A stretch of 64,000 nucleotides of DNA from assembly GCA_000004985.1 (NCBI GenBank), contig GG738933.1, one strand, 5' to 3'. The notes beneath the pieces were generated by a model that ran no database searches, was not told where the DNA came from, and saw only the letters and a program-made list of their open reading frames with translations. This document shows positions 1 through 64,000 of this stretch, piece by piece (within the stretch, counting starts at the first letter, position 1; every line of letters starts with the position of its first letter). A program made the position numbers and the translations under genes. Source of the stretch: Naegleria gruberi (lineage: Eukaryota).

Positions 1-457
1 AAACCCAAACCCAAACCCAAACCCAAATCCAAACCCAAACCCAAACCCAAACCCAAACCCAGGCCCAAACCCAAACCCAAACCCAAACCCAAACCCAAAC
101 CCAAACCCAAACCCAAACCCAAACCCAAACCCAAACCCAAACCCAAACCCAAACCCAAACCCAAACCCAAACCCAAACCCAAACCCAAACCCAAACCCAA
201 ACCCAAACCCAAACCCAAACCCAAACCCAAACCCAAACCCAAACCCAAACCCAAACCCAAACCCAAACCCAAACCCAAACCCAAACCCAAACCCAAACCC
301 AAACCCAAACCCAAACCCAAACCCAAACCCAAACCCAAACCCAAACCCAAACCCAAACCCAAACCCAAACCCAAACCCAAACCCAAACCCAAACCCAAAC
401 CCAAACCCAAACCCAAACCCAAACCCAAACCCAAACCCAAACCCAAACCCAAACCCA
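1..457. repeat. Terminal telomeric hexamer array (CCCAAA)n, i.e. (TTTGGG)n on the G-strand, about 76 units with a few variant units (AAATCC, AGGCCC)
   Basis: A perfect 6-bp tandem repeat runs from the first base of the window. The C-rich strand reads 5'->3' at the left edge, which is the orientation expected for a genuine left telomere. The array ends abruptly at 457 and joins a unique unit. Confidence 0.85.
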
Positions 458-769
458 CGGCTAAGGTCAGACCCAATATTTTGACTTTTATTCATCCTAA
501 TTAATTATCTCAATAAATACTCATTATAAATCAATATATTATATATTGATATACTCCAAATTGAATATGTAATCATATTATGGCATAATATTACGTCATT
601 ATAATGACTTATATAAGTTTGTTTCATATAATAGATTAGAGGATTAGGATATCAATGAAAACATTTCAAATTCAATTCAAATCAATGTATCAGCTTATAG
701 ATCATGTTAACGACAATATATATCAATTTCAAATACTTTGGTGTCGTTTCAAGATGTTTACTATTGGAN
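458..769. repeat. Telomere-associated subtelomeric unit, copy 1 (truncated by an assembly gap)
   Basis: It starts acggctaaggtcagacccaatattttgac directly after the telomere repeats. It is about 93% identical over ~310 bp to 2467-2790, which has the same junction to an upstream telomere-repeat array. Confidence 0.8.
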
Positions 770-818
770 NNNNNNNNNNNNNNNNNNNNNNNNNNNNNNN
801 NNNNNNNNNNNNNNNNNN
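770..818. other. Assembly gap (N run)
   Basis: A run of n. It is preceded by ctattgga and followed by telomere-type repeats. Confidence 0.95.
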
Positions 819-1270
819 CAACCCAAACCCAACCCAACCCAAACCCAAACCCAAACCCAAACCCAAACCCAAACCCAAACCCAAACCCAAACCCAAACCC
901 AAACCCAAAGGCAAACCCAAACCCAAACCCAAACCCAAACCCAAACCCAAACCCAAACCCAAACCCAAACCCAAACCCAAACCCAAACCCAAACCCAAAC
1001 CCAAACCCAAACCCAAACCCAAACCCAAACCCAAACCCAAACCCAAACCCAAACCCAACCCAAACCCAAACCCAAACCCAAACCCAAACCCAAACCCAAA
1101 CCCAAACCCAAACCCAAACCCAAACCCAAACCCAAACCCAAACCCAAACCCAAACCCAAACCCAAACCCAAACCCAAACCCAAACCCAAACCCAAACCCA
1201 AACCCAAACCCAAACCCAAACCCAAACCCAAACCCAAACCCAAACCCAAACCCAAACCCAAACCCAAACC
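819..1270. repeat. Internal telomere-repeat array (CCCAAA)n with CCCAACCCAA variants
   Basis: About 450 bp of the same hexamer lying ~0.8 kb inside the terminal array. One unit has a GG interruption (cccaaaggcaaaccc). Confidence 0.85.
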
Positions 1271-1940
1271 CTTACTTTCAATTAGTCAGTCAGTTAATGT
1301 TCAATGTCAATAGTGCTTTTATCCAAGTGTACACTCCATATCAGTGAAAGTACGTCCCATCATCATGTAACTTTGCCAGATACATTTAATCACATTATTA
1401 TACATATGGTATCAGTTTTAGTCTGTTAGAATTGAATTCAATATGATAATAATAACAATCTGTCAAATTGTCACATTTCAATATATAGAATATACTCAGT
1501 CAATTTACAATATATCATACAAGTATCAAATATGAATACACTCCTCTTGGTGAGGAGAACAATCTGAGAAAGTTTCACATTGATGGTTCAGTATCTTAAA
1601 TTCCACTAACTTACCTTAGAAGAAGGTTTACGTTCCATCTCAGTCATTTCATAGAGTTACTGATCAATTTCAACACCAGTATGTTATTCATCCGTTCTGG
1701 TACAATTCAAGTTTCAAGAGTGAGTTCTATGATAAAGTTGATGGAAGTGAGTGCCAAATGGCACTTTCACTTCCACTATAGTAGTAAGCTTTGTTAATCC
1801 TTTCGATTCTGAGCCATTTTCACATCAACTTGAATCTATTTTTAACTTTTCCGCGCGTTTTTCGGTTTGATCAACCGGCAAAAATACTTTTGATCAAGTG
1901 ATTTTATTACCACTAGCCACCATCATAACTTGATATATAT

Positions 1941-2230
1941 NNNNNNNNNNNNNNNNNNNNNNNNNNNNNNNNNNNNNNNNNNNNNNNNNNNNNNNNNNNN
2001 NNNNNNNNNNNNNNNNNNNNNNNNNNNNNNNNNNNNNNNNNNNNNNNNNNNNNNNNNNNNNNNNNNNNNNNNNNNNNNNNNNNNNNNNNNNNNNNNNNNN
2101 NNNNNNNNNNNNNNNNNNNNNNNNNNNNNNNNNNNNNNNNNNNNNNNNNNNNNNNNNNNNNNNNNNNNNNNNNNNNNNNNNNNNNNNNNNNNNNNNNNNN
2201 NNNNNNNNNNNNNNNNNNNNNNNNNNNNNN
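1941..2230. other. Assembly gap (N run)
   Basis: A run of n followed immediately by telomere-type repeats. Confidence 0.95.
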
Positions 2231-2466
2231 ACCAACCCAAACCCAAACCCAAACCCAAACCCAAACCCAAACCCAAACCCAAACCCAAACCCAAACCCAA
2301 CCCAAACCCAAACCCAAACCCAAACCCAAACCCAAACCCAAACCCAAACCCAAACCCAAACCCAAACCCAAACCCAAACCCAAACCCAAACCCAAACCCA
2401 AACCCAAACCCAAACCCAAACCCAAACCCAAACCCAAACCCAAACCCAAACCCAAACCCAAACCCA
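2231..2466. repeat. Internal telomere-repeat array (CCCAAA)n
   Basis: The same hexamer. It ends with cccaaacccacgactaaggtcagaccc, the same junction as at 452-480. Confidence 0.85.
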
Positions 2467-2790
2467 CGACTAAGGTCAGACCCAATATTTTGACTTTTAT
2501 TCATCTTAATTAATTATCTCAATAAATACTCATTATAAATCAATATATTATATATTAATATACTCCAAATTGAATATATAATCATATTATAACATAATAT
2601 TACATCATTATAATGACTTATATAAGTTTATTTCATATAATAGATTAGACAATTAGGATATCAATGAAAACATTTCAAATTCAATTCAAATCAATATATC
2701 ACCTTATAAATCATGTTAACAACAATATATATCAATTTCAAATACTTTGGTATCATTTCAAGATATTTACTATTCAACTTGTCAACTGAC
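2467..2790. repeat. Telomere-associated subtelomeric unit, copy 2
   Basis: Near-identical to 458-769, with scattered substitutions such as acggct/acgact and catcct/catctt. Confidence 0.8.
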
Positions 2791-3258
2791 CTATTCTAAC
2801 ATTGAAGGTAGAAATCTATACCACTTCAATTCACTTCCAATACATCTATACATGTTAATGAAATACATTAATATCATTTTGACATTCATCCATATCATAC
2901 ATGCTACATGGCTGATCTACTTGACACCTACAGGGATGTGACAATGACATCCACTATACAGATCATCATGAAACTGATACAGGACCTTAGTAAAGGTGAA
3001 TAAACACTACTGTATCAGTTTCATGACAATTTGAAATCATTCAACTAGTCAGGAGTGTAATCATGAGAATTATGAATATCAAGATAATGAAATCATATTA
3101 AATTTAAAAGCTTTCAATTATAATATCATATATAGATCAATTAATCATGGTATATCAATAATTGGTATTGAATTTCATATTAATTCATTCAAACCTTAAT
3201 TACCTATCCTTAGATGACCAACTCAATTTTAAACTATCATGAATCATATAACTATTGG

Positions 3259-3726
3259 NNNNNNNNNNNNNNNNNNNNNNNNNNNNNNNNNNNNNNNNNN
3301 NNNNNNNNNNNNNNNNNNNNNNNNNNNNNNNNNNNNNNNNNNNNNNNNNNNNNNNNNNNNNNNNNNNNNNNNNNNNNNNNNNNNNNNNNNNNNNNNNNNN
3401 NNNNNNNNNNNNNNNNNNNNNNNNNNNNNNNNNNNNNNNNNNNNNNNNNNNNNNNNNNNNNNNNNNNNNNNNNNNNNNNNNNNNNNNNNNNNNNNNNNNN
3501 NNNNNNNNNNNNNNNNNNNNNNNNNNNNNNNNNNNNNNNNNNNNNNNNNNNNNNNNNNNNNNNNNNNNNNNNNNNNNNNNNNNNNNNNNNNNNNNNNNNN
3601 NNNNNNNNNNNNNNNNNNNNNNNNNNNNNNNNNNNNNNNNNNNNNNNNNNNNNNNNNNNNNNNNNNNNNNNNNNNNNNNNNNNNNNNNNNNNNNNNNNNN
3701 NNNNNNNNNNNNNNNNNNNNNNNNNN
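3259..3726. other. Assembly gap (N run)
   Basis: A run of n. It is preceded by aactattgg, the same motif that precedes the gap at 770. Confidence 0.95.
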
Positions 3727-5218
3727 ATATCAGATGTACACAAGATAGAATATCATACCACTACTCTTATATATGATATTTATAACGTTTCTGAGTGATT
3801 AATACCAATATCTATATAATTGGAATATCTGTCAAGCTACTGACCCAATGGATCAAAGGAAATGTTCTTACATGTCAATAATGGTAAGAATCAATACCAA
3901 TTCAATATTATCATGTTATAATCATCAAATACTCTCATAGAATCAATTTTGGAATGATTTCAATATCATCTTAGATAGTTGTTATATGGCAAAGTTATTA
4001 CCTTAGTGAACTACCCATGTCATTAAGAAATGTCAAAATTGAAATATTTCAATTATATATTCATATACACATCCAGTAGAGTCTATAATATCAGTTTCAT
4101 AACATATAATCAATAATTGGTATTATGGCAATAATTCTATTGAGATTAGACATTGCAACATTTCCCAAATTGGAAATATAGAATATTAAATCATGAAACC
4201 AATTATATGTCGATAAAATGCATAGATAAACGATATTATCAAATAAAATATATGGGTCCCTATTGAAAATGTTTACCTGGTAAAAAGTGAGCGTAATTTC
4301 CCCAACTTTCATCCTAATTGGTTATCTCCCTATATATATGATAGATTTCAATTATTTTAATTTCATATCATAAAACATGATAATTAGACATGTATCAATG
4401 AGTGGAATTAAGTCATGTATGATATTCATCCTTCAGTTACCAGTATTGTCAATTTCACACAAGTTGACTTCCTACAGTCTGAATATGGATCCAATAATGG
4501 TTATTTCAGTTATATATCATTATATTTGATATTTACTACATTATTAACAAGTTTAATAAATTGGTATAGTGTTTCCATAGTACGGCTCAATATCTTAGTC
4601 AATTAAGGTAGAATGAGTACAGTATACTAAGGATATCATATATTATACTTCCAACATTTATACATGGTAGATATCATCATTATACATCATATATATGAGA
4701 TTGGTGATGATTGTAATAACATTCATATAATAGTACAATAAATGTTGAAAAGTTAATTTTTAGACATGTTGTAGTTTATTTAATATACCGATTCAACAAG
4801 ATTAATTCATAATATCGTCTATTCATATATATATCTACAATATATCAAAAGTTTCATTCTGGCCCAACTTTGAAATTTTCAACTTTGTCAGACCCAAGGT
4901 AGGTTCAACCCATGGGGTCACTTTAGGACTCAATTATCTCGGGAACGGCGAATTAAAAAAATTAGTATTTTCTATCATTTATTCCAAAACTCATATAGAT
5001 TGATATTTGAGTGAATCATAACCCGGAACGTTCTCGTCGCAGAGATAATAGATATACTAGGAATTTTTGAGTTGACCATTTTTGATTATCTCAATAACTA
5101 CGGGGAGTTTTTTCACGTGTATTACAGAATAGATATATTAATGTATTTAATAATACATATATAAGAACTGGATAGCCAATATTAGCCGTTCGTTTTATGT
5201 GATTAGGTTTTCGCCATA

Positions 5219-5248
5219 CCCAAACCCAAACCCAAACCCAACCCAAAC
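5219..5248. repeat. Short interstitial telomere-like tract (CCCAAA x ~4.5)
   Basis: cccaaacccaaacccaaacccaacccaaac embedded in unique sequence about 5.2 kb from the end. Confidence 0.7.
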
Positions 5249-6042
5249 TCATTGTGAACATTACACAATGATATTAAAATAATAAAATTCTTGTTTTTTC
5301 TTTTTATTTCATTTCTTTCACCTTAAATCGAACAATTAACCTTATTTCCTTAAAAATCATTAAGATCAAATTGAATTTCAAAGATAACCAACTTTTTCAA
5401 CATATACACGTTATAGGGATCACACTCATATCAATTAATCCATATTTTTCATTTTCAGTAAAAAATCAAAATTTGAACTTTCCAAAGTTTACTATTTACC
5501 TGAATTGTTTGAGAAGGAAACTTCTCATAAAAAGAAGGGTAGTTTCCCAACAGTGTTTTAATCAACTAAGTCAAACTATTTCATGTCATTCTTAAATTTG
5601 AGACAGAAAAAGTGAAATCTTTGATTTTAGTGAATATTCCACAACAGAGGTGTTGTGTTTGTGAATTTATTTCCATTTTAAATTTTTCCATTTTGGATTT
5701 ATTATAGAATGATACATTAGTATTTCCCTTAATCCCATTCTTGCTACTGCTGACTGTCCCGTTTGACAGCTTATTACATCTGACGGATCCCGTTAGACGG
5801 GATTTACCGTCACACCGTCAATTAGTATCTCCTCATGTTGTAAACTATACCACAACTCAAGGTTTGATGAATTTTGAGCTCGATAGAAGAATCTTTTCTG
5901 TATTGTACAATGCTCTTAGTAAAGCTGCAGGAACTAGATTAAACAAGTCAACTAGCTCTGGCCCAGTCTACTGCTAAATCATCAGATTAAACTTAAACTT
6001 GTACTCTAATAAAACACTTCCCATAAATTAACAATTTTACTA

Positions 6043-7737
6043 TTATTGGAGAACAGAGTATTCTCTCTGATTATATTTCCAATTCGTTACATAGTCATCC
6101 TGTTGAGCCTTCTCACTCATTCCAGCAGCAACAACCCACCATCGAGGGTTCTCCTGTTGATCATACCAACTCTCTCCATTCATTCCAACATTATCAATTC
6201 TACTAATTCTATTAGAACATGGACTAATCATTCTCTCATCATGTCTTCTCAAATCCCTCAATAATGATCCCAAAAAGTGATTGGATTTAATTGGTAAATA
6301 GAGCCATGTAATGAATAATCTCTTAAAAGTTCTCAGAGGCATTCCACTTCCCCACACAGCATAATAATTTTCCATCACCAAATGATTGACATCTGTCAAT
6401 TTACAATGTTCAGTGAATCCTCTAAAACCTCTTGGTATGTTATTAATTAATCCAGCACTATACAGAGCAGATGCTGTGTATCTACAATTATGAGTCATTC
6501 CATGAGCATAGGATGAAATGGCAAAGTATGGAGAAGCTTCATTAATTGTGTGTTTGTACAGAGATCGATGATAATTGTAAAAATCAGAGAATGGAATGAT
6601 ATCATCTTCTAAGGTAATGACATATGGATACTTGTACTTGACAAAACACAAATATAATCCATATAAGGCATGTGTCAATAATTTGGTACTCTTTTCTTGT
6701 GTGAAGGCATTGTCAAAGTTTGGTCCCATCAAATTTTGTAAACTATTCTTGAAAGCATGGAAATAGATTCGAATTTTTACGCATTTCACAAGTAGAATTT
6801 CAGAGAGGACTGACAGGAATGCTTCACCATCTATGGTGATAATGAGAATTGATTTTTCAATATCTCTAACTTTACAAACTCCTTCAAGAACTTCTTTTAG
6901 TGGACTGGTTCTCTTGTAAGCACGGAGCCAAATTGGTAAATGATCTTCTTGCTGAGATTCGTCAAATTTATCTGAATTTAGGACAAAGTTAAGATTATTC
7001 ATTTCTACTTTCCAATCTTCCAGAGTTCTATCCATATTGGGAAACTTATTCATTTGATCAAACACGGCAATGTGTTCATTTAAATAGGATTCGAAATTAG
7101 TTTCTTTAACTGTAGGATTTTCAATCACATTTCTATTCGATTCTGATAACTGAACGGTTGCTGATCTATCACCATCCAGAATCATATTCCTTGTAAGAAC
7201 TGTTCTCACTGTGGCTGGCACAAAGTTTGGCCACATGACCAACAAATCCTCAATCGACTTTTTTGGCATTCTCGAAGTGTCAATTGGATTCCAGGCACTT
7301 GAAGCATCTGACATTGTGGAACATTCAGTACCTGGTAGTGTTTCTAATTTGTTATACCGACTGATATCGTATGGATGATTGAATTTCATGTGAGTTATCA
7401 CTGGTTTCAGGGTTGATTCAATAGTTTCGTTTGGAAATGATGAATTAGTTATTGGCAGAGCTTGAGATCGAACAAAATCTGGTCCAATTTGCTTTGGCCA
7501 CTCACCCTCCATCTCGTTTAGCTCATTTGGAGGCAAGATTGCAGCAATTCCACGACTTGGCAGTTTTGGAATCACTTCAGATTCGACATTTCTCGATTCT
7601 AAACGCTTAAATAATGAAATATAATTGCGAGAGTGATATTTGACAGTTTTCGAAGTGGTTCCAATCCACCAACCAACCTGGAAGAGAAGAAGAAAGAAAA
7701 GAAGTGAAGTGAGGATGTTGAGTGTTTTTTTATACAT
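6043..7737 (-). CDS. Type II membrane glycosyltransferase-like protein (GT-A fold, GlcNAc-transferase I/GT13-like)
   Basis: Uninterrupted 564-aa ORF starting at ATG. It has an N-terminal signal-anchor (LLFFLLLFQVGWWIG). The motif VITLEDDIIPFSDFY resembles the EDD...PDFF catalytic motif of GnT-I-type transferases. Confidence 0.45.
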   Translation of the reverse strand: MYKKTLNILTSLLFFLLLFQVGWWIGTTSKTVKYHSRNYISLFKRLESRNVESEVIPKLPSRGIAAILPPNELNEMEGEWPKQIGPDFVRSQALPITNSSFPNETIESTLKPVITHMKFNHPYDISRYNKLETLPGTECSTMSDASSAWNPIDTSRMPKKSIEDLLVMWPNFVPATVRTVLTRNMILDGDRSATVQLSESNRNVIENPTVKETNFESYLNEHIAVFDQMNKFPNMDRTLEDWKVEMNNLNFVLNSDKFDESQQEDHLPIWLRAYKRTSPLKEVLEGVCKVRDIEKSILIITIDGEAFLSVLSEILLVKCVKIRIYFHAFKNSLQNLMGPNFDNAFTQEKSTKLLTHALYGLYLCFVKYKYPYVITLEDDIIPFSDFYNYHRSLYKHTINEASPYFAISSYAHGMTHNCRYTASALYSAGLINNIPRGFRGFTEHCKLTDVNHLVMENYYAVWGSGMPLRTFKRLFITWLYLPIKSNHFLGSLLRDLRRHDERMISPCSNRISRIDNVGMNGESWYDQQENPRWWVVAAGMSEKAQQDDYVTNWKYNQREYSVLQ

Positions 7738-8159
7738 TGTTATTTGATGAATGTTTGCTTTTTGTTGGCTCCTTAAATGATCAAAGTAGTTCGTGTGTCA
7801 GAAGTCGTTTAGATGTGGCTTGTCAATGTTTGGTTAGTGGGCAAAGACGTCAATTGGCGTGGTTATTGCAAACTTCCAATACCATCAAAGAGATTAGTTA
7901 ACTAAACCTCATATTAGTATATTACGTATATATGAATCTAGATAAAATGCAAAGATTTGTAGTATTGTAGATTAGTCCGTTATAATTGTAAATTAAAATT
8001 GTAAAGTTTGAAGTCAATGAAAACGCGGTTAATTTTTTAACGACGTTAGCCAAAAACGAACTTTATTCGAAACTCTTTTTGAGCTCTTCTTTTCGTTTCC
8101 TTTTCAAAGCATTACATTTCAAGAATCCTAACAACCAAAAGTTTACAAAAGCTGAAATT

Positions 8160-9441
8160 CTAATTTTCACATTCAATCATTCCAACAGGAGTTGCTGCAT
8201 CATACGAAGAAGGGGTTGCACTAGTTGGCGAATCCAAACTTCCTATTACCACGACTTCCTCATTCACAATTTCAGATTTAATCTTTTTAAGGAACTGAGA
8301 TTCGCCCTGTTTCAACATTCCATTCTTTCTCTTTTCAATTTCTTTGAGTGCATTCTCACTATGAAGGAATAATGGAAAGAAAAGGAAGAGAACCAACACT
8401 GCAAATATTAAAACACCAAGACAGTTGAAGAAATGCCAAATAACTTTGTAATTCTCCAAAATGGCAGCTGTCGAAGCAACTGCAATGGAAACTAATTGAA
8501 CTAAAACGCAGCAACACAATCCCAGTAATAAACCAAAGGTTATTTTGAAAGGGGAGGTTACCCTCTTTTCGAAAACGTTAAATTCCATTGAGGATCTTAT
8601 TTCTGATTGAGAATTTTCCTTAATATTGAGATTAGTTTGGTCTCGTTCTGTCAATTGTCTCGATTCCAATACTTTTCTTGTGGTTTCCTTAATTGTTCGA
8701 ATGACCAACACTCCAGAGGTGATAGCCATAATGGTACAAAAGATCAACATGAAGAAAACAATTAAAAATCCAGTCACGAACACTCCGGTTGTAACATTCC
8801 TCGAAACAATGTTAAATTTCTTGGCGCCAAAAAATATTGACACTGCAATAATGACAAAAATTGCAGCAGTTGTGAAGATTGCATTCATTACATTGATAGT
8901 AATGATTAGTTTCTTGTTGTTATCTTTGGAAATGGCTCTCATCATTCCAGCAGTATTCCAACTATAGTTTTGGTAAACTTTTTCTACATTAAAAACTATT
9001 AGAAACTTACAACATTTTCTGAACGAAAAACATTATCTGAAACAATCCAACAAAGTTAATATACATAAAAAAGGCAGATAACCCTCCCATAGTCTGCAAT
9101 GCAACATAATAATCCCAAAGGACCAATTGACCTCGCTCAGCAATTTCCCTCGCTTCCACATGCATTCCATCATAAACAATTCGAATAATCAAATTCAATG
9201 ACTGAATTATCACTGACAGGACTGCAAACACGAACAAAACCTTATGATTTCGTTTAATATTCGTTTGTTTTGCAAATCTTCTAAGGAAAACCACCAAAGC
9301 AATCAAATAAATCGAATAACAAATCAGATAGAAAATTGCATTCGCCATTGAGAGAGCTAAGGACCAGACAGGGAGGTAATAATCGAGTGTAACGTTTGCA
9401 TAACCATTGACTGGAACAACTAGTTGGTCATCTGATGACAT
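8160..9441 (-). CDS. Seven-transmembrane receptor-like membrane protein (2 exons)
   Basis: Exons are 9441..9011 and 8961..8160, with a 49-nt GTAAGT...TATAG intron that restores the frame to 411 codons. Seven hydrophobic helices can be counted, and the N-terminus carries an N-glycosylation site (NVT). Confidence 0.5.
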
Positions 9442-9704
9442 TTTTTTGTGGTGATTGTGGTTTCTTTCGCACCACTAGACGAAAGGTTTAGATTCTGTAC
9501 GAACGGAAAAAAGTAAGAGTTGACAAATCAAGAAGTAATTTAGCATGTTTCGTCTCACTTCTGGTAGGGAATATTTTCCAAAAACCGTTACTGAAAATGA
9601 TTTCTTTTTTTTGTTGTAGGTTTACAATAAAGTGTATCATCTATTCGAAATTGGAAGTTTATCTCGCTTCGAGCAATCCTTACAAAGTGATGGAATGCTG
9701 AAGT

Positions 9705-10970
9705 TTATACCTGAGAAATGACAATTGTTGAGGTCGCTTGTAAGGTGTTTGGGGATTGAGGCGATTCGGTTTCCATTCTCATATCAGAAAGCTCCAAATC
9801 AACAGTAACGTTTCTGTTCATGAAATTCCTTGCATAACTTTCCAAGCAACATTTAACAAATAAACCACATGAAAGAACAGTCAATAAACGAACAGTAACA
9901 AAGAATCTGACTAATTGACCAAGGTCAGGAACAAATTTCAATTGGAGTTTGTAAGTTTCATGAGAGGAATGTGGAGAAAATCCTAAAACTGGATATTCAC
10001 ATGGATAGATTTCAGTTGGTTGTTCAATTTTGTGTTTTTTAAGTTTGCTTCGTTTGGTTGCATGCTTGTTAATTGAGGAAATCATTTTTGGATGAATGAC
10101 AGCAAATCTTCCTCTTCCAAGTTCAACTTTTTCAAAATATTTGGAAAAGTAGAATCTGTAAATGACTGGAGAAAGCAAACCAAGAAGGAAGATATTTGAA
10201 ATGTACAAGAAAATGTACAATAGCTCATGACCAACTCCCAAATAAACACTGAAAATCTTGAATTCTCCCATTCCAGTTCCAATAGGTTCCCAACAAACAG
10301 CTTCTTTCAAATATTGATTCCTCTTTTTAGAAACCTTTGCTGGTTTTCCCCAATAAATTCTGGCATCGAGTTGAGCATAAAAGAATTCGTGGCTATATCC
10401 TAGAATGTAAAATAATCCCAAAGTAAACAAGATCAGCATCCAATTGACCACACTGTACATGGCCAATTTCATATTTCCTCTTGATTTGTAATTCAACATT
10501 CTATTTCCAATTCTCATATTTTTAACTTGTCTCCTTATTACATAATTTACCATTACTGCTTCTCCAAATCCAACTAAAATAAGCTTGTTAATGATAAAGC
10601 TCACAATTGAAATCATTGTATTTCCACCAGTGGCAAAGAAAATATTCTTCACTAATTCATCATTGACCATTTCAGGTGTTAAATTCTTACACACAAACTG
10701 AGAAGAAACTCCTTGCAATTCCATTCCAATTGTTGGACCACTTGCAATAGCACCAACAGCACCTTGACCAATTACCTGAGTCTCCACTAATTGTTGTTGT
10801 TGATAGACAAATGGTTGCTGTTGAACTGGGCTAGCAAGCACAATTTGATTCACCATCTGCTCTTCTTGAGGAACATAATTCGGATTGAAAGGTTCTTCCT
10901 CCTGCACCATCATCATTCCATTATTATTATTATTCATATAATTCGGAATATTACTACTATTCATCATCAT
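9705..10970 (-). CDS. Hypothetical multi-pass membrane protein with an N/Q-rich N-terminus
   Basis: 421-aa ORF with an ATG start and coding-like composition. It has several hydrophobic segments and no recognisable domain. Confidence 0.4.
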   Translation of the reverse strand: MMMNSSNIPNYMNNNNNGMMMVQEEEPFNPNYVPQEEQMVNQIVLASPVQQQPFVYQQQQLVETQVIGQGAVGAIASGPTIGMELQGVSSQFVCKNLTPEMVNDELVKNIFFATGGNTMISIVSFIINKLILVGFGEAVMVNYVIRRQVKNMRIGNRMLNYKSRGNMKLAMYSVVNWMLILFTLGLFYILGYSHEFFYAQLDARIYWGKPAKVSKKRNQYLKEAVCWEPIGTGMGEFKIFSVYLGVGHELLYIFLYISNIFLLGLLSPVIYRFYFSKYFEKVELGRGRFAVIHPKMISSINKHATKRSKLKKHKIEQPTEIYPCEYPVLGFSPHSSHETYKLQLKFVPDLGQLVRFFVTVRLLTVLSCGLFVKCCLESYARNFMNRNVTVDLELSDMRMETESPQSPNTLQATSTIVISQV

Positions 10971-11394
10971 ACCATTATTATTATATTAATTTGGAACGCT
11001 CACTTGTTGTTGAGCATTTTCTTGAGCCAATGATTTATTCATCGGCACCACGTGCGATGTTCTTGTTGATTCACGCGTTCTTGCTATGCAAAATTGTGCC
11101 GGCAATTCAGCACAATTGATTGGGATTTTTGTTTTTGAATATCTGATGAAATTTTGGCGCCCTTTTCATGAACGGTCAATGAAAAGTTCAAATCAAAGAA
11201 CTTATTTGGAAGTGATAAAATTTTACTGTTGGTATCACTCTGTAGAAGAGTTTATAACATCTTAATATTGTAAATCAATTTGTTAATGATGGGTTGTTTG
11301 AGCTTCAATCAAAATCGCTCAATTTCCTTTTTGAAATGTTGCTAATGTTCAAAAAGGCAAGAAAAATCTATTTTCAAATAATAAAATAAAAAAA

Positions 11395-11887
11395 ATGATC
11401 ATTAAACATTCAGGTGTTTTTGCTGCAGGTGTTACTAGTTCATTGTTGGTTGGAGTGCATTTGTTAGCTGGTAAGTTGATACCTGTCACTAATCATTAGA
11501 AAATTAATTAATATTCAATATGTAATAGAAAAAAGAATTTTGGCAAGATTTTATGAATTAGAAAAAGAGAAAAAGGTTGAAACAGTTCCGGTTCTAGTTT
11601 TGAATGCCACTTGGCATGCAGTGACAGCAATCTTATTGGCTTCAGGTATTGTTTTCACATGCAATGGATTAGGATTAGATAAATTTACATTGTTCGGAAA
11701 TAAGTTACTTTCTACATCCTCTGATAGTGTAGATGTCATGAGTAAATTAAATTTAGGACTGTCACTTGTCTTGATCTACATGAAATTCAAACCAAGAAAT
11801 GATAATAAGGAAGGATTTTTGCAGAGAATATTACAAATGCCTCAATCGATTGCTTTCCTAACCATGTTTTTCTTAACCAGACAATAA
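11395..11887 (+). CDS. Small hypothetical membrane protein (2 exons, ~144 aa)
   Basis: Exon 1 is 11395..11470 (MIIKHSGVFAAGVTSSLLVGVHLLAG). A GTAAGT...ATAG intron spans 11471..11528. Exon 2 is 11529..11887 and continues in frame with the listed ORF. Confidence 0.35.
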
Positions 11888-12375
11888 AATCTTTCGAATT
11901 ACATTTCGACTATTCTGTAGTGTTAAAATATCCTAATTTCCAAAATATCTCAATAAATATCCTCCATTGAGTTTAGTTTGGCAGGTTGTATAATTTTCTT
12001 GTTGATTCCACAAGGAAACAAGAACAAATTAAACAATAAAACGAAACCTTTCGAATACCATTGTTATCAATCCATTCATACGCCAAAAACAACGCCATTA
12101 TGAGGCTACTACTCGAGTAACATACCGCCAACATCCATTTTTTGGTCCGCCATTCTCCACTTCTATTAATGGTCAATTAAGCGAGCTTCAAATGTCGTTA
12201 CTCCTTGTCATGCAGCACTTTCAACATTGTAAACGACACCATTCAATCAAAACTAAACTGTCGGGCCTAATCTGGAGGAGTAACAAGCCTCACACTGGCA
12301 AGGGACATGAATCGTTCAAGTCAGCAAGCATAATTTACACACTAAACACTTTCGAACAAAAAAAACTAAACAACA

Positions 12376-12944
12376 ACAATAACATGAAACTTGCTCTCTT
12401 CCTCATCTCTCTTGCTCTCTGTGTCCTCTCAGTTAGCTGTGCTTTCCGTACTCAATACATGTACCAAGGTACTGGTTGTCCAAGTGAAGCTTTCTACGTT
12501 TCCACTCGTGATTTGACCACAACTTGTAATGCCACAACATGTGCTCCATATAACAATGAAGAAAATGTTTTGAGTATTAAATGGGAATGTCCAACTGGTT
12601 TCCCAACTCCAGTTTCAAAGAGTGGTGAAATTTACATTTCCACATTCGATGATGCCTCTTGCTCTGCCACCAGTAAGAATAGATATGAAGTTTACAAGAC
12701 TAATGTCTGTATCAAGAGTAGCGTTATTTTTGGACCTTCTTATAATTCTGGTAAATATATTGGATGTGAAAAGTTTATCTTGTACACTGATGATGCTTGT
12801 AAAACTGAAGGTTCTACCAATTCTTTGACAATGAATACTTGTGGAACTGATAAGAAGATTTACAAGTGTGGTTCTGCTAGTGGATTGAGTGTTTCCATGA
12901 TGGTTATGCTTTTGGTAGCAATTTTGGGAATGTTCTCTTTCTAA
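12376..12944 (+). CDS. Secreted cysteine-rich protein with a C-terminal hydrophobic (GPI-anchor-like) tail
   Basis: Signal peptide MKLALFLISLALCVLSVSCA. There are about 14 Cys residues and a C-terminus GSASGLSVSMMVMLLVAILGMFSF. The ORF track starts upstream at a non-AUG codon. The first ATG preceding a signal peptide is at 12376. Confidence 0.5.
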
Positions 12945-12992
12945 ATTCATTATTAGAAAGTTTAAATTCTTACGAGAGAAATTTAACATAAT

Positions 12993-14712
12993 TTAATAAA
13001 TACGAAAATTCTTAAAAACTGATGATGGCAATGAAGTTTTTTGAGAAGGTTGGAATGTGAAATCGGATCTGAGGCAAATGTATCCATCCTCAATGACCAT
13101 GGCTGGATTATTGAGAGTGAGTCCCTTCATGACTGGAAGTGGAACTCCCTTCTGTCCAATAAACATGTTGGCAATTGGAATGACTCCAAATTCAATGACA
13201 GCTTTGATGGCATCTGACAAAAATCCAACAGAGAATTGACCAATGTTGGAGTATTGTAATGAGATGGAGGCATTCTTATAGGTGAAAGCAAAGGTAAGGT
13301 TGTTGTTTTGGAGAGTTGGCAATGTATCAAAAGCCATTTCAATCTTTAAAGCAAATGCATTGACAATGGTCTTGTCTGGTTTGATAATTTGGAAAATAGC
13401 AGATGCTTGAGCATCGAGTTCCAATCCAATTTGAGTATCAATGTTAGCAGTTGGAGCTGTTGCATCAGTAATATCCAATTGAATTTCACAATTGTTACAC
13501 AAAGAGTATAAACTTGGAACCAATGACGAGTAACTGCTAGTGTTAAATAACCATCCAAAATTCTTTGGAATATTGGCAGATGTCACAACAGTGTTCAAAA
13601 TATTAGCTTGTGAGCTAGCAAATCCAGCAGTATTTAAAACATATTGATCAATGAAAATTTCAATCATCTTATCACTTCCCAAGGTCTCCAACATTGTTGT
13701 TGGTTGGCCATTATAAACATTTCCACCCTTATTGAAGAACATTCCAGCAACTCCAATTGAAAAATGAGAGGAAGATTGATAAGTGACTTGTCTGAGAGAA
13801 GAGTCGAAAACAATACCATGCTTTAGGTCAAATTCTAGAGAAATTGTAGAGAGTGCCTTGGTAATTACTTCATTCAATGATTTTGTCAATTGTGATGTTA
13901 CCATGTTAGTGACATTATCCTCAATATGATGTTTAAAATTCTTGATGAAAAAGTTATAGAGCCATGATGCTCCTCCATGTAATTTGAGATCAAATTGACT
14001 GAAATGAGCTTGTACATTATTAACCGTGACTCCAAATTGGGTTGGGCTAAGAACTGAAATTTGTAATCCCAAACTAATGGCAACTGTTTTTCAAGATAAT
14101 TATTATTTAAAATCATTAGCAAAAATTATACATACTAGTAATGTGGGCATCTGCAGATCCATGATCACTAACAAAATGTTTCTTGTCATATTTCCAATTC
14201 TATCAAATTCAATTAAATTCATAAAGATAATTTCACACAAAATAACCTACACAATGCATATCAGCATGAGCCGATGGCAAATTTACCAACAATTCACCAT
14301 TTCCAATAGTCAAAACAGGTGTAGCCAATGAAACTCCACTAATTTGAATATTCGTAGCACTCAATTCAACCTTTCCAATTGGAGTATGATCTTCAGTATG
14401 AATATCCGGAATATTGAATCCACTACTCAACTTTTGTTGAATCAATGGCATGAATTGTTGTGCCATATAATTCAATGATCGTTGTTGAATCGAAATGGTC
14501 ATCCCAGGCAAGCCAGCAGCAGCTCCAACTTGGATATTAGCCTTTGATTTCAAACCTCTCATCATCATGTCCGATGAAGAATTAATTTTCATTCCGTGAT
14601 GATGATGATTCATTCTCATGGCCAACACTTGATCATTGGAAACAAGCAAGGCAACACTGATCAACAAGGTAACCAACAGGATGAAAACTCCTCCTCTTTC
14701 GTTTCTTTGCAT
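12993..14712 (-). CDS. BPI/LBP/CETP-family-like secreted lipid-binding protein (3 exons, ~538 aa)
   Basis: Exon 1 is 14712..14251 (signal peptide MQRNERGGVFILLVTLLISVALLVS). A GTAGGT...GATAG intron follows. Exon 2 is 14199..14136, followed by a GTATGT...ACAG intron. Exon 3 is 14083..12993. Phases close to 539 codons. The elongated beta-rich composition resembles the two-barrel BPI fold. Confidence 0.45.
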
Positions 14713-15503
14713 TTTTTTCTGATGAGTTTTTAAACGTAGAGTTACAGCGCTGTTTTTTAATTTTCCTTATTTGTGGATCCTTACTTGAAGAATTTCTGAA
14801 TATATGAACCAAGGCTAACCAATAATAATTCGATAATTTGTTGAGCATTGATGGGTTTTATTACTGCCATCAATCAAAAAAAAATGATAAAATATCAAAT
14901 TGTTGTTGACATTGGCACACTCAGCTCGGTAGCAGAGTTTCCGAAAATTAAAAAGATTAGGAATATTGTATTGGAAAATGTAGTAACCCAACTAGAAATA
15001 ACAAATAGTAAACGTGTTTTGACAAGTGACCAGTAGGTTTAGAATTTCAAAATAATTTTGATGATAATTCGGAATGTAGAGCAAATGTATTTATCAAGAT
15101 TAGTGGAAAATATTTCTACATTTGTTTTGCTTCTACGGAGGTGAAACAACGTGTTTGTTGGTCATTAATAGACGAAATGGAATCAGAAATGATGAAAAAT
15201 CAATTGACTAAAGAACGAATGAAAGAATTGAATGGATTTTACAATGATCCAAACAATGACAAGATACAAAAGCTTCAGAACGAAATTGAGAAAGTTCAGG
15301 ATGTACAAACAGAAAATATTACAAAAATCTTGAAAAGTCAAGTCGTTTTGGATTCAATGATTACGACTTCAGAAGATATAGAAGATTCGTCTCAATATTT
15401 TAAGAAGAATTCAAAAAAGACAAAGAGAAATGCTTGTGTGGTGATGTAGCCTTTAGTCCACTAACTCTGTAAAATATTTTAAATATTATTTTAATTAATT
15501 ATA

Positions 15504-17204
15504 TTAATAATATTCATCATCCTCACCATCCTCATCTTCTAATTCATCATCCTCATCTTCTGATTCAGCATAATCCGAGTCAAGCGAGTCATAGTCTTCT
15601 TCAGATTCGTCAGTAGATGATTCTTCAGTGATTGGTTTGAATTTCAGAGCTTGCGGAGGTAACACACAATTATTATACTTATCATGCAAAACCCTTGCAA
15701 ACAGGGCATTAAAATCACTACTCTTACTCAGATACAAACCTGTAATCTCGTTAGCCTCCTCTAAATTGAAAAACTCTGGATATAATTTTAGATAATAGAA
15801 TATGGCTGAATTAGTGACTTTAAGAGACTCTCTAAAAAAATAGGAAAGATCAGGCAACTTGTCAAAATCAATAGATATTGGAATTCTTGGATTTTTTTGT
15901 GCGACTCTTAGTAAAAAATTAGTGTCAGATGCAAACCTGGATTGATGAATTAACTCATGATCTCTAACACAGAGTTCATACCAAATTTCCTCATCTTCCT
16001 TGAAATAATCAAATTCAGGTGTAGTATATGATCTATTTTCACAACTTCTAATAATGGTAAGAATTTTTTCTCTATCTTGTAAAATATCTTGAGGAAGTCT
16101 GGGTAATACACTTAAATCTGATTTGACTGCTTGCAATAAAATGTCCCTATCATCTTGAAGGAATTCAGGAATAAATCGAAACGATTCTCTAACAGTATCC
16201 AAGCATGATAGGGCAAACTCCTTTTGCGAACGAAGATCAATTGGACAAATTGTAAAAATACTTGGTTCAATACTTGTAGCAGTCTTCATAAAGTCCCAAT
16301 CGTGGCTGAAATTTTTCAAAATACCAAACCTTATTAGATGGAAATAATAGCCCTTTTTCAATAGTTTGAAAATAAATTCCTTATCATTTAAAATTTCTTT
16401 TGGAATCAAGTTAATATCATCAATTGAATCAACACTATCAAATATTGCATCAAGAATTTCTCTATCCATGAGCATTGCTTTGGGTATATGTTTGATAATA
16501 TTCTTATTGGTTTGGAGAATTTCCATAACATTAGATTTATCTTCCATAAGTTCTTTCCACTTTTGAGGAAGCTGTGTTATATACCAACCATGTTTAAAAG
16601 CAAGCAATTGCATCTCTTCATCTTCCTCAAAGTGTGTTAAAAAATCTAATATTTTACCGTATTTGGTAATGAGCTGTATTGCATATTCTCTGTCTTGTAT
16701 GCTTTTTAAATATCTGTGAATAACATCCAAATCTGTATATCTAACAATTCGTGGTGTATTGAGAGCTTCCAATATAACGTCCTTGTCTTTACTTCTCAGA
16801 ACAGAAAAGCATTTTGGAGAACGTTTCACCATTTCTAAAGCTGTCTCATTATCAGTTTGAAACAATGTTCCTAAATTGAAAGCCAAACCTTCGGCCCATG
16901 ATTTTTCTAGAGTAAATGGATCCCTGCAGTGTTCTATTGGAATTCCATGAAATGTCTTTGGATTCGAAATTGTATCCCAAACTTGTCTCCTTCTCACTGT
17001 CCACAATCTCAACCCATCCATTTGTCTGGTCAATTTACGATAATTAATACAACACCAATCATTTTCATCGATTAGGTGGTTGCTATGTAAATCGATGAGA
17101 GTGATCACAACAGCTTGAATACTATTTGTTGATGATGAAGATGAAAACTTGATTCTTTTCGGATCCTGTTGTACTTCCTCCTGATGATGATTTAATCTTT
17201 TCAT
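15504..17204 (-). CDS. DUF4116-like repeat protein with an acidic C-terminal tail
   Basis: 566-aa ORF with repeated motifs (ILEALNTPRIVRY, MLMDREILDAIFDSV, DRDILLQAVKSDLSVLPRLPQDILQDREKILTII). The C-terminus is highly acidic (DE-rich). Confidence 0.4.
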   Translation of the reverse strand: MKRLNHHQEEVQQDPKRIKFSSSSSTNSIQAVVITLIDLHSNHLIDENDWCCINYRKLTRQMDGLRLWTVRRRQVWDTISNPKTFHGIPIEHCRDPFTLEKSWAEGLAFNLGTLFQTDNETALEMVKRSPKCFSVLRSKDKDVILEALNTPRIVRYTDLDVIHRYLKSIQDREYAIQLITKYGKILDFLTHFEEDEEMQLLAFKHGWYITQLPQKWKELMEDKSNVMEILQTNKNIIKHIPKAMLMDREILDAIFDSVDSIDDINLIPKEILNDKEFIFKLLKKGYYFHLIRFGILKNFSHDWDFMKTATSIEPSIFTICPIDLRSQKEFALSCLDTVRESFRFIPEFLQDDRDILLQAVKSDLSVLPRLPQDILQDREKILTIIRSCENRSYTTPEFDYFKEDEEIWYELCVRDHELIHQSRFASDTNFLLRVAQKNPRIPISIDFDKLPDLSYFFRESLKVTNSAIFYYLKLYPEFFNLEEANEITGLYLSKSSDFNALFARVLHDKYNNCVLPPQALKFKPITEESSTDESEEDYDSLDSDYAESEDEDDELEDEDGEDDEYY

Positions 17205-17356
17205 ATTTTCCTCTATTACTATTATTACTATTATTATTTAATTCTAAGAAGAATCGTTATGATTCATCAAAACAACGTTATGCTATTTTTTTGATTAAAT
17301 AATATTTAAATTTATTCCTAATATTATAATACTATTATTAAACAATATACGTACAA

Positions 17357-17887
17357 TTAAAATTGACATCTACCACAACCTCCTGGTGGACAAGCTGATG
17401 GAGGAGGTTGAGAAGTTTCCTTCAAATAAGCAGAATCCTTCTTTTGTAACTTTTCCGGGTCGACACTCTTCATAGCTTGCCATTCTCCATCAACTTTAAC
17501 AAATTGTGTAACGCCATCATTAGCCTTTGTTTGTTGTTGTTTAGAAATTGGTACTTTTGGAGTAATCATACAGAGAAATTTGAAACTCTCCTCAGCCTTC
17601 CTTCTCCAATCATTCAATGAAGACTTGGAAAATTCGGATTTTAATTGGGCGAGTACTTGCTTACGTTTACTTTCACTCTCAATATAGGAAGCTCTCTTTA
17701 CTAATTTTCTGTACCATTCTAATAATTCAGAGTTTGATGTTATTGTTGTTGTATGATGATTGGCTGCGGAAGAGGTAGAGTAGAAGCAATTTACTTTTTG
17801 ATGATGATTATTGGATAATACGACCCAAGGTCCAGTTCTGTTCCTTGTTGTGGAAAAGGCAACTCTTCTGATGAGGCAATTATTCAT
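17357..17887 (-). CDS. Hypothetical protein (possible mitochondrial presequence; LYR-like motif LLEWYRKLVKRAS)
   Basis: 176-aa ORF with an ATG start. The N-terminus is basic and S/T-rich. Confidence 0.3.
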   Translation of the reverse strand: MNNCLIRRVAFSTTRNRTGPWVVLSNNHHQKVNCFYSTSSAANHHTTTITSNSELLEWYRKLVKRASYIESESKRKQVLAQLKSEFSKSSLNDWRRKAEESFKFLCMITPKVPISKQQQTKANDGVTQFVKVDGEWQAMKSVDPEKLQKKDSAYLKETSQPPPSACPPGGCGRCQF

Positions 17888-18193
17888 TTTTTTTATTATA
17901 TTTAATATTTAAAATCTTGTAAAATAACAACACTAAATTGTCCTTTTACAGAAGATTAAGAAAATTACATAAAAAAAAATCAACAAACAACAAACTCTTC
18001 ATCAAATCCGTTGGATCCAAGGCTTTTTTCCTATCTTAAGCCGATCTGATCTGTACATTATTTTTTTGTATCATATATTTTAGCACCACGCGTATAAATA
18101 ATTATTTTCTTCATCATACAACAATAACAATAACATCAAACTCTAATTTAATATTAATATTTAATAATAATAACAATAACAAACAATAACAAA

Positions 18194-19581
18194 ATGGCCA
18201 AAAACAATGCAAGTTACAAGTTCAAATTTGAACATCAGGATGATCCTGATTATCCATCTAGTCTTGAAATTCTTCATACAATCACTCCGAGAAATCCTCA
18301 TGTAAAGAATTTGTTGGAGAAGGAAATTACTACGAATGAAAAGTTGGTCTTTTTACAGATAGTTATTGATTTGGTTCGTTATGTATTGACTGCTGCTCCT
18401 AATGATGGAGTAAGTGCTTATCAGGAAATGTTTGGTGCTGAACCAGAGATGAATCAGTTCAAATCATTGTTGTTTGATGAAAAGATTGGACTTTTGGAAG
18501 GAATTAGACAATACAATACTGAAAATCCAAAAGCTACAGAGTTTGAAGACAAGTCTAATGAAGCAAGTATTGAAAAGGAATTGTGGGATCAACCAAATGA
18601 GGACTTGTCAAAGAATTACATTCAAAAGAATATTCACACTTATTTGAAGGATGGAAAACATGAAGATTCTGCCTTCTTGGCCAATGTCAAGGAAAATATT
18701 TTCCAATTAACAACAGAGGAATATTTATTGTTGAGAAAATCTATTTATTTGAGTAATTCTGGAATTTACTTTTACATGAGAGGATGGGATCCAAATATCA
18801 GTCAATCACCACAAAGAATTGCCAAACTTGTTGTTGATAATATTGTTTGGAGATGGATCTATAAACCAGAGAAGACAAAATGGGAAGATGTTATTGAAAG
18901 TGCCAAATGTGGTTCCTTGTTTGATTATGGACTTGACAAGATGGGAAATCCAATGAGTAAGTTATTTCTCTTTCCAGTATTAACATTCAATTGGAATAAC
19001 AACAATGAATTCATCAACAAATAGTTTACATGGTTGTTGGAAGAGAAGATTTGAGTAGAAAATTGGATGATAGAGCAACTCTGTTAAGATTTAGACACTT
19101 GTGTTTGTGTTTCGAATACATTATGAATAGACTCTACGATGGATCGAGTCAAAACTATCTCGGTCAAGATAAGAGTCAATTTTTGGGATCTGCACCATTC
19201 CAAATTACATGGGTTGTAGATATTAAGGATGCCTCTCTTTCTATTGATCTGGTCAAGAAGATTAAGTTTATTTTTGACCTTTTGGGCTTTTATTACCCTG
19301 AGAGATCTGAAATTGTTTTTGTTATGAACATTCCATGGATGGCCAAGATGCTTTGGGCTGTCATTTCACAATTCCTTACTCAAAGACAGAGAAATCAATA
19401 TCAATTCTTGTCAGATCCATTCTTGACAAAACTCTCACAAAATATTGATACAAAATATGTTGGAGGTGATTTGGCAATTAGTGGAGTTGGAGCTGGCACT
19501 GAATCTGATTATACTTTTGATTTGGGAAGCAGAATCAAGGCCTGTAACAAGAGACCAGTAATTACCAAGTGGGTTGAATAA
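18194..19581 (+). CDS. SEC14/CRAL-TRIO phosphatidylinositol-transfer-like protein (2 exons, ~439 aa)
   Basis: Exons are 18194..18956 and 19025..19581, with a 68-nt GTAAGT...ATAG intron. The spliced product YGLDKMGNPM-IYMVVG matches SEC14 HGYDKDGRPLYF. Downstream, YYPERSEIVFVMNIPWMAKMLWAVISQFL...YVGGD matches the SEC14 lipid-binding fold. Confidence 0.7.
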
Positions 19582-19610
19582 ATATAGCAATTTTATTAAG
19601 TGGATTGATT

Positions 19611-21188
19611 TTACTCATAATCACCCAAGTAATCAACCAGAATATATCTAACACTCCTAGGGAATGGTTTAGAGTCGACTATTTGGGCAAAACTTTTCAA
19701 CGTTTTATAATCCATAAATTTCTTTCTGGATCCCTTATTCAAAAATTCCAATAATAAATCTACCCATTCTTTTTCATTACTGTAGGTACCAAAAGCACTA
19801 GTCATTTGACATGCTATAAAGATGAGAGGATCACGATAAGGAGCTTTAACATCCTCTTTAAATACCACTTTAGAAAATTTGCATAACAGACTCATAAGTG
19901 CGAGTAAATCGTCACTTCCCACATATCCATCGAAATTACAGGCAGTAATTCTGAAAATTAAAGGAAGGTTTGGATCATCATTAATTTTGGGAAGTAGAGT
20001 TTCAATATTCTTCAATATTTCCTTCTTTGGAACAACTTTACCGAATTGTGCAATAAGTTGCACCATAAAATCAACATTCAAATATGGAATATTGTGACAT
20101 TTCGAATAGGCATCAACTATTGCCAATCCCCTTCCATTAGCAAGTTTTTCACTCTTAAAAATCAAGCAATCCACAAGGAAATTTGGGATTACAAACTTGC
20201 ATTCCTCAAGTAAATATTCGAATCCATCTGATATTTGAGCAAAAAGTCTCATTCCTCTTTTTTCAAGTAAGTAATGTCCTATTAATCTTTGTGGTTTCTC
20301 AAAGAGGAATGATTTCAAAGAGGAATCCTTAGTTGTGTCCTTCTCTATATGATTTCTAATGAATTTCTCTTGTTTAGGACAATATTTGGCTGCAAAATCC
20401 AATAGAACCTTGAAAGTTTCGAATGAGGAAATTTCAATTTCAGTAAATGATAGCTCAACTTTTTCTCTCACCAATTGGACTTGATCGGATAAGACTAATG
20501 AGCTGTCCAAATATTGGAGAAACAATTCATAAAATTTCATAACTCCAAATCTTTGCAAATATTGACCACTGGCTATTTCTTGTGAAATTCGTCTTCCCAA
20601 TTCGAAACTTGCTTTTTGATCTTTCTTAAAAACAAGATTCAAATCACGTTTCACCCTTTTCATGAACATTTCACTGATTGAATAGCTAATGTGTTTCTTT
20701 TTCAACTCATCTTTTAGGAATTCGTTTACTTTCTTCCACTTTCTTTCGAATGCAACTTTTCTATCAATTTTTCTTCCATCTCCTTCGCCAAAGACTAGTT
20801 GAAGAGGTAAACGAATCAATTTCTTCAATTCATCTCCTTCTCTTCTTCTCAACTTGCCAATCACATATCCTTTCAATGATTTATGATAGTCAACTTTCTT
20901 GACATTTGACACTTTGTGTGCACCAGGTTCTTTATCATCACGGGAAAGCAATAAATTTTCGATAACTGGATGATCATCACCAAATAATTTTCTATATAAT
21001 TTCACACATTTGCTTTGTAACTTGACGTTTGTCATTTCCTTTCCTAGATGTGTTTTGCATTGTGTAAGCCAAACACTTGATGTCAATCCAGCATGCCAAG
21101 TTTTGTTTACCAAAACCACTGATGTAAGTTCAGCTAATGGACAAAACTCTAAAACATGACTGATGCAGTCAGCAATCAATAATGACAT
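19611..21188 (-). CDS. F-box domain protein
   Basis: 525-aa ORF. The N-terminus LIADCISHVLEFCPLAELTSVVLVNKTWHAGL is F-box-like. The remainder has no recognisable domain. Confidence 0.45.
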   Translation of the reverse strand: MSLLIADCISHVLEFCPLAELTSVVLVNKTWHAGLTSSVWLTQCKTHLGKEMTNVKLQSKCVKLYRKLFGDDHPVIENLLLSRDDKEPGAHKVSNVKKVDYHKSLKGYVIGKLRRREGDELKKLIRLPLQLVFGEGDGRKIDRKVAFERKWKKVNEFLKDELKKKHISYSISEMFMKRVKRDLNLVFKKDQKASFELGRRISQEIASGQYLQRFGVMKFYELFLQYLDSSLVLSDQVQLVREKVELSFTEIEISSFETFKVLLDFAAKYCPKQEKFIRNHIEKDTTKDSSLKSFLFEKPQRLIGHYLLEKRGMRLFAQISDGFEYLLEECKFVIPNFLVDCLIFKSEKLANGRGLAIVDAYSKCHNIPYLNVDFMVQLIAQFGKVVPKKEILKNIETLLPKINDDPNLPLIFRITACNFDGYVGSDDLLALMSLLCKFSKVVFKEDVKAPYRDPLIFIACQMTSAFGTYSNEKEWVDLLLEFLNKGSRKKFMDYKTLKSFAQIVDSKPFPRSVRYILVDYLGDYE

Positions 21189-21433
21189 TTTTTTGTATGT
21201 TGTGAATTTTAAAGCAAAATTTGTGAATCTTTTATACAGGTCAATGAGTTATTTTTACACTTTCTAATAATGTTCTTGGCATGTTCCTGTGTGTTATTGT
21301 TTTGATTTTTTGTAATGCTTATAATCAATGATAAAAAAATTGTCACTCGGAGTATTATATTTTGGTGATCTTTCATCGTTATAGTGCAAATATTTAAGTG
21401 AAAATAATGACCTTTTTCAAAGTTGAGTTTTGT

Positions 21434-23641
21434 TTAGTATTGAATATTTGAAAAGGAAGCACCAATATGATGGCGAGAGGAGTTTAGAGTTCTATCATGG
21501 AATGATCTACTATATGAGTTTTTGGAGTGTTTAGAGTTGGGCGAGCTGGCAATCAAGATTGGAGCAGAGGTAGTTCTATAAGTGGAAGAATTGGAGGGCA
21601 TATTACTATTAGGAGATGTGGGAGTAGAAGGCATAATGGTGGTAGTATTTGGTGATGGATTTCTACTCGATGGAGAGCAAGTACCTCTGAGTGTCTTTTC
21701 AAAGTAATCTGTTCGATCTCTCAATTGTTCATAAACTGATTCTCCATTATTATTCTTTGCATTAATGTCCACTCTTGAATCTCCCCAAAGATAATTAATG
21801 ATAGAAATGATATTCATCTTCTTTTCCTTGAGTTGAATTTCAACAAAACTCTTCTTTCTCTTTCCAGAGGAGGCAGGAATAGAGTTTGTTGGTGATGTTG
21901 GAGAGGTTGGTTCTGAAAGAAGAGCTCCATTCACCATGATACTATTCCGTTTTCTGTTCAAATCCCCAAGTGCAGAAACTGCTGCATGAAGTGGTGTTTC
22001 TCCCTTCTTGTTTCTAAGAGAAAAGAAGACTTTTGAATAGTCAATAGTGGAGGGTATTCCACTATTTGTTGTAGATGGAGTTGGTGAATTTTCTGATTGT
22101 TGCAGAGCAGAAAATGAGCTGGGAACAATATTATGTTCATTCAATATTTGGAATCCATGCATTAGAGTCTTTGCAACCTCAATATTTCCATAATGACAGG
22201 CAAGATGGAGAGGAGTATTCTCCTCATAGTCTTTGGCTTCCAGTAATTGACATAGCTCAGAGGCGGATATAGTTAAAAAGAGTACTCGAATAAAATCTAC
22301 ACAGTGATCTCCTCCATTGAGACAAGACAAATGAAGACAATTTCGTTTTTGAGAATCAACTTGGCTAGCTAAAGATGATCTATTTCCCTTGGAGCTAAGT
22401 AATCCCCTAGATGATGATAATTTGGATACGCTTTGTTTCTCCAGAGCCATTTGTTCATATTTCAAGAGGTAGGAGAGGACTCTAAGTTTCTTCCACTTTC
22501 TTTCATTTCCCAACGATTCAAAGTTTGAATCATCCTCATTGTTCGACAAGTCAATACTAAGCTTGGTGACACGAGCCACATCTCCCTCCAAGCTGTCCTT
22601 AGAATAGCACTTGATAGCGTGCAAGAATGGTGTACATTTGAATTGATCTTGAGAGTGTAAGGAAGGTGATCGATTGGCATTAGTTTCCAATAAAAATTTG
22701 AGCCCTTTCAAATCAAAGTTTTCTGCAACTTGATGCAGCAATGAATGTGAAGAGCCAGTCTTTTTCAAGTTAATTAATTGAGGTTGATGGTCGATTAGAT
22801 ATTGGCAAATTTCAAAGTGAGAGTTTTGAATGGCAACATGAATTGGTGTATTTCCAAAATTGTCCCTCATTGAAGAAATATCCAATTGCTTACCATACTT
22901 TGAGTAGGTTCCTAGGTATACAGTTATCGATTGAATAGATCCAGAACTACAGGCATAATGTAGAGGATTTGACATGTTTGAATCCAATACGTAGAAGGCA
23001 TTTTGACCTCCATATTTCAGCAGGAAGAAAACCAGTTTGAATTTGTTAAATTGGCAAGCACGATGAAGTAAACTTGCTCCTCGAGAATCTGATGTAAAGT
23101 CCTTAATTGCACAAATATCAATAGAGTTAGTCTTGTTGTTGGAGAGGGAGAAGGATCTCTTTTTGGATGAGAAGAATGACTTGTCGAGAAATACTTCATC
23201 CTCTTCGTCTAGTGTGAGTCCAAAATATTCCACTATTTCCGATATGATTGTTTCTTCTACATTTTTGTATTTGAGAAACTCTCTTCTATGACTAAGAACC
23301 AACTCGTGAATACGGTCTTCAGTCCCTCTTCTTTTCAACAATGAAAGAGTATCTGCATCAGAATCGTCTACCATGAGCAAAGTTCCAATGTATTCTGATA
23401 ATTCCATATTTCTTGGAATATCGGGTATTACAGGTTGATTTGTGGCAGATTTATCAAAATATGCTCTCGAGCTCAATCGTTTTAAATCTTTTTCAATTTC
23501 TTGTTGATTACCCGAGGTTAGACGAAACCATCTATTGAACATATCTTGTTCCTTCATATGTGGACTGCTCCTTGTTGATGAGTTAGAATGTTGTTGTTGT
23601 TGTGTCACTCCAGTAATTGATTCGGAAAATTTTCCAGACAT
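21434..23641 (-). CDS. Ankyrin-repeat protein with an S/T/P/N-rich C-terminus
   Basis: 735-aa ORF with several ANK consensus repeats (GASLLHRACQFNKFKLVFFLLKYG, GNTPIHVAIQNSHFEICQYLI, NTPLHLACHYGNIEVAKTLM, GETPLHAAV). Confidence 0.6.
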   Translation of the reverse strand: MSGKFSESITGVTQQQQHSNSSTRSSPHMKEQDMFNRWFRLTSGNQQEIEKDLKRLSSRAYFDKSATNQPVIPDIPRNMELSEYIGTLLMVDDSDADTLSLLKRRGTEDRIHELVLSHRREFLKYKNVEETIISEIVEYFGLTLDEEDEVFLDKSFFSSKKRSFSLSNNKTNSIDICAIKDFTSDSRGASLLHRACQFNKFKLVFFLLKYGGQNAFYVLDSNMSNPLHYACSSGSIQSITVYLGTYSKYGKQLDISSMRDNFGNTPIHVAIQNSHFEICQYLIDHQPQLINLKKTGSSHSLLHQVAENFDLKGLKFLLETNANRSPSLHSQDQFKCTPFLHAIKCYSKDSLEGDVARVTKLSIDLSNNEDDSNFESLGNERKWKKLRVLSYLLKYEQMALEKQSVSKLSSSRGLLSSKGNRSSLASQVDSQKRNCLHLSCLNGGDHCVDFIRVLFLTISASELCQLLEAKDYEENTPLHLACHYGNIEVAKTLMHGFQILNEHNIVPSSFSALQQSENSPTPSTTNSGIPSTIDYSKVFFSLRNKKGETPLHAAVSALGDLNRKRNSIMVNGALLSEPTSPTSPTNSIPASSGKRKKSFVEIQLKEKKMNIISIINYLWGDSRVDINAKNNNGESVYEQLRDRTDYFEKTLRGTCSPSSRNPSPNTTTIMPSTPTSPNSNMPSNSSTYRTTSAPILIASSPNSKHSKNSYSRSFHDRTLNSSRHHIGASFSNIQY

Positions 23642-24599
23642 TAATTGTTGATGATGATGATGAAATAGGATGACGACGAAGAGTAAATAAATTGTTGTTA
23701 TTTGTTAGGATGTGAGTTCTATTGTTGTGGAAAGTGTCAGGTTAGAAAAAGAGTCGTTTTTTTACGGCAGGCAATTAGGAAAGTGTTAGGTGACAAGAGA
23801 GTAAACGAGTAATAAAATTGGCAATGGTTTTGTTTTGATCAAAATCGATCGATTCTATGTCTACTAATCACTTTGAACAATAACTGAAGAATAGTAGAGG
23901 AACGTGGGAGTGAAATACTTTTTTTCTTCAATTCAGTTATCAAGAATCCGAGATGAAGATATTGTGGTTAGATTCCTCCTCATCAGAATCATCTTCAGAG
24001 GAGGCAACATCTGAGTTGGTATTGCTCCTTCCTTCATGATGAAGGTACAATCCGATTCAATAATTTCATTGTTCGACCTTTTCGTGTTTGGCTTGTCCAT
24101 TCGTGTAAGGTGTTGCCAAAGGTTTTGATTTTCGGTATAAAATTGTCAAGACATGTCCAAATTATTTATTTCCTACTAATTGAATATCTTCCAGTCCGAT
24201 TAAACGGAATCTGCAACACTTCTCGGCAAATAGTATGAAGCATGTTATTAATATACAGGCTTGTGGAGTTTTTTTTAAAGATTTAGAAATTTACAGTTTA
24301 AAATTTTGGAGGGAAAAAGTTGATCCCAAACGGAGTTTATGTGCAAATGTGGGTAGTTTTGCAATTATTACAAAAAGCGAATCATGATCTTAGTTGGCTT
24401 ACTGAGTTTGTTCTTTCTTAATGATGGGAAGATGCAAATGTTGTAGGAACTGAATCGTTAGACTCAGCTCTATTTTATTCTTGCATCTTTGTGTTATTTA
24501 TTGTGGAAACTCACTATCCTAAACTCGTCAATCATTTGTCCGTTACATTTAATAAAATATTTAAAATATTTATTTTGAATTTTTTTAAAATCAAAAAAA

Positions 24600-25097
24600 A
24601 TGGCATCACTCACTCATTGTACCTCCCGATCGGTCATTCACAGTCTCTTCAAGAAATACGATCAAGATAATTCCAATTCTATCAATATTTCTGAAATGAA
24701 GAATTTATTTGTTGCGGATATGGGAATTAACTTCTCCGATGATAATTTGATGGCCATTCAAATGTATATGGACAAGGATTCCGATGGTAAAATTTCCTTT
24801 GATGAATTTTTTAATTATTGGACAACTATTGTGAAGAATGATGAAGATATTGTAACAAAACCAGAGAGCAGTGAAAGATTATACCGATTGACCTATGCTG
24901 CACTCTTATTCAAGAATACAGACACAAGTGGAAATAGACAAATATCGAGAGAGGAATTTGTTTCCTTCTATCAACAATTGTACAATAATTATTCTGCAAA
25001 TATGGCTGATATTGATTATGCTTTGAATTATATTGATACTGACAAGTCGGGTTCTTTGAGTTTCCAAGAATTGATTAATTGGTTGAGATGGTTGTAA
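24600..25097 (+). CDS. Calcium-binding protein with four EF-hands
   Basis: 165 aa with four canonical 12-residue loops (DQDNSNSINISE, DKDSDGKISFDE, DTSGNRQISREE, DTDKSGSLSFQE). Confidence 0.8.
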   Translation: MASLTHCTSRSVIHSLFKKYDQDNSNSINISEMKNLFVADMGINFSDDNLMAIQMYMDKDSDGKISFDEFFNYWTTIVKNDEDIVTKPESSERLYRLTYAALLFKNTDTSGNRQISREEFVSFYQQLYNNYSANMADIDYALNYIDTDKSGSLSFQELINWLRWL

Positions 25098-25195
25098 ATA
25101 GTTAATATTATTATTATCTGTGAAGTTATACTAATATTATAAGTTATTTGTATAATTAGGAATATATACCTAGTAATTTATTTTTAATAGTATTA

Positions 25196-27292
25196 TTAAT
25201 CTTCTGCTGTTTTAATTTCAGAGAGAATAGTTTGGAATAATTGTTTGTATCCACCACCTAAATTGGAAGAATATGTGAGCGACCAAACATGATTTCCTGT
25301 AGTATTTACAAGTGCCTCGATATGTGTAATCTTTTTCATACTTTCAGGTGTGAGTTCTGGAGGATTTTTCAATTCATATTCACATTCTGATAGATAGACA
25401 AAGATTTCCCTCTTGTTAGAGCTGACAAATCTCTTCTTTTCTGGAGCTGATATTTGAAGGAAATTGTTGTGTTGCTCGGAGAGGAGTGATAATTGTTGGC
25501 TTGCAAGATTCAATAGAGCACTTTCATCTGGTGGATTAACTGTTTCTATTTTGAGCTTTTTCATTAAGAAATTATCGATAGATAGGGTCTTTCCTTCTTT
25601 GTGAGCTCTCAATTGCATGGGTGAATCTAGTTTGGCATTTGGTTTGACTTCCTCTTCCTTATATTCCCATCCATAAGGACACTTTATCCATAATGTTTCA
25701 TCAATATCCAAAAACAGAGATTCGAATAAGGTTGCTGAAGAGGAAGGCACCGAGTTGGCCACCAATTCAACGAATGGTGTCAGATTTGGTTTTCCGCAAT
25801 TTGAAACGTAAACGTACAGTAGCTTGGCATTACAACCAATATCGAGAGAATAGATTTTGCCTTCTACACCCAATTTAACTGGAAATTGAGAGTGCAAATA
25901 TCTTGGATATTTGGCTTCTAACCTGTTAACCTGCTCTGTGACATCAAAATCTGCTTTGAATGAAATAATGTGGAATGTTCGTCTACTGTTTGCATCTTCC
26001 TTCTTGATGAGAGATTTAACCTCATTAGTGGTTCCCTTATCCTTGAATGTGGCATTACTAATATGGAGCTCGTTTTCCAATCCTTTTTGAATATCTTCGA
26101 ATGGATCATTTTGACTATTACATCCAACCAATAACATGACAAAAACTCTATCGACCACAGCAGGATTATGTTGGAAACAATGTTCCACATCTGTCGCGAG
26201 GCAATAGATGGCATTATTGACCTGTCGTTCCTCTCTCCATCTTGGAAGACACTCATTGGCAAAGAGAGCACCCATCTTGCTACTGAGATTTTTCGAGTTT
26301 CTCTTGAGGGAGAAACGACGAGATCTTCTCTTTTCTACCGGTGGAGGTTCAAGAGCATCTGAATTCTCCAACAATTCCATCAACTCTTCTTGCGCCTTCT
26401 CCCAATTCTTGTTCAATTCTGGGCCCATTTCCCAAGGACTGAGTGGATAGTTCACTGTACCAATCAACCATGAATATCTAGAACTTTTAACAAAATCTCC
26501 CTTCTTGATTGGTTTTGAGAGTTTTAATTCATTGATGGAGAATCTGGGTGCACACTTCATTTTGAATGCAACTGAAAGGGATCCCTTTTCTGTGTTTTCT
26601 AGTACTAGATTGACTGGAAGATCATAAATGTTTGGAATACTAGTCAATTTGAGAGAAACGTCTCCTTCATTCTCATCACTCGAAAACATGTCATAATCCA
26701 TTATTTTGAAATTAAATGTAGAAGTTGAGAGTGGATTCAAATCATTTGGAATTGAGAATGGCATCATCATTCCACCACCTGGTGATGTTGGAATTTTGCT
26801 ATTTGGTGAGCTAGGAGCTGACATGGCAGCAATACTTTTCATAACACACTCTGTCAAATTAATTTGAAATGTTTCATTCCAACTAGGATTGAGTGTCTTT
26901 TTCTTCGTTGCAGTCTTTGCAGTGAGCCAATTCTCCTGAATTCCATTAGGATCCGTATTCGTAAAGGTCACAATTGAATAAGGATCTGAAAATCCATTCT
27001 TATCTTTTGGCACGAGATCAGTAGCTCCAATAACTCTCACCATCATGCAATCATGAACATTCTTTACAATACTATTCAAATGTTCCAACATGGCAGCACC
27101 ATCATAAGCTGTACGAGGATCTACATAGTGTTCATTATTATTTGATGTTTGAAGCAGAGGAGGAGGTTGACCAGCACCACCATTGGACATGACCATTGTA
27201 GAAGAAGGATCAATACCATGACTTCCACCACCACTATTACTCGCCGTACTTAATGGAGTAAATGAGGAAGAAAAGGCTTTCAACTTTTTCAT
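25196..27292 (-). CDS. C2-domain protein
   Basis: C2 signature VRVIGATDLVPKDKNGFSDPYSIVTF...LNPSWNETF. The ORF track start (27301) is a TTG. The first ATG is at 27292, and an in-frame stop lies just upstream. Confidence 0.55.
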   Translation of the reverse strand: MKKLKAFSSSFTPLSTASNSGGGSHGIDPSSTMVMSNGGAGQPPPLLQTSNNNEHYVDPRTAYDGAAMLEHLNSIVKNVHDCMMVRVIGATDLVPKDKNGFSDPYSIVTFTNTDPNGIQENWLTAKTATKKKTLNPSWNETFQINLTECVMKSIAAMSAPSSPNSKIPTSPGGGMMMPFSIPNDLNPLSTSTFNFKIMDYDMFSSDENEGDVSLKLTSIPNIYDLPVNLVLENTEKGSLSVAFKMKCAPRFSINELKLSKPIKKGDFVKSSRYSWLIGTVNYPLSPWEMGPELNKNWEKAQEELMELLENSDALEPPPVEKRRSRRFSLKRNSKNLSSKMGALFANECLPRWREERQVNNAIYCLATDVEHCFQHNPAVVDRVFVMLLVGCNSQNDPFEDIQKGLENELHISNATFKDKGTTNEVKSLIKKEDANSRRTFHIISFKADFDVTEQVNRLEAKYPRYLHSQFPVKLGVEGKIYSLDIGCNAKLLYVYVSNCGKPNLTPFVELVANSVPSSSATLFESLFLDIDETLWIKCPYGWEYKEEEVKPNAKLDSPMQLRAHKEGKTLSIDNFLMKKLKIETVNPPDESALLNLASQQLSLLSEQHNNFLQISAPEKKRFVSSNKREIFVYLSECEYELKNPPELTPESMKKITHIEALVNTTGNHVWSLTYSSNLGGGYKQLFQTILSEIKTAED

Positions 27293-29464
27293 TTCTTTCA
27301 AGTGTTGGTGATGTGATGATGTATTATTACAACTATTATTTGTACAATTACTGCAATTAGTACAATTACAATGATTACTAGTGCAAAGGGTTAATGATGA
27401 GGTGTCGGTATTATGATTATTGTATTCTAAACCAGCAGATGATCCGGAGGAAGGAATTGAATGATTACTATGAGATTGTTTTCCTCCTCCTCCCGAAGAT
27501 GAAAGAGAAGATCGCCTAAAAGGAGAGGAAGGTGGCTTTAATAACTCTTCAGAGTTGAGTGATTTGAAAATTCCGTAAATTTTTAAAAGAAAAAAGTGGC
27601 GGGGAAAATGAGGGTTGGTTTTTGAAGGTTTTTTTTCAAAAATGTTTGATGTTTTTGTTGGTGGAGAAGAAGAAGAATTAAGGATGTTGAATGAAGGGAG
27701 ATTGGAATGAAGAATTGTATATTGTTGTACGAAACTTGATTTGGGAGTGATGTTTTTTTATACGAATCTAGTTTAAATTATTCGAAACAATAGAATGATA
27801 CCCAACAAGAATTGACTTGAATCAGTGTTTATTAACCACTAAATATCGAATTTTCCCGCTCAATCCAACTTCCAGAAATTCCAAGCAAAAAAAAAAGTCT
27901 CAACCCCCTAGTCATTATGACTGATCAATCCGTACCAGCAAGTTCTTCTATTCCTTCGAGTGTTGATCAAAAATACAACACCTACTCTACAACCGCCACA
28001 CAAATTGTTGTTAGTCCAGACACTGCGGAAGCGAAACAAGCAATGATGACCATAATAACAACAACATCTGTTCCGCCTCGTGATCAGCAGAGCCAAACAA
28101 TGATCATCGTTGTAGTCTTGATCATCACAAGATGAAAGTCAAGGAAGGATTGAACAGAGCGAAGGAAACAATTTGTTCCAAGCTCAAATTGCTGGTAGGA
28201 TTGATCAAAAGAAAGACGAGACCATCACCACCTGTTTTCCAACACTATCACACCTCGGATGATTGGGAAGACCTCAAACTGAATGAAAAGAGAAGTGATT
28301 TGTGCAAAATTTATTTTGCTGATGATCAGATGATGAAAGTTCTTTCCAACAATAGATAATCAACAACATATTATCAAATTCAATATTCCAATATGAATAA
28401 TCTGGATTGTGTACCAGTCATAAGAAAGCTTTTGGGTAATCAGAGACGACATTTGTAATCACCAATTGTCCAAGCATCTATGCTCAAACAGAAGTTTAAC
28501 TCTTCGGAAAGGTGTATTAAGCTCATCAGAATTCTCGAATTCTGAACCACAAAACACCAGCGGAAGATTTTCCAATGACAACGTTAAAGGAATCTAATTC
28601 ATTGAGGAATATTGACAACTAACATTCTCAATAAAAAAGTTATTGTCAAAGAAATATTAACATCTATTGGACTGACAAGAACAATTTCATTTATTAAACC
28701 TTTTGAAGTCAGTGGACTTGTTTCAGTAGTAAGATCTCTAGCTTCAATTTGATTAGATTCGGTTGCCCATGGTGTTACCAGATTCTTGCCTTCTCCTTCT
28801 TTCTTCTTCTAACACAAACAATGATTATTGAAAAAATGACAATTGAAGATAGGTCAATTCATTGAGGAAATACTCAATAATCTAATATATTCATGATAAT
28901 CGGAACCAGAAGTTCTGACAGCTGGCATGTCAGCAATTTCGTGTTAATTAAAGTTTCCTTAATTAAATCCATTTTCTTAACTTGATCTCTTGAGAATAAC
29001 GAAACAGTTCTAGCAACGATATTATTCAACATGTTGGATAACATTGTAGAGGCGCTATTCAATGAAGATTCGACTTCTTCGTCTTATAAATTGAGTTTCG
29101 CATAAGCGGTTTAGACAATTGACTTGAAGTACAATTTACTAAAGTATGCTTTGATAATCTTTGCGCCAATTTCGGTCAACTGTCTTTGCCGCATTTGTAT
29201 GTGGATTCCAAAGATTGGAAAACTCTCAAGGCAGAATCTGGTGAAGAAGATCCAAGAGCTTCCAATGATTGAATTGCAGACGAAATGGCAGTAGGACTTG
29301 TGATAAAATCTTTGTAGTTCCAAGTCACATTATATGATTATTCAAATTCAATATTGAATAAAGTTGAACAATGCAGATTGATAAAATAATCCTTAATCTT
29401 AATGAAAGAACTTCAATTTGCAAAAATTTTAAATATCATTCCAATAGAACATTGGAATAATCAT

Positions 29465-30280
29465 TTAATTCCAAATGTTAAATTTCCTCTTGTTTTCCTT
29501 ATTGATATCAAAGGTTCCCTTCTTCTTTCCAGATTCTTCATCAATTGATCCACCCAATCCACCACAACAGTACACAACCTTTGTTAAATCATTTGGCAAC
29601 TCAATATTCAACTTTTCAGCTTGAGCTTTCATGGCTTGTTCTGTTAAAATCTTTTCCAAAGAAATTGAAATATTCCATTCACTGGAAAAATCATAGACAT
29701 AATCAATACTGTCAACACTTCTATTCAAAACCGAGTCCAATCTGCATTTCGATTCTTCTTTTCCTTCCTGACACATACTTCTATCTGTGAATTCGCCTTT
29801 ACAGGTGTGAAACATGTGCAAGTGACCATCATCCCAATCAAAAGCATACATGAGCAAATTGTGTAAATGTCGCAGATTAGCATTCTGAACTGACAAACAC
29901 ATTACTCTATTAAATTTGTTTCTTGGCAAATCAAATTTAACATTAAAATAAACTCCTGATTGACCAGAAGAGCTACTTGCTGATTGACCACTTTCCATTT
30001 TCTGCTTCTTCTTCTTTGGCTCAACCACTTTCTTCACAATTTTAGTTTCCTCCTCACTTTCGTCACTTTCCTCATCAATACCTTCCTCTTCCAACATTTC
30101 CTTCATGTACATCTCCATTCGTTTCTCAAACTCTTCCTTTTCAGTTCTATCGCCACTATTATATAATTCTTCTTCGCCATCTTCGTCATCAGTATAATCA
30201 CCATCATCATCGTCACTGTAATAATCATCATCATCATCATCATCATCACTCCCTTGTTTGTTGGCTAAGAGTTTTACCAT
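29465..30280 (-). CDS. Acidic protein with a pRiA4b-ORF3-like domain
   Basis: 271 aa. A poly-D/E N-terminus is followed by LHNLLMYAFDWDDGHLHMF...DYVYDFSSEWNISISLEKI. This resembles the conserved AFGWDDDHLHEF...YDFGDGWEH motifs of the PRiA4_ORF3 family. Confidence 0.5.
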   Translation of the reverse strand: MVKLLANKQGSDDDDDDDDYYSDDDDGDYTDDEDGEEELYNSGDRTEKEEFEKRMEMYMKEMLEEEGIDEESDESEEETKIVKKVVEPKKKKQKMESGQSASSSSGQSGVYFNVKFDLPRNKFNRVMCLSVQNANLRHLHNLLMYAFDWDDGHLHMFHTCKGEFTDRSMCQEGKEESKCRLDSVLNRSVDSIDYVYDFSSEWNISISLEKILTEQAMKAQAEKLNIELPNDLTKVVYCCGGLGGSIDEESGKKKGTFDINKENKRKFNIWN

Positions 30281-30581
30281 CTTTTCAAAGTAGGCATTTG
30301 CTTCTTTTTTAGTGGGGAAGGGAGAGACTTAATGTTCGGAGTTTTTGTTTTTTTTGTTGTTGTTGTTGTTGTGGAAGATGAAGATGGTTTGTTCTTCTTC
30401 TGTTGTTGGACTTCTCATGAGTCGTGGTGGATTTTGAAATTTGTTGATGTTGACGTTTGTTGTTTTGTTTGCCCATTTTTTTTAAATAAAATAAATAAAA
30501 TTAAAAAACATAAACAATGTTTATCATCATTGAATTTTTACTAAACCTAAAAGTCAATACCCGAATACTAAGGAAAAGGTT

Positions 30582-30654
30582 ACAGCGAGCGGGGCTTGAA
30601 CCCGCGACCTTAAGCGTGTTAGGCTTACGATCTAACCAACTGATCTATCGCTGC
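30582..30654 (-). tRNA. tRNA-Val (anticodon AAC)
   Basis: A 73-nt cloverleaf on the minus strand. The acceptor is GCAGCGA/TCGCTGT, the D-stem GATC/GATC, the anticodon stem TAAGC/GCTTA with loop CTAACAC, and the T-arm GCGGG-TTCAAGC-CCCGC. Confidence 0.85.
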
Positions 30655-30754
30655 TTACATTCTTAACTAACTTTACTGTGTTGACATCATATTATAGAAA
30701 TTTTCCAATATGAACTTTCAAAGTTCTTTAAACTTCAAAAATAATTAAAAAAAA

Positions 30755-32008
30755 ATGAAAAGAAAGGAATCTTCCAGCACCTCAACCAAACAACAGCAGA
30801 AAAAATTAAAACGTTCAGACGACTTTCAAAATGCCACCAATCACGAAATTGATCATGAAATTGCAACCATTGATTCCGAGATTAAGAATTTGAACCAATT
30901 TAAAGAGGAATTGTTGATTATCAAGAGAATGAGACCTCAGACTAATGTTTATTATTCTGCCGAAATGAAGAAGAATGCTTCCATTGTTAATAATTCATCA
31001 TCAGCAGCAGCTGTTTTCCAGTTGCAGAAAATTGGAACTGATCCAATGAGTTTAGTTTTGGAGTTTGCGTTTAAACATCAAGTATTAGAAATTGGTGAAC
31101 TGAAAGAGTTGACTTTATTATGTAAGGCCTTTTGGGAGACAATTTATTTCGTACCGTTCACAATCAGTCTTGGCAGGGAAGTAAAAAAGATAGACACGAA
31201 GAAAATGTCCAAATTGACCAACTTGAAAGGTATTGAAATAGCTTGGTATCCATTGAATATCAAGTTGATGGAGCATTTACTCAAGTTGAATGGCAACCTA
31301 TTGGATAACCTTGTCATCAGATACGATTACTATAATGGTAAAGGTGTTGTGATTCCATCAACTTTCGCCAATTCTTTCAAATCATTGAAATATGTCGATT
31401 GTTTAGATTCTAAAAAGAAAAAGTTTGACTTTTCTCAAATGAGCTCAGTAGATAATTTTTGCCTTATTCTCCATTCCTCATCGAGAGATTATCATGAAAA
31501 GATGATTCCCTGTTTTCCTCCCAATTTGAAAAAGTTTTGCATTTTGAGATCGAATATTGATCAATATCTGAAATTTCCAGATATTTTGAAATATGAACAT
31601 GTAACAATTATTGAACCACAGGATGTACTGGCCACGAATAGTATTAGGAGAAATCTATTTGTGGACTTTTATCTACCAGCAAGCTCAACAAAGACTTTAA
31701 CCTTAATTCGTTTAAGTGCCAAACAAAAGAAACCAGATCCTCTCATTCCACTTTTAGCTCAACATGAAATCATTGCAAAGGATGCTAATGGAGTGTTTGT
31801 TGTGGCAGCAAGTGCCAAGTACATGACCAATATCATGTCTTTGGCAGAGGTAGCTCATAAACATTTGGAGGTGGCATTTGAGGAAGATTCGGCTGTTCCT
31901 AATTATCCCTCAAATAGGTACATTGATGAGCACTTTAAGGTTTTTAAGAGTTTCTTCCCTGACTTGGTTTACTCTCATGATGGGCAACACGTTTCACCTC
32001 ATTATTAA
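30755..32008 (+). CDS. Hypothetical protein, possibly F-box-like plus a leucine-rich region
   Basis: 417-aa ORF with an ATG start. The motif LVLEFAFKHQVLEIGELKELTLLCKAFWETI is F-box-like. No firm domain assignment. Confidence 0.3.
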   Translation: MKRKESSSTSTKQQQKKLKRSDDFQNATNHEIDHEIATIDSEIKNLNQFKEELLIIKRMRPQTNVYYSAEMKKNASIVNNSSSAAAVFQLQKIGTDPMSLVLEFAFKHQVLEIGELKELTLLCKAFWETIYFVPFTISLGREVKKIDTKKMSKLTNLKGIEIAWYPLNIKLMEHLLKLNGNLLDNLVIRYDYYNGKGVVIPSTFANSFKSLKYVDCLDSKKKKFDFSQMSSVDNFCLILHSSSRDYHEKMIPCFPPNLKKFCILRSNIDQYLKFPDILKYEHVTIIEPQDVLATNSIRRNLFVDFYLPASSTKTLTLIRLSAKQKKPDPLIPLLAQHEIIAKDANGVFVVAASAKYMTNIMSLAEVAHKHLEVAFEEDSAVPNYPSNRYIDEHFKVFKSFFPDLVYSHDGQHVSPHY

Positions 32009-32296
32009 TTCATTCGAAACGATCCAATTTTCCCGCCATAAATATTTAATATAAACACAATTCACTTAAACCAGTCAACTGTGACTGTTTAGAAATTCCA
32101 CCATGGATATTTTAATAGTCGTGTGCATAAATCCAAAGGCCTAGGGTGCACTTTTAAAATGGCCGTCATTTCTCTAAAACCAACTGAAAGATTATCCTAG
32201 GTGCCTAGTGCGTACTAATTCAAACCTATTTAAGCAACAAAAACAATTATTGCAATTCTTCAAATAATAATTCAAAAAAACAACAACAACAACAAA

Positions 32297-33052
32297 ATGT
32301 CTACAACAACAAACAAATTAGTCGTCATTACAGGTGCTTCCAGTGGTATTGGTGAAGCTACTGCAGTTTTATTCGCTCAGAAGGGTTACAAGTTGCTTCT
32401 CCTTGCTAGAAGAAAGGACAGATTGGAAGAATTGGTGAATGATAGTCGTTACTCTTTCAATCAAGATAATACTCTCATTCATCAATGTGATGTCACCAAT
32501 GTTGAAGATATTCGTACAGGAGTTGAATTGGCAACCAAAAAGTTCAATTTACCAGTTGACTGTTTCATTAACAATGCTGGAATTGGTCATTCTTCTCCAC
32601 TTTCTGAGCAATCATTAGATAAGCAATATGCTGTCATTGATGTCAATATCAAGGGTGTCCTCAACGGCATTAACGTCGTTGCCAAGGACATGGTCCAACG
32701 ACAAGCAGGAACCATCATTAACATCAGCAGTATTGCTGGAAGAAAGACCATGGATGGTGCCTCAGTTTATTGTGGTTCAAAGTTTGCAGTTCATGCCATT
32801 AGTGAAACATTGAGAAGTGAGGTTGCTTCTTCCAAGGTCAGAGTTGTTGTAATTTCACCTGGAGTGACAGAGAGTGAAATTACTGGACACGATGAGAAAC
32901 TACACGAAATGGTTGAAGGAATGAAGAAGGGACTTACTTTGGGTATTCTAAAGGCACAAGATGTTGCCGAATCTATTCTGTATGCCTATCAAGCTCCTCC
33001 ACATGTTTGTTTGAGAGAAATTGTTTTGGCACCAACAGAACAATCCCTTTAA
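32297..33052 (+). CDS. Short-chain dehydrogenase/reductase (classical SDR, NADP-dependent YdfG-like)
   Basis: 251 aa, intronless. It has VVITGASSGIGEATA (TGxxxGxG), NNAG, and the catalytic S...YCGSK (YxxxK). Confidence 0.85.
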   Translation: MSTTTNKLVVITGASSGIGEATAVLFAQKGYKLLLLARRKDRLEELVNDSRYSFNQDNTLIHQCDVTNVEDIRTGVELATKKFNLPVDCFINNAGIGHSSPLSEQSLDKQYAVIDVNIKGVLNGINVVAKDMVQRQAGTIINISSIAGRKTMDGASVYCGSKFAVHAISETLRSEVASSKVRVVVISPGVTESEITGHDEKLHEMVEGMKKGLTLGILKAQDVAESILYAYQAPPHVCLREIVLAPTEQSL

Positions 33053-33335
33053 AAACATCACAGTGATAAGGAATGAACATGATAACAATTATATGTATTA
33101 TATATGTAAAATAGCAATAAATTGTCGCAATACCTCTCTTTTTGGTGTTAGTTACAAGTCAATCCAATAGTTGTAGCGCTCCTAATAGTCAATTGAGTAA
33201 TCATACATATGAATTGGAACAACTAATCTCTTTAAAGAGATTCTAAGAAGAAAAACCTTTGAATTAGAGGAGTCATATGGAGTATTGAAAAACGTTCATG
33301 TATCCAACTCACTTTTGTTTCAACAAATAACAATT

Positions 33336-35196
33336 TTACTGCACAATAACATCACAAAACTTATTCTGTAAGGCACAATTTAACATTCCTCTTTTGGCAT
33401 GGTGATCTATACGAATCAAATGAACCATGAAAAACATTGGTGAGCTCTGAATATCCTCAATTTGCCACCACTTTCTATTGCTCTCTGGAAGAATCAAATC
33501 AGTTATATTGACAGGTTTGGAAATATTGAAATGTGCATTGCAGGTGAGAGGTGAAATCATGTCATAATCATTTGATCCAGCTGCATAGATTTCATTCTCT
33601 CTGGTGATAAAGAATGTTGTGCTTCCCTTGGTGCAAATAACCTTTTTGATAAATTCATTTCTGATATTAATATGAGTGGGTGAGGTCACTTTAGTTTGCT
33701 TGGAAGGGAGGCAACATTGTGAGAAAGTATTTTGTCCACACATGTAAACTTGTCCAAATTTGCTTAAAAAAGCACTATATTGAGGTCCACATGAAATATC
33801 GACAATCTTATCCTGTTGATATGCCAATTGGATGGCAATCTTTTTAAATTTTTCAAAAAGTGTTGCATTAGTATCTGGATCAATTTGATTATAGAGATTA
33901 TATCCACATCCATAGACATTTCCTAAATTTGATAAACATAATGAATGTTCATCTCCACAGGCAACCTTTACAATAAATTCTTGTTCAGATTCGTATGGGA
34001 ATTTTACAAGTGTAAAATCTAGGATTCTATCCAACAAGGCGTCAACTCCACATTGTCCTTTTTCATTAATTCCTACTGAGAATACTTGTCCATTACTGGT
34101 TAAAACCAGTACATGATCTTGACCTAGAGCCACATCCACGACTTGTTGATTTTGAAAATATTCTGCAGGGATGTGGAATGGAACAAATGAATCTGAAAGG
34201 TCCTTCTTTCCCTTTCCTAATTGACCAAAAGAGTTGCAACCTTGACTGAGTAAAGATCCATCCTTTGTCAAGTAATAAGAAAATGTTCCAGTCACTAAAC
34301 ATCCACTTGAAAAACATTTTACAATATTCAACTCCTTTACAGAAAATGGTATTCTCTCTGGAATTAATTTTCATTAATTTTCACTGATATCAGTTTTGAA
34401 ACTTACCAAGAGTAGTGATTGGAATTTCTTCCCTTCCTTTCATTTCCAAATACTTGTCGTAATTAGTCAGAGTATTGGTATTTGAAATTTCCTTTTGACC
34501 ATGAATGCCTGACATGAGTGCCTCCTTAGAACAATTCCAAACAGTTCCATCAGAAAGAGCAAGAAAGGCACCATTCTCATTGAGTTGCACATCCACAACC
34601 GAAAGATATCGATCTGATTCACTTTCCTCTCCATTAATTCCAACCAAATCAATAAAACCTTTCAAGTTGTGTTTTTTAAGAGGATTTTCCTTTCTAATGA
34701 ACCAATCAGTTCTATTCATATCAGAAAATTGTGAAGAATTAGCCAAAACCTTCAATTCTCTCTTTGCTTTAGTGTCTTTAAAGTCTATATGCAAATATTT
34801 ACAATTCTTTCCAAATTGACAAGCAGGAGTCAATTGATTCAAATTATTCTCGGAAGATATTGCCACTTGTTTATAATGTTTACAAACAGCACTATGTGAA
34901 AATAGACATCTATCACCATAGGAACATCCCTTGTTATGATTCTGATTCTGATTTGATGATTCACCACCTCTCCATGATGATGATGATGAATTCCTCTCTG
35001 TTGTTTTTCTCTTATTATTATAATGAAAAGAGCACGGATTCTTCTCATAGAAGGAAGTATAGAATGGAAGTGATGCGATCATCAAGACTTTGTGTTCTCT
35101 CTCGTACCGATTAAAAGTCGATGAAGTTGCCAAATGATTAGACATTAAATTTAATCTACTATTATTAGTAATTAATGATGAGGATGATGGAAGCAT
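33336..35196 (-). CDS. CCCH zinc-finger / RCC1-repeat protein (2 exons, ~603 aa)
   Basis: Exons are 35196..34407 and 34357..33336, with a 49-nt GTAAGT...TTCCAG intron. Exon 1 has two C3H1 fingers (CSYGDRCLFSHS, CQFGKNCKYLHI). Exon 2 has about five RCC1-type blades (GQLG, GQCG, GCGYN). Confidence 0.6.
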
Positions 35197-35574
35197 TTTT
35201 TAATAAATTGTTTGAATGAAGAATTGAATATCGGATCATCATCTATTATTATTGATAATCAATTGAAGAATGAACGTTTTTTTGTTTTTATCTATTTATA
35301 CATTGGTATCAAGCTTGAAATTTATCTTTTGCAATTTTTCTTTTCATCTTTAAATTTCTGGCCGTTATATATAAAATGAAAAGCCAGTAAAAAAATTTGT
35401 AGCAAATTTCTACATGCTTCATCAGCAACAGTTGAACAACAAGAACAAGAACAACATGAAGAAAGTATTTCAATCCTCTCATATAATGTAAATTTTGCTG
35501 GATGTGGACGTCAAACAGGAACCTACTCGAAGAGAAGAGGAGGTAAGAGAGTTGAGCAAGCCATCGAAGAGGCT

Positions 35575-36339
35575 ATGCATCCACATCCTCATCATAATCA
35601 TCAAGCTGGTTGCGACTTGATTTGCCTGCAGGAAACTCATAAAGGATGGGAAAAGGCTCTAAATACATCTCTGATAATTTCCACTCATTTTCCTCATCAA
35701 TATTGGGATCATTCCAATGTGGAGCAGTGCAAACCGAGTGGAGCTGCTGTGTTGGCTAGGAGTTATTTGGATATTAAGGTAAGTGTTCTGGAGAGTGGTG
35801 TAGAGGGTTCTGTCTTTCCTGCCCTGCATGTTCTTGTGAAGGATAGGAGGAATGGCCACTCTTTTCAAGTGTTGAGTGTTCACTTGAGACCACCTCTTGG
35901 ATTTGATGATAACCAGAGGGCGAATATTGAACTGTCAGCTCTGTGGACAACTAGCTCAATACGTTTGAAGGAGATGCAGAGCTATTTGGAACAAGCTCTC
36001 AGATTGAGTTCACTTCCCTTGTTAATTGTTGGAGATTTTAATGAATCTTTTGAATCTGGAAGTTGGCTCTCTCCATCCTATGCAGATTTCCTGATGGAAA
36101 AGAAGGTATGTTATTTAGAATTTGAATTGTCTTTTTCATTTGAATAGTTTGTTGATGCATTGGATAATGAAACGAGTTGGTATTGGCCATTAAGATGGAA
36201 TATTTCAATGTGGGCATCGTTTGATCACATTCTTTATAAGAAGGAGGAGTTTGAAGTGGTGGAAAAGAAGATATTGGTGGAATTTAAAGAGAATGCTTCA
36301 GACCATTTGCCTTGCTTGGCAAGATTGAAAACAAGGTGA
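35575..36339 (+). CDS. Endonuclease/exonuclease/phosphatase (EEP) family protein (>=2 exons; 5' end uncertain)
   Basis: It has the motifs CLQE, GDFN and SDHLP. A 42-nt GTATGT...AATAG intron spans 36106..36147 and exon 2 is 36148..36339. The in-frame sequence upstream to ~35405 encodes SILSYNVNFAG, the EEP N-terminal motif, but contains no ATG. An upstream exon is likely. Confidence 0.55.
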
Positions 36340-36405
36340 AAAATACAATCTCCCTTACAAATCTGTTTAAAATCAATTACGGTAATCTTTATTTATTGAT
36401 AAGAA

Positions 36406-36478
36406 GCCGACATAGCTCAGTTGGGAGAGCGTAAGACTGAAGATCTTAAGGTCCCTGGTTCGATCCCTGGTGTCGGCA
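36406..36478 (+). tRNA. tRNA-Phe (anticodon GAA)
   Basis: GCCGACATAGCTCAGTTGGGAGAGCGTAAGACTGAAGATCTTAAGGTCCCTGGTTCGATCCCTGGTGTCGGCA. It is close to canonical tRNA-Phe, with one T-T mismatch in the T-stem. Confidence 0.8.
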
Positions 36479-36707
36479 AATTTTAGTTGCAAGATAAAGG
36501 CAATTTTTTGTGGATCCTTGGCTCTGTTAATTGTGGAGATTGAACATTATTCAAAATGATGTTTATTTTCTTGGTTTCTTTCTAGTTGTAAATCAAGTAT
36601 TTTGTCTTCCAATGACTTTGGAAATAATCTCATCTACTTGATCATAATTCAAAAATTGTCTCCCACTCTTTAATCACAATTTTCTTTTATTTACTATTTA
36701 CATGCAA

Positions 36708-37745
36708 CTACCTGTTCAAATACCATTCCAAGACAAGTCCTAAAACTAGTGAGGCCATTGAAAAAGCCAACATGTACCAGGTAATTTCCAAAAAGACATA
36801 GGCAAAGCCACCTACTGTTCTCTTTGCAATTCTGACCATGAGATACCTGAATATTTGAAACACCACCCTGATATAACTTGCCTTTGCTAGTCCTTCTCCA
36901 TTTCTAAACATTTCTATCAAGTTTTTGTGAGCTATCGAATTGAATCTTACTTGTTTAAACAATTCTAAGGATTTGAATGGATTTTTAGAAATGACACCGT
37001 CAGGAGAACCACTTCTCAAGAGGAGTGCTTGTTCCAAGATTGCCTTCTTGTAGTTTCTTGAAGCAGCAACATTAAAATGATCCATTGCCCTTTCGTATTG
37101 TTTAGTTTTAAGGTAAAACTTTCCCAATGCATAGTGAGCAAAATTGGAATCAAATATTTCAACCAATTCAATCAAATAGGTTTCAACAGTCGATTCAACA
37201 AGTTTCTGATTCGTCCAATCTCTGGATGCATCATATTTTGCAAGTAAGGTTTCGTATTTTCCAACTCTGACTGTCGAAACAAATCCCAAATAGGAAATAG
37301 TGGCCAGAAGTAATTGAGCTTGCTTTAATCCATTTTCAGAAGCCATTACAAGAGGTGACACATCATCAATAATTTGCTTTGAATCGAACAATAGTAAGCT
37401 ATGTAAATAGAGAGCAACTTGATTATTGTTTTGGAAAGTGTAGAATCCGAACCAATTTTTAGTAAATTCGCCAAGTTTCTTATTTGCATAGGCATAGTTT
37501 TGTTTTCTCATTTCTGAGGATATTTCTTGTACTAGATAGTCAGGCATGGAATAGTTGTGATAGGATCGGAATGTAGATGATCCACTAGTAGTATTGGTGA
37601 ATGAAATGTTGTGTGAAATAGGTTTCGTCGAGTTTCCTTTTTGTCCAAAGAAGATTAATCTCTTAACAAAGTTGAGAATAGGACCTGAACTTTCAGAAGC
37701 TTTGATTATATTTCTGACAATTGGTGTTGATGATCTTGATAACAT
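36708..37745 (-). CDS. Sel1/TPR-like repeat protein with a C-terminal TM segment (possibly mitochondrial)
   Basis: 345 aa. The motif HYALGKFYLKTKQYERAMDHFNVAASRNYKKA is Sel1-like. The C-terminus is hydrophobic. Confidence 0.35.
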   Translation of the reverse strand: MLSRSSTPIVRNIIKASESSGPILNFVKRLIFFGQKGNSTKPISHNISFTNTTSGSSTFRSYHNYSMPDYLVQEISSEMRKQNYAYANKKLGEFTKNWFGFYTFQNNNQVALYLHSLLLFDSKQIIDDVSPLVMASENGLKQAQLLLATISYLGFVSTVRVGKYETLLAKYDASRDWTNQKLVESTVETYLIELVEIFDSNFAHYALGKFYLKTKQYERAMDHFNVAASRNYKKAILEQALLLRSGSPDGVISKNPFKSLELFKQVRFNSIAHKNLIEMFRNGEGLAKASYIRVVFQIFRYLMVRIAKRTVGGFAYVFLEITWYMLAFSMASLVLGLVLEWYLNR

Positions 37746-38011
37746 TTTTTTTGTGTTGTTTCGTATTCAAACTTTTTCAAACTATTTATATTGTTTTTGG
37801 AATAGTTATAAATAAATCATTTTAATGATTGCAAGGACTTTCAATCAAAATCCTTTTTATAAAATTTCAACAAGTTATTTCTGTTTAATCACCTTGAGAA
37901 TCCAGAATACTAAATTTATCTCAGGTTTAGTATTTAAGTAAAAAGGAAATGAACATTTTCATCAAAATATTTATTTACAATACTTTACAATGTTAATATT
38001 TTACATTCCTG

Positions 38012-38782
38012 CTATTTTCTAAAAACAGGTTTTTCCAGAACTTTGATTTTTGTAATGTGAATTTCTTCCTCTAGCGGATAAATATTTTCACATCTTGTTC
38101 GAATTTCATTGCTCATTCCACATTTGATAGCCATTCGTTCAACAAATTCAAGGATTTTCATTTGGGATATTTTCTTTGAAATGACATCTGTCATAACAGT
38201 TCTGATTTTCTTGATTTGAGACTTGTTGGCATAGGATGTCTTTTTAAATTGCAAAGCTTTCATTCTTGTGCTTGCTATCATGAATATTCTAATCTTGTAT
38301 CCATCCAAACTCTTAAATTCATGATTCAAAGTGATGGTTGAGTGAAATCGTTTCGTCAAAGTTGCCAATTTATCTTTGGTCAATCTGAATCCATTAAATT
38401 CTGTGTCTGCATGTTGTGGTATCGGAATGTTATTGATCTTCAAGTTTACAATATTATAATTCATTTCCTCTTTGATTGATGGCATAATGTCAGGAGCCGA
38501 AACTTCCAATGTTCGATTGAGCACTTTTTCAAACGTTGGTGTATGGTTGACAGTTTTTTTCAATTTTTCCTGCAAGTGAATAGTGTGCTTTGATTCTGTA
38601 ATTGGTGTCACTAAAGGAGGATAGCTCCCTTGATTAGTGACAGTTGCAAATTCCATATACTTTGATTTTTCATAGCAAAGATATGGTGACTGGATGAGAA
38701 AGTATTGTTTTCTAAATTCAAATTGTGGTAATCTGTGCCTCACTTTCCTTCTAGATAGAAATGCGCTTTTTTTGGCAGGCAT
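38012..38782 (-). CDS. Hypothetical basic protein
   Basis: 256-aa ORF with an ATG start and coding-like composition. No domain recognised. Confidence 0.3.
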   Translation of the reverse strand: MPAKKSAFLSRRKVRHRLPQFEFRKQYFLIQSPYLCYEKSKYMEFATVTNQGSYPPLVTPITESKHTIHLQEKLKKTVNHTPTFEKVLNRTLEVSAPDIMPSIKEEMNYNIVNLKINNIPIPQHADTEFNGFRLTKDKLATLTKRFHSTITLNHEFKSLDGYKIRIFMIASTRMKALQFKKTSYANKSQIKKIRTVMTDVISKKISQMKILEFVERMAIKCGMSNEIRTRCENIYPLEEEIHITKIKVLEKPVFRK

Positions 38783-39140
38783 TTTTTTTTAATCTTCCAG
38801 TTCAAATTGCCAGTTTCTAATAATAAATTGAAACCATTTCGTAGTAATGGACGTATTTTCTGAAAATGAAAAGATAGTTTTTCGTTTGTTGTAATTTCTT
38901 ATTGAGAACTCAGTAACAAAGATGTCCCTTAATGTTGTTGAGTGGTGAACAATATTCATTTTGCTTGACTTCAATTGATCGAACATGGTAACTATCGCTG
39001 TCACGCGTCAAGAATCTATTTCAAGAAATAATTGTTGACAGAAGAATATTCAAACAAATCACAAAAAAACAAAGCCAACTAACATTCTCCACAAACCACT
39101 TCCAAGATTGGCATGTTTGCATACCATCTAATAACTTCCC

Positions 39141-42100
39141 ATGCCACATCACACAAGACAGGATTTATCCGAATCTTGTGATTCATCCAATAATAACAAT
39201 AACTCTTTCATTCCCTTCTATATGAGGGATGATTTACCAACCAACAGACAATCAAAAGCAAGAGTCAACCAGAGAAGAAGAAGAAAAACCGTTCAAGATG
39301 TTCTCCAACAAAAGGTTTCTGCTTCTCCTTCGAATAATAATAATTTGATATCAGCTGCTGCTGGACCTAATATTCAACATCCTTCCTCTAATAATATTAA
39401 TATTAATAATAATTTGAATAATAGTAATGGAGGTTTCTTGTCATCTCTTCAACAACAACAACAGAATAATAATAATAATAATTATACATCATCAACTAAT
39501 ATTCATCATCAACCTCCGTTGGCTCCCAAACCTCCTCAATTATTAAGTAATAATAATAATATTCTAATGGAATTCATTCGGTTGCAACAAATACACCACT
39601 GAATATTCTACCAAAGACTTTAATGCAACAAACAAAACAAATTAATTCTCATCCTCATCCGCACCAACAACAACATCATCATCATGTACCAATTCTTCCA
39701 AAGCAACAACCTTCCATATCACCTCGACCTCCTCCGACTGCGCATGTTAATCCAAATCAATATCCTCTACCATTCCCTCCTTCTCCCCTCACCTACCAAC
39801 ACTACTATCAACAACAACAACAATACGCTCTCAATCAAAACAGCAGCAACAATAATCAACAATCCGTAACGACACCTCCTCAAGGCATTTTCCCCGCTCA
39901 AACTTTTACAGAAATTACAACAAAATTTGGCGGCAGTGTGCAATATAGAAATCGAAAAAGTTTGGGAAGCGAGCAAGAAAAATTGTCATCGTCATCTTCC
40001 TCCTCGCACTCAGATGTGATTCATCACCATCATCACAACATTAATAGTAGTAGTAACAATTTTAGTGGTGGAGAGAAACAACGAATTCAATTAGGGCTAC
40101 ATCAACAACAACAACATCATGGAATTATTTCTACGAGTGCTGCCTCGAATAATATTGAAAGTAGTGTGGTAATTATTGGAGAGAGTAGGAGACCAACAAT
40201 AGCAAATAGTATAAATAATAATGGAAAGGGTAGTGGAGAGGAAATGTTGATTGATTCAACTCCAACTCCAAAGGTATTTACACCAAGAACGACGAGTAGT
40301 AGCATGGTAAAGAAGGAAGAGCATGAAGGAAAGAAGCCATTGTCAATTTCATCATTTCTCTCTGCTCAATCTGGTAATCCTACGGCTTCAGCATCATCAG
40401 CAAGTAGAGCTCCAACTTCTCCACGTTCCAATTATATTAATGGAGTCAAGACTGTTTCTACAGCAGCTGTTCACAGATTGAAACGTTTGCAACAACAGAT
40501 TCGTTCCTCTGATTTGCATGCTATCAACTCATCTGCACAAGTATTGAACTATTTAAAGATGGTACAACAACAGCAACAAGCTTATATTCAACAAAGAATG
40601 ATGCTTCAATCAAGTTCCATTCCTTCCCTGAATATTTCTGTCAATCATATTAAGAATCAATTGTACAATCCTAACTCTGTAACTCCATCTTCCACAGCAA
40701 CAAATGCTGCTGCCAACAATAATTCACAAGAATATTTACCATCTACCTTTATACCTTCCTATCAATTGGATCCAACTGTGGATATGATGATTTCTAATTG
40801 GGAAAATCAAATCAGACAACGTCAACGACAACAGAAAATGCAAAAGTATAGAGTTCCAAATCTTCGTATTCCTCCACAAGATTTTGCCTCTAACTTTATG
40901 ATTGATTCCTCATCGAGTGGAGGAAGCAGTAAGGGATCTCATTCAGATCGTTCTGAAGCTTGGATGAGTGCACGATTTGCAAGCTCCACCATCAGTAGTG
41001 GAAGAGGAACACTAAGTAGTGGACTGGGAATTTCTCCACTCAATTCACCTAGTTCTTCTTGTGGAACTGTTAGTGACTGTGGTGTGCACTATACTGCCGA
41101 TCCAAATGATCTCATATCACCTAGGATTCAACATCATTCCAGACATAGTCACATGCTCATTACTGCCGAACAATTGTCTCCAGAGGATGGAGACAATGAT
41201 GACGAAGATGATGAGGATGGAGACACACTCATGATTGATGATTCTTCCCCAACAGCTCCTAACAAGGTTCTTCCACCAATTTCTACTTTGAATTTACCAC
41301 CACTCAACTTGCTCTCTATTTCTCCTAGTACTGGTGATCATCAACAAGATCATTCTAAGAGTTGTCCAAATTCTGTCTCTAATAGGGAAAGTGACCAAGG
41401 AATTCAAACACTGTTTGGTTCAGGAAGTCACAAATCAGTTCAACCAAATCCAATTTCACTCAACAATACACCACCAGTGAGTCATGGTACTACATATAGA
41501 CCAGAAGGATTCATTACACATCGTTCACATCAACAACACTATATCAATAATCATCATTCTAATTTAACATCATCGTCAGGAAAACAAATTCATCACCAAG
41601 TTCATTCTACCCAACGAAGAGTTGATTCTCAACATGTTGAAAGTTTAATTTCCTCAACCAATGTATGTCCATCTCCAAAACGTTCAAACCATCAATATCA
41701 TCCATATCCTCTCACCAGTCCTAGATCTAAAAAGAAGAAGGTATCCACTCAAGATCAACCAACAGAGATTGAATCTATTTCATTCAATTTCCCTCCACCT
41801 CCTACTTCAAATCCATCTGAGTCATCATCCAATGAACAAGTTGCCAATCAGGAAGAAATTCAACAACGTATGTCCATGCAACTTTTCCAAGCCATTTTCA
41901 GACATACACCTCTACCAATGTTCATTCTCAATTCCAAGGGTAAATTCATGTCTGTTAATCATGCCTTTGTTAACATGCTAGGTTATAATCAAGAGGATCT
42001 CTTTTCCAACAAGTTTGCCTCTGAATTTGTTTCGAATGAACACGAATTGATGCAACAAATTCACAAATGCTCACACGAGGGAGGACTGAACAATGGAGTA

Positions 42101-42256
42101 GCAAATCAACAACACTATTCATTGTCTTTTAAGGATTATGAAGGATTGGAAATTCAAGCAGAAAATACCATTTACGTTCTCAGAGATGTCATGTATGCAG
42201 GAGAATTCTTTGTATTCACAGTTACCAACTATCAATCTTCTGCCTCACGTGAATAA
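39141..42256 (+). CDS. Large N/Q/S-rich low-complexity protein with a C-terminal PAS-like domain (two ORF segments, 39141..39602 and 39623..42256)
   Basis: Homopolymeric N, Q and H tracts. The C-terminus LFQAIFRHTPLPMFILNSKGKFMSVNHAFVNMLGYNQEDLFSNKF...IYVLRDVMYAGEFFVFTVTNYQ is PAS-like. The second segment's frame is open upstream across the first segment's stop. The two are therefore probably one gene, separated by a frameshift or a small intron. Confidence 0.45.
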
Positions 42257-42493
42257 ATTGATGACTTTGAATTTCTCATTAGATCATTTTACTGTTTGAA
42301 CTAAGCGCTTGGATTGATTGGGAAAATAATAATTAGCCAGACATGTAATGAAGTATTTGAAAAAGCTACTTTAAGAAAGTTAGACGAAACTTGTACATTC
42401 TAAAATAGGAAAAACACTTGACAATTCAAACGCTTCTTTGATATTTAAACAATCACATGTGGGAAGAACCAACAACATCATTATCAAAAAAAA

Positions 42494-43936
42494 ATGTTTT
42501 TTCAATTGATTAACAACTTGCCCATCTATGCAAAAAACTTCATTTCTCTAATGGGACGCTCAAACGTTCTTCCAATTGACTTGATGGTTCTTGTCAAGGA
42601 ATTTACAGAGGCACTCATTGTAACTATCTTCTATCCAGTTGTTACATTTGTTGGATTGTATCTCCAATTCATTAGATGGATTTGGGTCATGCTATTCAGA
42701 ATGACAGTTCCAGCTCCTCAACAATTGGCATCTGGCATTCAAATCAAATCATGTATCATTACTGGTATTGCATCCAATGAAGAAATGGGTAGCAATCTAT
42801 CCAACTCCAACACTGACAACACCATTGCCATGGCATACTCTTTGGCTAAGAGTTTGTGTTACAGTTGGATGAAAATCTTGGAACAAAACATTGGAGCCGA
42901 TCAGGAACATCGAATGATTACCTTGGTTGGACGTTCTGATGATTATTTGAGCGAGATGAGAGAAAGTTTGATTAAAGAGTTGGGAGAATCTTTCGTAAAG
43001 AATATTGAGATTCGTATTAAGGTTGGAGATGCTTCAGATGAAGACAAGATTAGAAAGATTGTTACTGAGTATGATTATGATTTGGTAATTGCTTGTCAAC
43101 CTTGTGGATTTGTAACCACTGCAGAAGAAGGAAAATCAAGACAACCTGTCAGAAGACGTGACATTAAGGGAACTTCTTTCAAGCAAGGTGAAGATAAGAA
43201 AGTTTCTCCTCGTCGTACTAACTCTACATCTTCATCATCCTCATCAACTGATCAAGATAGAGAAATTGACAATTCTTTCACCAATTTGACAATTATTGGA
43301 GAAGAAACCATTCGTCAACAATTCGCCAACATTATTCAACCAACTTTGAACACCATCTTGCCAGCAATTAAGCAAGCCAACGAAAGAGGAGTGATCAACT
43401 CACCAAAACATGTCGTTGTTGGTTTAGTTAATGAAGTAGATCCAACAGTTTCTAATCATTTCGTCAATGAATTTGCTCTCCAATTGCCAAGAGTTGTCTT
43501 TACACAAATTTCCTCATTGGTCAACCGTTCTCTCTCCACCGAAACTCTCTTTGGAAATCAAACTATTAGAAACCAAATCGTCGAAACTGACCTACCAACC
43601 AAATCTCAATTAGTTTTCCAAATGATTAATCCAATCACCAACATGACAGATAGGAGATTCAATCAATCTGTTTCCTCTACATATCAATTCTCCACCTCTG
43701 CATCAACTTCTTCAACCTCTCAAAATGGTAAAGATAAGAGATCTCTCACCAATCCAATTCTTCCTCAATTCTTGGATAGGATTCCATCTCAAATCTCCAA
43801 TCAAATTCTTAAGGAAATTTACAAGGGAATTGAAGTGATTGATGTTAATCTTCCAATTCGATATGCCTCCGAAAGATTCCTCTCCGTATTGCCTCATTCC
43901 ATTGGTCAATTCACAAGAACTATTTTTAATTTGTAA
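42494..43936 (+). CDS. Hypothetical membrane-anchored protein (N-terminal TM, weak Rossmann-like IITGIAS)
   Basis: 480-aa ORF with an ATG start. It has a serine-rich linker. Confidence 0.3.
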   Translation: MFFQLINNLPIYAKNFISLMGRSNVLPIDLMVLVKEFTEALIVTIFYPVVTFVGLYLQFIRWIWVMLFRMTVPAPQQLASGIQIKSCIITGIASNEEMGSNLSNSNTDNTIAMAYSLAKSLCYSWMKILEQNIGADQEHRMITLVGRSDDYLSEMRESLIKELGESFVKNIEIRIKVGDASDEDKIRKIVTEYDYDLVIACQPCGFVTTAEEGKSRQPVRRRDIKGTSFKQGEDKKVSPRRTNSTSSSSSSTDQDREIDNSFTNLTIIGEETIRQQFANIIQPTLNTILPAIKQANERGVINSPKHVVVGLVNEVDPTVSNHFVNEFALQLPRVVFTQISSLVNRSLSTETLFGNQTIRNQIVETDLPTKSQLVFQMINPITNMTDRRFNQSVSSTYQFSTSASTSSTSQNGKDKRSLTNPILPQFLDRIPSQISNQILKEIYKGIEVIDVNLPIRYASERFLSVLPHSIGQFTRTIFNL

Positions 43937-44119
43937 TTTATATATAAAAAAAAATTTTGTAATTTCTAAATCCAAAAGCCTTAATAAGAAGTAAATGACC
44001 AAATCAAATCAAATCAAATCGCATTTTCGAGAAGGAGCAGAATCTTCTTGATAACTTCGATATGCGCGCGTTCACATTCAAATTGGTCTCTTGCGCTTAG
44101 ATTCCCTTAGTAAAAAAAA

Positions 44120-44773
44120 ATGCCACCAAAACAAAATCTCTCACGGATGGGATCTCGGCGAATCGATTCAAACAATAATCTTCAAATGCTATCTAATTTT
44201 AAACTTCCCTCAACGGCAACGCTTGGATCACTGCCCTCACAATATCATCAGAATAATCGATATGCTGTTTGCGATACTGATTCACAGTGTAGTGATGGAA
44301 TGAGCATTGCTAGCTCTGAGGAATCATCACCTGTTCCTACCCGACATTCATCACCTTCTAATAATGCAGCTGCAGCAGCCATGAGAAGTAAATATAATGC
44401 ATCACCTTTGCATAGTAGAACAGGAGGAGTATTGACCATGTCGATGAGTCCTTTGAATAATTTAAATAAGACTCCTCCACCTGGGATATTTATTGAGCAG
44501 AAATCATCAGCTGTCTTTTCAAAAACCAAGAACCTTAATACTAGTCCATCAAGCCCAAATACTTCTCCTCATAAGGATTTATCAAGTCCTTCCTTGTACT
44601 TTCAACGAAAACAATTATCACCCACACACCATCATCAGAGTCAGTATGTAAAGAAGGGATTGGAATTAGCCTCAGAGGTCTATCAAATAGCCCCAAAACG
44701 AAACCGCAGTTCAAAAACCAGACTCGTCACCAGAAGAACCTCCATGCAAAGCAGCACCCTAACTACAAAGTGA
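44120..44773 (+). CDS. Hypothetical S/P/N-rich low-complexity protein
   Basis: 217-aa ORF with an ATG start. Confidence 0.3.
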   Translation: MPPKQNLSRMGSRRIDSNNNLQMLSNFKLPSTATLGSLPSQYHQNNRYAVCDTDSQCSDGMSIASSEESSPVPTRHSSPSNNAAAAAMRSKYNASPLHSRTGGVLTMSMSPLNNLNKTPPPGIFIEQKSSAVFSKTKNLNTSPSSPNTSPHKDLSSPSLYFQRKQLSPTHHHQSQYVKKGLELASEVYQIAPKRNRSSKTRLVTRRTSMQSSTLTTK

Positions 44774-45504
44774 GTGTCCATGTGGAATGAGCTGTGATTT
44801 TGAGCTGAAGATATTGTTATTGTTGTGAAAAGTTCAAGAATGGGAACTATGAAAGAGCCTATTAAGTAAATTGCGGAGCGATAGAGGAGAAGATATTCTT
44901 AATAGATCCTGATGAATAAGATTTTCAGGAAATGCTAGAAATTGAGATCCAACTGTGAAATTTTTTAGTGTCTCTTTGAAGCACCACTGACTGTAAAATT
45001 TTCAATGACGTGATTGGTTTGTTTCTTAACAAAGGAAACAACAGTATCCATTGCCATCTTATTTCCCTTGACTTGTGGCAGTTGAGTGACATACAAGAGA
45101 TTGGCCTTGGTAGTGTTTTGTAAGAAACGATTCCATCCATAACCAATAATAGCATCTTCCACACGAGTAGCATGAGTAGGATCTGAATTATAACTCATTG
45201 GTTGATTTGGAACCATATAAACAATGGCAGTAACACTTTTAGTCGAAACTGCAGTATCATATACGAAAGTAGGAACATGAATTGGAGAAGCAGTCAAATC
45301 AGTAGCACCAGGGACTGCCAAATTATTATCACCATTAGAAATAAAGAATAAACTTTCACGATTATTCTTATTCAAAGGAATAATTAAATCTAAATTCATC
45401 ATTGAATTCTTGTTCTTTAATACAAGACAACCAATTAAAAGACGGTACAAGATAAGGAAAAGAATTTTAGCAAATCCACAAGTTCAATTGAAATAGGAAG
45501 ATGT

Positions 45505-46209
45505 TTAATTGCAAAGTGAAAGAGAATTATCATTTTGAGAACAAGCACCAATCTTACCAATTTGTTGACTATCAAAATTAGTGCATTGTGGACTTATATT
45601 ACGAGGAGCATACTTAATAGAGGAGAAATCAGTTGAGTTGCATCTATACATTTGTGTATATTCATACATGTCAAAGCAAGAGTCAGTTCTATAAGCAGAA
45701 GCACCAACTAACATGTCATTACCTGTTCTTCCACATTGATTATCCTTTGCATTCAAGTGGAGTTGATAATTCAATGTCCACAACAATTTAATTCCATACT
45801 TTTCTGAATTGACCACAAAATCAGGCAATTTACCACATCCATACATTTCATTGAGTGAATTACATTGATACAATTCGTAGCTACTATTGTCGACACAATC
45901 CTTGCAACCTTTCTTACATAAATTCTTAATGGTGGCTGTTTTAGAACTGCATTCATATTTGGCATAACCATATTCATAGCCAGTTCTTTCGAAACATGAT
46001 CCATTTAGTGGTTGTGATGGATTCAATGGTGAGATAATCTTATTTAAACCAATTGATTGAATAGTTTCTGGTTGACAAGTGGATGAACTGAATGAGATAG
46101 AGTAGAAGAAATCACCTTCTAGTTCTCTGATACGAGCACATGCACACATACATGCGCACAATAATAGAAATGCGAATGCAACTAATGTTCTCGGTTGAAT
46201 TGACTTCAT
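45505..46209 (-). CDS. Secreted cysteine-rich protein
   Basis: Signal peptide MKSIQPRTLVAFAFLLLCACMCACA. There are about 22 Cys residues and N-glycosylation sites. Confidence 0.45.
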   Translation of the reverse strand: MKSIQPRTLVAFAFLLLCACMCACARIRELEGDFFYSISFSSSTCQPETIQSIGLNKIISPLNPSQPLNGSCFERTGYEYGYAKYECSSKTATIKNLCKKGCKDCVDNSSYELYQCNSLNEMYGCGKLPDFVVNSEKYGIKLLWTLNYQLHLNAKDNQCGRTGNDMLVGASAYRTDSCFDMYEYTQMYRCNSTDFSSIKYAPRNISPQCTNFDSQQIGKIGACSQNDNSLSLCN

Positions 46210-46393
46210 TTTTTTTGATGAGAGAATTAGTCCATTCGAAATCTATGGACTGTTTTTTTAGACCTGTTTTTTACTCCGTATGGGCTCCGAAACAATCTCC
46301 TGGAAGTAACTTACAATGAATTAATTAGTGTGAAAAAAGAAAGGATTCGGCATTCTGACCAATTTATTGCGCACCATCAATTTTGTTTACAAT

Positions 46394-47092
46394 TCATTCC
46401 ACCACTTTGTAAACTTCGAAATCTTCAACTAGGAAATTGAATCCTCCAAAATATTGTCTCTTTTCATCAGGGACAATATTATTAGGGAATTCATCATCAA
46501 ATACTTGATTAATCTCTCTCTGTGGTAATTTGCACTCTGGTAAAATGTAATCCTGGGTGGCATTGTGTGAACTAGAATAGGTAGATGTATTTGCATCACC
46601 ACACACCCAAAAGCAATAACCAAATGCAAACAAATACAATGAGCTATATCTGTACAATGCATGAATATTGTGGTCATGCATTAATCTGAAAATATACAAT
46701 GTGTTATCGTCAAATCTAAACGTAAATGATTCCTCATCCTTTACATTACTTCCTCTTTGATCAAGTTTCAAAGTTTCTTTCGTATATCCTCCAAATAAAT
46801 CTCCTCCTTTAGATTTAACAATAATTACAATTTTCCCCTGATCTTCGCAACGTTTACGAAATTCCACCTCTGAAAATCCATCCCTACTCGCTCTAAATAT
46901 TAATTTTGGACTTCGATGAGTCTTCAATTCTCCTCTAAATAATTGATAATATTGAGTGAAGGAAATCAATGGACTTTGAAATTTGGCATCATTCCGATAG
47001 AAATTAGTGAGTGAACGTGATCCGATGTGATGATCTAGCTTGATCACGACCGATTCTCCGATTGGTTCTTCGTAAAAGTTTGATTTTTGCAT
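46394..47092 (-). CDS. TLDc-domain protein
   Basis: KLIFRASRDGFSEVEFRKRCEDQGKIVIIVKSKGGDLFGGY matches the TLDc consensus (LLY..SRDGFS...FH..CD..GPTL.LI....G.IFGGY). Confidence 0.5.
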   Translation of the reverse strand: MQKSNFYEEPIGESVVIKLDHHIGSRSLTNFYRNDAKFQSPLISFTQYYQLFRGELKTHRSPKLIFRASRDGFSEVEFRKRCEDQGKIVIIVKSKGGDLFGGYTKETLKLDQRGSNVKDEESFTFRFDDNTLYIFRLMHDHNIHALYRYSSLYLFAFGYCFWVCGDANTSTYSSSHNATQDYILPECKLPQREINQVFDDEFPNNIVPDEKRQYFGGFNFLVEDFEVYKVVE

Positions 47093-47228
47093 TTTTTTTT
47101 TAAAATTGTAAAAAAACTAAAAATACAACAAGTTCAAATTTCATAATAATTTTACAAAAAAGTTCATTTATTGAATTTTTGTAAACTTTAGGGAAGATAG
47201 ATTGAATTTTTTAAATGATTTGTTTTAT

Positions 47229-49382
47229 TTAAGGATCTACGTTGGCAGATTTGAAAGAACCCAATAATGGAGATTCGACAAGTTTAGTTTCACTTAGTTT
47301 TCTTTCTAACATTCGAATTTTAGCTTGCATGTTTAGAATAGTTTTTCCACTTTCTCTATTTTCAACTGCCTTTCTCAAATCTTTAAGGAATGCAATTCTA
47401 AACTGTGCTGTCAGTGTCGAATTTGCAGATCCAACAAAAGTTGCAGATAATGGATCTTGAAGTTTCATATTTCTTACACGAATGTCAGCTCCCAAATCAA
47501 TTAGTTTCGTACAAATATCCTTTCTTCCAAGTTGTGAAGCTACATGAAGTGGCGTATCACTACTCAAATTCTTTTGATTCATCATGACATGAACATCCAT
47601 AGACGAATCTTCTGACATGTACGAAATGGCTATTTCCAACATTTCAACTCTTCCATAACCAGAAATCCAATGCAACATGTTATTCTTGTTCTTATCTCTC
47701 AAATTGGCAAGTTTTTGTCTATCAGAATAGAAATGATTCAAAATCCATTCGAATATTTGATCACAACCTTGTTTGTTTCCAATAGTTCTGATGGCAAACC
47801 AAATTGGTTCGTTCATGGTGATGGTTGTGTTGGTGGATGGGAAGGTTGGTTTGAAATCATAGTTGGAAATGAGTGATCCCAAAAAGTCTAATGTCTTTCG
47901 GCTAGTTTCTTGCTTGTCAGTACACAATAACATGCACAAGGTCAGTAAATTGTGAACTTCTTCCCGATCTTCCTTTGCTGCACACGATGTTGATGGACTT
48001 GAAACACCAAAACTTGAATCTAATCCATGTCTATTTCCAAATAAAGCCTTATTAACCATTGGATCAGATGCCTCAATTGAGCTACCATTGGAAGATGACA
48101 TTTTACAAGTGGCATTCATGTTAGCTCCTCGAGAAATCAAGAAGTGAGCAATATCAAAGTGACCTCTCAATATAGCCAAATGTAAAGCACTTGGAAAATC
48201 TCTACGTGATTGAGTTTCTGATTCTCTTGCTTCAACATCAACTTTGACTTCATCAATTAGATATTTGACAACATTGAATGCACCACCGAGAACTGCACTT
48301 GTCAATGGAGTATGATAATAATTATCCACATGAAGATTAACATCAATATTTGACTTTTCCAGCATTTTCTTGACGAGATGTAATCTGTTATATTTACAGG
48401 CATAGTTAATGAGAGAAACTCCTTGGTGGGTGATTCTGGCAAGTTGATCACCAGTGAGACCCATCTTGTCAAAGATGAAATCCATGCACTTGTCGTTTAA
48501 TTCTTGCTCCTTTTGGACAGTTTCGAATGATTTGGACGAAAGGGAATTATGAGGTGTACTTGTAATGATTAATTTGAACATTAACAAGTACATGTTCTTC
48601 TTACATCTTGGATCGAGATTTTCATGTTGGAGAGAAATGACACTAGATTCGTATTGAGTTTCGTATTCGTCTTGTAATCGAATAAGTTCTCTAAATAATT
48701 CTTCACTTTCATTGAAGAAACAGGCTGTGTGAATTGGTTGTAAACCTCTTGAATTGGTTCCAAAAAGGGATTTCTTGACAAGATCTTTGACTGATGGCAT
48801 TTCTTCTGATTTGAGAGTTTCTAATTTTTGTAAAGATTCGATTAATGATTTGAGGATTTTAGATTCTGCATTTGGAGTTTCACAAAGCAAGTGAACAATA
48901 TTACCATCATCAAGATAACTTGACAAGCCTTTGATCATTATTGGAAAACATGAATATTCTGTATAAATTTGCAAGTACTGATTATTCGAAAGGTAATACG
49001 AAAGTCCACTACAATCATTCTCATCAAAATAATCTCTCAGCCTCTCTGTCATCTTTTTGGTAACATATCTTTCATCCAAATTCAAAGCATACGAAGGATT
49101 AGTCTCCAAAAAAACATCAATCATCTGTTTGACAGTCTTATTAAACGAAAGGTTTGAATTCGGCAATTGTTCACCAGTTGTTGGATTAGTCTGACGTCTA
49201 ACTAACCATTCTTCAATAGCCTCTCTTTCAAAAGTATCACCAAGAGCAGTGACAACTGGATCACACATTATTCTTCTCGTAATTGGACAATATATCAAAT
49301 CTTTGATTGGATTCGAATCTGTTTGTTGCTGACCAAGTGATGGACTATTCATTCCTAAAGCAGGGCTGTTGCGATTTGACAT
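47229..49382 (-). CDS. U-box E3 ligase-like protein with ankyrin repeats
   Basis: The U-box is IYCPITRRIMCDPVVTALGDTFEREAIEEWL...NPTTGEQL. ANK repeats follow (TPLTSAVLGGAFNVVKYLI, ALHLAILRGHFDIAHFLISRGANMNA, DTPLHVASQLGRKDICTKLIDLGADI). The ORF track start at 49442 is GTG. The first ATG is at 49382. Confidence 0.6.
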   Translation of the reverse strand: MSNRNSPALGMNSPSLGQQQTDSNPIKDLIYCPITRRIMCDPVVTALGDTFEREAIEEWLVRRQTNPTTGEQLPNSNLSFNKTVKQMIDVFLETNPSYALNLDERYVTKKMTERLRDYFDENDCSGLSYYLSNNQYLQIYTEYSCFPIMIKGLSSYLDDGNIVHLLCETPNAESKILKSLIESLQKLETLKSEEMPSVKDLVKKSLFGTNSRGLQPIHTACFFNESEELFRELIRLQDEYETQYESSVISLQHENLDPRCKKNMYLLMFKLIITSTPHNSLSSKSFETVQKEQELNDKCMDFIFDKMGLTGDQLARITHQGVSLINYACKYNRLHLVKKMLEKSNIDVNLHVDNYYHTPLTSAVLGGAFNVVKYLIDEVKVDVEARESETQSRRDFPSALHLAILRGHFDIAHFLISRGANMNATCKMSSSNGSSIEASDPMVNKALFGNRHGLDSSFGVSSPSTSCAAKEDREEVHNLLTLCMLLCTDKQETSRKTLDFLGSLISNYDFKPTFPSTNTTITMNEPIWFAIRTIGNKQGCDQIFEWILNHFYSDRQKLANLRDKNKNNMLHWISGYGRVEMLEIAISYMSEDSSMDVHVMMNQKNLSSDTPLHVASQLGRKDICTKLIDLGADIRVRNMKLQDPLSATFVGSANSTLTAQFRIAFLKDLRKAVENRESGKTILNMQAKIRMLERKLSETKLVESPLLGSFKSANVDP

Positions 49383-49757
49383 TCTTTGTGTTGTTTTTTT
49401 TGTGTCGATTAATTTGATTAACAGCTGACAGTTCCTTACCACTCATTATTTATAACAAACACACAAACAGTTGCAGTTAGCATGAAAAACGCTCGATGAT
49501 GTGCTTGTGCAAACAAGTTTAAGTGGCAAGTAGAAAATGTGATGGAGAATTGAGAAGGTTGCCCTTTAAGGCAATAACAATTTTGGCGGGAAAGTTTGAT
49601 GTGAGGTGAAGTGTTTGCCTAGACAAAATGTATTGAGGTGCGTCGAGTTGTTTCTTGTTGATTTTAAAAGGCTTGTTAGAGGTGGGTATCTATCAGAAAT
49701 CAAAGATGCGAATGAAAGAAAAATCTTTTAATGCATTTTGGCGAATCTATTCAGATT

Positions 49758-52700
49758 CTATTTCTCACTTCGTTTGTAAATAGGTTTTGAATCAATTTGA
49801 TAAATAAGGAAGGCTCTTCCAATAAATTTGGAAATAGCAGCTTGGATCTCTGGCCATTTCTTTAAGACGTTATGGTTGGGGATCTTATCTATATATTCAT
49901 TCTCAAAAAAGGTTATGCCTGAGTGATGGAAATATAGCACATATGAGTATTGGAAAGGAATTTCTTGGATAGGGGAGAGTGAACACTCAGGTCTATCAAG
50001 TATTTCTGTTAATCTATTTTGACAATATCTTCTTTGATTGTCTAGTCTGGGGCATTCATGTATGTAATGTTCTAAATTTGAGGGACAATTACAATCTGAG
50101 CAGGTTGGATTCAATTCATCTTTCTTCTGTGTATATTTGATATGAGAATTTGAAGCGTTTCGCCAAATTTGATATTTGGTTTTAGGTGACAGTCGTGACT
50201 TGAGGTAGGCTACATTAATTGATGACCAGCTTTGGTTTGGAATAAAGTTGGGATTACTATCAATTGCTTCGTGCATCTCCTTAAGTTGGCGATTTACAGT
50301 CATTCTTTTGCAATCAAAGATCACAATATCGTTTTTCATAAGTAAATATTGGTTGGTTAGTAAGGATTTGATATCAAAGATCTTATCTCTTTCAGTTCCA
50401 TCTTTCGCAAGGCGATCTACTATTATATTTTCCTTATCTTCATGTCCTTTAACTTTGATTATATAAACTGAAATATTCTTTTCTTTTTGGATATTGAAAA
50501 ATTCAGTTTTGAAAGGGAGAAAGTTTCCTTTGTATTTTCTGGATAGGACATCTATTGCAACTTTGCTATCTGTGTGTATTCTAGCGGTTGTTCCATTTGG
50601 AAGTAGTTTCATTGCAGTGATAATTGCTCCTATTTCTGCAACATTGTTAGAGTATTCATTATTGATACGGAGTGAAAGGCTTTTACAAGGTGATAACCTT
50701 CCACCGGATTCATATATATTAATACCCATACCTGTTTTACCTGCAAGCTTGGATCCGTCTGTATGGATAATAAAGCATCTATTGGTTTCATTCACTTTCT
50801 TTAATCTGAATTTGGTATGATTCTTTTTGAAATCTAAATTATATTTCTGAAGTATTGACATCCATTGAATGAAAATGTTATTACTATTATCATTGGTATG
50901 ACTAATTCCAAATTTAAAAGCTTTCTGAACTAACTTGTTATTGGAATTTGCTATTAAGGAGAGAGTTCTTAAATTAAGTCTGTCTGTAAATTCTTCAATT
51001 GAGGGAACACCGAGTCCACCTTCTTCTAATGGTAGGTGGAAAAAAGCTGTTTTGGTGGTTCTGTCTAGTTTTAACTTTGTTCTGAGTACATTTCTAATGC
51101 AAATATCTATTCTTGATACCAGTGATGGAGGAATGACATTAAGTTTGGATAGATGTGTAAATAAACTAATCACTTTAGCATGAAGGACTTGTCTTAAATT
51201 ATGGGGTTGAAGTTTGAGTATTGGGAAATATTTCAGTGATTCATTGAATTTAGCTATCTTGCTTTCAATATCTTCTTTGACCAATTTATCTTCCCAAGGG
51301 TAGTGTCCGAGAACTCTAAGATTTTTCTGAATGGGAATTGGCACTTGTTTGATTTTTGGTATGATTTTGCTTTTTGTGGGAAGGAGAGTGGCAATTGACT
51401 TTTTTGCATTTAATTTGAAAAGCAATTGAGATAACCAGTCGTCGATGTTATCTAGTCTTCCATTATAATTTGTGAATCTGTCGCATACTATATTCATATC
51501 GTCAGCGAAACAACAAAGACCAATTTCGTTTGCATTCAATTCAGATGGTTCTATTGGTAGTTGCCATTGGTCTATTGCTTTGTCTATTATGAGTTGTGTA
51601 ATACAATCGTAAATAAGAGGTGCTAATGGGCAACCTTGAGGAATTCCTCGTGTTTTTGTGAAGTTATTTGATAGATGTTTGTCAATTTCTAATTGTAAAC
51701 TGTGATTGCTGTATGCATTAATTATAAAATCAGTTAGTGGTGTTGGGAATTTACAATGATTAAGGGCCATCCTAATAACCGGCATCTCCACTGCGTCGTA
51801 GGCACCTTCAATGTCAAGGTTGACTAATATAAATGTTCTTCGTCTAGTTTTCAAGGCCAGGGAGGAAAGTACTATTCCATGGTTCATTGTATTTCTATTA
51901 TTTATGAAGGCCTGTTGTCTCATATTAATCTGAGAGCTAGCCCATTCACATAATTTGTGGGCGATTAAATTAAAAAGGATTCTATAAAATATTGGTAGTA
52001 TTGTGATGGGTCTAATATCTCCTAATGTTTTAACTTCTCGCTTTGGAATCAGTTTAACCCAACCGTGTTTCCATTCTTGGGGGATATCTCCTTGTGTTAA
52101 ACATTTGTTAAACTCTTCAACTATTAAAGCTAATTTCTCTAATTTTAAGCCCTTGATGATATCTAATGAAATTTCGTCTTGTCCTGGTGTATTCGATTTC
52201 ATTCTTTTAATGGTTTCTTTTACATCTCTATATGAAATCCGACCTATATCTCTAGGACCTGAAGTGATAGTGGATGGACTTGGCATAAAGGTTGGTGTTT
52301 GATTGGAGGTTGTAAACTTTTTGGAAAAATAATCTAAAATTTCTTGTTCTCCAAATGGCAATTCTTTCCAGATAATTTCTTTAGAATGCAGTTTTCTATC
52401 AAATTGATACATGTGGGAGGCGTGACTATTGTTATATTTGTCAGTTAATTGTTCTTTGATTTCTTTACATGATTGGATGTGAGTCTCTTTAAGAATTGTT
52501 TGTAGTTCTGATATTTCATCAAGTCCAACATTTGGGTCTTCTAATTTACCCATAATCTTATTTTCTAATTTACGAATTTTACCTTTAAATATGGAGGAAA
52601 TAATGCTACCACCAAGTCTGTCAACTTTGGTTCCATATTTTGCAATGTTGTTTTGTATTTCTGCATTTAATTCTTGAAATGTATTGGCATTTGACGTATT

Positions 52701-53486
52701 TATCTCTTTGATCATTTCTTCTCTTTTCTTCTTACCAATATATGATCTCCAATTTAAATGTGATTTGAATTCAATATCAATGTAAAAAGGGATGTGATCA
52801 TTACTTGTGAGCGGTGGAAGGAGTTCTTCTTTGATAACCTTAATATCTTTAGACACGAAAATGTGGTCTAATCTTGAAGTGGTGATTCTATTCTGTTGTC
52901 TTCTAATGTAAGTCTTATTATTAGTCTTATATTCTGTTAGTTGGAGTAGATTAAATAGCCAGCACCATTCTTTATCTCTACCGTTTGAAGGATTAATGGT
53001 ATTGATATTAAGATCTCCATTAATTATGACATGTTCATCTCTACATGTCAGTACTGCATTTGTTATACTGTTCATGGCTTCAACATCATTTTCTTTATCA
53101 TCAACTCTTCCACTAAGATATGGAGTGAAAATATTAATTGGTATACCTTTGCTTTCGAATCGTGTCCATTGAAGAACACCTGGAATTAGATTGATATTAG
53201 TAATATTTCTCTTGTGAGGGTTGTTAAGGAAGTGCATAACAGCCGTCCCTTTTTTTCCTTTCGTTGTATTCATTAAGGAGTTAAATAATATATAGCCTGT
53301 TCCTGAATTTTTAACTTTATATTCTAGATCAGGAGTATTTAAATGAGTTTCGGTTAACGAAATCATGTGTATTTTATGATGAAGACACATTGATTTCACT
53401 TCTGGTGTAACCGATTTCTTACTAGCATGTTTATACAGGCCGTTTACATTGTAACACGCTAGTCGTAAATTACTATAATTACTCAT
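49758..53486 (-). CDS. LINE ORF2: AP-endonuclease - reverse transcriptase - RNase H - CCHC zinc finger polyprotein (1242 aa)
   Basis: N-terminal exo/endo/phosphatase motifs (CYNVNGL, SLTETH, GDLN, SRLDHIF). RT motifs occur around FADDMNIV. RNase H motifs are IHTDGSK and KVKGHED. The C-terminus is a CCHC module (CSDCNCPSNLEHYIHEC). Confidence 0.85.
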   Translation of the reverse strand: MSNYSNLRLACYNVNGLYKHASKKSVTPEVKSMCLHHKIHMISLTETHLNTPDLEYKVKNSGTGYILFNSLMNTTKGKKGTAVMHFLNNPHKRNITNINLIPGVLQWTRFESKGIPINIFTPYLSGRVDDKENDVEAMNSITNAVLTCRDEHVIINGDLNINTINPSNGRDKEWCWLFNLLQLTEYKTNNKTYIRRQQNRITTSRLDHIFVSKDIKVIKEELLPPLTSNDHIPFYIDIEFKSHLNWRSYIGKKKREEMIKEINTSNANTFQELNAEIQNNIAKYGTKVDRLGGSIISSIFKGKIRKLENKIMGKLEDPNVGLDEISELQTILKETHIQSCKEIKEQLTDKYNNSHASHMYQFDRKLHSKEIIWKELPFGEQEILDYFSKKFTTSNQTPTFMPSPSTITSGPRDIGRISYRDVKETIKRMKSNTPGQDEISLDIIKGLKLEKLALIVEEFNKCLTQGDIPQEWKHGWVKLIPKREVKTLGDIRPITILPIFYRILFNLIAHKLCEWASSQINMRQQAFINNRNTMNHGIVLSSLALKTRRRTFILVNLDIEGAYDAVEMPVIRMALNHCKFPTPLTDFIINAYSNHSLQLEIDKHLSNNFTKTRGIPQGCPLAPLIYDCITQLIIDKAIDQWQLPIEPSELNANEIGLCCFADDMNIVCDRFTNYNGRLDNIDDWLSQLLFKLNAKKSIATLLPTKSKIIPKIKQVPIPIQKNLRVLGHYPWEDKLVKEDIESKIAKFNESLKYFPILKLQPHNLRQVLHAKVISLFTHLSKLNVIPPSLVSRIDICIRNVLRTKLKLDRTTKTAFFHLPLEEGGLGVPSIEEFTDRLNLRTLSLIANSNNKLVQKAFKFGISHTNDNSNNIFIQWMSILQKYNLDFKKNHTKFRLKKVNETNRCFIIHTDGSKLAGKTGMGINIYESGGRLSPCKSLSLRINNEYSNNVAEIGAIITAMKLLPNGTTARIHTDSKVAIDVLSRKYKGNFLPFKTEFFNIQKEKNISVYIIKVKGHEDKENIIVDRLAKDGTERDKIFDIKSLLTNQYLLMKNDIVIFDCKRMTVNRQLKEMHEAIDSNPNFIPNQSWSSINVAYLKSRLSPKTKYQIWRNASNSHIKYTQKKDELNPTCSDCNCPSNLEHYIHECPRLDNQRRYCQNRLTEILDRPECSLSPIQEIPFQYSYVLYFHHSGITFFENEYIDKIPNHNVLKKWPEIQAAISKFIGRAFLIYQIDSKPIYKRSEK

Positions 53487-55123
53487 TTAGAAAGAGTACA
53501 AGATGATGAGCTTTTTGATTCTTCATCATCTTGCATAATAGAATTATTAGTACTATTATTTATATAATGGGAGATTTTGTCAATAAGTTCCATTGTATCA
53601 GCTAATGCTTTCTTAAAATCACGCAGTTCAGTTTCAATATTAGATAGTCTAGTTTCAAATAGATTGGTTGTTGTATTAATAGTAGGAGTAACTACAGAAT
53701 TAGTGGTTGAACTGGTATTATCGTTAGATTGTATAGGATTGATCATAGGATTAGTTACTTCCGGTAATTTAGAGTTAGTTAGAAATGGATATTGTTTTTG
53801 TTTTCTTTCAATTATTTCATCTAATTGTTTAATAGATGGTACGAAACAGTAACTGGTTCCATCAGTAATGTTTTGTTTGGTATTGAGAACAATTTTCTTG
53901 TCAATAAATAGATTCATTTCGTCAATATTTGAATGGACGACTTTACATAATTTAAAGGTAGTGGTATTGGATTTGTTTTTGGATTCAGTTATCATGCATT
54001 GGTTAGTATTGAAATCTTTTTTAATGCGTTCGTATACACGAGTAACACCATCGATGATTTCCTTGTTTGTAAAGGTAGGTGGAAATAAACATTCTGAAAC
54101 ATTAGTAGGAGTTTCATTACGCAATTGTTCAACAGATTTGTAATTAGTTAAATTAAGCTTCTTTCTAATAACTTCGCACACATCTTCGTTTTCGTATGAA
54201 ACTCTAATTATATATTTACCATGTGATTGGTTTGTATACATTTGGGAGATAAGTATAGTATTATCGTTATTAACTGAGTGTTTGATTAGTGATTTAATCA
54301 TATCAATGTGTTGTGAATATATGTGTGTAGAGTGAGTTAGAGCGTACAAGCTATGCTCGAATACAGCAGGTGATGGGAAGAATTTCAATATTAAATCATT
54401 GTGTACACTATCAAGCATATCTTTGCAAAGAATATAATTGTCATTACTATTGCAATGAAGATTAATGACATTACTAGTTTGGGGTCTTATTTTAATGGTG
54501 GCAAATTCCCCAAAGATGTCCATAATTTGTTCCATGAATTTGTTATTAATTCTTTCATAGCAGATAATATTAAGTGAATGTGTCAAATCGAATTTCTTAT
54601 TTTGCTTGACTGGTTTTTTACCATAGAATGAAATTGAGCGTTTCATTTTGATTTGTTTTGCTATAGTTTGTTTGATACTTGGTTGAGCTTTTATAGGGTG
54701 ATACTTCACCATATCCAAATATGGAGTAAGTTGTAGTTTGGTATTTTGCTCAATAGGGTTCTTACTACATTCATATTTTGGTTTAATATTACTAGTAATG
54801 GAATGAATTTGTTGATTTCTATTTTGGGGAGTTGACTTAATATTTTGGATTTCTGAAGTAGGTTTTTTAAATGAATCAGTAGAAATGTTAGTGGTAGAAG
54901 TATCTTCTTGATTAATATTATCAACTTTAACCTTTACATCTTTGTCTTGTACAAACTCGGATTTAAACATTATTTTGTCGTAAATCTTTTGCATAGTTTC
55001 CATGTATTTTTGAAGACGAATATTTTCAATCCGATATGAATCGACTGCTTGTTCTAACACAAGAATCCTGTTAGTCAGCTGCAGACAATTTATTGGATCA
55101 GGAGGGCGGTCATGTAAAGGCAT
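53483..55123 (-). CDS. LINE ORF1 (546 aa, N-terminal coiled-coil, nucleic-acid-binding-type protein)
   Basis: It lies immediately upstream of ORF2 within the TSD-delimited element. Its stop overlaps the ORF2 start as ATGA. The N-terminus is heptad-rich. Confidence 0.7.
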   Translation of the reverse strand: MPLHDRPPDPINCLQLTNRILVLEQAVDSYRIENIRLQKYMETMQKIYDKIMFKSEFVQDKDVKVKVDNINQEDTSTTNISTDSFKKPTSEIQNIKSTPQNRNQQIHSITSNIKPKYECSKNPIEQNTKLQLTPYLDMVKYHPIKAQPSIKQTIAKQIKMKRSISFYGKKPVKQNKKFDLTHSLNIICYERINNKFMEQIMDIFGEFATIKIRPQTSNVINLHCNSNDNYILCKDMLDSVHNDLILKFFPSPAVFEHSLYALTHSTHIYSQHIDMIKSLIKHSVNNDNTILISQMYTNQSHGKYIIRVSYENEDVCEVIRKKLNLTNYKSVEQLRNETPTNVSECLFPPTFTNKEIIDGVTRVYERIKKDFNTNQCMITESKNKSNTTTFKLCKVVHSNIDEMNLFIDKKIVLNTKQNITDGTSYCFVPSIKQLDEIIERKQKQYPFLTNSKLPEVTNPMINPIQSNDNTSSTTNSVVTPTINTTTNLFETRLSNIETELRDFKKALADTMELIDKISHYINNSTNNSIMQDDEESKSSSSCTLSK

Positions 55124-55999
55124 TTTTTTAAAAGTCGCGAATGAAAGAAAAATGATTGGAGGATAAAGTTTACAATATTTGAGGTAATTTCAATGTTGTT
55201 GAAAGGGATCAAAAATAAGTATTTGGAGGTGATTTTGCTCCTATTGAAAAAGAGTGTTTACTTCCTGTTAAAAAAGAGTTTATTCCAATTAGTGTTACTT
55301 ATTAAAAAAATGTTTAATGAAACAATTGTTTCCTGTCACCTTAATCGCTCATCTTGCTCTTGCTGTCAAGATCATTAAAATTATAATTTAGTGGTTGTGA
55401 AACAGCTACCATCCTCCTATTTATACTAGAATCTGCCTTGTGTATGTTCATGCTCTTTTAAGAACTTTTTTAAACAACGTGAATGATCTAAACTTGAACA
55501 GAACTTTTTAAGATTTGTTTCAAATCAAATTACTCTTAATATTTAAAGCCCAAAAGCAATGGTTGTATATTGAAAGTTCAAAAATGTCTTTTAATATTAC
55601 CGTTACAATCAACAATTTAATGAAAATTGTAAACCAAGTCCGTCAAGTTCCCAATCAATTTTACCAAAAAAGATGCCGAAGAGATCAAACCGACAAATTC
55701 ATAAAAAAATCAAAAAAATTATCTCCACTCAATCAACCCACCCACCAACCTATCTTTTTTAATATTAACCTAACTTGCTCTCATAAATACAGAATTTGAG
55801 AAAATATATTATTCGGTTAGGAAAGAAGATTATATATTGTACTATTATAAATATTATTGAAGCTCTATTATACTAACTTGCATATATTGGGATTTATTGT
55901 TCGATCTAAATAGACACATATAATTCCTATCAAATATAATACAAAGGTTTAAATATATTGTAACATACCATTTAAGAAATATTGAATACTATTTAGAAA

Positions 56000-56617
56000 A
56001 TGCTTCGTTTTGCAAATCCAATAATAACAATTTCAACTCCTTCGAATTCACGAACGAATCCAGTCATTCAGTTAGCTCCTGGATCGACTCTTTCGAATAA
56101 TCAGCCGCAAATTTCTAATGAACAAATTGCCATGATCAATGCATTGGGTAATTATACAGGTGAATCTGAGGAGAAATGTCTTCGTTATTTGATCTTTTTT
56201 GGTTGGAACTTTGAGTTGGCATATAAGGCAACTGTTTTATTGAGCCAAGAGCTGTGTGAAAGAACCAAATTGTCTAATTTGTTTCTTGCGAGAAGAATTT
56301 TAGAAGAAGCACAATTTGATGTGACGTTGTGTCATCAGCGAATGGAATTAGTCTTGTATTTGATGAATAGAACTAATTTGGTTCATGTATTTGCCTATGA
56401 TTGCTTGCAACAATATCAATGGAATATCAACAGTGCTTTACAACGAGTTTTTGAGTTGGCTTCCATGAATAGATTACCTTCTCATGCATTTTCAACAATT
56501 CCTAATTTGCAAGTGCAACAACAATCGAATAACAATCAACCAGATTCTGCCAGATCACTGCTTGCTCTTCAAACTGCTTACCATAACCAATCGAGACACA
56601 ATTTATTTAAATTGTAA
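56000..56617 (+). CDS. Protein with two TAP-C/UBA-like domains
   Basis: NEQIAMINALGNYTGESEEKCLRYLIFFGWNFELAYKATV matches the TAP-C pattern (F...TGM...WS.KCL.DN.WD...A). A second similar unit ends ...CLQQYQWNINSALQRVFEL. Confidence 0.4.
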   Translation: MLRFANPIITISTPSNSRTNPVIQLAPGSTLSNNQPQISNEQIAMINALGNYTGESEEKCLRYLIFFGWNFELAYKATVLLSQELCERTKLSNLFLARRILEEAQFDVTLCHQRMELVLYLMNRTNLVHVFAYDCLQQYQWNINSALQRVFELASMNRLPSHAFSTIPNLQVQQQSNNNQPDSARSLLALQTAYHNQSRHNLFKL

Positions 56618-56870
56618 TTGTAAATTATCAATCAATTGTAAATTATCAAAATATAAAAATGTAAATTACCAAATAAAAAATAATTAACCGTGCAGGAAAG
56701 GTTGTAATCAAGAATAGGTTGGTTTCGTTTTGTTTAGGCAATCGAATCTGAATGATGGACCAATAATACATGTTTCCTTCCAACAACTCTCCATTATGGG
56801 TCTACTCTGAATCAAATTGGAAGATATATTCGCCTTAATTCAAAAATTAGGAAAAAAAAACACAATCATC

Positions 56871-57584
56871 ATGGCTGAATGCTTGGAATCCTTGTTATTA
56901 GCAGTGCAATGCTGTGCTGAAGTGGCAACTATTGTGCGGGAAATTGATGAAACAGATGGAGAAAATAGAAAGGAAATTGTTAAACTAAAGGCAAAGAAAA
57001 TTGGCATACTGTTGGTGGTAATTAGTTCGTGTTTAGTTTGCTTTCTGTTAGGTGTTGGATCGTTGTATTTGGTCGCGACGAGGTTGAGTGAGCAAATAGA
57101 TGTGCAATATGTTCATAATTGTTGTTTTGCTGTTGGAACGAGTTATTGTTATATGAATTCACATGATTCCAATTATGAATATTGTGAATATAAAGTTTCG
57201 TATGCAAAATTGAGTCCAACAATTGTTTCAAATCCAAACCAGTTCAATTCATCATTCATTTCTGAGCAATGTCAGCAAATCATGCCCAGTAACACTCATG
57301 CCATCACCACTTTCAATTATTTAAAGAAATTCACACCAAACAATTCAACCATTTGCTATTCGAATGCTGAAGAAACAATATTTACCTTCAATGAGCCAAT
57401 CCACACTACCACAATAAGCACTACTCAACAAGTGCTATTTTACTTCATCGTGATTTCAGTGTTAGCATTCTGTTTCTTTATGGTAATGGTATTAGTGTTG
57501 GGATTTTATTTCGTAGAAAGAAAGGGCGAAAAGAAAGATAAATCTCAATACGAAGAAATAAAGGAGGGAGAAGATAATCTGTAA
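56871..57584 (+). CDS. Hypothetical membrane protein (2 TM, Cys-rich ectodomain)
   Basis: The ORF track start at 56817 is TTG. The first ATG, at 56871, gives MAECLESLL... Confidence 0.3.
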   Translation: MAECLESLLLAVQCCAEVATIVREIDETDGENRKEIVKLKAKKIGILLVVISSCLVCFLLGVGSLYLVATRLSEQIDVQYVHNCCFAVGTSYCYMNSHDSNYEYCEYKVSYAKLSPTIVSNPNQFNSSFISEQCQQIMPSNTHAITTFNYLKKFTPNNSTICYSNAEETIFTFNEPIHTTTISTTQQVLFYFIVISVLAFCFFMVMVLVLGFYFVERKGEKKDKSQYEEIKEGEDNL

Positions 57585-57703
57585 TTGAGGCCTCAATGAT
57601 CGCTCAATAAACAAATGTACATAGTCAACTTGTAGAAATTTTCAATTTCATCCAACTAATATTGAATATCTAGTTATCATATTATTTAATAACTAGATTG
57701 TAT

Positions 57704-58929
57704 TTACAAGAACATTGGGTTATAGGCATCTTTGGTTTCTTTTTGCTTTTCTAAAACTTCATTAAGCTTAATTCTGATAGCTTCTCCAGTCTTTTCAAGT
57801 TTATCAGTCTTGATAAATAATTCCTCTCCCAACAATTTATCGATTGCATGAACAATAGAAATGATTGGTTTGGTTGACAAAATTTCTTGAGTTAATGAAA
57901 TTGGTGCAAATAATCCAACAACCACCAAATCAGTGAATGGAGCCTTTCCTAAAACAACAGAACTAATTCCACTTAGCACAATATTATCCTTAATTGGGAA
58001 ATGGCCATATTTCACCAAAGTATCAGCCATTTCTTGATCATTTGTAATAAAGTAAATGCTATCACTTTGGTCACTAGTATCTTCATTACTAGCAGCTGTT
58101 AACAATTTCAATAATTCCTCACGGGATGGTGGATGAATTGGAGTTTGAATATCTTCATGTGTGTTAATAATAATTGGTGTGAAATTAAATTGCCATACCT
58201 TCAACATCTTCTCCTGCAATTAATCTCTTCTTCTTTTCATCCATTGGAATAGCTTCCAAACTAACAATACATTTACATCCATGTCTCTTTCCAAATTCAA
58301 ACAAGGCATTCACCATTTGATGAGAAACGAATGGATCCTTTCTAATAATAATTTACAAAAATTATTCTCCACATTACAAGAAATACTTACAATTCATATT
58401 CACTTGTGAATACAACAATCTTGTTATTACCATATATTCTGACTCCACTTTGTGGTGTGTAATCTATTCATTGACGATAATATTAAACCATTCAATTTGT
58501 CATTAATCCAAATTGTAAACTACATACTATTAATCAAACAAACAGGTGGAAATACCTCACTGATCACATCTCCAATCAATCTATCATTCCATAAAATCAT
58601 CAAATCATCATCCATATATTAATCATCATCAATTAAAAACCTACGGAAGATCCAATTGTTCAACCACATATCCAGCAGCAGTCGAAATTGTAGTTGCCCC
58701 ACTCGGAAAGCCTTCAATTAATACAGCACCCTATTTACAAGATTCTCAATCGTCATCATCATCATCAATTCATCAATTCGATCAAAAAATTACAAACCTT
58801 GAGATCAAACTCTCCAAATTCTCTCACGATCAAATTCTTCTCCGCACTCCCATAGGTAAAAGTTTGAGAGATTTGATAGCGTTGGGAGGAAATCTTCTTT
58901 CCGAGGCCAGCCTTTTGATTTTCTGCCAT
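57704..58929 (-). CDS. Proteasome assembly chaperone 2 (PAC2/PSMG2 family), 6 exons including a 20-nt micro-exon
   Basis: Exons are 58929..58798, 58730..58645, 58580..58561, 58463..58391, 58341..58199 and 58152..57704. All introns are GT...AG and 46-97 nt long. Phases close to 301 codons. The N-terminus GAVLIEGFPSGATTISTAAGYVVEQLDLPLIGDVI matches the PAC2-family N-terminal motif. Confidence 0.6.
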
Positions 58930-59125
58930 TTTTTTTGGTTAGTATTTTAGCGAGAAATCCTTTTTTGGTCCTGATTTCAGTTTGGAAAATTCAAAACGAC
59001 CGAGAATGGAAAATTGGTTTTTTGTAAACAAATATTTTATTTATTTAGACATTACTTGAATAAAAATTAAAAGATGATTTGAAAAATTAATATTTTATGG
59101 ATATAGTTTATGAGTTTCGAATATT

Positions 59126-60302
59126 TTACAAATTGAAAGATAATCTTTCCCATTCACCAACAGCACTTCTATTGACAACAATATCTCCACTTGGTTCCAC
59201 ACAAACATAGGTATTATGTTCAGATTTCAATGCAATAGCTCCATTTCCATGCAATTCAACACTAAATTGTTCCCAAGGTCCAACAGCATCACGATTAGCA
59301 ACCAACAAACCACTTGGTTCAGCACACATCAATTTACCATGAGCAGATCTGAATGCATTCTTTCCAGCTCCATGATGTTCAACAGTGAATTGTTCCCAAG
59401 GACCAACTGCATCACGATTGGCAACCATTGAATGATTTGATTCAGCACACAACAATTTACCATGATGATGTCTCAATGAAATGCTCTGATTTGGAGCCAA
59501 TGAAAATTGGAACTGTTCCCAAGGTCCCAAAGCATCTCTATTAGCAATAACTAATCCAGATGGCTCAGCACACAAGAATTTACCATGAGCTGATTTGAAT
59601 GCCACTTGATTTCCAGATTGAACCAATGAGAAAGTTTCCCACGGACCCAAAGCATCTCTATTGGCAATAATTTCACCACTTGGTTCAGCACACATGAATT
59701 TTCCATGAGCTGATTTGAATGCATAATCATTTCCAGAAATGTGAATCAAAGTCATTGCTTCCCAAGCTCCACTGGCATCACGATTGGCGACAACTTGACC
59801 ACTTGGTTCGATACAGAAGTATTTGGAATGACAAGATCTGAGATTGGCCAATAGGGAACGATGTTTGGCTGAGTGGATAGTGTAGGATCCATGTGGACCA
59901 GAATAATTGGTTCCTGGATAGGACATGCCACCTCCAGTGACGAAAAGATAGACATTGATAAAGTCGGAGAGGGAAATGGACTTGCTCTTGGCATGATCAA
60001 CGAGTTTAAATAAGAATCTAATGAAATTTTGATTATTCGAAAGTAAACTATTTCTGTACTTACTTGATTTCTTCCTTGGCGAGACCAATATCTTGAGCAG
60101 CTTTCTTCCATTCCTTCTTATTCATGGAATTGGAGTGATCCTTGTCGTATTGTTGGAAAGTAGATTGTGCTTGAGAGATGAGTTGTTGATCTTGACCATG
60201 TTGAGGCTAAAGTAGAGTAAACTAGACGAAAGTATGAGAATGCGTACTTACAATTTGGAAACCAGAAGGTGCCCATGATGGTTGTTGTCCTTGATACCAC
60301 AT
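59126..60302 (-). CDS. EF-hand pair + six fascin/hisactophilin-like beta-trefoil repeats (3 exons)
   Basis: Exons are 60302..60252, 60206..60075 and 60029..59126, with GTAAGT introns. The EF loop is DKDHSNSMNKKE. Six ~40-aa repeats follow, of the form AFKSAHGKF(M/L)CAEPSG..(I/V)ANRDA.GPWE.F, similar to hisactophilin (AFKSHHGHFLSAEGEAV) and fascin trefoil subrepeats. The exon 2/3 boundaries are approximate to a few nt. Confidence 0.6.
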
Positions 60303-60540
60303 TTTGTAGAGTTTCGAATGGATCTGTTGTGAATTTTTTTTTGAGTTTTGTGTGATTGGTTTTTGATGAGATTTATTTTAGGTAAGAGATGTTACTTTCA
60401 ATGTTTAGGATAAGTTCATTCAGTGTTGCATCTTTGTGAAAGAAAGGGCAATCTCTCGAATCTCCACTATTCGAAATGTTTACAATAATTAAGTTCCTAT
60501 TCGAAAGGAATAGTTTCTCTCAGTTTTATTCAATTATTAA

Positions 60541-63210
60541 TTAGAATTTGAATGGAACAACAGTTTTGTTACTATAAGTCTTGATAGGTAATTGAGGATA
60601 AAGTGTTAAATCTGTTGTTGAATCTCCTTCTTGTTCAATGACAAGTCGTTTAACTTTTAAAATTTTCAAATTAGTTTCCAAATCCGAAAGTGGAAATTCG
60701 TCTGATAATAGATCAAATAGTCTCTCCTTGGATATTCCTTTTTGAGTTGTTTCCTTCTTCTTAATTTTGTAAATAGTTTGAATTATTCTAGTTTCGATTA
60801 AATTTTCCACAAAATTCGAATTCCTATATTCGTAATCCAGATAGGCATCTTGATACTTTTCATAACAATTCAATCGTTTCAAACATGATAGACAGAGCGT
60901 ATTAGTACTTGGATTAAAATTATCTTTTGTAATTTCCTTATTTTCCAAATATTGAATAATAAAATGTCCATTACAATCATTAATTATTCTTTGTTTCCTT
61001 AATAGTAAAGAATTGAATGGAGAATAAAAGTAAGTAGAACAGTATTGGCAGCGTACAATGCTAAATTTGCAAACTAAATGTCCATATGAATATTTAGATT
61101 TCACAAGATTTTGATTTTCTGGTAGAATTTGAAATAAATCTGAAGGTCTTTTCATAAATTCATATTCGTCAAGTTTCAATCGTTTGAGAATATCTGCTTC
61201 TGCTTCTGCTTCTTGTTCTGGTTCAAAGTTAAGAGATTGGTTACATTTTCTGCGTGATTGTTCCTTGACAGTAAATAGAATGCCATTTGTCAAACATTTT
61301 TCCACAAATTGAAAGGAAACACTCTTCAATACGACAGGATAAAGCAAATTGGATTCATCTATATCTTTCGAATTGTAGGCGTCTGGAATATATCCTTCAT
61401 TACCCTTCACAAATAATTCAACCAATGGATTATTTCCCATTATGATACCTTCAGTTTGAATTCGGTTTGCATATTTATCAATGAGTGACTTTCGAATTCT
61501 TTCCACAATAAAATCACAATGCATTGCGTGAAAGAGAGGATGAAAGGAATCAGCAACAATGGTTAAGAAACCTCTTTTTCCATATTTCAAAGCTCTTTCG
61601 TGGTGGACTTCACTGGTTCCTCCTGATTCTCTATTGATGAAATTAATCTTATACTTGAGAGATCGCAAACATTCCAAAACTGTCAATATTCTCTCGCCAT
61701 CATACACAAGTTTACAACAATCCAAATCAAAAAATAAAAGTAACTCCTCAATGGTCTCATAGTTCAGTAATACTATTTGAATATTTGCATTTCCTTCTTG
61801 GCAAATATTAATAGAAGCTTTGGAGCTCATCATATTGTACTTTAAATGTGAGGTTTTCTCTTCCAATTTCAATAAAACTTGTTTGATTGCTTGACTGATA
61901 ACCTCTGCCGATTCTCCATTATTAATGACAAATAAATCAAAATCACTGAAACCACAACCTGTCAATGTGTGAAGTAGAGATCCTCCTGAAATGACAAAAC
62001 GTTCTCTTGTCTTGGTAGTTTTGTTATGTTCAAATGCACATTCATAGAATAAAATTCTAGCCAATTCGTAATCTTTCAAAATTTCATTCTTGAATCGATG
62101 TTGAAAATCTGAAAATGTCATTTCATATGGATTCTTGAAAAATCTCACAATTCTTTCACATTTTGTGGCATTTGGACTTGTTTCTTTATCCATATAATAA
62201 TGATAATCACGAGCACGGTTGTTAAATTCGTATGAATATTCCAACATATTTGGAAGGATTACACAATCTACTTTTGGCAACCCAGAAACCACATTATACC
62301 ATGGTTTTTTATCAAAGTTCATAAATGAGCATCTTCTCTTGACCAATTCATCGAAAGTGAGATAATAAGTGTCTGGTTGAGTAAATATTCCATAGGGAAA
62401 TACTGGAATGGCTTCTTCCTGTATTTTAATAATCTCTTCAAATTCCTTATTCGAAAAAATTTTCGCCTCCTCAATGGCCTGTGAATTGATCGCATCAATC
62501 ATTGGATCTCCCACCTTAAATGTTCTAAATTTCAAATGGTCATGAAAATACCTCACTGGCCACTTGACAGTACTCTTCATCCTAAAATATTGATCATAGG
62601 TCATCATGACATTCTCATTCGAATCCTGATGATAAACTAAACTCTCATTCCAACACGGTTCTCGTACCGTATTGGAGAATAAATCCACCAATCGATTCAC
62701 ATTCCTAATATCCCTTCTCTTATTGAGAATATCAATTCTTAATCTTTCAATACTTTCTCCATAAACTCGATCAAACAAATCATAAACTCCACGACAAGTC
62801 TGAATGAAATTAAACAATGCATACTTGTCCATATAAAACATCAAATCGAGTAGAATTTCAGATGGAAGTAATTTGATTAAATTTCGATTCGGATTTTGAA
62901 ATTCTCTCAAAACATTTTGTCCATTATTTTCAACAAGTGAATTTTCATGACGATTTCCTGACCATGAATAAATATCTCGTTGTTTTCTTCTCTTTTCGTA
63001 TCTATCACAAAAGTATGGATTTACAAGATTTTTAGAGGAAATTGATTCGGGTTGAATTTGATCGAATGTGAAAGTTGTGAATTCGTCGTTTTGGTTAGTG
63101 TCGAAACTTGGAACTAACAAGGCAACGGGTTGAGGTCCTCGAGGAGAATCGTAAAAGTTATTGGAAAGTGTGGCAGTTTCTAATAGAATATCATCCCATG
63201 ATCGTTTCAT
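60541..63210 (-). CDS. F-box protein with an internal nucleotidyltransferase-fold signature and a Cys-rich module
   Basis: 889-aa intronless ORF. The F-box-like segment is LIKLLPSEILLDLMFYMDKYALFNFIQTCRGVYDLF. The NTase motif RFVISGGSLLHTLTGCGFSDFDLFVINNG fits hG[GS]-x9-13-Dh[DE]h of the Pol-beta/OAS/cGAS superfamily, and FFDLDCC downstream is a possible third acidic residue. The Cys-rich segment is CKFSIVRCQYC...CNGH...CLSCLKRLNC. Confidence 0.5.
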   Translation of the reverse strand: MKRSWDDILLETATLSNNFYDSPRGPQPVALLVPSFDTNQNDEFTTFTFDQIQPESISSKNLVNPYFCDRYEKRRKQRDIYSWSGNRHENSLVENNGQNVLREFQNPNRNLIKLLPSEILLDLMFYMDKYALFNFIQTCRGVYDLFDRVYGESIERLRIDILNKRRDIRNVNRLVDLFSNTVREPCWNESLVYHQDSNENVMMTYDQYFRMKSTVKWPVRYFHDHLKFRTFKVGDPMIDAINSQAIEEAKIFSNKEFEEIIKIQEEAIPVFPYGIFTQPDTYYLTFDELVKRRCSFMNFDKKPWYNVVSGLPKVDCVILPNMLEYSYEFNNRARDYHYYMDKETSPNATKCERIVRFFKNPYEMTFSDFQHRFKNEILKDYELARILFYECAFEHNKTTKTRERFVISGGSLLHTLTGCGFSDFDLFVINNGESAEVISQAIKQVLLKLEEKTSHLKYNMMSSKASINICQEGNANIQIVLLNYETIEELLLFFDLDCCKLVYDGERILTVLECLRSLKYKINFINRESGGTSEVHHERALKYGKRGFLTIVADSFHPLFHAMHCDFIVERIRKSLIDKYANRIQTEGIIMGNNPLVELFVKGNEGYIPDAYNSKDIDESNLLYPVVLKSVSFQFVEKCLTNGILFTVKEQSRRKCNQSLNFEPEQEAEAEADILKRLKLDEYEFMKRPSDLFQILPENQNLVKSKYSYGHLVCKFSIVRCQYCSTYFYSPFNSLLLRKQRIINDCNGHFIIQYLENKEITKDNFNPSTNTLCLSCLKRLNCYEKYQDAYLDYEYRNSNFVENLIETRIIQTIYKIKKKETTQKGISKERLFDLLSDEFPLSDLETNLKILKVKRLVIEQEGDSTTDLTLYPQLPIKTYSNKTVVPFKF

Positions 63211-63957
63211 TTTTTTGGTTGACCAAAGATTGCAAGGATGGTGAGGAAATTAATAACTATCTTTTGCACGAAATTGTAACCTTTCTAATAAACTTTCGAA
63301 TAACAAATCATGCTAAAACTTTCTTCAACATTCTAACCAATACTAAAGCACCACCTCTTCATTATTTCCTTCCGATAATTTCTACCATCACAGACATTAT
63401 TTTTCTGTCAAACTTCAATTTATTCGATATCTTTCGTTCACACAAAATGTTCCCGCATCAATTAAACAATAAAAACATCCTTTTCCACCAAATAAACAAA
63501 ACCGGGAACGAAATCTACTTCCAAAACCATTTATTGAGCTTTAGTTTTTAGTAGTATTAGAACTTGGACCAACACTAAAGGTCAGTTTATTCACATTTTT
63601 CGAAAACCAACTTTCACAACAAAACACATCTGCATCCATTATGATGATGCCGTAGTACCATCAAACTTGTCAACCGCCACTTGTCAAAAATGCTCAAACA
63701 AGCAAAGAAGGGGTAACAAACAATGTTTTCAAGGCTTTGACCAAATTTCATTCATTTAGCAAACCATTTCTTTAGAATGTAACCAGATTCGACAAAGTTT
63801 GGGAAAGGAGGTATTAAAGAGCACAACAAATGAATCTGAAAGGGCCATTTTTCGAAAGGTTATCCGAAACTTGAAACACAAAACAGCAAGAAATCAATAG
63901 ATGTCATAACACAATTTAACAACAATTATTCACTTTCAAAAAAAACAAAACAACAAT

Positions 63958-64000
63958 ATGAAATCAATCTTTTTAACTGTCCTTCTCCTTGTACTTTCGT
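63958..64000 (+). CDS. 5' end of a gene for a secreted protein (partial, runs off the window)
   Basis: ATG at 63958 followed by MKSIFLTVLLLVLS, which looks like a signal peptide. Confidence 0.3.
   Translation, partial: MKSIFLTVLLLVLS

Follow-up and report, generated by a model that had tools for sequence, protein, structure and literature searches.

The outermost part of this Naegleria gruberi scaffold, in which telomere repeats occur at the very start and again at positions further inward, raises the question of whether a chromosome end really alternates telomere tracts with subtelomeric DNA or whether this layout was produced during assembly. The window, by which we mean the whole 64,000-nucleotide stretch of DNA that was analyzed, is the start of a 99-kb (99,287-bp) scaffold of the published draft genome, and proteins encoded in it are identical to N. 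gruberi accessions of a single contig of that length. From its first base inward it consists of a telomere cap, about 5.8 kb of AT-rich non-coding subtelomere and then ordinary genes (Table 1), and the glycosyltransferase-like gene is the onset of the ordinary gene-dense chromosome. Between 458 and 5834 no ORF of at least 45 aa was found apart from the frame of a GTPase remnant, and no RNA family was matched. The locus as a whole is an ordinary subtelomere plus one curious mutation pattern. We consider it probable that the end is genuine, that its three outermost contigs (A, B, and C) are parallel terminal fragments set in series, that the end has been remodelled, and that one copy of a subtelomeric unit (copy C) has been deaminated.

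Table 1. Features of the terminal region and one element further inward, with positions in the window.
Feature	Position	Strand	Remarks
Terminal (CCCAAA)n array	1-457	+	76 copies, 98% matches (Tandem Repeats Finder)
Subtelomeric unit, copy A	458-768	+	Ends ...ACTATTGGA, cut by gap 1
Assembly gap 1	769-818		50 N
Second long (CCCAAA)n array	819-1271	+	Degenerate first repeats at gap edge
Telomere-adjacent sequence of contig B (CTTACTTTCAATTAG...)	1272-1940	+	Different telomere junction
Assembly gap 2	1941-2230		290 N
Third long (CCCAAA)n array	2231-2466	+	Begins at gap edge
Subtelomeric unit, copy C	2467-2774	+	94.5% identical to copy A
Rest of contig C	2775-3258	+	AT-rich, non-coding, ends ...ACTATTGG before gap 3
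Assembly gap 3	3259-3726		468 N
Contiguous AT-rich non-coding block, GC 25-33%	3727-5213	+	Holds unit-like stretch at about 4308-4570
Interstitial telomere tract, five repeats	5214-5248	+	Gap-free on both flanks
Non-coding block from tract to synteny breakpoint	5249-5834	+	Absent from related contig L001
MMR_HSR1-type GTPase gene remnant, last ~46 codons and stop	5835-5977	+	From comparison with L001
Glycosyltransferase-like gene, weak GNT-I/MGAT2 matches	6043-7737	-	First intact gene inward
Intact non-LTR element, APE-RT-RNaseH	49758-55123		

The window starts at a genuine N. gruberi chromosome end, as had been claimed from the sequence alone. The array at 1-457 lies at the window start with its C-rich strand reading inward, so that the minus strand carries a short G/T-rich repeat, (TTTGGG)n, running 5' to 3' toward the terminus, and its few variant repeats all fall within the first 63 bases. 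Telomere-like 12-mers were found 180 times in the window, compared with 0.46 expected by chance, and were confined to the plus strand and to 1-5242; none occurred in the opposite orientation anywhere in the window. TTTGGG has been reported as the candidate telomere motif of N. gruberi (Fulneckova et al., 2013, PMC3622300), and the array described here agrees with that report in motif, species, terminal scaffold position, and orientation of the G-strand. The cap is of the type that telomerase maintains. Beyond the motif itself the earlier report gives no detail; no mention of the unit, of its junctions, or of the interstitial tract was found in the literature searched.

The first 3.7 kb are composed of three short contigs, A (1-768, 768 bp), B (819-1940, 1122 bp), and C (2231-3258, 1028 bp), each of which begins within a telomere array and runs inward, and all three N gaps of the window lie inside this segment. 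The first of these gaps starts at 769 and not at 770. Tandem Repeats Finder called AAACCC repeats at 820-1271 (76 copies) and 2234-2466 (39 copies); when the degenerate first repeats are counted, these arrays reach outward to 819 and 2231 and so abut the N runs, matching the coordinates of the sequence-only reading, which had the first two gaps opening onto telomere repeats. Both long internal arrays therefore begin exactly at an N gap, and the contigs that precede them, A and B, finish in non-telomeric DNA free of telomere repeats, which is the arrangement expected of stacked terminal contigs. As A and B end in this way, there is no read-through into the distal side of either array, and for the long internal arrays none of the contigs contains a distal junction from non-telomeric to telomeric sequence, although the gaps could conceal such junctions. 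The near-equal lengths of the first two arrays (457 and 452 bp) look like a read-length limit. Judged from this contig geometry, the long 'internal' arrays most likely belong to separate fragments of chromosome ends that were joined up during scaffolding. The three contigs would be parallel terminal fragments, derived either from paralogous ends with a common inner subtelomere or from variants of this one end, be they haplotypes or subclones. With mate pairs of all three leading to one and the same inner contig, the scaffolder would have set them in series, separated by N gaps. In mate-pair drafts, telomere-bearing contigs of repeated subtelomeres can be scaffolded in series, and the present locus resembles such artefacts in its arrays at gap edges, its short contigs, the missing distal junctions, and the confinement of gaps to the terminal 3.7 kb. 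The earlier proposal, in which the assembler collapsed an extended tandem array made of telomere tract and unit, finds no support: the arrays start at gaps, no distal junction is present, and the middle block carries other sequence. Parallel contigs that mate pairs brought into series are the simpler reading.

The existence of two near-identical unit copies joined to telomere repeats at the same base was borne out by the comparison. Copy A (458-765) and copy C align without gaps over 308 bp at 94.5% identity (E = 5e-112), or with 19 differences in 311 bp (93.9% identity) when the last three bases of copy A are included, and both share the junction ...AAACCC|ACGRCTAAGGTCAGACCC. The length of about 320 bp that had been assigned to the unit suits the comparable part but not the full unit, as copy A ends at a gap. 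Only two of the three blocks combine telomere repeats with the unit, as the middle array joins 1272-1940, a sequence that showed no relation to the unit or to any other part of the window. A degenerate unit-like copy in the same orientation is present at about 4308-4570, and the unit gave no match in the metagenome, prokaryote-genome, and viral collections scanned. A and C may be two diverged copies of one ancestral end, and B a different end; descent of A and C from one end would explain the identical junction base, which is no evidence of repeated healing or of site-specific targeting, since common descent of two copies predicts the same. The previously noted motif ACTATTGG was indeed found ahead of gap 1 (760-767, followed by an A) and of gap 3 (3251-3258). 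This 8-mer occurs five times in the window, both strands counted together, against about two expected, and its presence at two of three gap edges has, very roughly and by our own estimate, a chance of about 1e-3 after multiple comparisons. Contigs A and C both end on it, as would happen if a shared repeat boundary interrupted the assembly of two homologous copies.

The differences between the two copies are strongly directional. Read from copy A to copy C, they comprise 14 G>A, 2 G>C, and 1 C>T changes, with none in the reverse direction, so that 14 of the 33 Gs but only 1 of the 41 Cs have undergone the transition (Fisher p = 1.9e-5). Copy C is depleted in G, with a GC skew of -0.42 compared with -0.08 for copy A, and the observed/expected ratio of CpG is 0.09 in contig C (2467-3258) versus 0.87 in copy A. 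The unique flank compared with L001, used as a control, has an unbiased mutation spectrum. With respect to the 5' neighbour, the mutated fraction was 3/4 for CpG, 7/13 for TpG, 3/6 for GpG, and 1/10 for ApG. C>T and G>A transitions make up 15 of the 17 differences, in keeping with the duplication-confined transitions of fungal repeat-induced point mutation (RIP). The mutated sites nevertheless show no strong CpA (TpG) preference, and the RIP composition indices, TpA/ApT and (CpA+TpG)/(ApC+GpT), are within the range of the remaining window. The host is a heterolobosean and not a fungus. Judged solely from strand and mutation spectrum, the best explanation of the G>A cluster appears to be that cytosines of the G-rich, 3'-ended strand were deaminated at a time when this strand was single-stranded, a state that may have arisen when a deprotected end underwent 5' resection or in the course of break-induced replication. 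In yeast, it is established that strand-biased clusters of mutations form in single-stranded DNA at uncapped telomeres, and strand-coordinated clusters are also known from break repair (PMC2577886, PMC3521656). Like those clusters, the changes described here are dense, of the C>T type on one strand, adjacent to a telomere, and on the strand that resection exposes; unlike them, they are seen only as a difference between two natural copies with no known induced damage, and an artefact is possible.

For the G>A cluster alone, the alternative is such an artefact, in the form of deamination in one molecule or clone represented by a one- or two-read contig, or else a decay of a methylated repeat driven by 5mC, and we regard it as unlikely. 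Contig C, being so short, may rest on very few reads, which would suit an artefact, but a change in 42% of the Gs is far above the ordinary level of cloning damage. For decay by 5mC, three of the four CpG sites of copy A read CpA in copy C, in line with the low CpG ratio of contig C, and 5mC in Naegleria has been reported to be confined to transposons (PMC12695648); against it, 11 of the 14 G>A changes lie outside CpG, and the CpG>TpG changes expected on the plus strand were not seen.

Independent of the gaps, the inner part of the subtelomere points to remodelling of this end. The tract at 5214-5248 (35 bp) has the same orientation as the terminal array, is the only internal telomere tract with sequenced non-telomeric DNA on both sides, and is followed by a hairpin with a 7-bp stem at 5250-5270. 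It may be the relic of an older telomere, to which more distal subtelomeric DNA was added later. Further inward, L001, a metagenome contig from a close relative, matches 7859-5835 at 97.7% and then diverges into an intact MMR_HSR1 GTPase gene (249 aa), which places a synteny breakpoint between 5834 and 5835; in N. gruberi the remnant of this gene adjoins the 5.8 kb of non-coding AT-rich DNA. The ancestral chromosome would have run past 5835 into the GTPase gene, of which the 3' end alone was kept in this strain, and a terminal break within the gene may have been mended with the subtelomere of a different end, either copied by break-induced replication or attached by end joining. The polarity of the breakpoint is read from one metagenome contig, which could be chimeric. 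Only the five-repeat tract and the truncated gene are solid evidence for a past rearrangement of the end. The wider idea that healing, capture, or break-induced replication took place at this end in the past gains support from the interstitial tract, the truncation at 5835, and the copy at 4308-4570, none of which the sequence-only reading had used.

The serial layout might nevertheless be real, in which case long internal arrays would alternate with subtelomeric segments as in yeast Y' elements or telomerase-independent survivors, having arisen through successive rounds of break-induced replication or of unequal recombination among chromosome ends; we judge this quite improbable. In its favor, the arrays are all oriented alike, the unit with its junction recurs in two blocks, the inner sequence holds one true short interstitial tract, and the end is demonstrably rearranged with respect to a close relative. 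In addition, the degenerate copy at 4308-4570 indicates at least one serial duplication of the unit at this end, which makes a real serial arrangement less far-fetched. However, both long internal arrays begin at N gaps and their distal junctions were not sequenced, and reads anchored in contigs A and B should enter the adjacent array, yet these contigs end without repeats. In length and in perfection (98-99%) the internal arrays also equal the terminal one, whereas the proven interstitial tract is 35 bp long with 90% matches and 6% indels, and the unit is absent from the middle block. In the yeast subtelomere a core X is followed by a short interstitial TG1-3 tract and then by tandem Y' elements. 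The present end is similar in that a short tract, 5214-5248, divides an inner block from distal repeated subtelomeric DNA, and in that two copies of the distal element share the same telomere junction, but Y' encodes a helicase and the unit has no ORF, and the long arrays are only putatively internal. As to a Y'-like organization, 819-1271 and 2231-2466 have no sequenced non-telomeric DNA on their distal side, and the blocks do not all carry the same element. That the serial layout is real and that the G>A cluster is, moreover, a natural deamination footprint or the product of an undescribed deaminase activity in Heterolobosea seems very improbable. If the serial layout were true, nearly perfect arrays of at least 236 bp would be interleaved with different subtelomeric segments, recording repeated telomere capture or break-induced replication in a lineage about 2% diverged from an un-rearranged relative, and the one-strand cluster (42% of the Gs in 308 bp) would be the natural footprint of single-strand deamination at a eukaryotic telomere or of an undescribed cytosine deaminase activity in Heterolobosea that is directed at repeats or cDNA.

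It is hardly credible that the unit represents the 5' part of a retroelement that is non-autonomous and telomere-targeted, as are MoTeR, SART/TRAS, or Athena, and that was reverse-transcribed onto the 3' end of the G-strand and re-capped: the junction base is constant across the two copies, the 5214-5248 tract could be a telomere receiving an element and, with the plus strand as the presumed sense strand, G>A would be the known signature of an edited first-strand cDNA, but 458-5834 holds no reverse transcriptase or remnant of one and no meaningful ORF, a search of 5.8 billion sequences with the concatenated six-frame ORFs gave no protein homologue, the one intact non-LTR element of the window is not similar to the unit, only two copies are known, and common descent of two ends accounts for their one junction equally well. 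The telomere-targeted element that had been offered as a possibility has no support. The likeness to MoTeR of Magnaporthe, SART/TRAS, HeT-A/TART, and Athena is superficial, consisting of the same alternation of tract and element with a fixed junction; here there is neither a reverse transcriptase nor an autonomous partner, and the internal placement of the two copies is putative.

The preferred reading, that of a genuine and remodelled end with parallel terminal contigs, has consequences for the use of the assembly and for the biology of Naegleria. Where the draft shows internal telomere arrays beside N gaps, they call for read-level support before they are taken as biology, while the scaffold start is usable as the anchor of one N. 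gruberi chromosome end. The biological value of the locus is modest. It provides a first description of telomere-adjacent sequence for Naegleria, beyond the bare TTTGGG motif, and comparison with an environmental relative of about 98% identity indicates a recent remodelling in which a gene was truncated and the end gained 5.8 kb of non-coding DNA. The G>A cluster is a clean, testable example of strand-coordinated change next to a natural telomere and, if confirmed on independent reads, would correspond in nature to the single-strand hypermutation known from yeast experiments.

Long ORFs in the standard code are found in the window, which is gene-dense and has a GC content of about 34%, and the best named relatives of two of its proteins are from Naegleria. 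These ORFs and homologues exclude three other sources that the telomere motif and AT-richness had suggested: a ciliate macronuclear chromosome, a dictyostelid, and a RIP-affected fungus. The best protein matches were ENA sequences at 98% and N. gruberi paralogues at 41–60%, and an exact-sequence look-up returned three proteins identical to the N. gruberi GenBank/RefSeq entries EFC36276.1, EFC36294.1, and EFC36310.1. Because these three identical entries share a single 99,287-bp contig, the window covers the opening 64 kb of one scaffold in the draft genome published for N. gruberi. TTTGGG has been reported as the candidate telomere repeat of N. gruberi, taken from scaffold ends (PMC3622300), and the straightforward reading of array 1 is that it is a real chromosome end. 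A literature search for Naegleria subtelomeres returned nothing. Since the short-chain dehydrogenase is found under two accessions on two contigs, the assembly contains a second, identical copy of it, which is either a duplicate or part of a haplotype scaffold. In the DNA of the fascin/FRG1-like gene a tandem period of 120 bp is seen at 59516–59737.

Features of the window; the three N runs are its only gaps, and arrays were delimited with Tandem Repeats Finder
Feature	Position	Strand	Details
AAACCC array 1	1-457		76 copies, 98% matches
N run (gap 1)	769-818
AAACCC array 2	820-1271		76 copies
N run (gap 2)	1941-2230
AAACCC array 3	2234-2466		39 copies
N run (gap 3)	3259-3726
tRNA-Val(AAC)	30581-30654	-	among genes
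Short-chain dehydrogenase	32297-33052	+	EFC36276.1 and EFC35840.1, two contigs
tRNA-Phe(GAA)	36406-36478	+	among genes
Non-LTR retrotransposon	49758-55123	-	intact-looking; unrelated to subtelomere
Fascin/FRG1-like beta-trefoil repeat protein	59126-60088	-

Counting their degenerate first repeats, arrays 2 (from 819) and 3 (from 2231) each open directly behind an N run. The sequences that follow array 1 (458–765, copy A) and array 3 (2467–2774, copy C) are two copies of one unit, which align without gaps over 308 bp at 94.5% identity (E ~5e-112), and in both the array joins the unit at the identical base (...AAACCC/ACGRCTAAGG). The motif ACTATTGG closes the sequence before gap 1, where it is followed by one A, and before gap 3. 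Array 2 joins unrelated DNA (1272–1940) that has no match elsewhere in the window, and gap-free sequence holds a fourth, five-repeat telomere tract (5214–5248). Telomere-like 12-mers occur 180 times against 0.46 expected, on the plus strand only and only within 1–5242. The repeat and alignment results confirm the sequence-only reading in its description of the arrays, of a repeated unit with the same junction base, and of a motif at the gap edges.

That reading had further proposed that the arrays and units form a tandem array collapsed by the assembler. As far as the sequence goes, there is no positive evidence that the long arrays 2 and 3 are internal: for both, only the proximal junction between array and inner DNA was sequenced, and distally there is an N gap. 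The tract at 5214–5248, by contrast, has its two junctions sequenced. Were an array located just past contig A (1–768) or contig B (819–1940), anchored reads should have left telomere repeats at the right end of the contig; contig A ends in ...TTTACTATTGGA and contig B in ...CTTGATATATAT, neither of which consists of telomere repeats. Variant repeats gather at the left ends of contigs A, B, and C (2231–3258), the contigs are of 768, 1122, and 1028 bp, and arrays 1 and 2 are near-equal in length (457 and 452 bp), a pattern that seems to reflect read length and not biology. Fragmentation of the window is restricted to the terminal 3.7 kb.

From this layout, the simpler reading, and probably the correct one, is that contigs A, B, and C are parallel terminal fragments stacked in series. 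Their source would be paralogous ends with inner subtelomeric sequence in common, or else variants of this end (haplotypes or subclones), and the scaffolder would have strung them serially because one inner contig was linked to the mates of all three. That A and C have identical junctions would then reflect common descent of two ends, and ACTATTGG at two gaps would mark the homologous point where both copies enter an unresolvable repeat. The latter holds only if contig A has a 483-bp deletion between ACTATT repeats, and such repeats are present 483 bp apart at 2768–2773 and 3251–3256; contig A may lack the DNA between them and so end at the homologous point of contig C. Alternatively, contig A may run colinearly with copy C and carry a GG>CA change like that at 641–642. 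An origin of ACTATTGG at the gaps from a restriction or cloning site was considered and found no support. It is improbable that the serial layout is real and that long internal arrays exist at this end, since no distal junction is sequenced and the middle block (array 2 with 1272–1940) does not match the proposed repeat of telomere and unit. The collapsed tandem array is not demonstrated and is probably a product of scaffolding, and of the overall interpretation the chromosome end and its history of remodelling are retained.

The interstitial tract at 5214–5248 is oriented as the terminal array is and looks like a relic of an earlier telomere that afterwards received more distal DNA. Directly proximal to it, a small hairpin (CATTGTG-N7-CACAATG) is seen at 5250–5270. 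Evidence for a break comes from an ENA metagenome contig of 3008 bp from a close Naegleria relative (L001; ERZ929261, k127_112080), which matches window 7859–5835 at 97.7% and beyond this breakpoint has nothing further in common with the window. Past the breakpoint L001 carries an intact gene of 249 aa with an MMR_HSR1 GTPase domain at its positions 1894–2643, and the window retains the last ~46 codons and the stop of this gene (5835–5977, plus strand). Because the gene is intact in L001 and the window keeps a 3' remnant, the state in the window is the derived one, in which the chromosome was broken inside the gene. L001 represents an environmental Naegleria 97.7% identical to the reference over 2 kb with a structurally different chromosome end; the two also differ by a 14-bp indel at window 6015. 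Adjoining the breakpoint, the stretch 5760–5834 contains repeated CCGT(T/C)A and GACGG words, which on the other strand read TAACGG, resembling Myb sites.

All sequence distal to the breakpoint (458–5834) is AT-rich (GC 19–33%), and it yielded no meaningful ORF of at least 45 aa, no Rfam match, and no protein homologue. It includes a degenerate unit-like stretch at ~4308–4570, in the same orientation, at ~64% identity and with no telomere tract in front, which is the best-scoring place for the unit window-wide (score 34.5; background 15.6 +/- 3.5; maximum beyond the subtelomere 26.5). Unit-like DNA was therefore laid down here more than once. The break and the added distal block are evident on comparison of the sequences, and the repair pathway is likely to have been one in which the terminal break would be repaired by copying or joining the subtelomere of another end (break-induced replication or end joining), and the newly formed end would be maintained by telomerase.

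The two copies of the unit differ in a strongly directional way. From copy A to copy C there are 17 differences in 308 bp (14 G>A, 2 G>C, and 1 C>T) and none in the reverse direction (direction test, p = 1.2e-4), and the changed sites comprise 14 of the 33 Gs of copy A versus 1 of its 41 Cs (Fisher p = 1.9e-5). GC skew is -0.42 in copy C and -0.08 in copy A, and CpG observed/expected values are 0.09 in contig C and 0.87 in copy A. As a control, adjacent unique DNA compared with L001 was unbiased (G>A 3, A>G 3, C>T 5, T>C 3). The changes of the cluster read C>T on the minus strand, which is G-rich and has its 3' end at the terminus. Resection of the 5' end leaves the G-rich, 3'-ended strand single-stranded. 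In yeast, dense strand-coordinated clusters arise in single-stranded DNA at uncapped telomeres and breaks (PMC2577886, PMC3521656), and our preferred explanation is that the G>A cluster would have arisen in single-stranded DNA at an uncapped end or break, as in yeast. Alternatively, if only one or two reads underlie contig C, it might represent damage to one cloned molecule; it might also stem from the editing of a cDNA intermediate. A further alternative is that a methylated repeat decayed, and 5mC in Naegleria has been reported on transposons (PMC12695648); however, just 3 of the 14 changes involve CpG, and CpG>TpG was not seen. Fungal-type RIP was rejected, as sequence context and composition indices do not fit and the indices are not distinctive.

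Searches for relatives of the subtelomere gave no matches to a 25-mer of the unit in metagenome, prokaryote-genome, and viral collections, no relative in a protein-guided metagenome scan with the first gene, and no match of a 2035-aa concatenate of its six-frame ORFs (at least 35 aa) among 5.8 billion proteins. Two N. lovaniensis loci were mid-contig and non-syntenic. No tandem substructure was found in 2467–5900, and the terminal 8 kb yielded neither an Rfam family nor a tRNA. A candidate inverted repeat (2596–2784/3064–3256, 64% identity) was exceeded by only 1 of 300 Markov shuffles but was dropped because its score of 38.5 is barely above the 36.5 of unrelated AT-rich segments of the window.

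The proposed telomere-targeted element did not hold up, as the subtelomere has neither a reverse transcriptase nor an autonomous partner, and it shows no similarity to the intact APE-RT-RNaseH element of the window. The latter has an ORF1 of 546 aa without a Pfam match that overlaps by 4 nt with an ORF2 of 1242 aa containing endonuclease, reverse transcriptase, and RNase H domains. The terminal array belongs to the ordinary telomerase-type telomere class, with a motif already reported for the species. The order of inner block, short interstitial tract, distal repeated element, and telomere is like that of X, interstitial tract, and Y' in yeast, although, unlike Y', the Naegleria element has no ORF. 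To judge from the literature searched, this is the first-described Naegleria subtelomere, and its main points are the G>A cluster and the recent truncation of a gene.

Follow-up and report, generated by a model that had tools for sequence, protein, structure and literature searches.

LINEs of the 'stringent type', such as eel UnaL2/L2 and R2, have a reverse transcriptase (RT) that recognizes a 3' stem-loop. The Dictyostelium TRE elements, which are grouped with the L1 clade, insert within ~50–150 bp of tRNA genes, and re-initiation at ORF2 of human L1 reportedly works without an AUG. The RNase H-bearing clades of APE-type LINEs, namely I, Tad1, Loa, Ingi, Nimb, R1 and Outcast, form the 'I group' (PMC4640811). 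An overlap of the ORF1 stop with the ORF2 start is a documented route to ORF2 translation in LINEs, for example the UAAUG of SART1 from Bombyx (PMC3894237). The literature that we found reports no more on the LINEs of Naegleria than the percentage of the genome that they make up (PMC6831594, PMC6125883).

Here, we analyzed a LINE in a 64,000-nucleotide stretch of DNA from the amoeba Naegleria gruberi, called the window below. With a probability of roughly 0.9, it is an intact autonomous APE-type LINE of a Naegleria/Willaertia lineage, recently inserted through target-primed reverse transcription at an intergenic site of the N. gruberi genome.

Boundaries and target-site duplication

The LINE occupies positions 49725–55136 on the minus strand, as do all of its parts given below, and runs over 5412 bp from 5' GACTTTT... 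to 3' ...TTAAAAG. It is bounded by an exact 17-bp duplication, GCGAATGAAAGAAAAAT, at both 49708–49724 and 55137–55153, and the adjoining bases differ between the two copies (t/c before, c/g after); the 17-mers, the interval and the flanks all agree with what a sequence-only reading of the window had described. On the 5' side of the element (55137–55153) the duplication reads ATTTTTCTTTCATTCGC on the element strand and is preceded by a C (g at window position 55154), while on the 3' side (49708–49724) its ATTTTT end adjoins the element's 3' terminus. Further exact direct repeats of at least 16 nt, spaced by at most 8 kb and with low-complexity sequence excluded, were not found, and a search of the LINE itself for long internal or terminal repeats (LTRs or TIRs) found none.

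The 5' leader (55124–55136) is only 13 nt long, GACTTTTAAAAAA, and its pattern, G(A/T)C followed by A6-8 and ATG, is conserved in the family. The 3' UTR (49725–49757) has 33 nt, ends in ...TTAAAAG and carries neither a poly(A) nor a simple-repeat tail. The short leader and the missing poly(A), both noticed before in this one copy, are properties of the family and not an accident of a single insertion. The ends of the window LINE are homologous to those of the relatives L001, L005 and the N. fowleri copies, whose conserved leader and 3' end coincide with the ends in the window. As read from sequence, the ends and the duplication of the window's own family are confirmed only through such relatives, which have 42–53% ORF2 identity.

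That the two 17-mers form a coincidental repeat, with the real ends of the element elsewhere, is extremely improbable. The sequence of the 17-mer is rich in A/T and CATTTTT is frequent, with 34 sites in the window counting both strands, but the complete 17-mer has just two matches in 64 kb even if up to two mismatches are permitted (chance expectation 0.13). Moreover, the repeats fall exactly where the conserved 5' leader and 3' end of the family map, and five N. fowleri sites show duplications of this length with the same first bases.

Relatives and the insertion motif

N. fowleri contains a related family with 45% ORF2 identity to the window LINE. This family has many copies, and elements that are 99–99.7% identical among themselves were found at five different sites, each of which has its own 10–17 bp duplication that starts with ATTTTT after a C, as in the window. 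These duplications are ATTTTTTTTTGATATTA (17 bp) for L002, ATTTTTTTATGTCGGCT (17 bp) for L006, ATTTTTTTTTAATTT (15 bp) for L004/L008 and ATTTTTTTGA (10 bp) for L007, while L009, a 5'-truncated copy, has ATTTTTTTTGTTT with a TCC microhomology. A C precedes each of the listed N. fowleri insertions, and ...CTAATTAG is invariably the end of the element. In L005 and L001, ATTTTTTT lies immediately beyond the 3' end, and in L005 the same ATTTTTTT after a C is also found upstream of the leader. As judged from these junctions, the lineage is shown to insert at C|ATTTTT on the element strand (AAAAAT^G on the primer strand). At each site the N. fowleri relatives carry a different duplication under the rule that the window copy also obeys, and this comparison shows that the 17-mer in the window is a genuine duplication of the target site.

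The motif could also have another source. The ATTTTT beside the 3' ends might stem from an RNA template that ends in an A+U run and pairs with A-rich nicked DNA, instead of from sequence-specific cleavage. ATTTTT follows every copy, so that read-through transcripts would bear AUUUUU, and the RNA's own 3' end (..UUAAAAG or ..UAAUUAG) is unable to pair with an AAAAAT-3' primer. However, the motif and its preceding C are also present on the far (5') side of the duplication, which is target DNA, and pairing of the template is compatible with endonuclease specificity and not exclusive of it. We consider a template origin in place of specific cleavage possible but the less probable source.

At three of the five N. 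fowleri sites, an ATG within the target opens an ORF of 235–577 aa. It is conceivable, though rather unlikely, that the Naegleria/Willaertia LINEs constitute a distinct undescribed non-LTR clade whose endonuclease recognizes the translation-start context of host genes (an A-run followed by AT^G), with copies often positioned head-to-head exactly on host start codons. If so, the 13-nt leader and the ORF1 start region would also serve as a compact promoter, possibly one that works in both directions.

Copies, age and host locus

A second N. gruberi copy is located on another scaffold (182,562 bp) and differs in 1 of 813 aa (ORF2) and 1 of 387 aa (ORF1). These two, on different scaffolds and compared as predicted proteins, are the only annotated near-identical copies in N. 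gruberi. The perfect duplication, the intact ORFs and the nearly identical second copy support a recent insertion, as had been suggested from the window alone.

The second copy could be an allelic haplotig and not a separate insertion. It is therefore worth weighing whether the element was not recently mobile at all: the 'second copy' would be the other haplotype, the intact state of the ORFs would reflect no more than a young insertion or selection, and the family would effectively be single-copy in N. gruberi. The small number of annotated copies fits this, as does one N. fowleri locus that occurs on two contigs (L004 and L008), and N. gruberi NEG-M is heterozygous with a mosaic pattern (PMC6201504, which cites the genome paper). 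On the other hand, the ORF1 gene model of the second copy has Met160 as its start, a hint that its 5' structure is different, N. fowleri harbors sister families that are clearly young and present in multiple copies, and the perfect duplication around a fully intact 5.4 kb element still favors recent insertion. An immobile element is thus improbable, and recent insertion is the preferred reading.

The two tRNA genes in the window (30581–30654 and 36406–36478) are each >13 kb away from the LINE, which in this respect differs from the Dictyostelium TRE elements. No other LINE-like sequence was found in the 64 kb window, in line with the earlier remark that the LINE is not at a tRNA gene and that the tRNA genes have no adjoining retroelement.

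Coding capacity

ORF1 (53483–55123) encodes 546 aa and is identical to the N. gruberi predicted protein P0039. Long helices were predicted at both ends and an alpha/beta region in the middle. The length given in the sequence-only reading was correct; the coiled-coil N-terminus that it proposed has as its sole basis a low-confidence helix prediction for residues 10–54. ORF1 could not be placed in a known family, as searches with four ORF1 homologues gave no Pfam or PDB sequence match, including none to a Transposase_22-type ORF1p (coiled coil - RRM - CTD), and a pattern search for CCHC zinc knuckles found none. Structure models of ORF1 had pLDDT values of 36 and 41 and were too poor for fold comparison.

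ORF2 (49758–53486) encodes 1242 aa and is uninterrupted, and the predicted order of an APE-type endonuclease, RT, RNase H and a CCHC motif was recovered by Pfam matches and motifs. The endonuclease (52785–53453, aa 12–234) contains the motifs CYNVNG, LTETH, GDLNIN, RLDHIF and SNDHIP, with the catalytic residues N13, E46, D158/N160, D207-H208 and D230-H231. Of its two Pfam matches, Exo_endo_phos_2 has E 2.9e-5 (24.3 bits, with the cut-off at 27.4) and Exo_endo_phos has E 3.7e-4; both are slightly under the curated cut-offs, and relatives show the same matches. The RT (51303–52049, aa 480–728; RVT_1, E 2.9e-26) matches the RTs of R2 and L1 ORF2p in the PDB (E 8e-21 to 7e-16), and its catalytic box is FADD at residues 660–663, invariant in the family alignment. 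In the RNase H (50394–50774, aa 905–1031; Pfam RNase_H, E 6.4e-14), D910, E951, D973, H1015 and D1024 are invariant across the family. The C-terminal CCHC (50052–50102, aa 1129–1145) reads CSDCNCPSNLEHYIHEC, with the spacing C1129-x2-C-x7-H-x4-C1145. At the level of sequence the LINE is shown to be complete, with all catalytic motifs present, and is apparently still functional. In the ORF2 gene models now at NCBI (813 aa), the RT domain is spliced away, and these models are due for correction.

Translation of ORF2

The ORF1 stop and the ORF2 start codon overlap in an ATGA at 53483–53486 (context TAAATGA), where the overlap had been noted before. A fusion of ORF1 and ORF2 by frameshifting was considered and is ruled out, because a TAA closes the ORF2 frame in the window directly upstream of the ATG. 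SART1, an R1-clade LINE, likewise has a stop/start overlap without an intergenic spacer, and such an arrangement points to translational coupling. The two differ in that the overlap of the window LINE is AUGA (-1 frame) and that of SART1 is UAAUG (PMC3894237); in addition, the window LINE lacks a detected downstream structure, and the members of its lineage do not all keep the overlap.

Of the earlier proposal of termination-reinitiation, the closed ORF2 frame speaks in favor, while the ATGA is kept in only two of four lineages, the window and L005. In L001 it is replaced by TTGA and in N. fowleri the junction has no AUG and the ORFs overlap by ~40 nt in a different frame, so the AUG overlap is not fixed in the lineage. 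This variation, together with z-scores of -1.5, +0.7 and -1.8 around the ORF1/ORF2 junction that revealed no conserved RNA structure, would also suit an ORF2 that initiates independently, whether through leaky scanning, an IRES or a non-AUG start, or one that is translated from a subgenomic RNA of its own. However, the overlap in the window and L005 is exact, leaky scanning is implausible across an ORF1 of 1.6 kb with many AUGs, and the re-initiation of human L1 reportedly does without an AUG. Independent initiation therefore appears to be the weaker candidate, albeit a serious one, and we infer that ORF2 may be made by termination-reinitiation.

3' hairpin

A putative 3' hairpin (49743–49758; GAAUCU-GAAU-AGAUUC) lies 18 nt from the 3' end. 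Four lineages that share only ~45–52% ORF2 identity have kept its stem, with one compensatory change from U-A to C-G, and the hairpin appears as the centroid structure for the window LINE, L001, L005 and N. fowleri. In a comparison of centroid structures it was absent from L003. For the hairpin 95.8% of cells were paired, against 12–62% in slid controls; its score was equalled by 87 of 500 shuffles, the support being four sequences and one covarying pair. The window LINE resembles the stringent-type LINEs UnaL2/L2 and R2 in having no poly(A) and a short conserved hairpin near the 3' end, and differs from them in that it has no terminal simple repeat and that its hairpin, of putative role, is just 5–6 bp long.

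Proposed insertion mechanism

The endonuclease would nick the bottom strand following AAAAAT, and the RT would start on the RNA 3' end, recognized via the conserved hairpin instead of a poly(A) tail. Pairing of a read-through AUUUUU tail with the nicked target may assist, and a top-strand cut ~17 bp downstream would create the duplication. Because the RNA is proposed to start only 13 nt before ORF1, the putative promoter would lie inside the element. Ribosomes that terminate at the ORF1 stop would re-initiate at its overlapping AUG to make ORF2.

Relation to known clades

The element has the hallmarks of a LINE: an xADD-box RT, an N-terminal endonuclease, a target-site duplication and no LTRs or TIRs. 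The proteins matched in homology searches were all unnamed or 'hypothetical'. Beyond Naegleria and Willaertia, the closest matches were at ~1e-36 to 1e-38, no better than generic LINE RTs, while full-length Willaertia members were at most at 1e-73. Compared by domain layout, the LINE is similar to the I group in its two ORFs, in an ORF2 with APE, RT, a downstream D-E-D-H-D RNase H and a C-terminal Cys/His motif, and in duplications made by target-primed reverse transcription, but its ORF1 lacks a recognizable domain and the CCHC zinc knuckles that are usual in I, Loa and others. With the L1 clade of human and mouse it shares the bicistronic ORF1/ORF2 organization, the APE-RT-CCHC arrangement and a preference for a short target motif set by the endonuclease, and its lineage also has 5'-truncated copies with microhomology at the 5' junction. 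It differs from L1 by the missing poly(A), the target C|ATTTTT vs TT|AAAA, the presence of an RNase H and an ORF1 without a Transposase_22 match. Apart from the specific short insertion motif of its lineage, the window LINE is a typical element of an ordinary kind.

Significance for Naegleria

The genomes of Naegleria are compact and transposon-poor. Judged by its sequence features the window LINE is probably active, and an intact element of this kind would be a natural insertional mutagen for the laboratory model N. gruberi and a marker for strain and haplotype history. Silencing by 5mC and heterochromatin has been reported on young transposable elements (PMC12344493), and the LINE offers a target for its study. 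Concrete, testable hypotheses on target choice, promoter architecture and template recognition follow from the C|ATTTTT rule of the lineage, the short leader of 13 nt and the hairpin near the 3' end, respectively.

Structure and coding content of the element

The element (49725..55136, minus strand, 5412 bp) lies between two exact copies of the 17-mer GCGAATGAAAGAAAAAT, located at 49708-49724 and 55137-55153. No third match with two or fewer mismatches was found in the window, and 0.13 matches were expected by chance. The bases flanking the two copies differ (t/c before, c/g after), and a direct-repeat scan gave no further exact repeat as long as the 17-mer outside low-complexity sequence. Within the 5412 bp, two uninterrupted minus-strand ORFs were present, ORF1 (55123..53483, 546 aa) and ORF2 (53486..49758, 1242 aa), which overlap in ATGA. 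The leader upstream of ORF1 comprises 13 nt, the 3' UTR comprises 33 nt, and poly(A) is absent.

The architecture of ORF2 is an N-terminal endonuclease (APE), a reverse transcriptase (RT), an RNase H with the D-E-D-H-D set and a CCHC finger. Searches against Pfam matched RVT_1 (E 3e-26) and RNase_H (E 6e-14), and the endonuclease families were matched at E 3e-5 and 4e-4, slightly under their curated cut-offs. The FADD motif, on which the sequence-only reading of an intact LINE hinged, was found at ORF2 residues 660-663. The RNase H catalytic residues were complete (D910, E951, D973, H1015 and D1024) and the C-terminal CCHC had the form C-x2-C-x7-H-x4-C at 1129-1145. The element is an intact, young LINE, and that interpretation holds.

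Target-site duplication and insertion motif

The 17-mer had been proposed to be a target-site duplication (TSD), and this was examined by comparison with relatives, namely N. fowleri copies at six loci that are 99.0-99.7% identical to one another and whose ORF2 shares 45% identity with that of the window. All of these copies end in ...CTAATTAG at the 3' side and start with (C/T)GACGCAAAAAAA(A/T)TG at the 5' side. Each site has its own duplication: ATTTTTTTTTGATATTA at L002 (17 bp), ATTTTTTTATGTCGGCT at L006 (17 bp), ATTTTTTTTTAATTT at the site shared by L004 and L008 (15 bp), ATTTTTTTGA at L007 (10 bp, plus 8 extra nt repeating the 5' end of the element) and ATTTTTTTTGTTT at the 5'-truncated copy of L009 (13 bp, with TCC microhomology). 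At all N. fowleri sites ATTTTT opens the duplication right after the 3' end of the element and a C precedes the upstream copy of the duplication. The window copy fits the same rule, with c|ATTTTTCTTTCATTCGC and 17 bp. In the contigs L001, L003 and L005, which carry related elements, ATTTTTTT follows immediately after the 3' end, and in L005 a C and then ATTTTTTT also stand ahead of the leader. As these junctions share the ATTTTT rule, the 17-mer of the window is judged to be a genuine TSD. The window contains a CATTTTT every 1.9 kb or so, and the rule is a motif preference rather than strict site specificity; the presence of the motif at every junction cannot be chance. The first nick would fall on the primer strand at AAAAAT^G, and the second nick would be placed ∼17 bp away.

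Additional nucleotides were observed at the 5' junctions. In L007 (3868-3877) the 8 extra nt are AATGACGC and duplicate the 5' terminus of the element itself (GACGC), and the other N. fowleri copies have a single additional C or T ahead of GACGC. These nucleotides are consistent with template jumping or cap copying as reverse transcription ends. In the window, 49702-49707 and 55131-55136 have AAAG in common, two bases beyond the 17-mer (AAAGatGCG... vs AAAGtcGCG...). On the strand of the element this corresponds to a 4-nt CTTT common to its 5' end and the target flank, which is possibly microhomology for 5' joining, or a chance match. One N. fowleri locus is represented by two contigs, L004 (9617-11239) and L008 (9628 onward). 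ORFs resembling a DIRS/tyrosine-recombinase retroelement directly follow the T-run at the 3' end of the LINE in L004, whereas in L008 the host sequence carries on; this discrepancy suggests that another insertion entered the TSD later, or that the haplotypes differ.

Leader and 3' hairpin

The length and pattern of the 5' leader are kept across lineages with just 45-52% ORF2 identity to the window. Including the start codon it reads GACTTTTAAAAAAATG in the window, GTCTTTCAAAAAAATG in L005, GTCTTCAAAAAAAATG in L001 and GACGCAAAAAAAATG in N. fowleri. Because the leader is conserved across these lineages, full-length elements truly begin ∼13 nt before ORF1. Such a start implies an internal promoter, which, judged from sequence, would have to lie within the element.

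A short 3' hairpin was the centroid structure in the window and L001 (GAAUCU-GAAU-AGAUUC in both), L005 (GAAUCC-CAGUU-GGAUUC) and N. fowleri (AAUCC-UCAC-GGAUU), and was absent from L003. In the alignment of the four sequences 95.8% of cells were paired, compared with 12-62% when the partner was slid, and one pair was altered on both sides, from U-A to C-G. Conservation of the hairpin, from four sequences, is suggestive. A metagenome scan for the 18-nt hairpin motif returned 16 matches, none with LINE coding sequence, and these were rejected as chance matches. As the element has no poly(A), the hairpin is the obvious candidate for the feature recognised by the RT. The primer end AAAAAT-3' is unable to pair with the RNA's own 3' end; hypothetically, its pairing partner could be an AUUUUU tail from read-through, such as every copy would supply.

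ORF1 and expression of ORF2

ORF1 is fast-evolving, its sequences from four lineages being only 20-28% identical. Zinc knuckles are absent from it, and profile and sequence searches against Pfam and PDB gave no match. Homologue searches with the single sequence and with a four-sequence profile recovered two N. gruberi proteins only. Single-sequence AlphaFold models reached a pLDDT of 35.8 for the full ORF1 and 40.9 for residues 170-460, too poor for a fold search; these low-confidence predictions hint at an alpha/beta middle part with a long helical stretch on either side.

At the ORF1/ORF2 junction of the window, TAAATGA, a TAA in the ORF2 frame stands right ahead of the ATG. It closes the ORF2 frame, so that a frameshift fusion of ORF1 and ORF2 is ruled out and ORF2 must initiate at or after that AUG. 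Stop-start coupling has been documented for the LINE SART1, via UAAUG (PMC3894237), and termination-reinitiation is the best reading of the junction sequence for ORF2 of the window copy. No conserved RNA structure was seen at the junction. The ATGA overlap is also present in L005. In L001 the junction reads TTGA and the first AUG follows 24 nt downstream. The junction of the N. fowleri consensus lacks an AUG, and ORF2 there lies in a different relative frame with an overlap of ∼40 nt. The AUG overlap is therefore not a fixed trait of the lineage.

Genomic context and insertions at gene starts in N. fowleri

The element is intergenic, with the U-box/ankyrin gene (minus strand, ORF to 49442) on one side and, on the other, a plus-strand gene starting near 56000. 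Its 3' end lies ∼280 bp upstream of the U-box gene, in the same orientation, and the two tRNA genes of the window are at a distance of more than 13 kb. An Rfam search of the window returned these two tRNAs only, and no other LINE-like sequence was found within it.

In the window, the ORF that begins at the target AAAAATG is just 4 codons long, and the insertion therefore did not hit a gene start. At three of the five N. fowleri sites the target ATG begins an opposite-strand ORF of 235-577 aa (L002 7370-7388; L004 4003-4019 and L008 4032-4062; L009 7968-7981). This ATG is the annotated start of a TELO2-like gene at L002 and of a Nas2/PDZ gene at L004/L008, with which the element lies head-to-head; at L009 it is in frame with a TPR gene, whose annotated start lies ∼30 nt downstream. 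These positions at gene starts follow from the target motif, which in reverse complement reads as an A-rich leader with its ATG. The TSD at these N. fowleri gene starts retains the ATG and ∼15 nt of leader, and the upstream region of the gene is displaced by 5.6 kb.

Two side observations were made elsewhere in the window. Positions 1-2470 contain three (CCCAAA)n telomere-type arrays (1-456, ∼820-1270 and ∼2231-2466) with N runs between them, and a common subtelomere-like unit follows the first and third arrays (from 457 and from 2467). The window thus begins at what looks like a telomeric scaffold end; either telomere reads were stacked to build a scaffold end, or the arrays are genuine interstitial telomeric repeats. 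At 59147-59841 a ∼123-bp unit is present in six tandem copies with 64-81% identity to the reference copy. As the period is a multiple of three, the unit probably encodes a protein repeat of 41 residues, within a gene on one or the other strand.

Copies in N. gruberi and their annotation

The ORF1 product is identical to the predicted protein P0039 on a 99,287-bp scaffold, which also carries P0019 (NAEGRDRAFT_54470), the 813-aa gene model matched by the window ORF2. Another such pair of models, P0001 and P0040, is found on a scaffold of 182,562 bp, with differences at 1/813 and 1/387 residues; this second copy may represent an independent insertion or the alternative haplotype. Both 813-aa models, P0001 and P0019 (window 49758-53486), start at an internal Met and have the whole RT domain spliced out (...QEWKH|EEGGLG...), so that the public annotation of the element is wrong. 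For the second copy, the ORF1 model begins at Met160. These models and this start are annotation artefacts on a transposon.

Lineage and classification

A full HMMER search with a profile from five ORF2 sequences returned 73 cluster representatives at E ≤ 1e-30. The best-scoring representatives formed a tight group, with generic LINE RTs next at ∼1e-36 to 1e-38. The group comprised N. gruberi (five or more distinct clusters at 90% identity), N. fowleri (one cluster with 30 members and another with 14), N. lovaniensis, Willaertia magna, and metagenome and Logan contigs. An Artemia franciscana protein, P0048 (KAK2723435.1, 1996 aa, E 4e-104), was rejected as a close relative: it contains about six tandem RT fragments, and its score is high because these add up. 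A metagenome scan with the ORF2 alignment gave 151 pattern matches and no relatives. The endonuclease and RNase H domains alone had weak generic matches in PDB, uninformative on clade.

RNase H domains are reported from the I group (Ingi, I, Nimb, Loa, R1, Tad1, Loner, Outcast), L1 elements of plants, Proto1 and also Dualen/RandI (PMC4640811). The element differs from L1, as it lacks the poly(A), the TT|AAAA target and the Transposase_22 ORF1 of the latter, and, unlike Dictyostelium TRE, it is not tRNA-associated. It is filed, by architecture and not to a clade, among the APE-type LINEs, with an ORF2 whose domain order resembles that of the I group. The papers found treat Naegleria LINEs as a repeat class only, amounting to 1.85% of the genome in N. 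fowleri and 0.25% in N. lovaniensis (PMC6831594, PMC6125883), and a literature search found no family-level description of Naegleria LINEs. The element is of a well-known kind, in an organism where such elements lack detailed description, and its target motif, its very short leader and its 3' hairpin are the parts worth pursuing.

What the first reader, a model, noticed from the sequence alone, without database searches (positions are those of the whole stretch)
60541..63210. F-box protein carrying a cGAS/OAS/Pol-beta-type nucleotidyltransferase signature plus a Cys-rich module
The 889-aa intronless ORF begins with an F-box-like segment. At about residues 400-430 it contains RFVISGGSLLHTLTGCGFSDFDLFVINNG. 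This is a textbook hG[GS]-x11-D-h-D-h NTase active-site pattern, as in OAS (GGSxxKGTxLxxxSDADLVVF) and cGAS/CD-NTases. A candidate third acidic residue lies in FFDLDCC. A C-terminal Cys-rich segment (C..C...C..H...C..C) and a possible winged-helix tail follow. Physical fusion of an SCF-type substrate adaptor to a putative signalling NTase is unusual. It is reminiscent of the ubiquitin-like conjugation machinery associated with bacterial CD-NTase (CBASS) systems and with cGAS regulation. It could represent an undescribed regulated nucleotide-second-messenger or nucleotidylation enzyme.
Basis: partly seen in the sequence, partly recalled or inferred. Interest (0 to 1): 0.6.

Follow-up and report, generated by a model that had tools for sequence, protein, structure and literature searches.

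The report
F-box protein with Gad2-type nucleotidyltransferase
This Naegleria gruberi gene encodes an F-box protein whose central domain really is a nucleotidyltransferase, but it belongs to the family of the phage anti-Gabija protein Gad2 (a divergent relative of tRNA CCA-adding enzymes) and is not cGAS/OAS-like; no member of that family has a known substrate.

Summary
A single 889-aa ORF (60541-63210, minus strand) is identical to N. gruberi NAEGRDRAFT_60034. It has an F-box at residues 114-149, the GGS-x11-DFDLF motif at 404-432, FFDLDCC at 493-499, and a conserved CxxC...CxxC module at 721-776.

The domain is already a Pfam family, PF26128 "Gad2". Profile comparison links it to the real Gad2 of Bacillus phage SPbetaL7 (probability 92.5%, E 5e-7). 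The query core and Gad2 also match the same two PHROG families.

The family is large: 1272 representatives, in protists, giant viruses and phages. GG and DxD are near-invariant. A Gln is invariant on a strand of the core sheet; a Pandoravirus preprint places the equivalent Gln at the site of the usual third carboxylate. Members are repeatedly fused to BTB, F-box, ankyrin and SDR domains.

My reading is a catalytically competent, probably RNA-3'-end-directed nucleotidyltransferase docked on Skp1/SCF. The substrate is unknown. It is a new architectural variant of a known but mechanistically unsolved family. Interest is moderate.

The parts
60541..63210 (-). Whole intronless ORF, 889 aa plus stop; equals N. 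gruberi NAEGRDRAFT_60034.
   Evidence: ORF listing. 100% identity and 100% coverage to P0001.
62881..63210 (-). Residues 1-110: poorly conserved N-terminal leader with no recognisable domain.
   Evidence: The alignment of 6 homologues shows almost no conserved columns before residue 114. No Pfam match.
62764..62871 (-). Residues 114-149: F-box (LLPSEILLDLMFYMDKYALFNFIQTCRGVYDLF).
   Evidence: Pfam PF00646 scores 17.2 bits in the full protein. The isolated segment scores 22.2 bits, E 1.2e-4, above the 20.5 cut-off, and 5 of 6 homologous segments match. Skp1 binding is inferred, not tested.
62077..62625 (-). Residues 196-378: Heterolobosea-specific conserved region between the F-box and the NTase (motifs MxTYDxYF, WP..Y, PYG, D.Y.L.F..VKR, IVRFFK.P..M..DF..RFKN).
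   Evidence: 41 invariant columns in 6 sequences. No PDB sequence relative. Only low-confidence structure in the 7-sequence model. Function unknown.
61486..62085 (-). Residues 376-575: Gad2-family (Pfam PF26128) Pol-beta nucleotidyltransferase domain, equivalent to the head plus part of the neck of class II CCA/PAP enzymes.
61915..62001 (-). Residues 404-432: motif A, strand-GGS-helix-strand carrying G409, G410, S411 and the metal-ligand pair D423/D425.
   Evidence: String verified. Secondary structure is E29-33, H35-42, E49-54 of the model. G409/G410 are 98/99 and 97/99, and D423 and D425 are 99/99, in 99 representatives. Aligns to GGAVRD...DRD of E. coli Cca and to AGGA...DVD of Gad2.
61759..61785 (-). 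Residues 476-484: strand NIQIVLLNY with family-invariant Q478 (consensus QI[IV]LR).
   Evidence: Q is present in 98/99 representatives and is conserved in Gad2 (LQMIH) and in Bordetella phage BB8 p30 (VQLIL). The Pandoravirus preprint places the equivalent Gln at the site of the third carboxylate. I could not check this geometry, because the tools return no model coordinates.
61696..61734 (-). Residues 493-505: FFDLDCCKLVYDG, the counterpart of motif B (RRDFTINA) of class II enzymes. D495 is retained and the two Arg are lost.
   Evidence: hhalign to E. coli Cca aligns F493-F494-D495 with R-R-D. F494 is 97/99, D495 98/99, D497 94/99 and C499 87/99. Only F, D and the second Cys persist in phage members.
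61567..61596 (-). Residues 539-548: RALKYGKRGF, a basic helix of the neck (R539, K542, Y543, R546, G547).
   Evidence: R539 97/98, K542 96/98, Y543 94/98, R546 92/98. Aligns to ...LRVARFAARYAHLGF of E. coli Cca and to RVQKY of Gad2.
60883..61080 (-). Residues 711-776: H711, C721-x2-C724 ... C773-x2-C776. Putative four-Cys zinc-binding module (zinc-ribbon-like).
   Evidence: The four Cys and H711 are invariant in all heterolobosean homologues, including Acrasis kona. No Pfam or PDB match. Zinc binding is inferred from the pattern only.
60544..60813 (-).
   Evidence: Aligned only among P0001, P0002 and P0003. No sequence match to solved structures beyond noise. Not modelled, so unresolved.

Best explanation
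The gene encodes a Heterolobosea-type F-box protein. Its cargo domain is a Gad2-family (Pfam PF26128) nucleotidyltransferase. That family is a divergent offshoot of the head and neck of class II CCA-adding enzymes and bacterial poly(A) polymerase.

Shown here:
- The fold.
- The family membership.
- Near-invariance of the GG turn and the DxD metal ligands across about 100 representatives, from protists and giant-virus-like sequences down to phage Gad2.
- Retention of the motif-B Asp (D495) and of a basic neck helix (R539/K542/R546).
- Loss of the RR of motif B, of the EDxxR base-templating motif, and of any tRNA-binding body or tail.

Inferred:
- The domain is catalytically active and binds an NTP plus Mg2+ through D423/D425, with Q478 substituting for the usual third carboxylate.
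- It transfers an NMP to a hydroxyl. The most likely acceptor is the 3'-OH of an RNA, because every close structural relative (CCA-adding enzyme, PAP, TENT5, MenT) does this.
- It has relaxed or different base specificity.
- The N-terminal F-box docks the enzyme on Skp1. This either places it in an SCF ligase, so that what it binds or marks is ubiquitinated, or keeps a potentially toxic enzyme short-lived by auto-ubiquitination.
- The conserved CxxC...CxxC module is a zinc-binding element that may help bind the acceptor.

My confidence that this is a Gad2-family NTase on an F-box scaffold and is not cGAS-like is about 0.9. That it is catalytically active, about 0.65. That the acceptor is an RNA 3' end, about 0.35. 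The overall confidence given (0.6) is for identity plus catalytic competence on an SCF-type scaffold.
For: - ORF and identity.
- F-box above the Pfam cut-off as an isolated segment, and in 5 of 6 homologues.
- Core model with pLDDT 91.4 and an a1-b1-GGS-a2-b2(DxD)-a3-b3-b4-b5 topology.
- Foldseek against PDB: CCA-adding enzymes at E 6e-7 to 1e-4.
- hhalign of the family profile against E. coli Cca: E 0.002 over 139 columns, aligning motifs A and B and the neck helix.
- Family profile against PDB sequences: weak TRNT1 and CCA-enzyme hits exactly at motif A.
- PF26128.2 on every homologue, and the name Gad2.
- hhalign to genuine Gad2 (OQ921347.1, 109563-110765): probability 92.5%, E 5e-7, 143 columns. 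To Bordetella phage BB8 p30: probability 97.6%, E 4e-12.
- Shared PHROGs 1614 and 4400.
- Residue conservation.
- 1272 family representatives.
- Fusion partners.
- Gad2 was found to be required for phage SPbetaL7 to overcome Gabija, was predicted to be an NTase, and the SPbetaL7 protein was toxic in bacteria.
- An independent description of the same motif set in Pandoravirus BTB-NTase proteins.
Against: - No member of PF26128 has a demonstrated activity or substrate. A 2026 review still lists the mechanism of Gad2 as unresolved.
- The canonical third carboxylate is a Gln. The RR of motif B and the EDxxR motif are missing. No RNA-binding body or tail domain is detectable. RNA tailing is therefore an argument from nearest neighbours only.
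- 17 of 85 family representatives are fused to a short-chain dehydrogenase. This fits small-molecule chemistry better than RNA chemistry.
- The F-box score is marginal in the context of the full protein, and an F-box-region profile found no F-box protein among PDB sequences.
- Skp1 binding, zinc binding and catalysis are all untested.
- I could not inspect the model coordinates, so the positions of Q478 and D495 relative to D423/D425 rest on alignment and on the Pandoravirus preprint.
Confidence: 0.6

Rival explanations
1. One reading: a cGAS/OAS/CD-NTase-type signalling enzyme that makes a nucleotide second messenger and is regulated through ubiquitin machinery, as in CBASS Cap2/Cap3.
Confidence: 0.06
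2. A pseudo-enzyme: the NTase domain has lost catalysis and serves as the substrate- or ligand-binding domain of an SCF receptor, in the way NF45/NF90 DZF domains or MiD49/51 are inactive NTase folds.
Against: GG and both Asp of DxD are invariant in 97-99 of 99 representatives spanning phages to protists. That pattern is expected under selection for metal and NTP binding. The phage member Gad2 is toxic when expressed, and a single gene gives a dominant anti-defence phenotype, which fits an enzyme better than a binder. The Pandoravirus preprint cites evidence that class II CCA enzymes need only the two motif-A carboxylates.
Confidence: 0.15
3. A bona fide tRNA CCA-adding enzyme or poly(A) polymerase of Naegleria that happens to carry an F-box.
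For: The top structural hits are CCA-adding enzymes and E. coli PAP I. Motif A is very similar.
Against: Pfam PolyA_pol (PF01743) is not matched even at E<=10. Motif B RRD is FFD, and EDxxR is not recognisable. There are no body or tail domains. hhalign to E. coli PcnB covers only motif A. The family has its own Pfam entry and more than 1000 representatives with unrelated architectures.
Confidence: 0.04
4. A protein- or small-molecule-directed nucleotidyltransferase (AMPylase/UMPylase of GlnE/GlnD/DrrA style, or a metabolite-modifying enzyme). The F-box, BTB or ankyrin modules bring in a protein target, or the SDR partner handles a small-molecule product.
For: Fusion partners are almost all protein-protein interaction modules (F-box, BTB_2, Ank, VWFA) or an SDR oxidoreductase (17 of 85). 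There is no RNA-binding domain. Neochlamydia F-box proteins carry a different (DUF294, GlnD-like) putative NTase, which is a parallel architecture.
Confidence: 0.25

Closest known systems
Gad2 (Gabija anti-defence protein 2) of Bacillus phage SPbetaL7; Pfam PF26128 'Gad2'
   Same: Same Pfam family. hhalign probability 92.5%, E 5e-7 over 143 columns, with AGG, DxD, the invariant Gln, FDxxxC and R..KY aligned. Shared PHROGs 1614 and 4400. Predicted NTase of unknown mechanism.
   Different: Gad2 is a 400-aa stand-alone phage protein with the NTase at its N-terminus and an unrelated C-terminal half. It has no F-box, no zinc module and no long N-terminal extension. Its known role, countering the bacterial Gabija system, has no obvious counterpart in an amoeboflagellate. 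Direct tblastn of the Naegleria core against phage genomes finds nothing; the link needs profiles.
Pandoravirus 'cluster 7' BTB-nucleotidyltransferase proteins (e.g. A0A2U7UAG2; bioRxiv 10.1101/2023.12.02.569716) and other giant-virus BTB/ankyrin/VWFA proteins
   Same: Same motif set: motif A conserved, Gln at the site of the third carboxylate, 'DFD' instead of RRD, and conserved Arg residues in the neck. The same top PDB neighbours (3wfr, 3aqk, 6qy6). Pandoravirus, Pithovirus, Bodo saltans virus and Fadolivirus proteins are the best BFVD matches to my model (E about 5e-10). The NTase is likewise fused to a cullin-RING adaptor domain.
   Different: The adaptor is BTB (Cul3-type) rather than F-box (Cul1-type). 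The hosts are viruses, not a cellular genome. Regions outside the NTase are unrelated. The preprint's proposed role (maturation of viral tRNAs) is speculative and untested.
Class II nucleotidyltransferases: tRNA CCA-adding enzymes and bacterial poly(A) polymerase I (Pfam PolyA_pol, PF01743)
   Different: RR of motif B and EDxxR are absent. There are no body or tail domains. Pfam PF01743 is not matched. A Gln sits at the third-carboxylate site. Sequence identity is 9-17%.
TENT5/FAM46 non-canonical poly(A) polymerases
   Different: No sequence-level link found. Different helical lobe. No F-box.
cGAS / OAS / bacterial CD-NTases
   Same: Pol-beta superfamily core with G[GS] and DxD.
Neochlamydia NEX2 proteins: F-box + DUF294 putative nucleotidyltransferase + TPR (PMC4209131)
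   Same: The same architectural idea, an F-box followed by a putative NTase, in an organism tied to amoebae.
   Different: A different NTase family (DUF294, GlnD-like). Bacterial effector-like proteins with TPR repeats. Independent origin.

Membership tests
Pfam PF26128 'Gad2' nucleotidyltransferase family | Match to the curated family model. | tested here: met
   The exact protein (P0001) and all homologues returned carry precomputed PF26128.2. The accession is labelled 'Gad2'. The local Pfam copy lacks this model, so I could not re-score it myself.
Pfam PF26128 'Gad2' nucleotidyltransferase family | Detectable homology to the founding protein, Gad2 of phage SPbetaL7. | tested here: met
   hhalign of the 60-sequence family profile against Gad2 translated from OQ921347.1: probability 92.5%, E 5e-7, 143 columns. 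The query core and Gad2 both hit PHROG 1614 and PHROG 4400.
Pfam PF26128 'Gad2' nucleotidyltransferase family | Shared motif set: AGG[SA], D[IV]D[IL]F, Q[IF][IV]L, FDxxxC, R..KY. | tested here: met
   Conservation table for 99 representatives; alignments to Gad2 and to BB8 p30.
Pfam PF26128 'Gad2' nucleotidyltransferase family | Anti-Gabija (anti-defence) activity. | not testable with these tools
   This is a phenotype known only for phage members. No Gabija-like target is known in Naegleria.
Pol-beta nucleotidyltransferase superfamily | Alpha/beta core with G[GS] at the strand-helix turn and DxD on the next strand. | tested here: met
Pol-beta nucleotidyltransferase superfamily | Third acidic metal ligand on a neighbouring strand. 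| tested here: not met
   No conserved Asp or Glu lies on strands b3-b5. The invariant residue there is Q478. The same observation was made for the Pandoravirus homologue. The geometry was not checked directly because no coordinates are returned.
Class II CCA-adding enzyme / poly(A) polymerase (PF01743) | Motif A GGxVRD...DxD. | tested here: met
   hhalign to E. coli Cca and PcnB aligns GGS...DFD with GGAVRD...DRD.
Class II CCA-adding enzyme / poly(A) polymerase (PF01743) | Motif B RRD and motif D EDxxR. | tested here: not met
   RRD is replaced by FFD, keeping only the Asp. The EDPLR region aligns to TSEVH with no conserved E, D or R at the templating positions.
Class II CCA-adding enzyme / poly(A) polymerase (PF01743) | Match to the family HMM, and tRNA-binding body and tail domains. 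| tested here: not met
   No PF01743 or related hit at E<=10. Downstream and upstream regions have no PDB sequence relatives.
cGAS/DncV-like (CD-NTase) / OAS / Mab-21 | Match to family HMMs (Mab-21, OAS1_C, PADLOC CD-NTase models). | tested here: not met
   No Pfam hit at E<=10. No PADLOC hit at E<=10 for the query or for the Acrasis homologue.
cGAS/DncV-like (CD-NTase) / OAS / Mab-21 | These enzymes are the closest structural neighbours, with the bilobal NTase-plus-helical-lobe cage. | tested here: not met
F-box proteins (SCF substrate receptors) | F-box motif recognised by Pfam PF00646. | tested here: met
   22.2 bits against a 20.5 cut-off for the isolated segment, and 5 of 6 homologues match. 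Sub-threshold (17.2 bits) in the full-length scan. UniRef names the protein 'F-box domain-containing'.
F-box proteins (SCF substrate receptors) | Binding to Skp1 and assembly into an SCF complex. | not testable with these tools
   Needs pull-down or co-folding with N. gruberi Skp1. A profile of the region found no F-box chain among PDB sequences.

The most novel reading that the evidence does not exclude
The phage anti-Gabija enzyme family has a large, so far unstudied radiation in eukaryotes and giant viruses. In that radiation the nucleotidyltransferase is hard-wired to cullin-RING ligase adaptors (F-box in Heterolobosea, BTB in giant viruses and other protists). This could define a conflict or immune module that couples nucleotidyl transfer to ubiquitination. 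The NTase might mark or sense a nucleic-acid end or a protein, and the adaptor would deliver it, or the enzyme itself, to a cullin ligase. Solving the Naegleria or giant-virus enzyme would then also reveal how Gad2 disables Gabija.
Probability: 0.12. Interest if true: 0.8.

Novelty: new variant of a known kind. Interest (0 to 1): 0.45.

Why it matters
The catalytic domain belongs to a family (PF26128/Gad2) that matters in phage-bacterium conflict, but its chemistry is still unknown. The family is far larger in protists and giant viruses than in phages (1272 representatives at 50% identity). It has been fused independently to two different cullin-RING adaptor types. That gives a concrete, testable hypothesis about the context in which the enzyme works.

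A cellular, intronless, well-conserved Naegleria member is a tractable entry point for biochemistry. For genome annotation, the practical result is a correction. This protein should be labelled 'F-box protein with Gad2-family (class II-like) nucleotidyltransferase domain', not a cGAS/OAS-like enzyme.

Tried and rejected
- A first AlphaFold run of residues 195-800 with only 7 sequences gave mean pLDDT 50 and was not used for fold searches. Only the core topology agreed with the later model.
- afdb50 was unavailable for Foldseek.
- Direct tblastn of the Naegleria core against 50,697 phage records found nothing. A more central family member gave only three weak hits (E 0.06-0.4), one of which (BB8 p30) was then confirmed by hhalign.
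- phmmer of the whole protein against PDB sequences found nothing.
- NCBIfam gave only noise.
- Profiles of the F-box region, of residues 196-378, of residues 556-800 and of the C-terminal tail found no meaningful PDB sequence relatives.
- The region downstream of the NTase is not related to the C-terminal half of Gad2.
- hhalign to E. coli PcnB covered only motif A.
- I looked for gad1/gad2 in phi3T at 104-116 kb and found neither. Gad2 was instead located through the SPbetaL7 record.
- The one scan of bacterial and archaeal genomes with Gad2 returned just two loci and was not followed up.
- A different phage NTase family that makes decoy cGAMP (motif GS-x-AY..T-x4-SDxD) was considered and rejected, because its motifs do not match.
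- Literature searches for PF26128 and for Naegleria F-box NTases found nothing specific.
Full report
**1. What is in the sequence**

The window is a chromosome-end scaffold of Naegleria gruberi. It opens with three blocks of the telomere-type hexamer AAACCC.

On the minus strand, 60541..63210 is one uninterrupted 889-codon ORF. Its translation is 100% identical over its full length to NCBI NAEGRDRAFT_60034, which UniRef calls an F-box domain-containing protein.

RFVISGGSLLHTLTGCGFSDFDLFVINNG is residues 404-432, and FFDLDCC lies at 493-499.

The F-box is not at the very start. It lies at residues 114-149. It scores 17.2 bits in the full-length Pfam scan. As an isolated segment it scores 22.2 bits, above the 20.5-bit cut-off, and 5 of 6 homologous segments also match.

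Homologues exist in N. gruberi (two paralogues, one extended by RGS and START domains), N. fowleri, N. lovaniensis, Acrasis kona and a metagenome. Conservation runs from the F-box to a C-terminal pair of CxxC motifs. C721, C724, C773 and C776 are invariant in all seven sequences.

**2. Is the nucleotidyltransferase motif real?**

Yes. An exhaustive profile search found 1272 cluster representatives at E<=1e-3. The shared region maps to query residues about 400-550.

In 99 representatives that cover the core:
- G409 and G410 are present in 98 and 97.
- D423 and D425 are present in all 99.
- F427 is present in 98, Q478 in 98, F494 in 97, D495 in 98, D497 in 94 and N523 in 97.
- R539, K542, Y543 and R546 are present in 92-97 of 98.

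A first AlphaFold run with 7 sequences was poor (pLDDT 50). A second run, on residues 376-575 with a 60-sequence alignment, gave pLDDT 91.4 and pTM 0.85. Its topology is helix, strand, GGS, helix, strand (DFDLF), helix, three strands. This is the Pol-beta nucleotidyltransferase core.

**3. Which nucleotidyltransferase?**

- Class II CCA-adding enzymes next (3h37 10.6, 4wby 10.3, 3wfo 10.0, 9kma 9.9, 1miv 9.0, 1ou5 8.1).
- Then TENT5B/C (8.4, 7.8), NF45 (7.5) and MenT1 (6.8).
- DncV, OAS2, CdnB/E/G and a cGAS-like receptor score only 5.4-6.8.

Foldseek agrees, with CCA-adding enzymes at E 6e-7 to 1e-4.

Sequence evidence points the same way:
- The family profile picks up human and other CCA-adding enzymes at motif A, though weakly (E 0.1).
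- hhalign against E. coli Cca gives E 0.002 over 139 columns. GGS...DFD aligns with GGAVRD...DRD. FFD(495)LDCC..YD aligns with RRDLTINA..QD, which is motif B. RALKYGKRGF aligns with the neck helix ...RFAARYAHLGF.
- No Pfam Mab-21, OAS1_C, NTP_transf_2 or PolyA_pol model matches at E<=10.
- No PADLOC CD-NTase model matches at E<=10.

The 'third acidic residue' proposed in FFDLDCC corresponds to the motif-B Asp of class II enzymes. In those enzymes that Asp reads the ribose rather than binding metal (established knowledge for that family; here it is an alignment-based inference).

**4. The family already has a name**

Every homologue returned by the large protein database carries the precomputed tag PF26128.2. 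My local Pfam copy lacks this model. The gene table of a metagenomic contig labels it 'PF26128:Gad2'.

Gad2 is Gabija anti-defence protein 2 of Bacillus phage SPbetaL7. According to the preprint:
- It is a 400-aa protein.
- Its deletion makes the phage sensitive to the Gabija system.
- It is toxic when expressed in bacteria.
- AlphaFold predicts it to be a nucleotidyltransferase.

A 2026 review still lists its mechanism as unknown.

I fetched the real gene (OQ921347.1 109563-110765, annotated 'Gad2'). hhalign of my family profile against it gives probability 92.5% and E 5e-7 over 143 columns, aligning AGG, DVD, the invariant Gln, FDFTVC and R..KY. A 217-aa protein of Bordetella phage BB8 aligns even better (probability 97.6%, E 4e-12).

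Independently, the Naegleria core hits PHROG 1614 'nucleotidyltransferase' (E 1.4e-7) and PHROG 4400 (E 9.6e-5). Gad2 hits both as well. Membership in the Gad2 family is therefore well supported.

**5. The wider family and its partners**

Foldseek against predicted viral structures returns giant-virus proteins from Pandoravirus, Pithovirus, Bodo saltans virus, Fadolivirus, Hokovirus and others, at E about 5e-10. Many are annotated as ankyrin, BTB or VWFA proteins. Genuine viral tRNA nucleotidyltransferases and small phage proteins also appear.

Among 85 representatives scanned with Pfam, 17 carry a short-chain dehydrogenase, 14 a BTB_2 domain, 2-3 an F-box and 1 ankyrin repeats (examples).

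A preprint on Pandoravirus 'cluster 7' describes BTB-NTase proteins with exactly this motif set. It reports motif A intact, a conserved Gln where class II enzymes have the third carboxylate, 'DFD' instead of RRD, conserved Arg residues in the neck, and no EDxxR. It suggests relaxed base specificity and a role in viral tRNA maturation.

An analogous architecture, F-box plus a different putative NTase (DUF294), is known in Neochlamydia.

**6. How it most likely works**

*Shown.* It is an F-box protein. Its central domain is a Gad2-family, class-II-like NTase with near-invariant GG and DxD, a retained motif-B Asp and a basic neck helix. It has lost the RR of motif B, EDxxR, and any tRNA-binding body or tail. 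A lineage-specific conserved region (196-378) and a four-Cys module (721-776) flank the domain, and neither has a detectable relative.

*Inferred.* The domain binds NTP and Mg2+ and transfers an NMP. Because all close structural relatives act on RNA 3' ends, an RNA 3'-OH is the most likely acceptor. The F-box docks the enzyme on Skp1. This either makes it an SCF receptor for whatever it binds or modifies, or limits the level of a potentially toxic enzyme.

*Rivals:*
- A protein or small-molecule nucleotidylase, favoured by the protein-interaction and SDR fusion partners.
- An inactive ligand-binding pseudo-enzyme, disfavoured by the invariance of the metal ligands.
- A cGAS-like messenger synthase, disfavoured by fold ranking and HMMs.
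- A true CCA-adding enzyme, excluded by the missing motifs and domains.

**7. Novelty and verdict**

The protein and its family are already in public databases, and a viral BTB version has been discussed in a preprint. I found no description of the F-box version, or of the link between phage Gad2 and this eukaryotic and giant-virus radiation, in the literature I could search.

I rate it a new architectural variant of a known but mechanistically unsolved family, of moderate interest.

*Caveats:*
- No coordinates were available, so I could not measure active-site geometry.
- The PF26128 model itself could not be run locally.
- Nothing about catalysis, Skp1 binding or zinc binding has been tested.

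Noticed in passing
window 1-457, 820-1271, 2234-2466: Three separate arrays of the telomere-type hexamer AAACCC (TTTGGG on the other strand), with 39-76 copies each. They are separated by unique AT-rich sequence and runs of N (about 770-818 and 1941-2230). This looks like a chromosome end, possibly with mis-joined telomeric contigs.
   Followed up: partly
window 49758-53486 (-) and 53483-55123 (-): A non-LTR retrotransposon. Its 1242-aa ORF carries AP-endonuclease, reverse-transcriptase (RVT_1, E 3e-26) and RNase H domains. It is preceded by an overlapping 546-aa ORF with no Pfam match, probably ORF1.
   Followed up: no
window 47229-49442 (-): A 737-aa protein with an N-terminal U-box (E 8.5e-17) and ankyrin repeats. 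This is another ubiquitin-ligase-type gene about 11 kb from the F-box gene.
   Followed up: no
window 59126-60088 (-): The immediate downstream neighbour: a 320-aa protein built of repeated beta-trefoil fascin/FRG1-like units (FRG1 E 3.7e-33, Fascin E 7.6e-25), with the recurring motif ANRDAxGPWE.
   Followed up: no
window 39623-42256 (+): An 877-aa ORF with a C-terminal PAS domain (E 5.7e-8) and no other Pfam match.
   Followed up: no
related proteins P0011, P0026, P0039 and 14 others: 17 of 85 representative Gad2-family proteins, including ones from Naegleria fowleri, Willaertia magna and Vannella, have a short-chain dehydrogenase/reductase domain C-terminal to the NTase. This recurrent NTase-SDR fusion hints at small-molecule chemistry and is unexplained.
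   Followed up: partly
P0003 (N. gruberi paralogue, 1374 aa): One paralogue of the finding extends the same F-box-NTase-zinc module with a C-terminal RGS domain (E 3.6e-9) and a START-like lipid-binding domain (E 2.6e-4).
   Followed up: no
L003 9445-11062 (metagenome contig ERZ28548090, 128.8 kb): A BTB_2 ORF (9445-10056) overlaps the start of a Gad2-family ORF (10001-11062) on the same strand. This is probably one BTB-NTase gene split by a frameshift or intron. The contig mixes ankyrin, kelch, filamin, EF-hand and TPR genes with many orphan ORFs, so its origin (giant virus or protist) is unclear.
   Followed up: no
L005 1432-2085 (Bordetella phage vB_BbrP_BB8, gene bb8_p30): A 217-aa 'hypothetical protein' lying between the primase/helicase and DNA polymerase genes of an Autographiviridae phage is a clear Gad2-family/PHROG 1614 nucleotidyltransferase (hhalign probability 97.6%; PHROG E 5.7e-23). 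Its motif A (GGGALRD) is closer to that of CCA-adding enzymes.
   Followed up: partly
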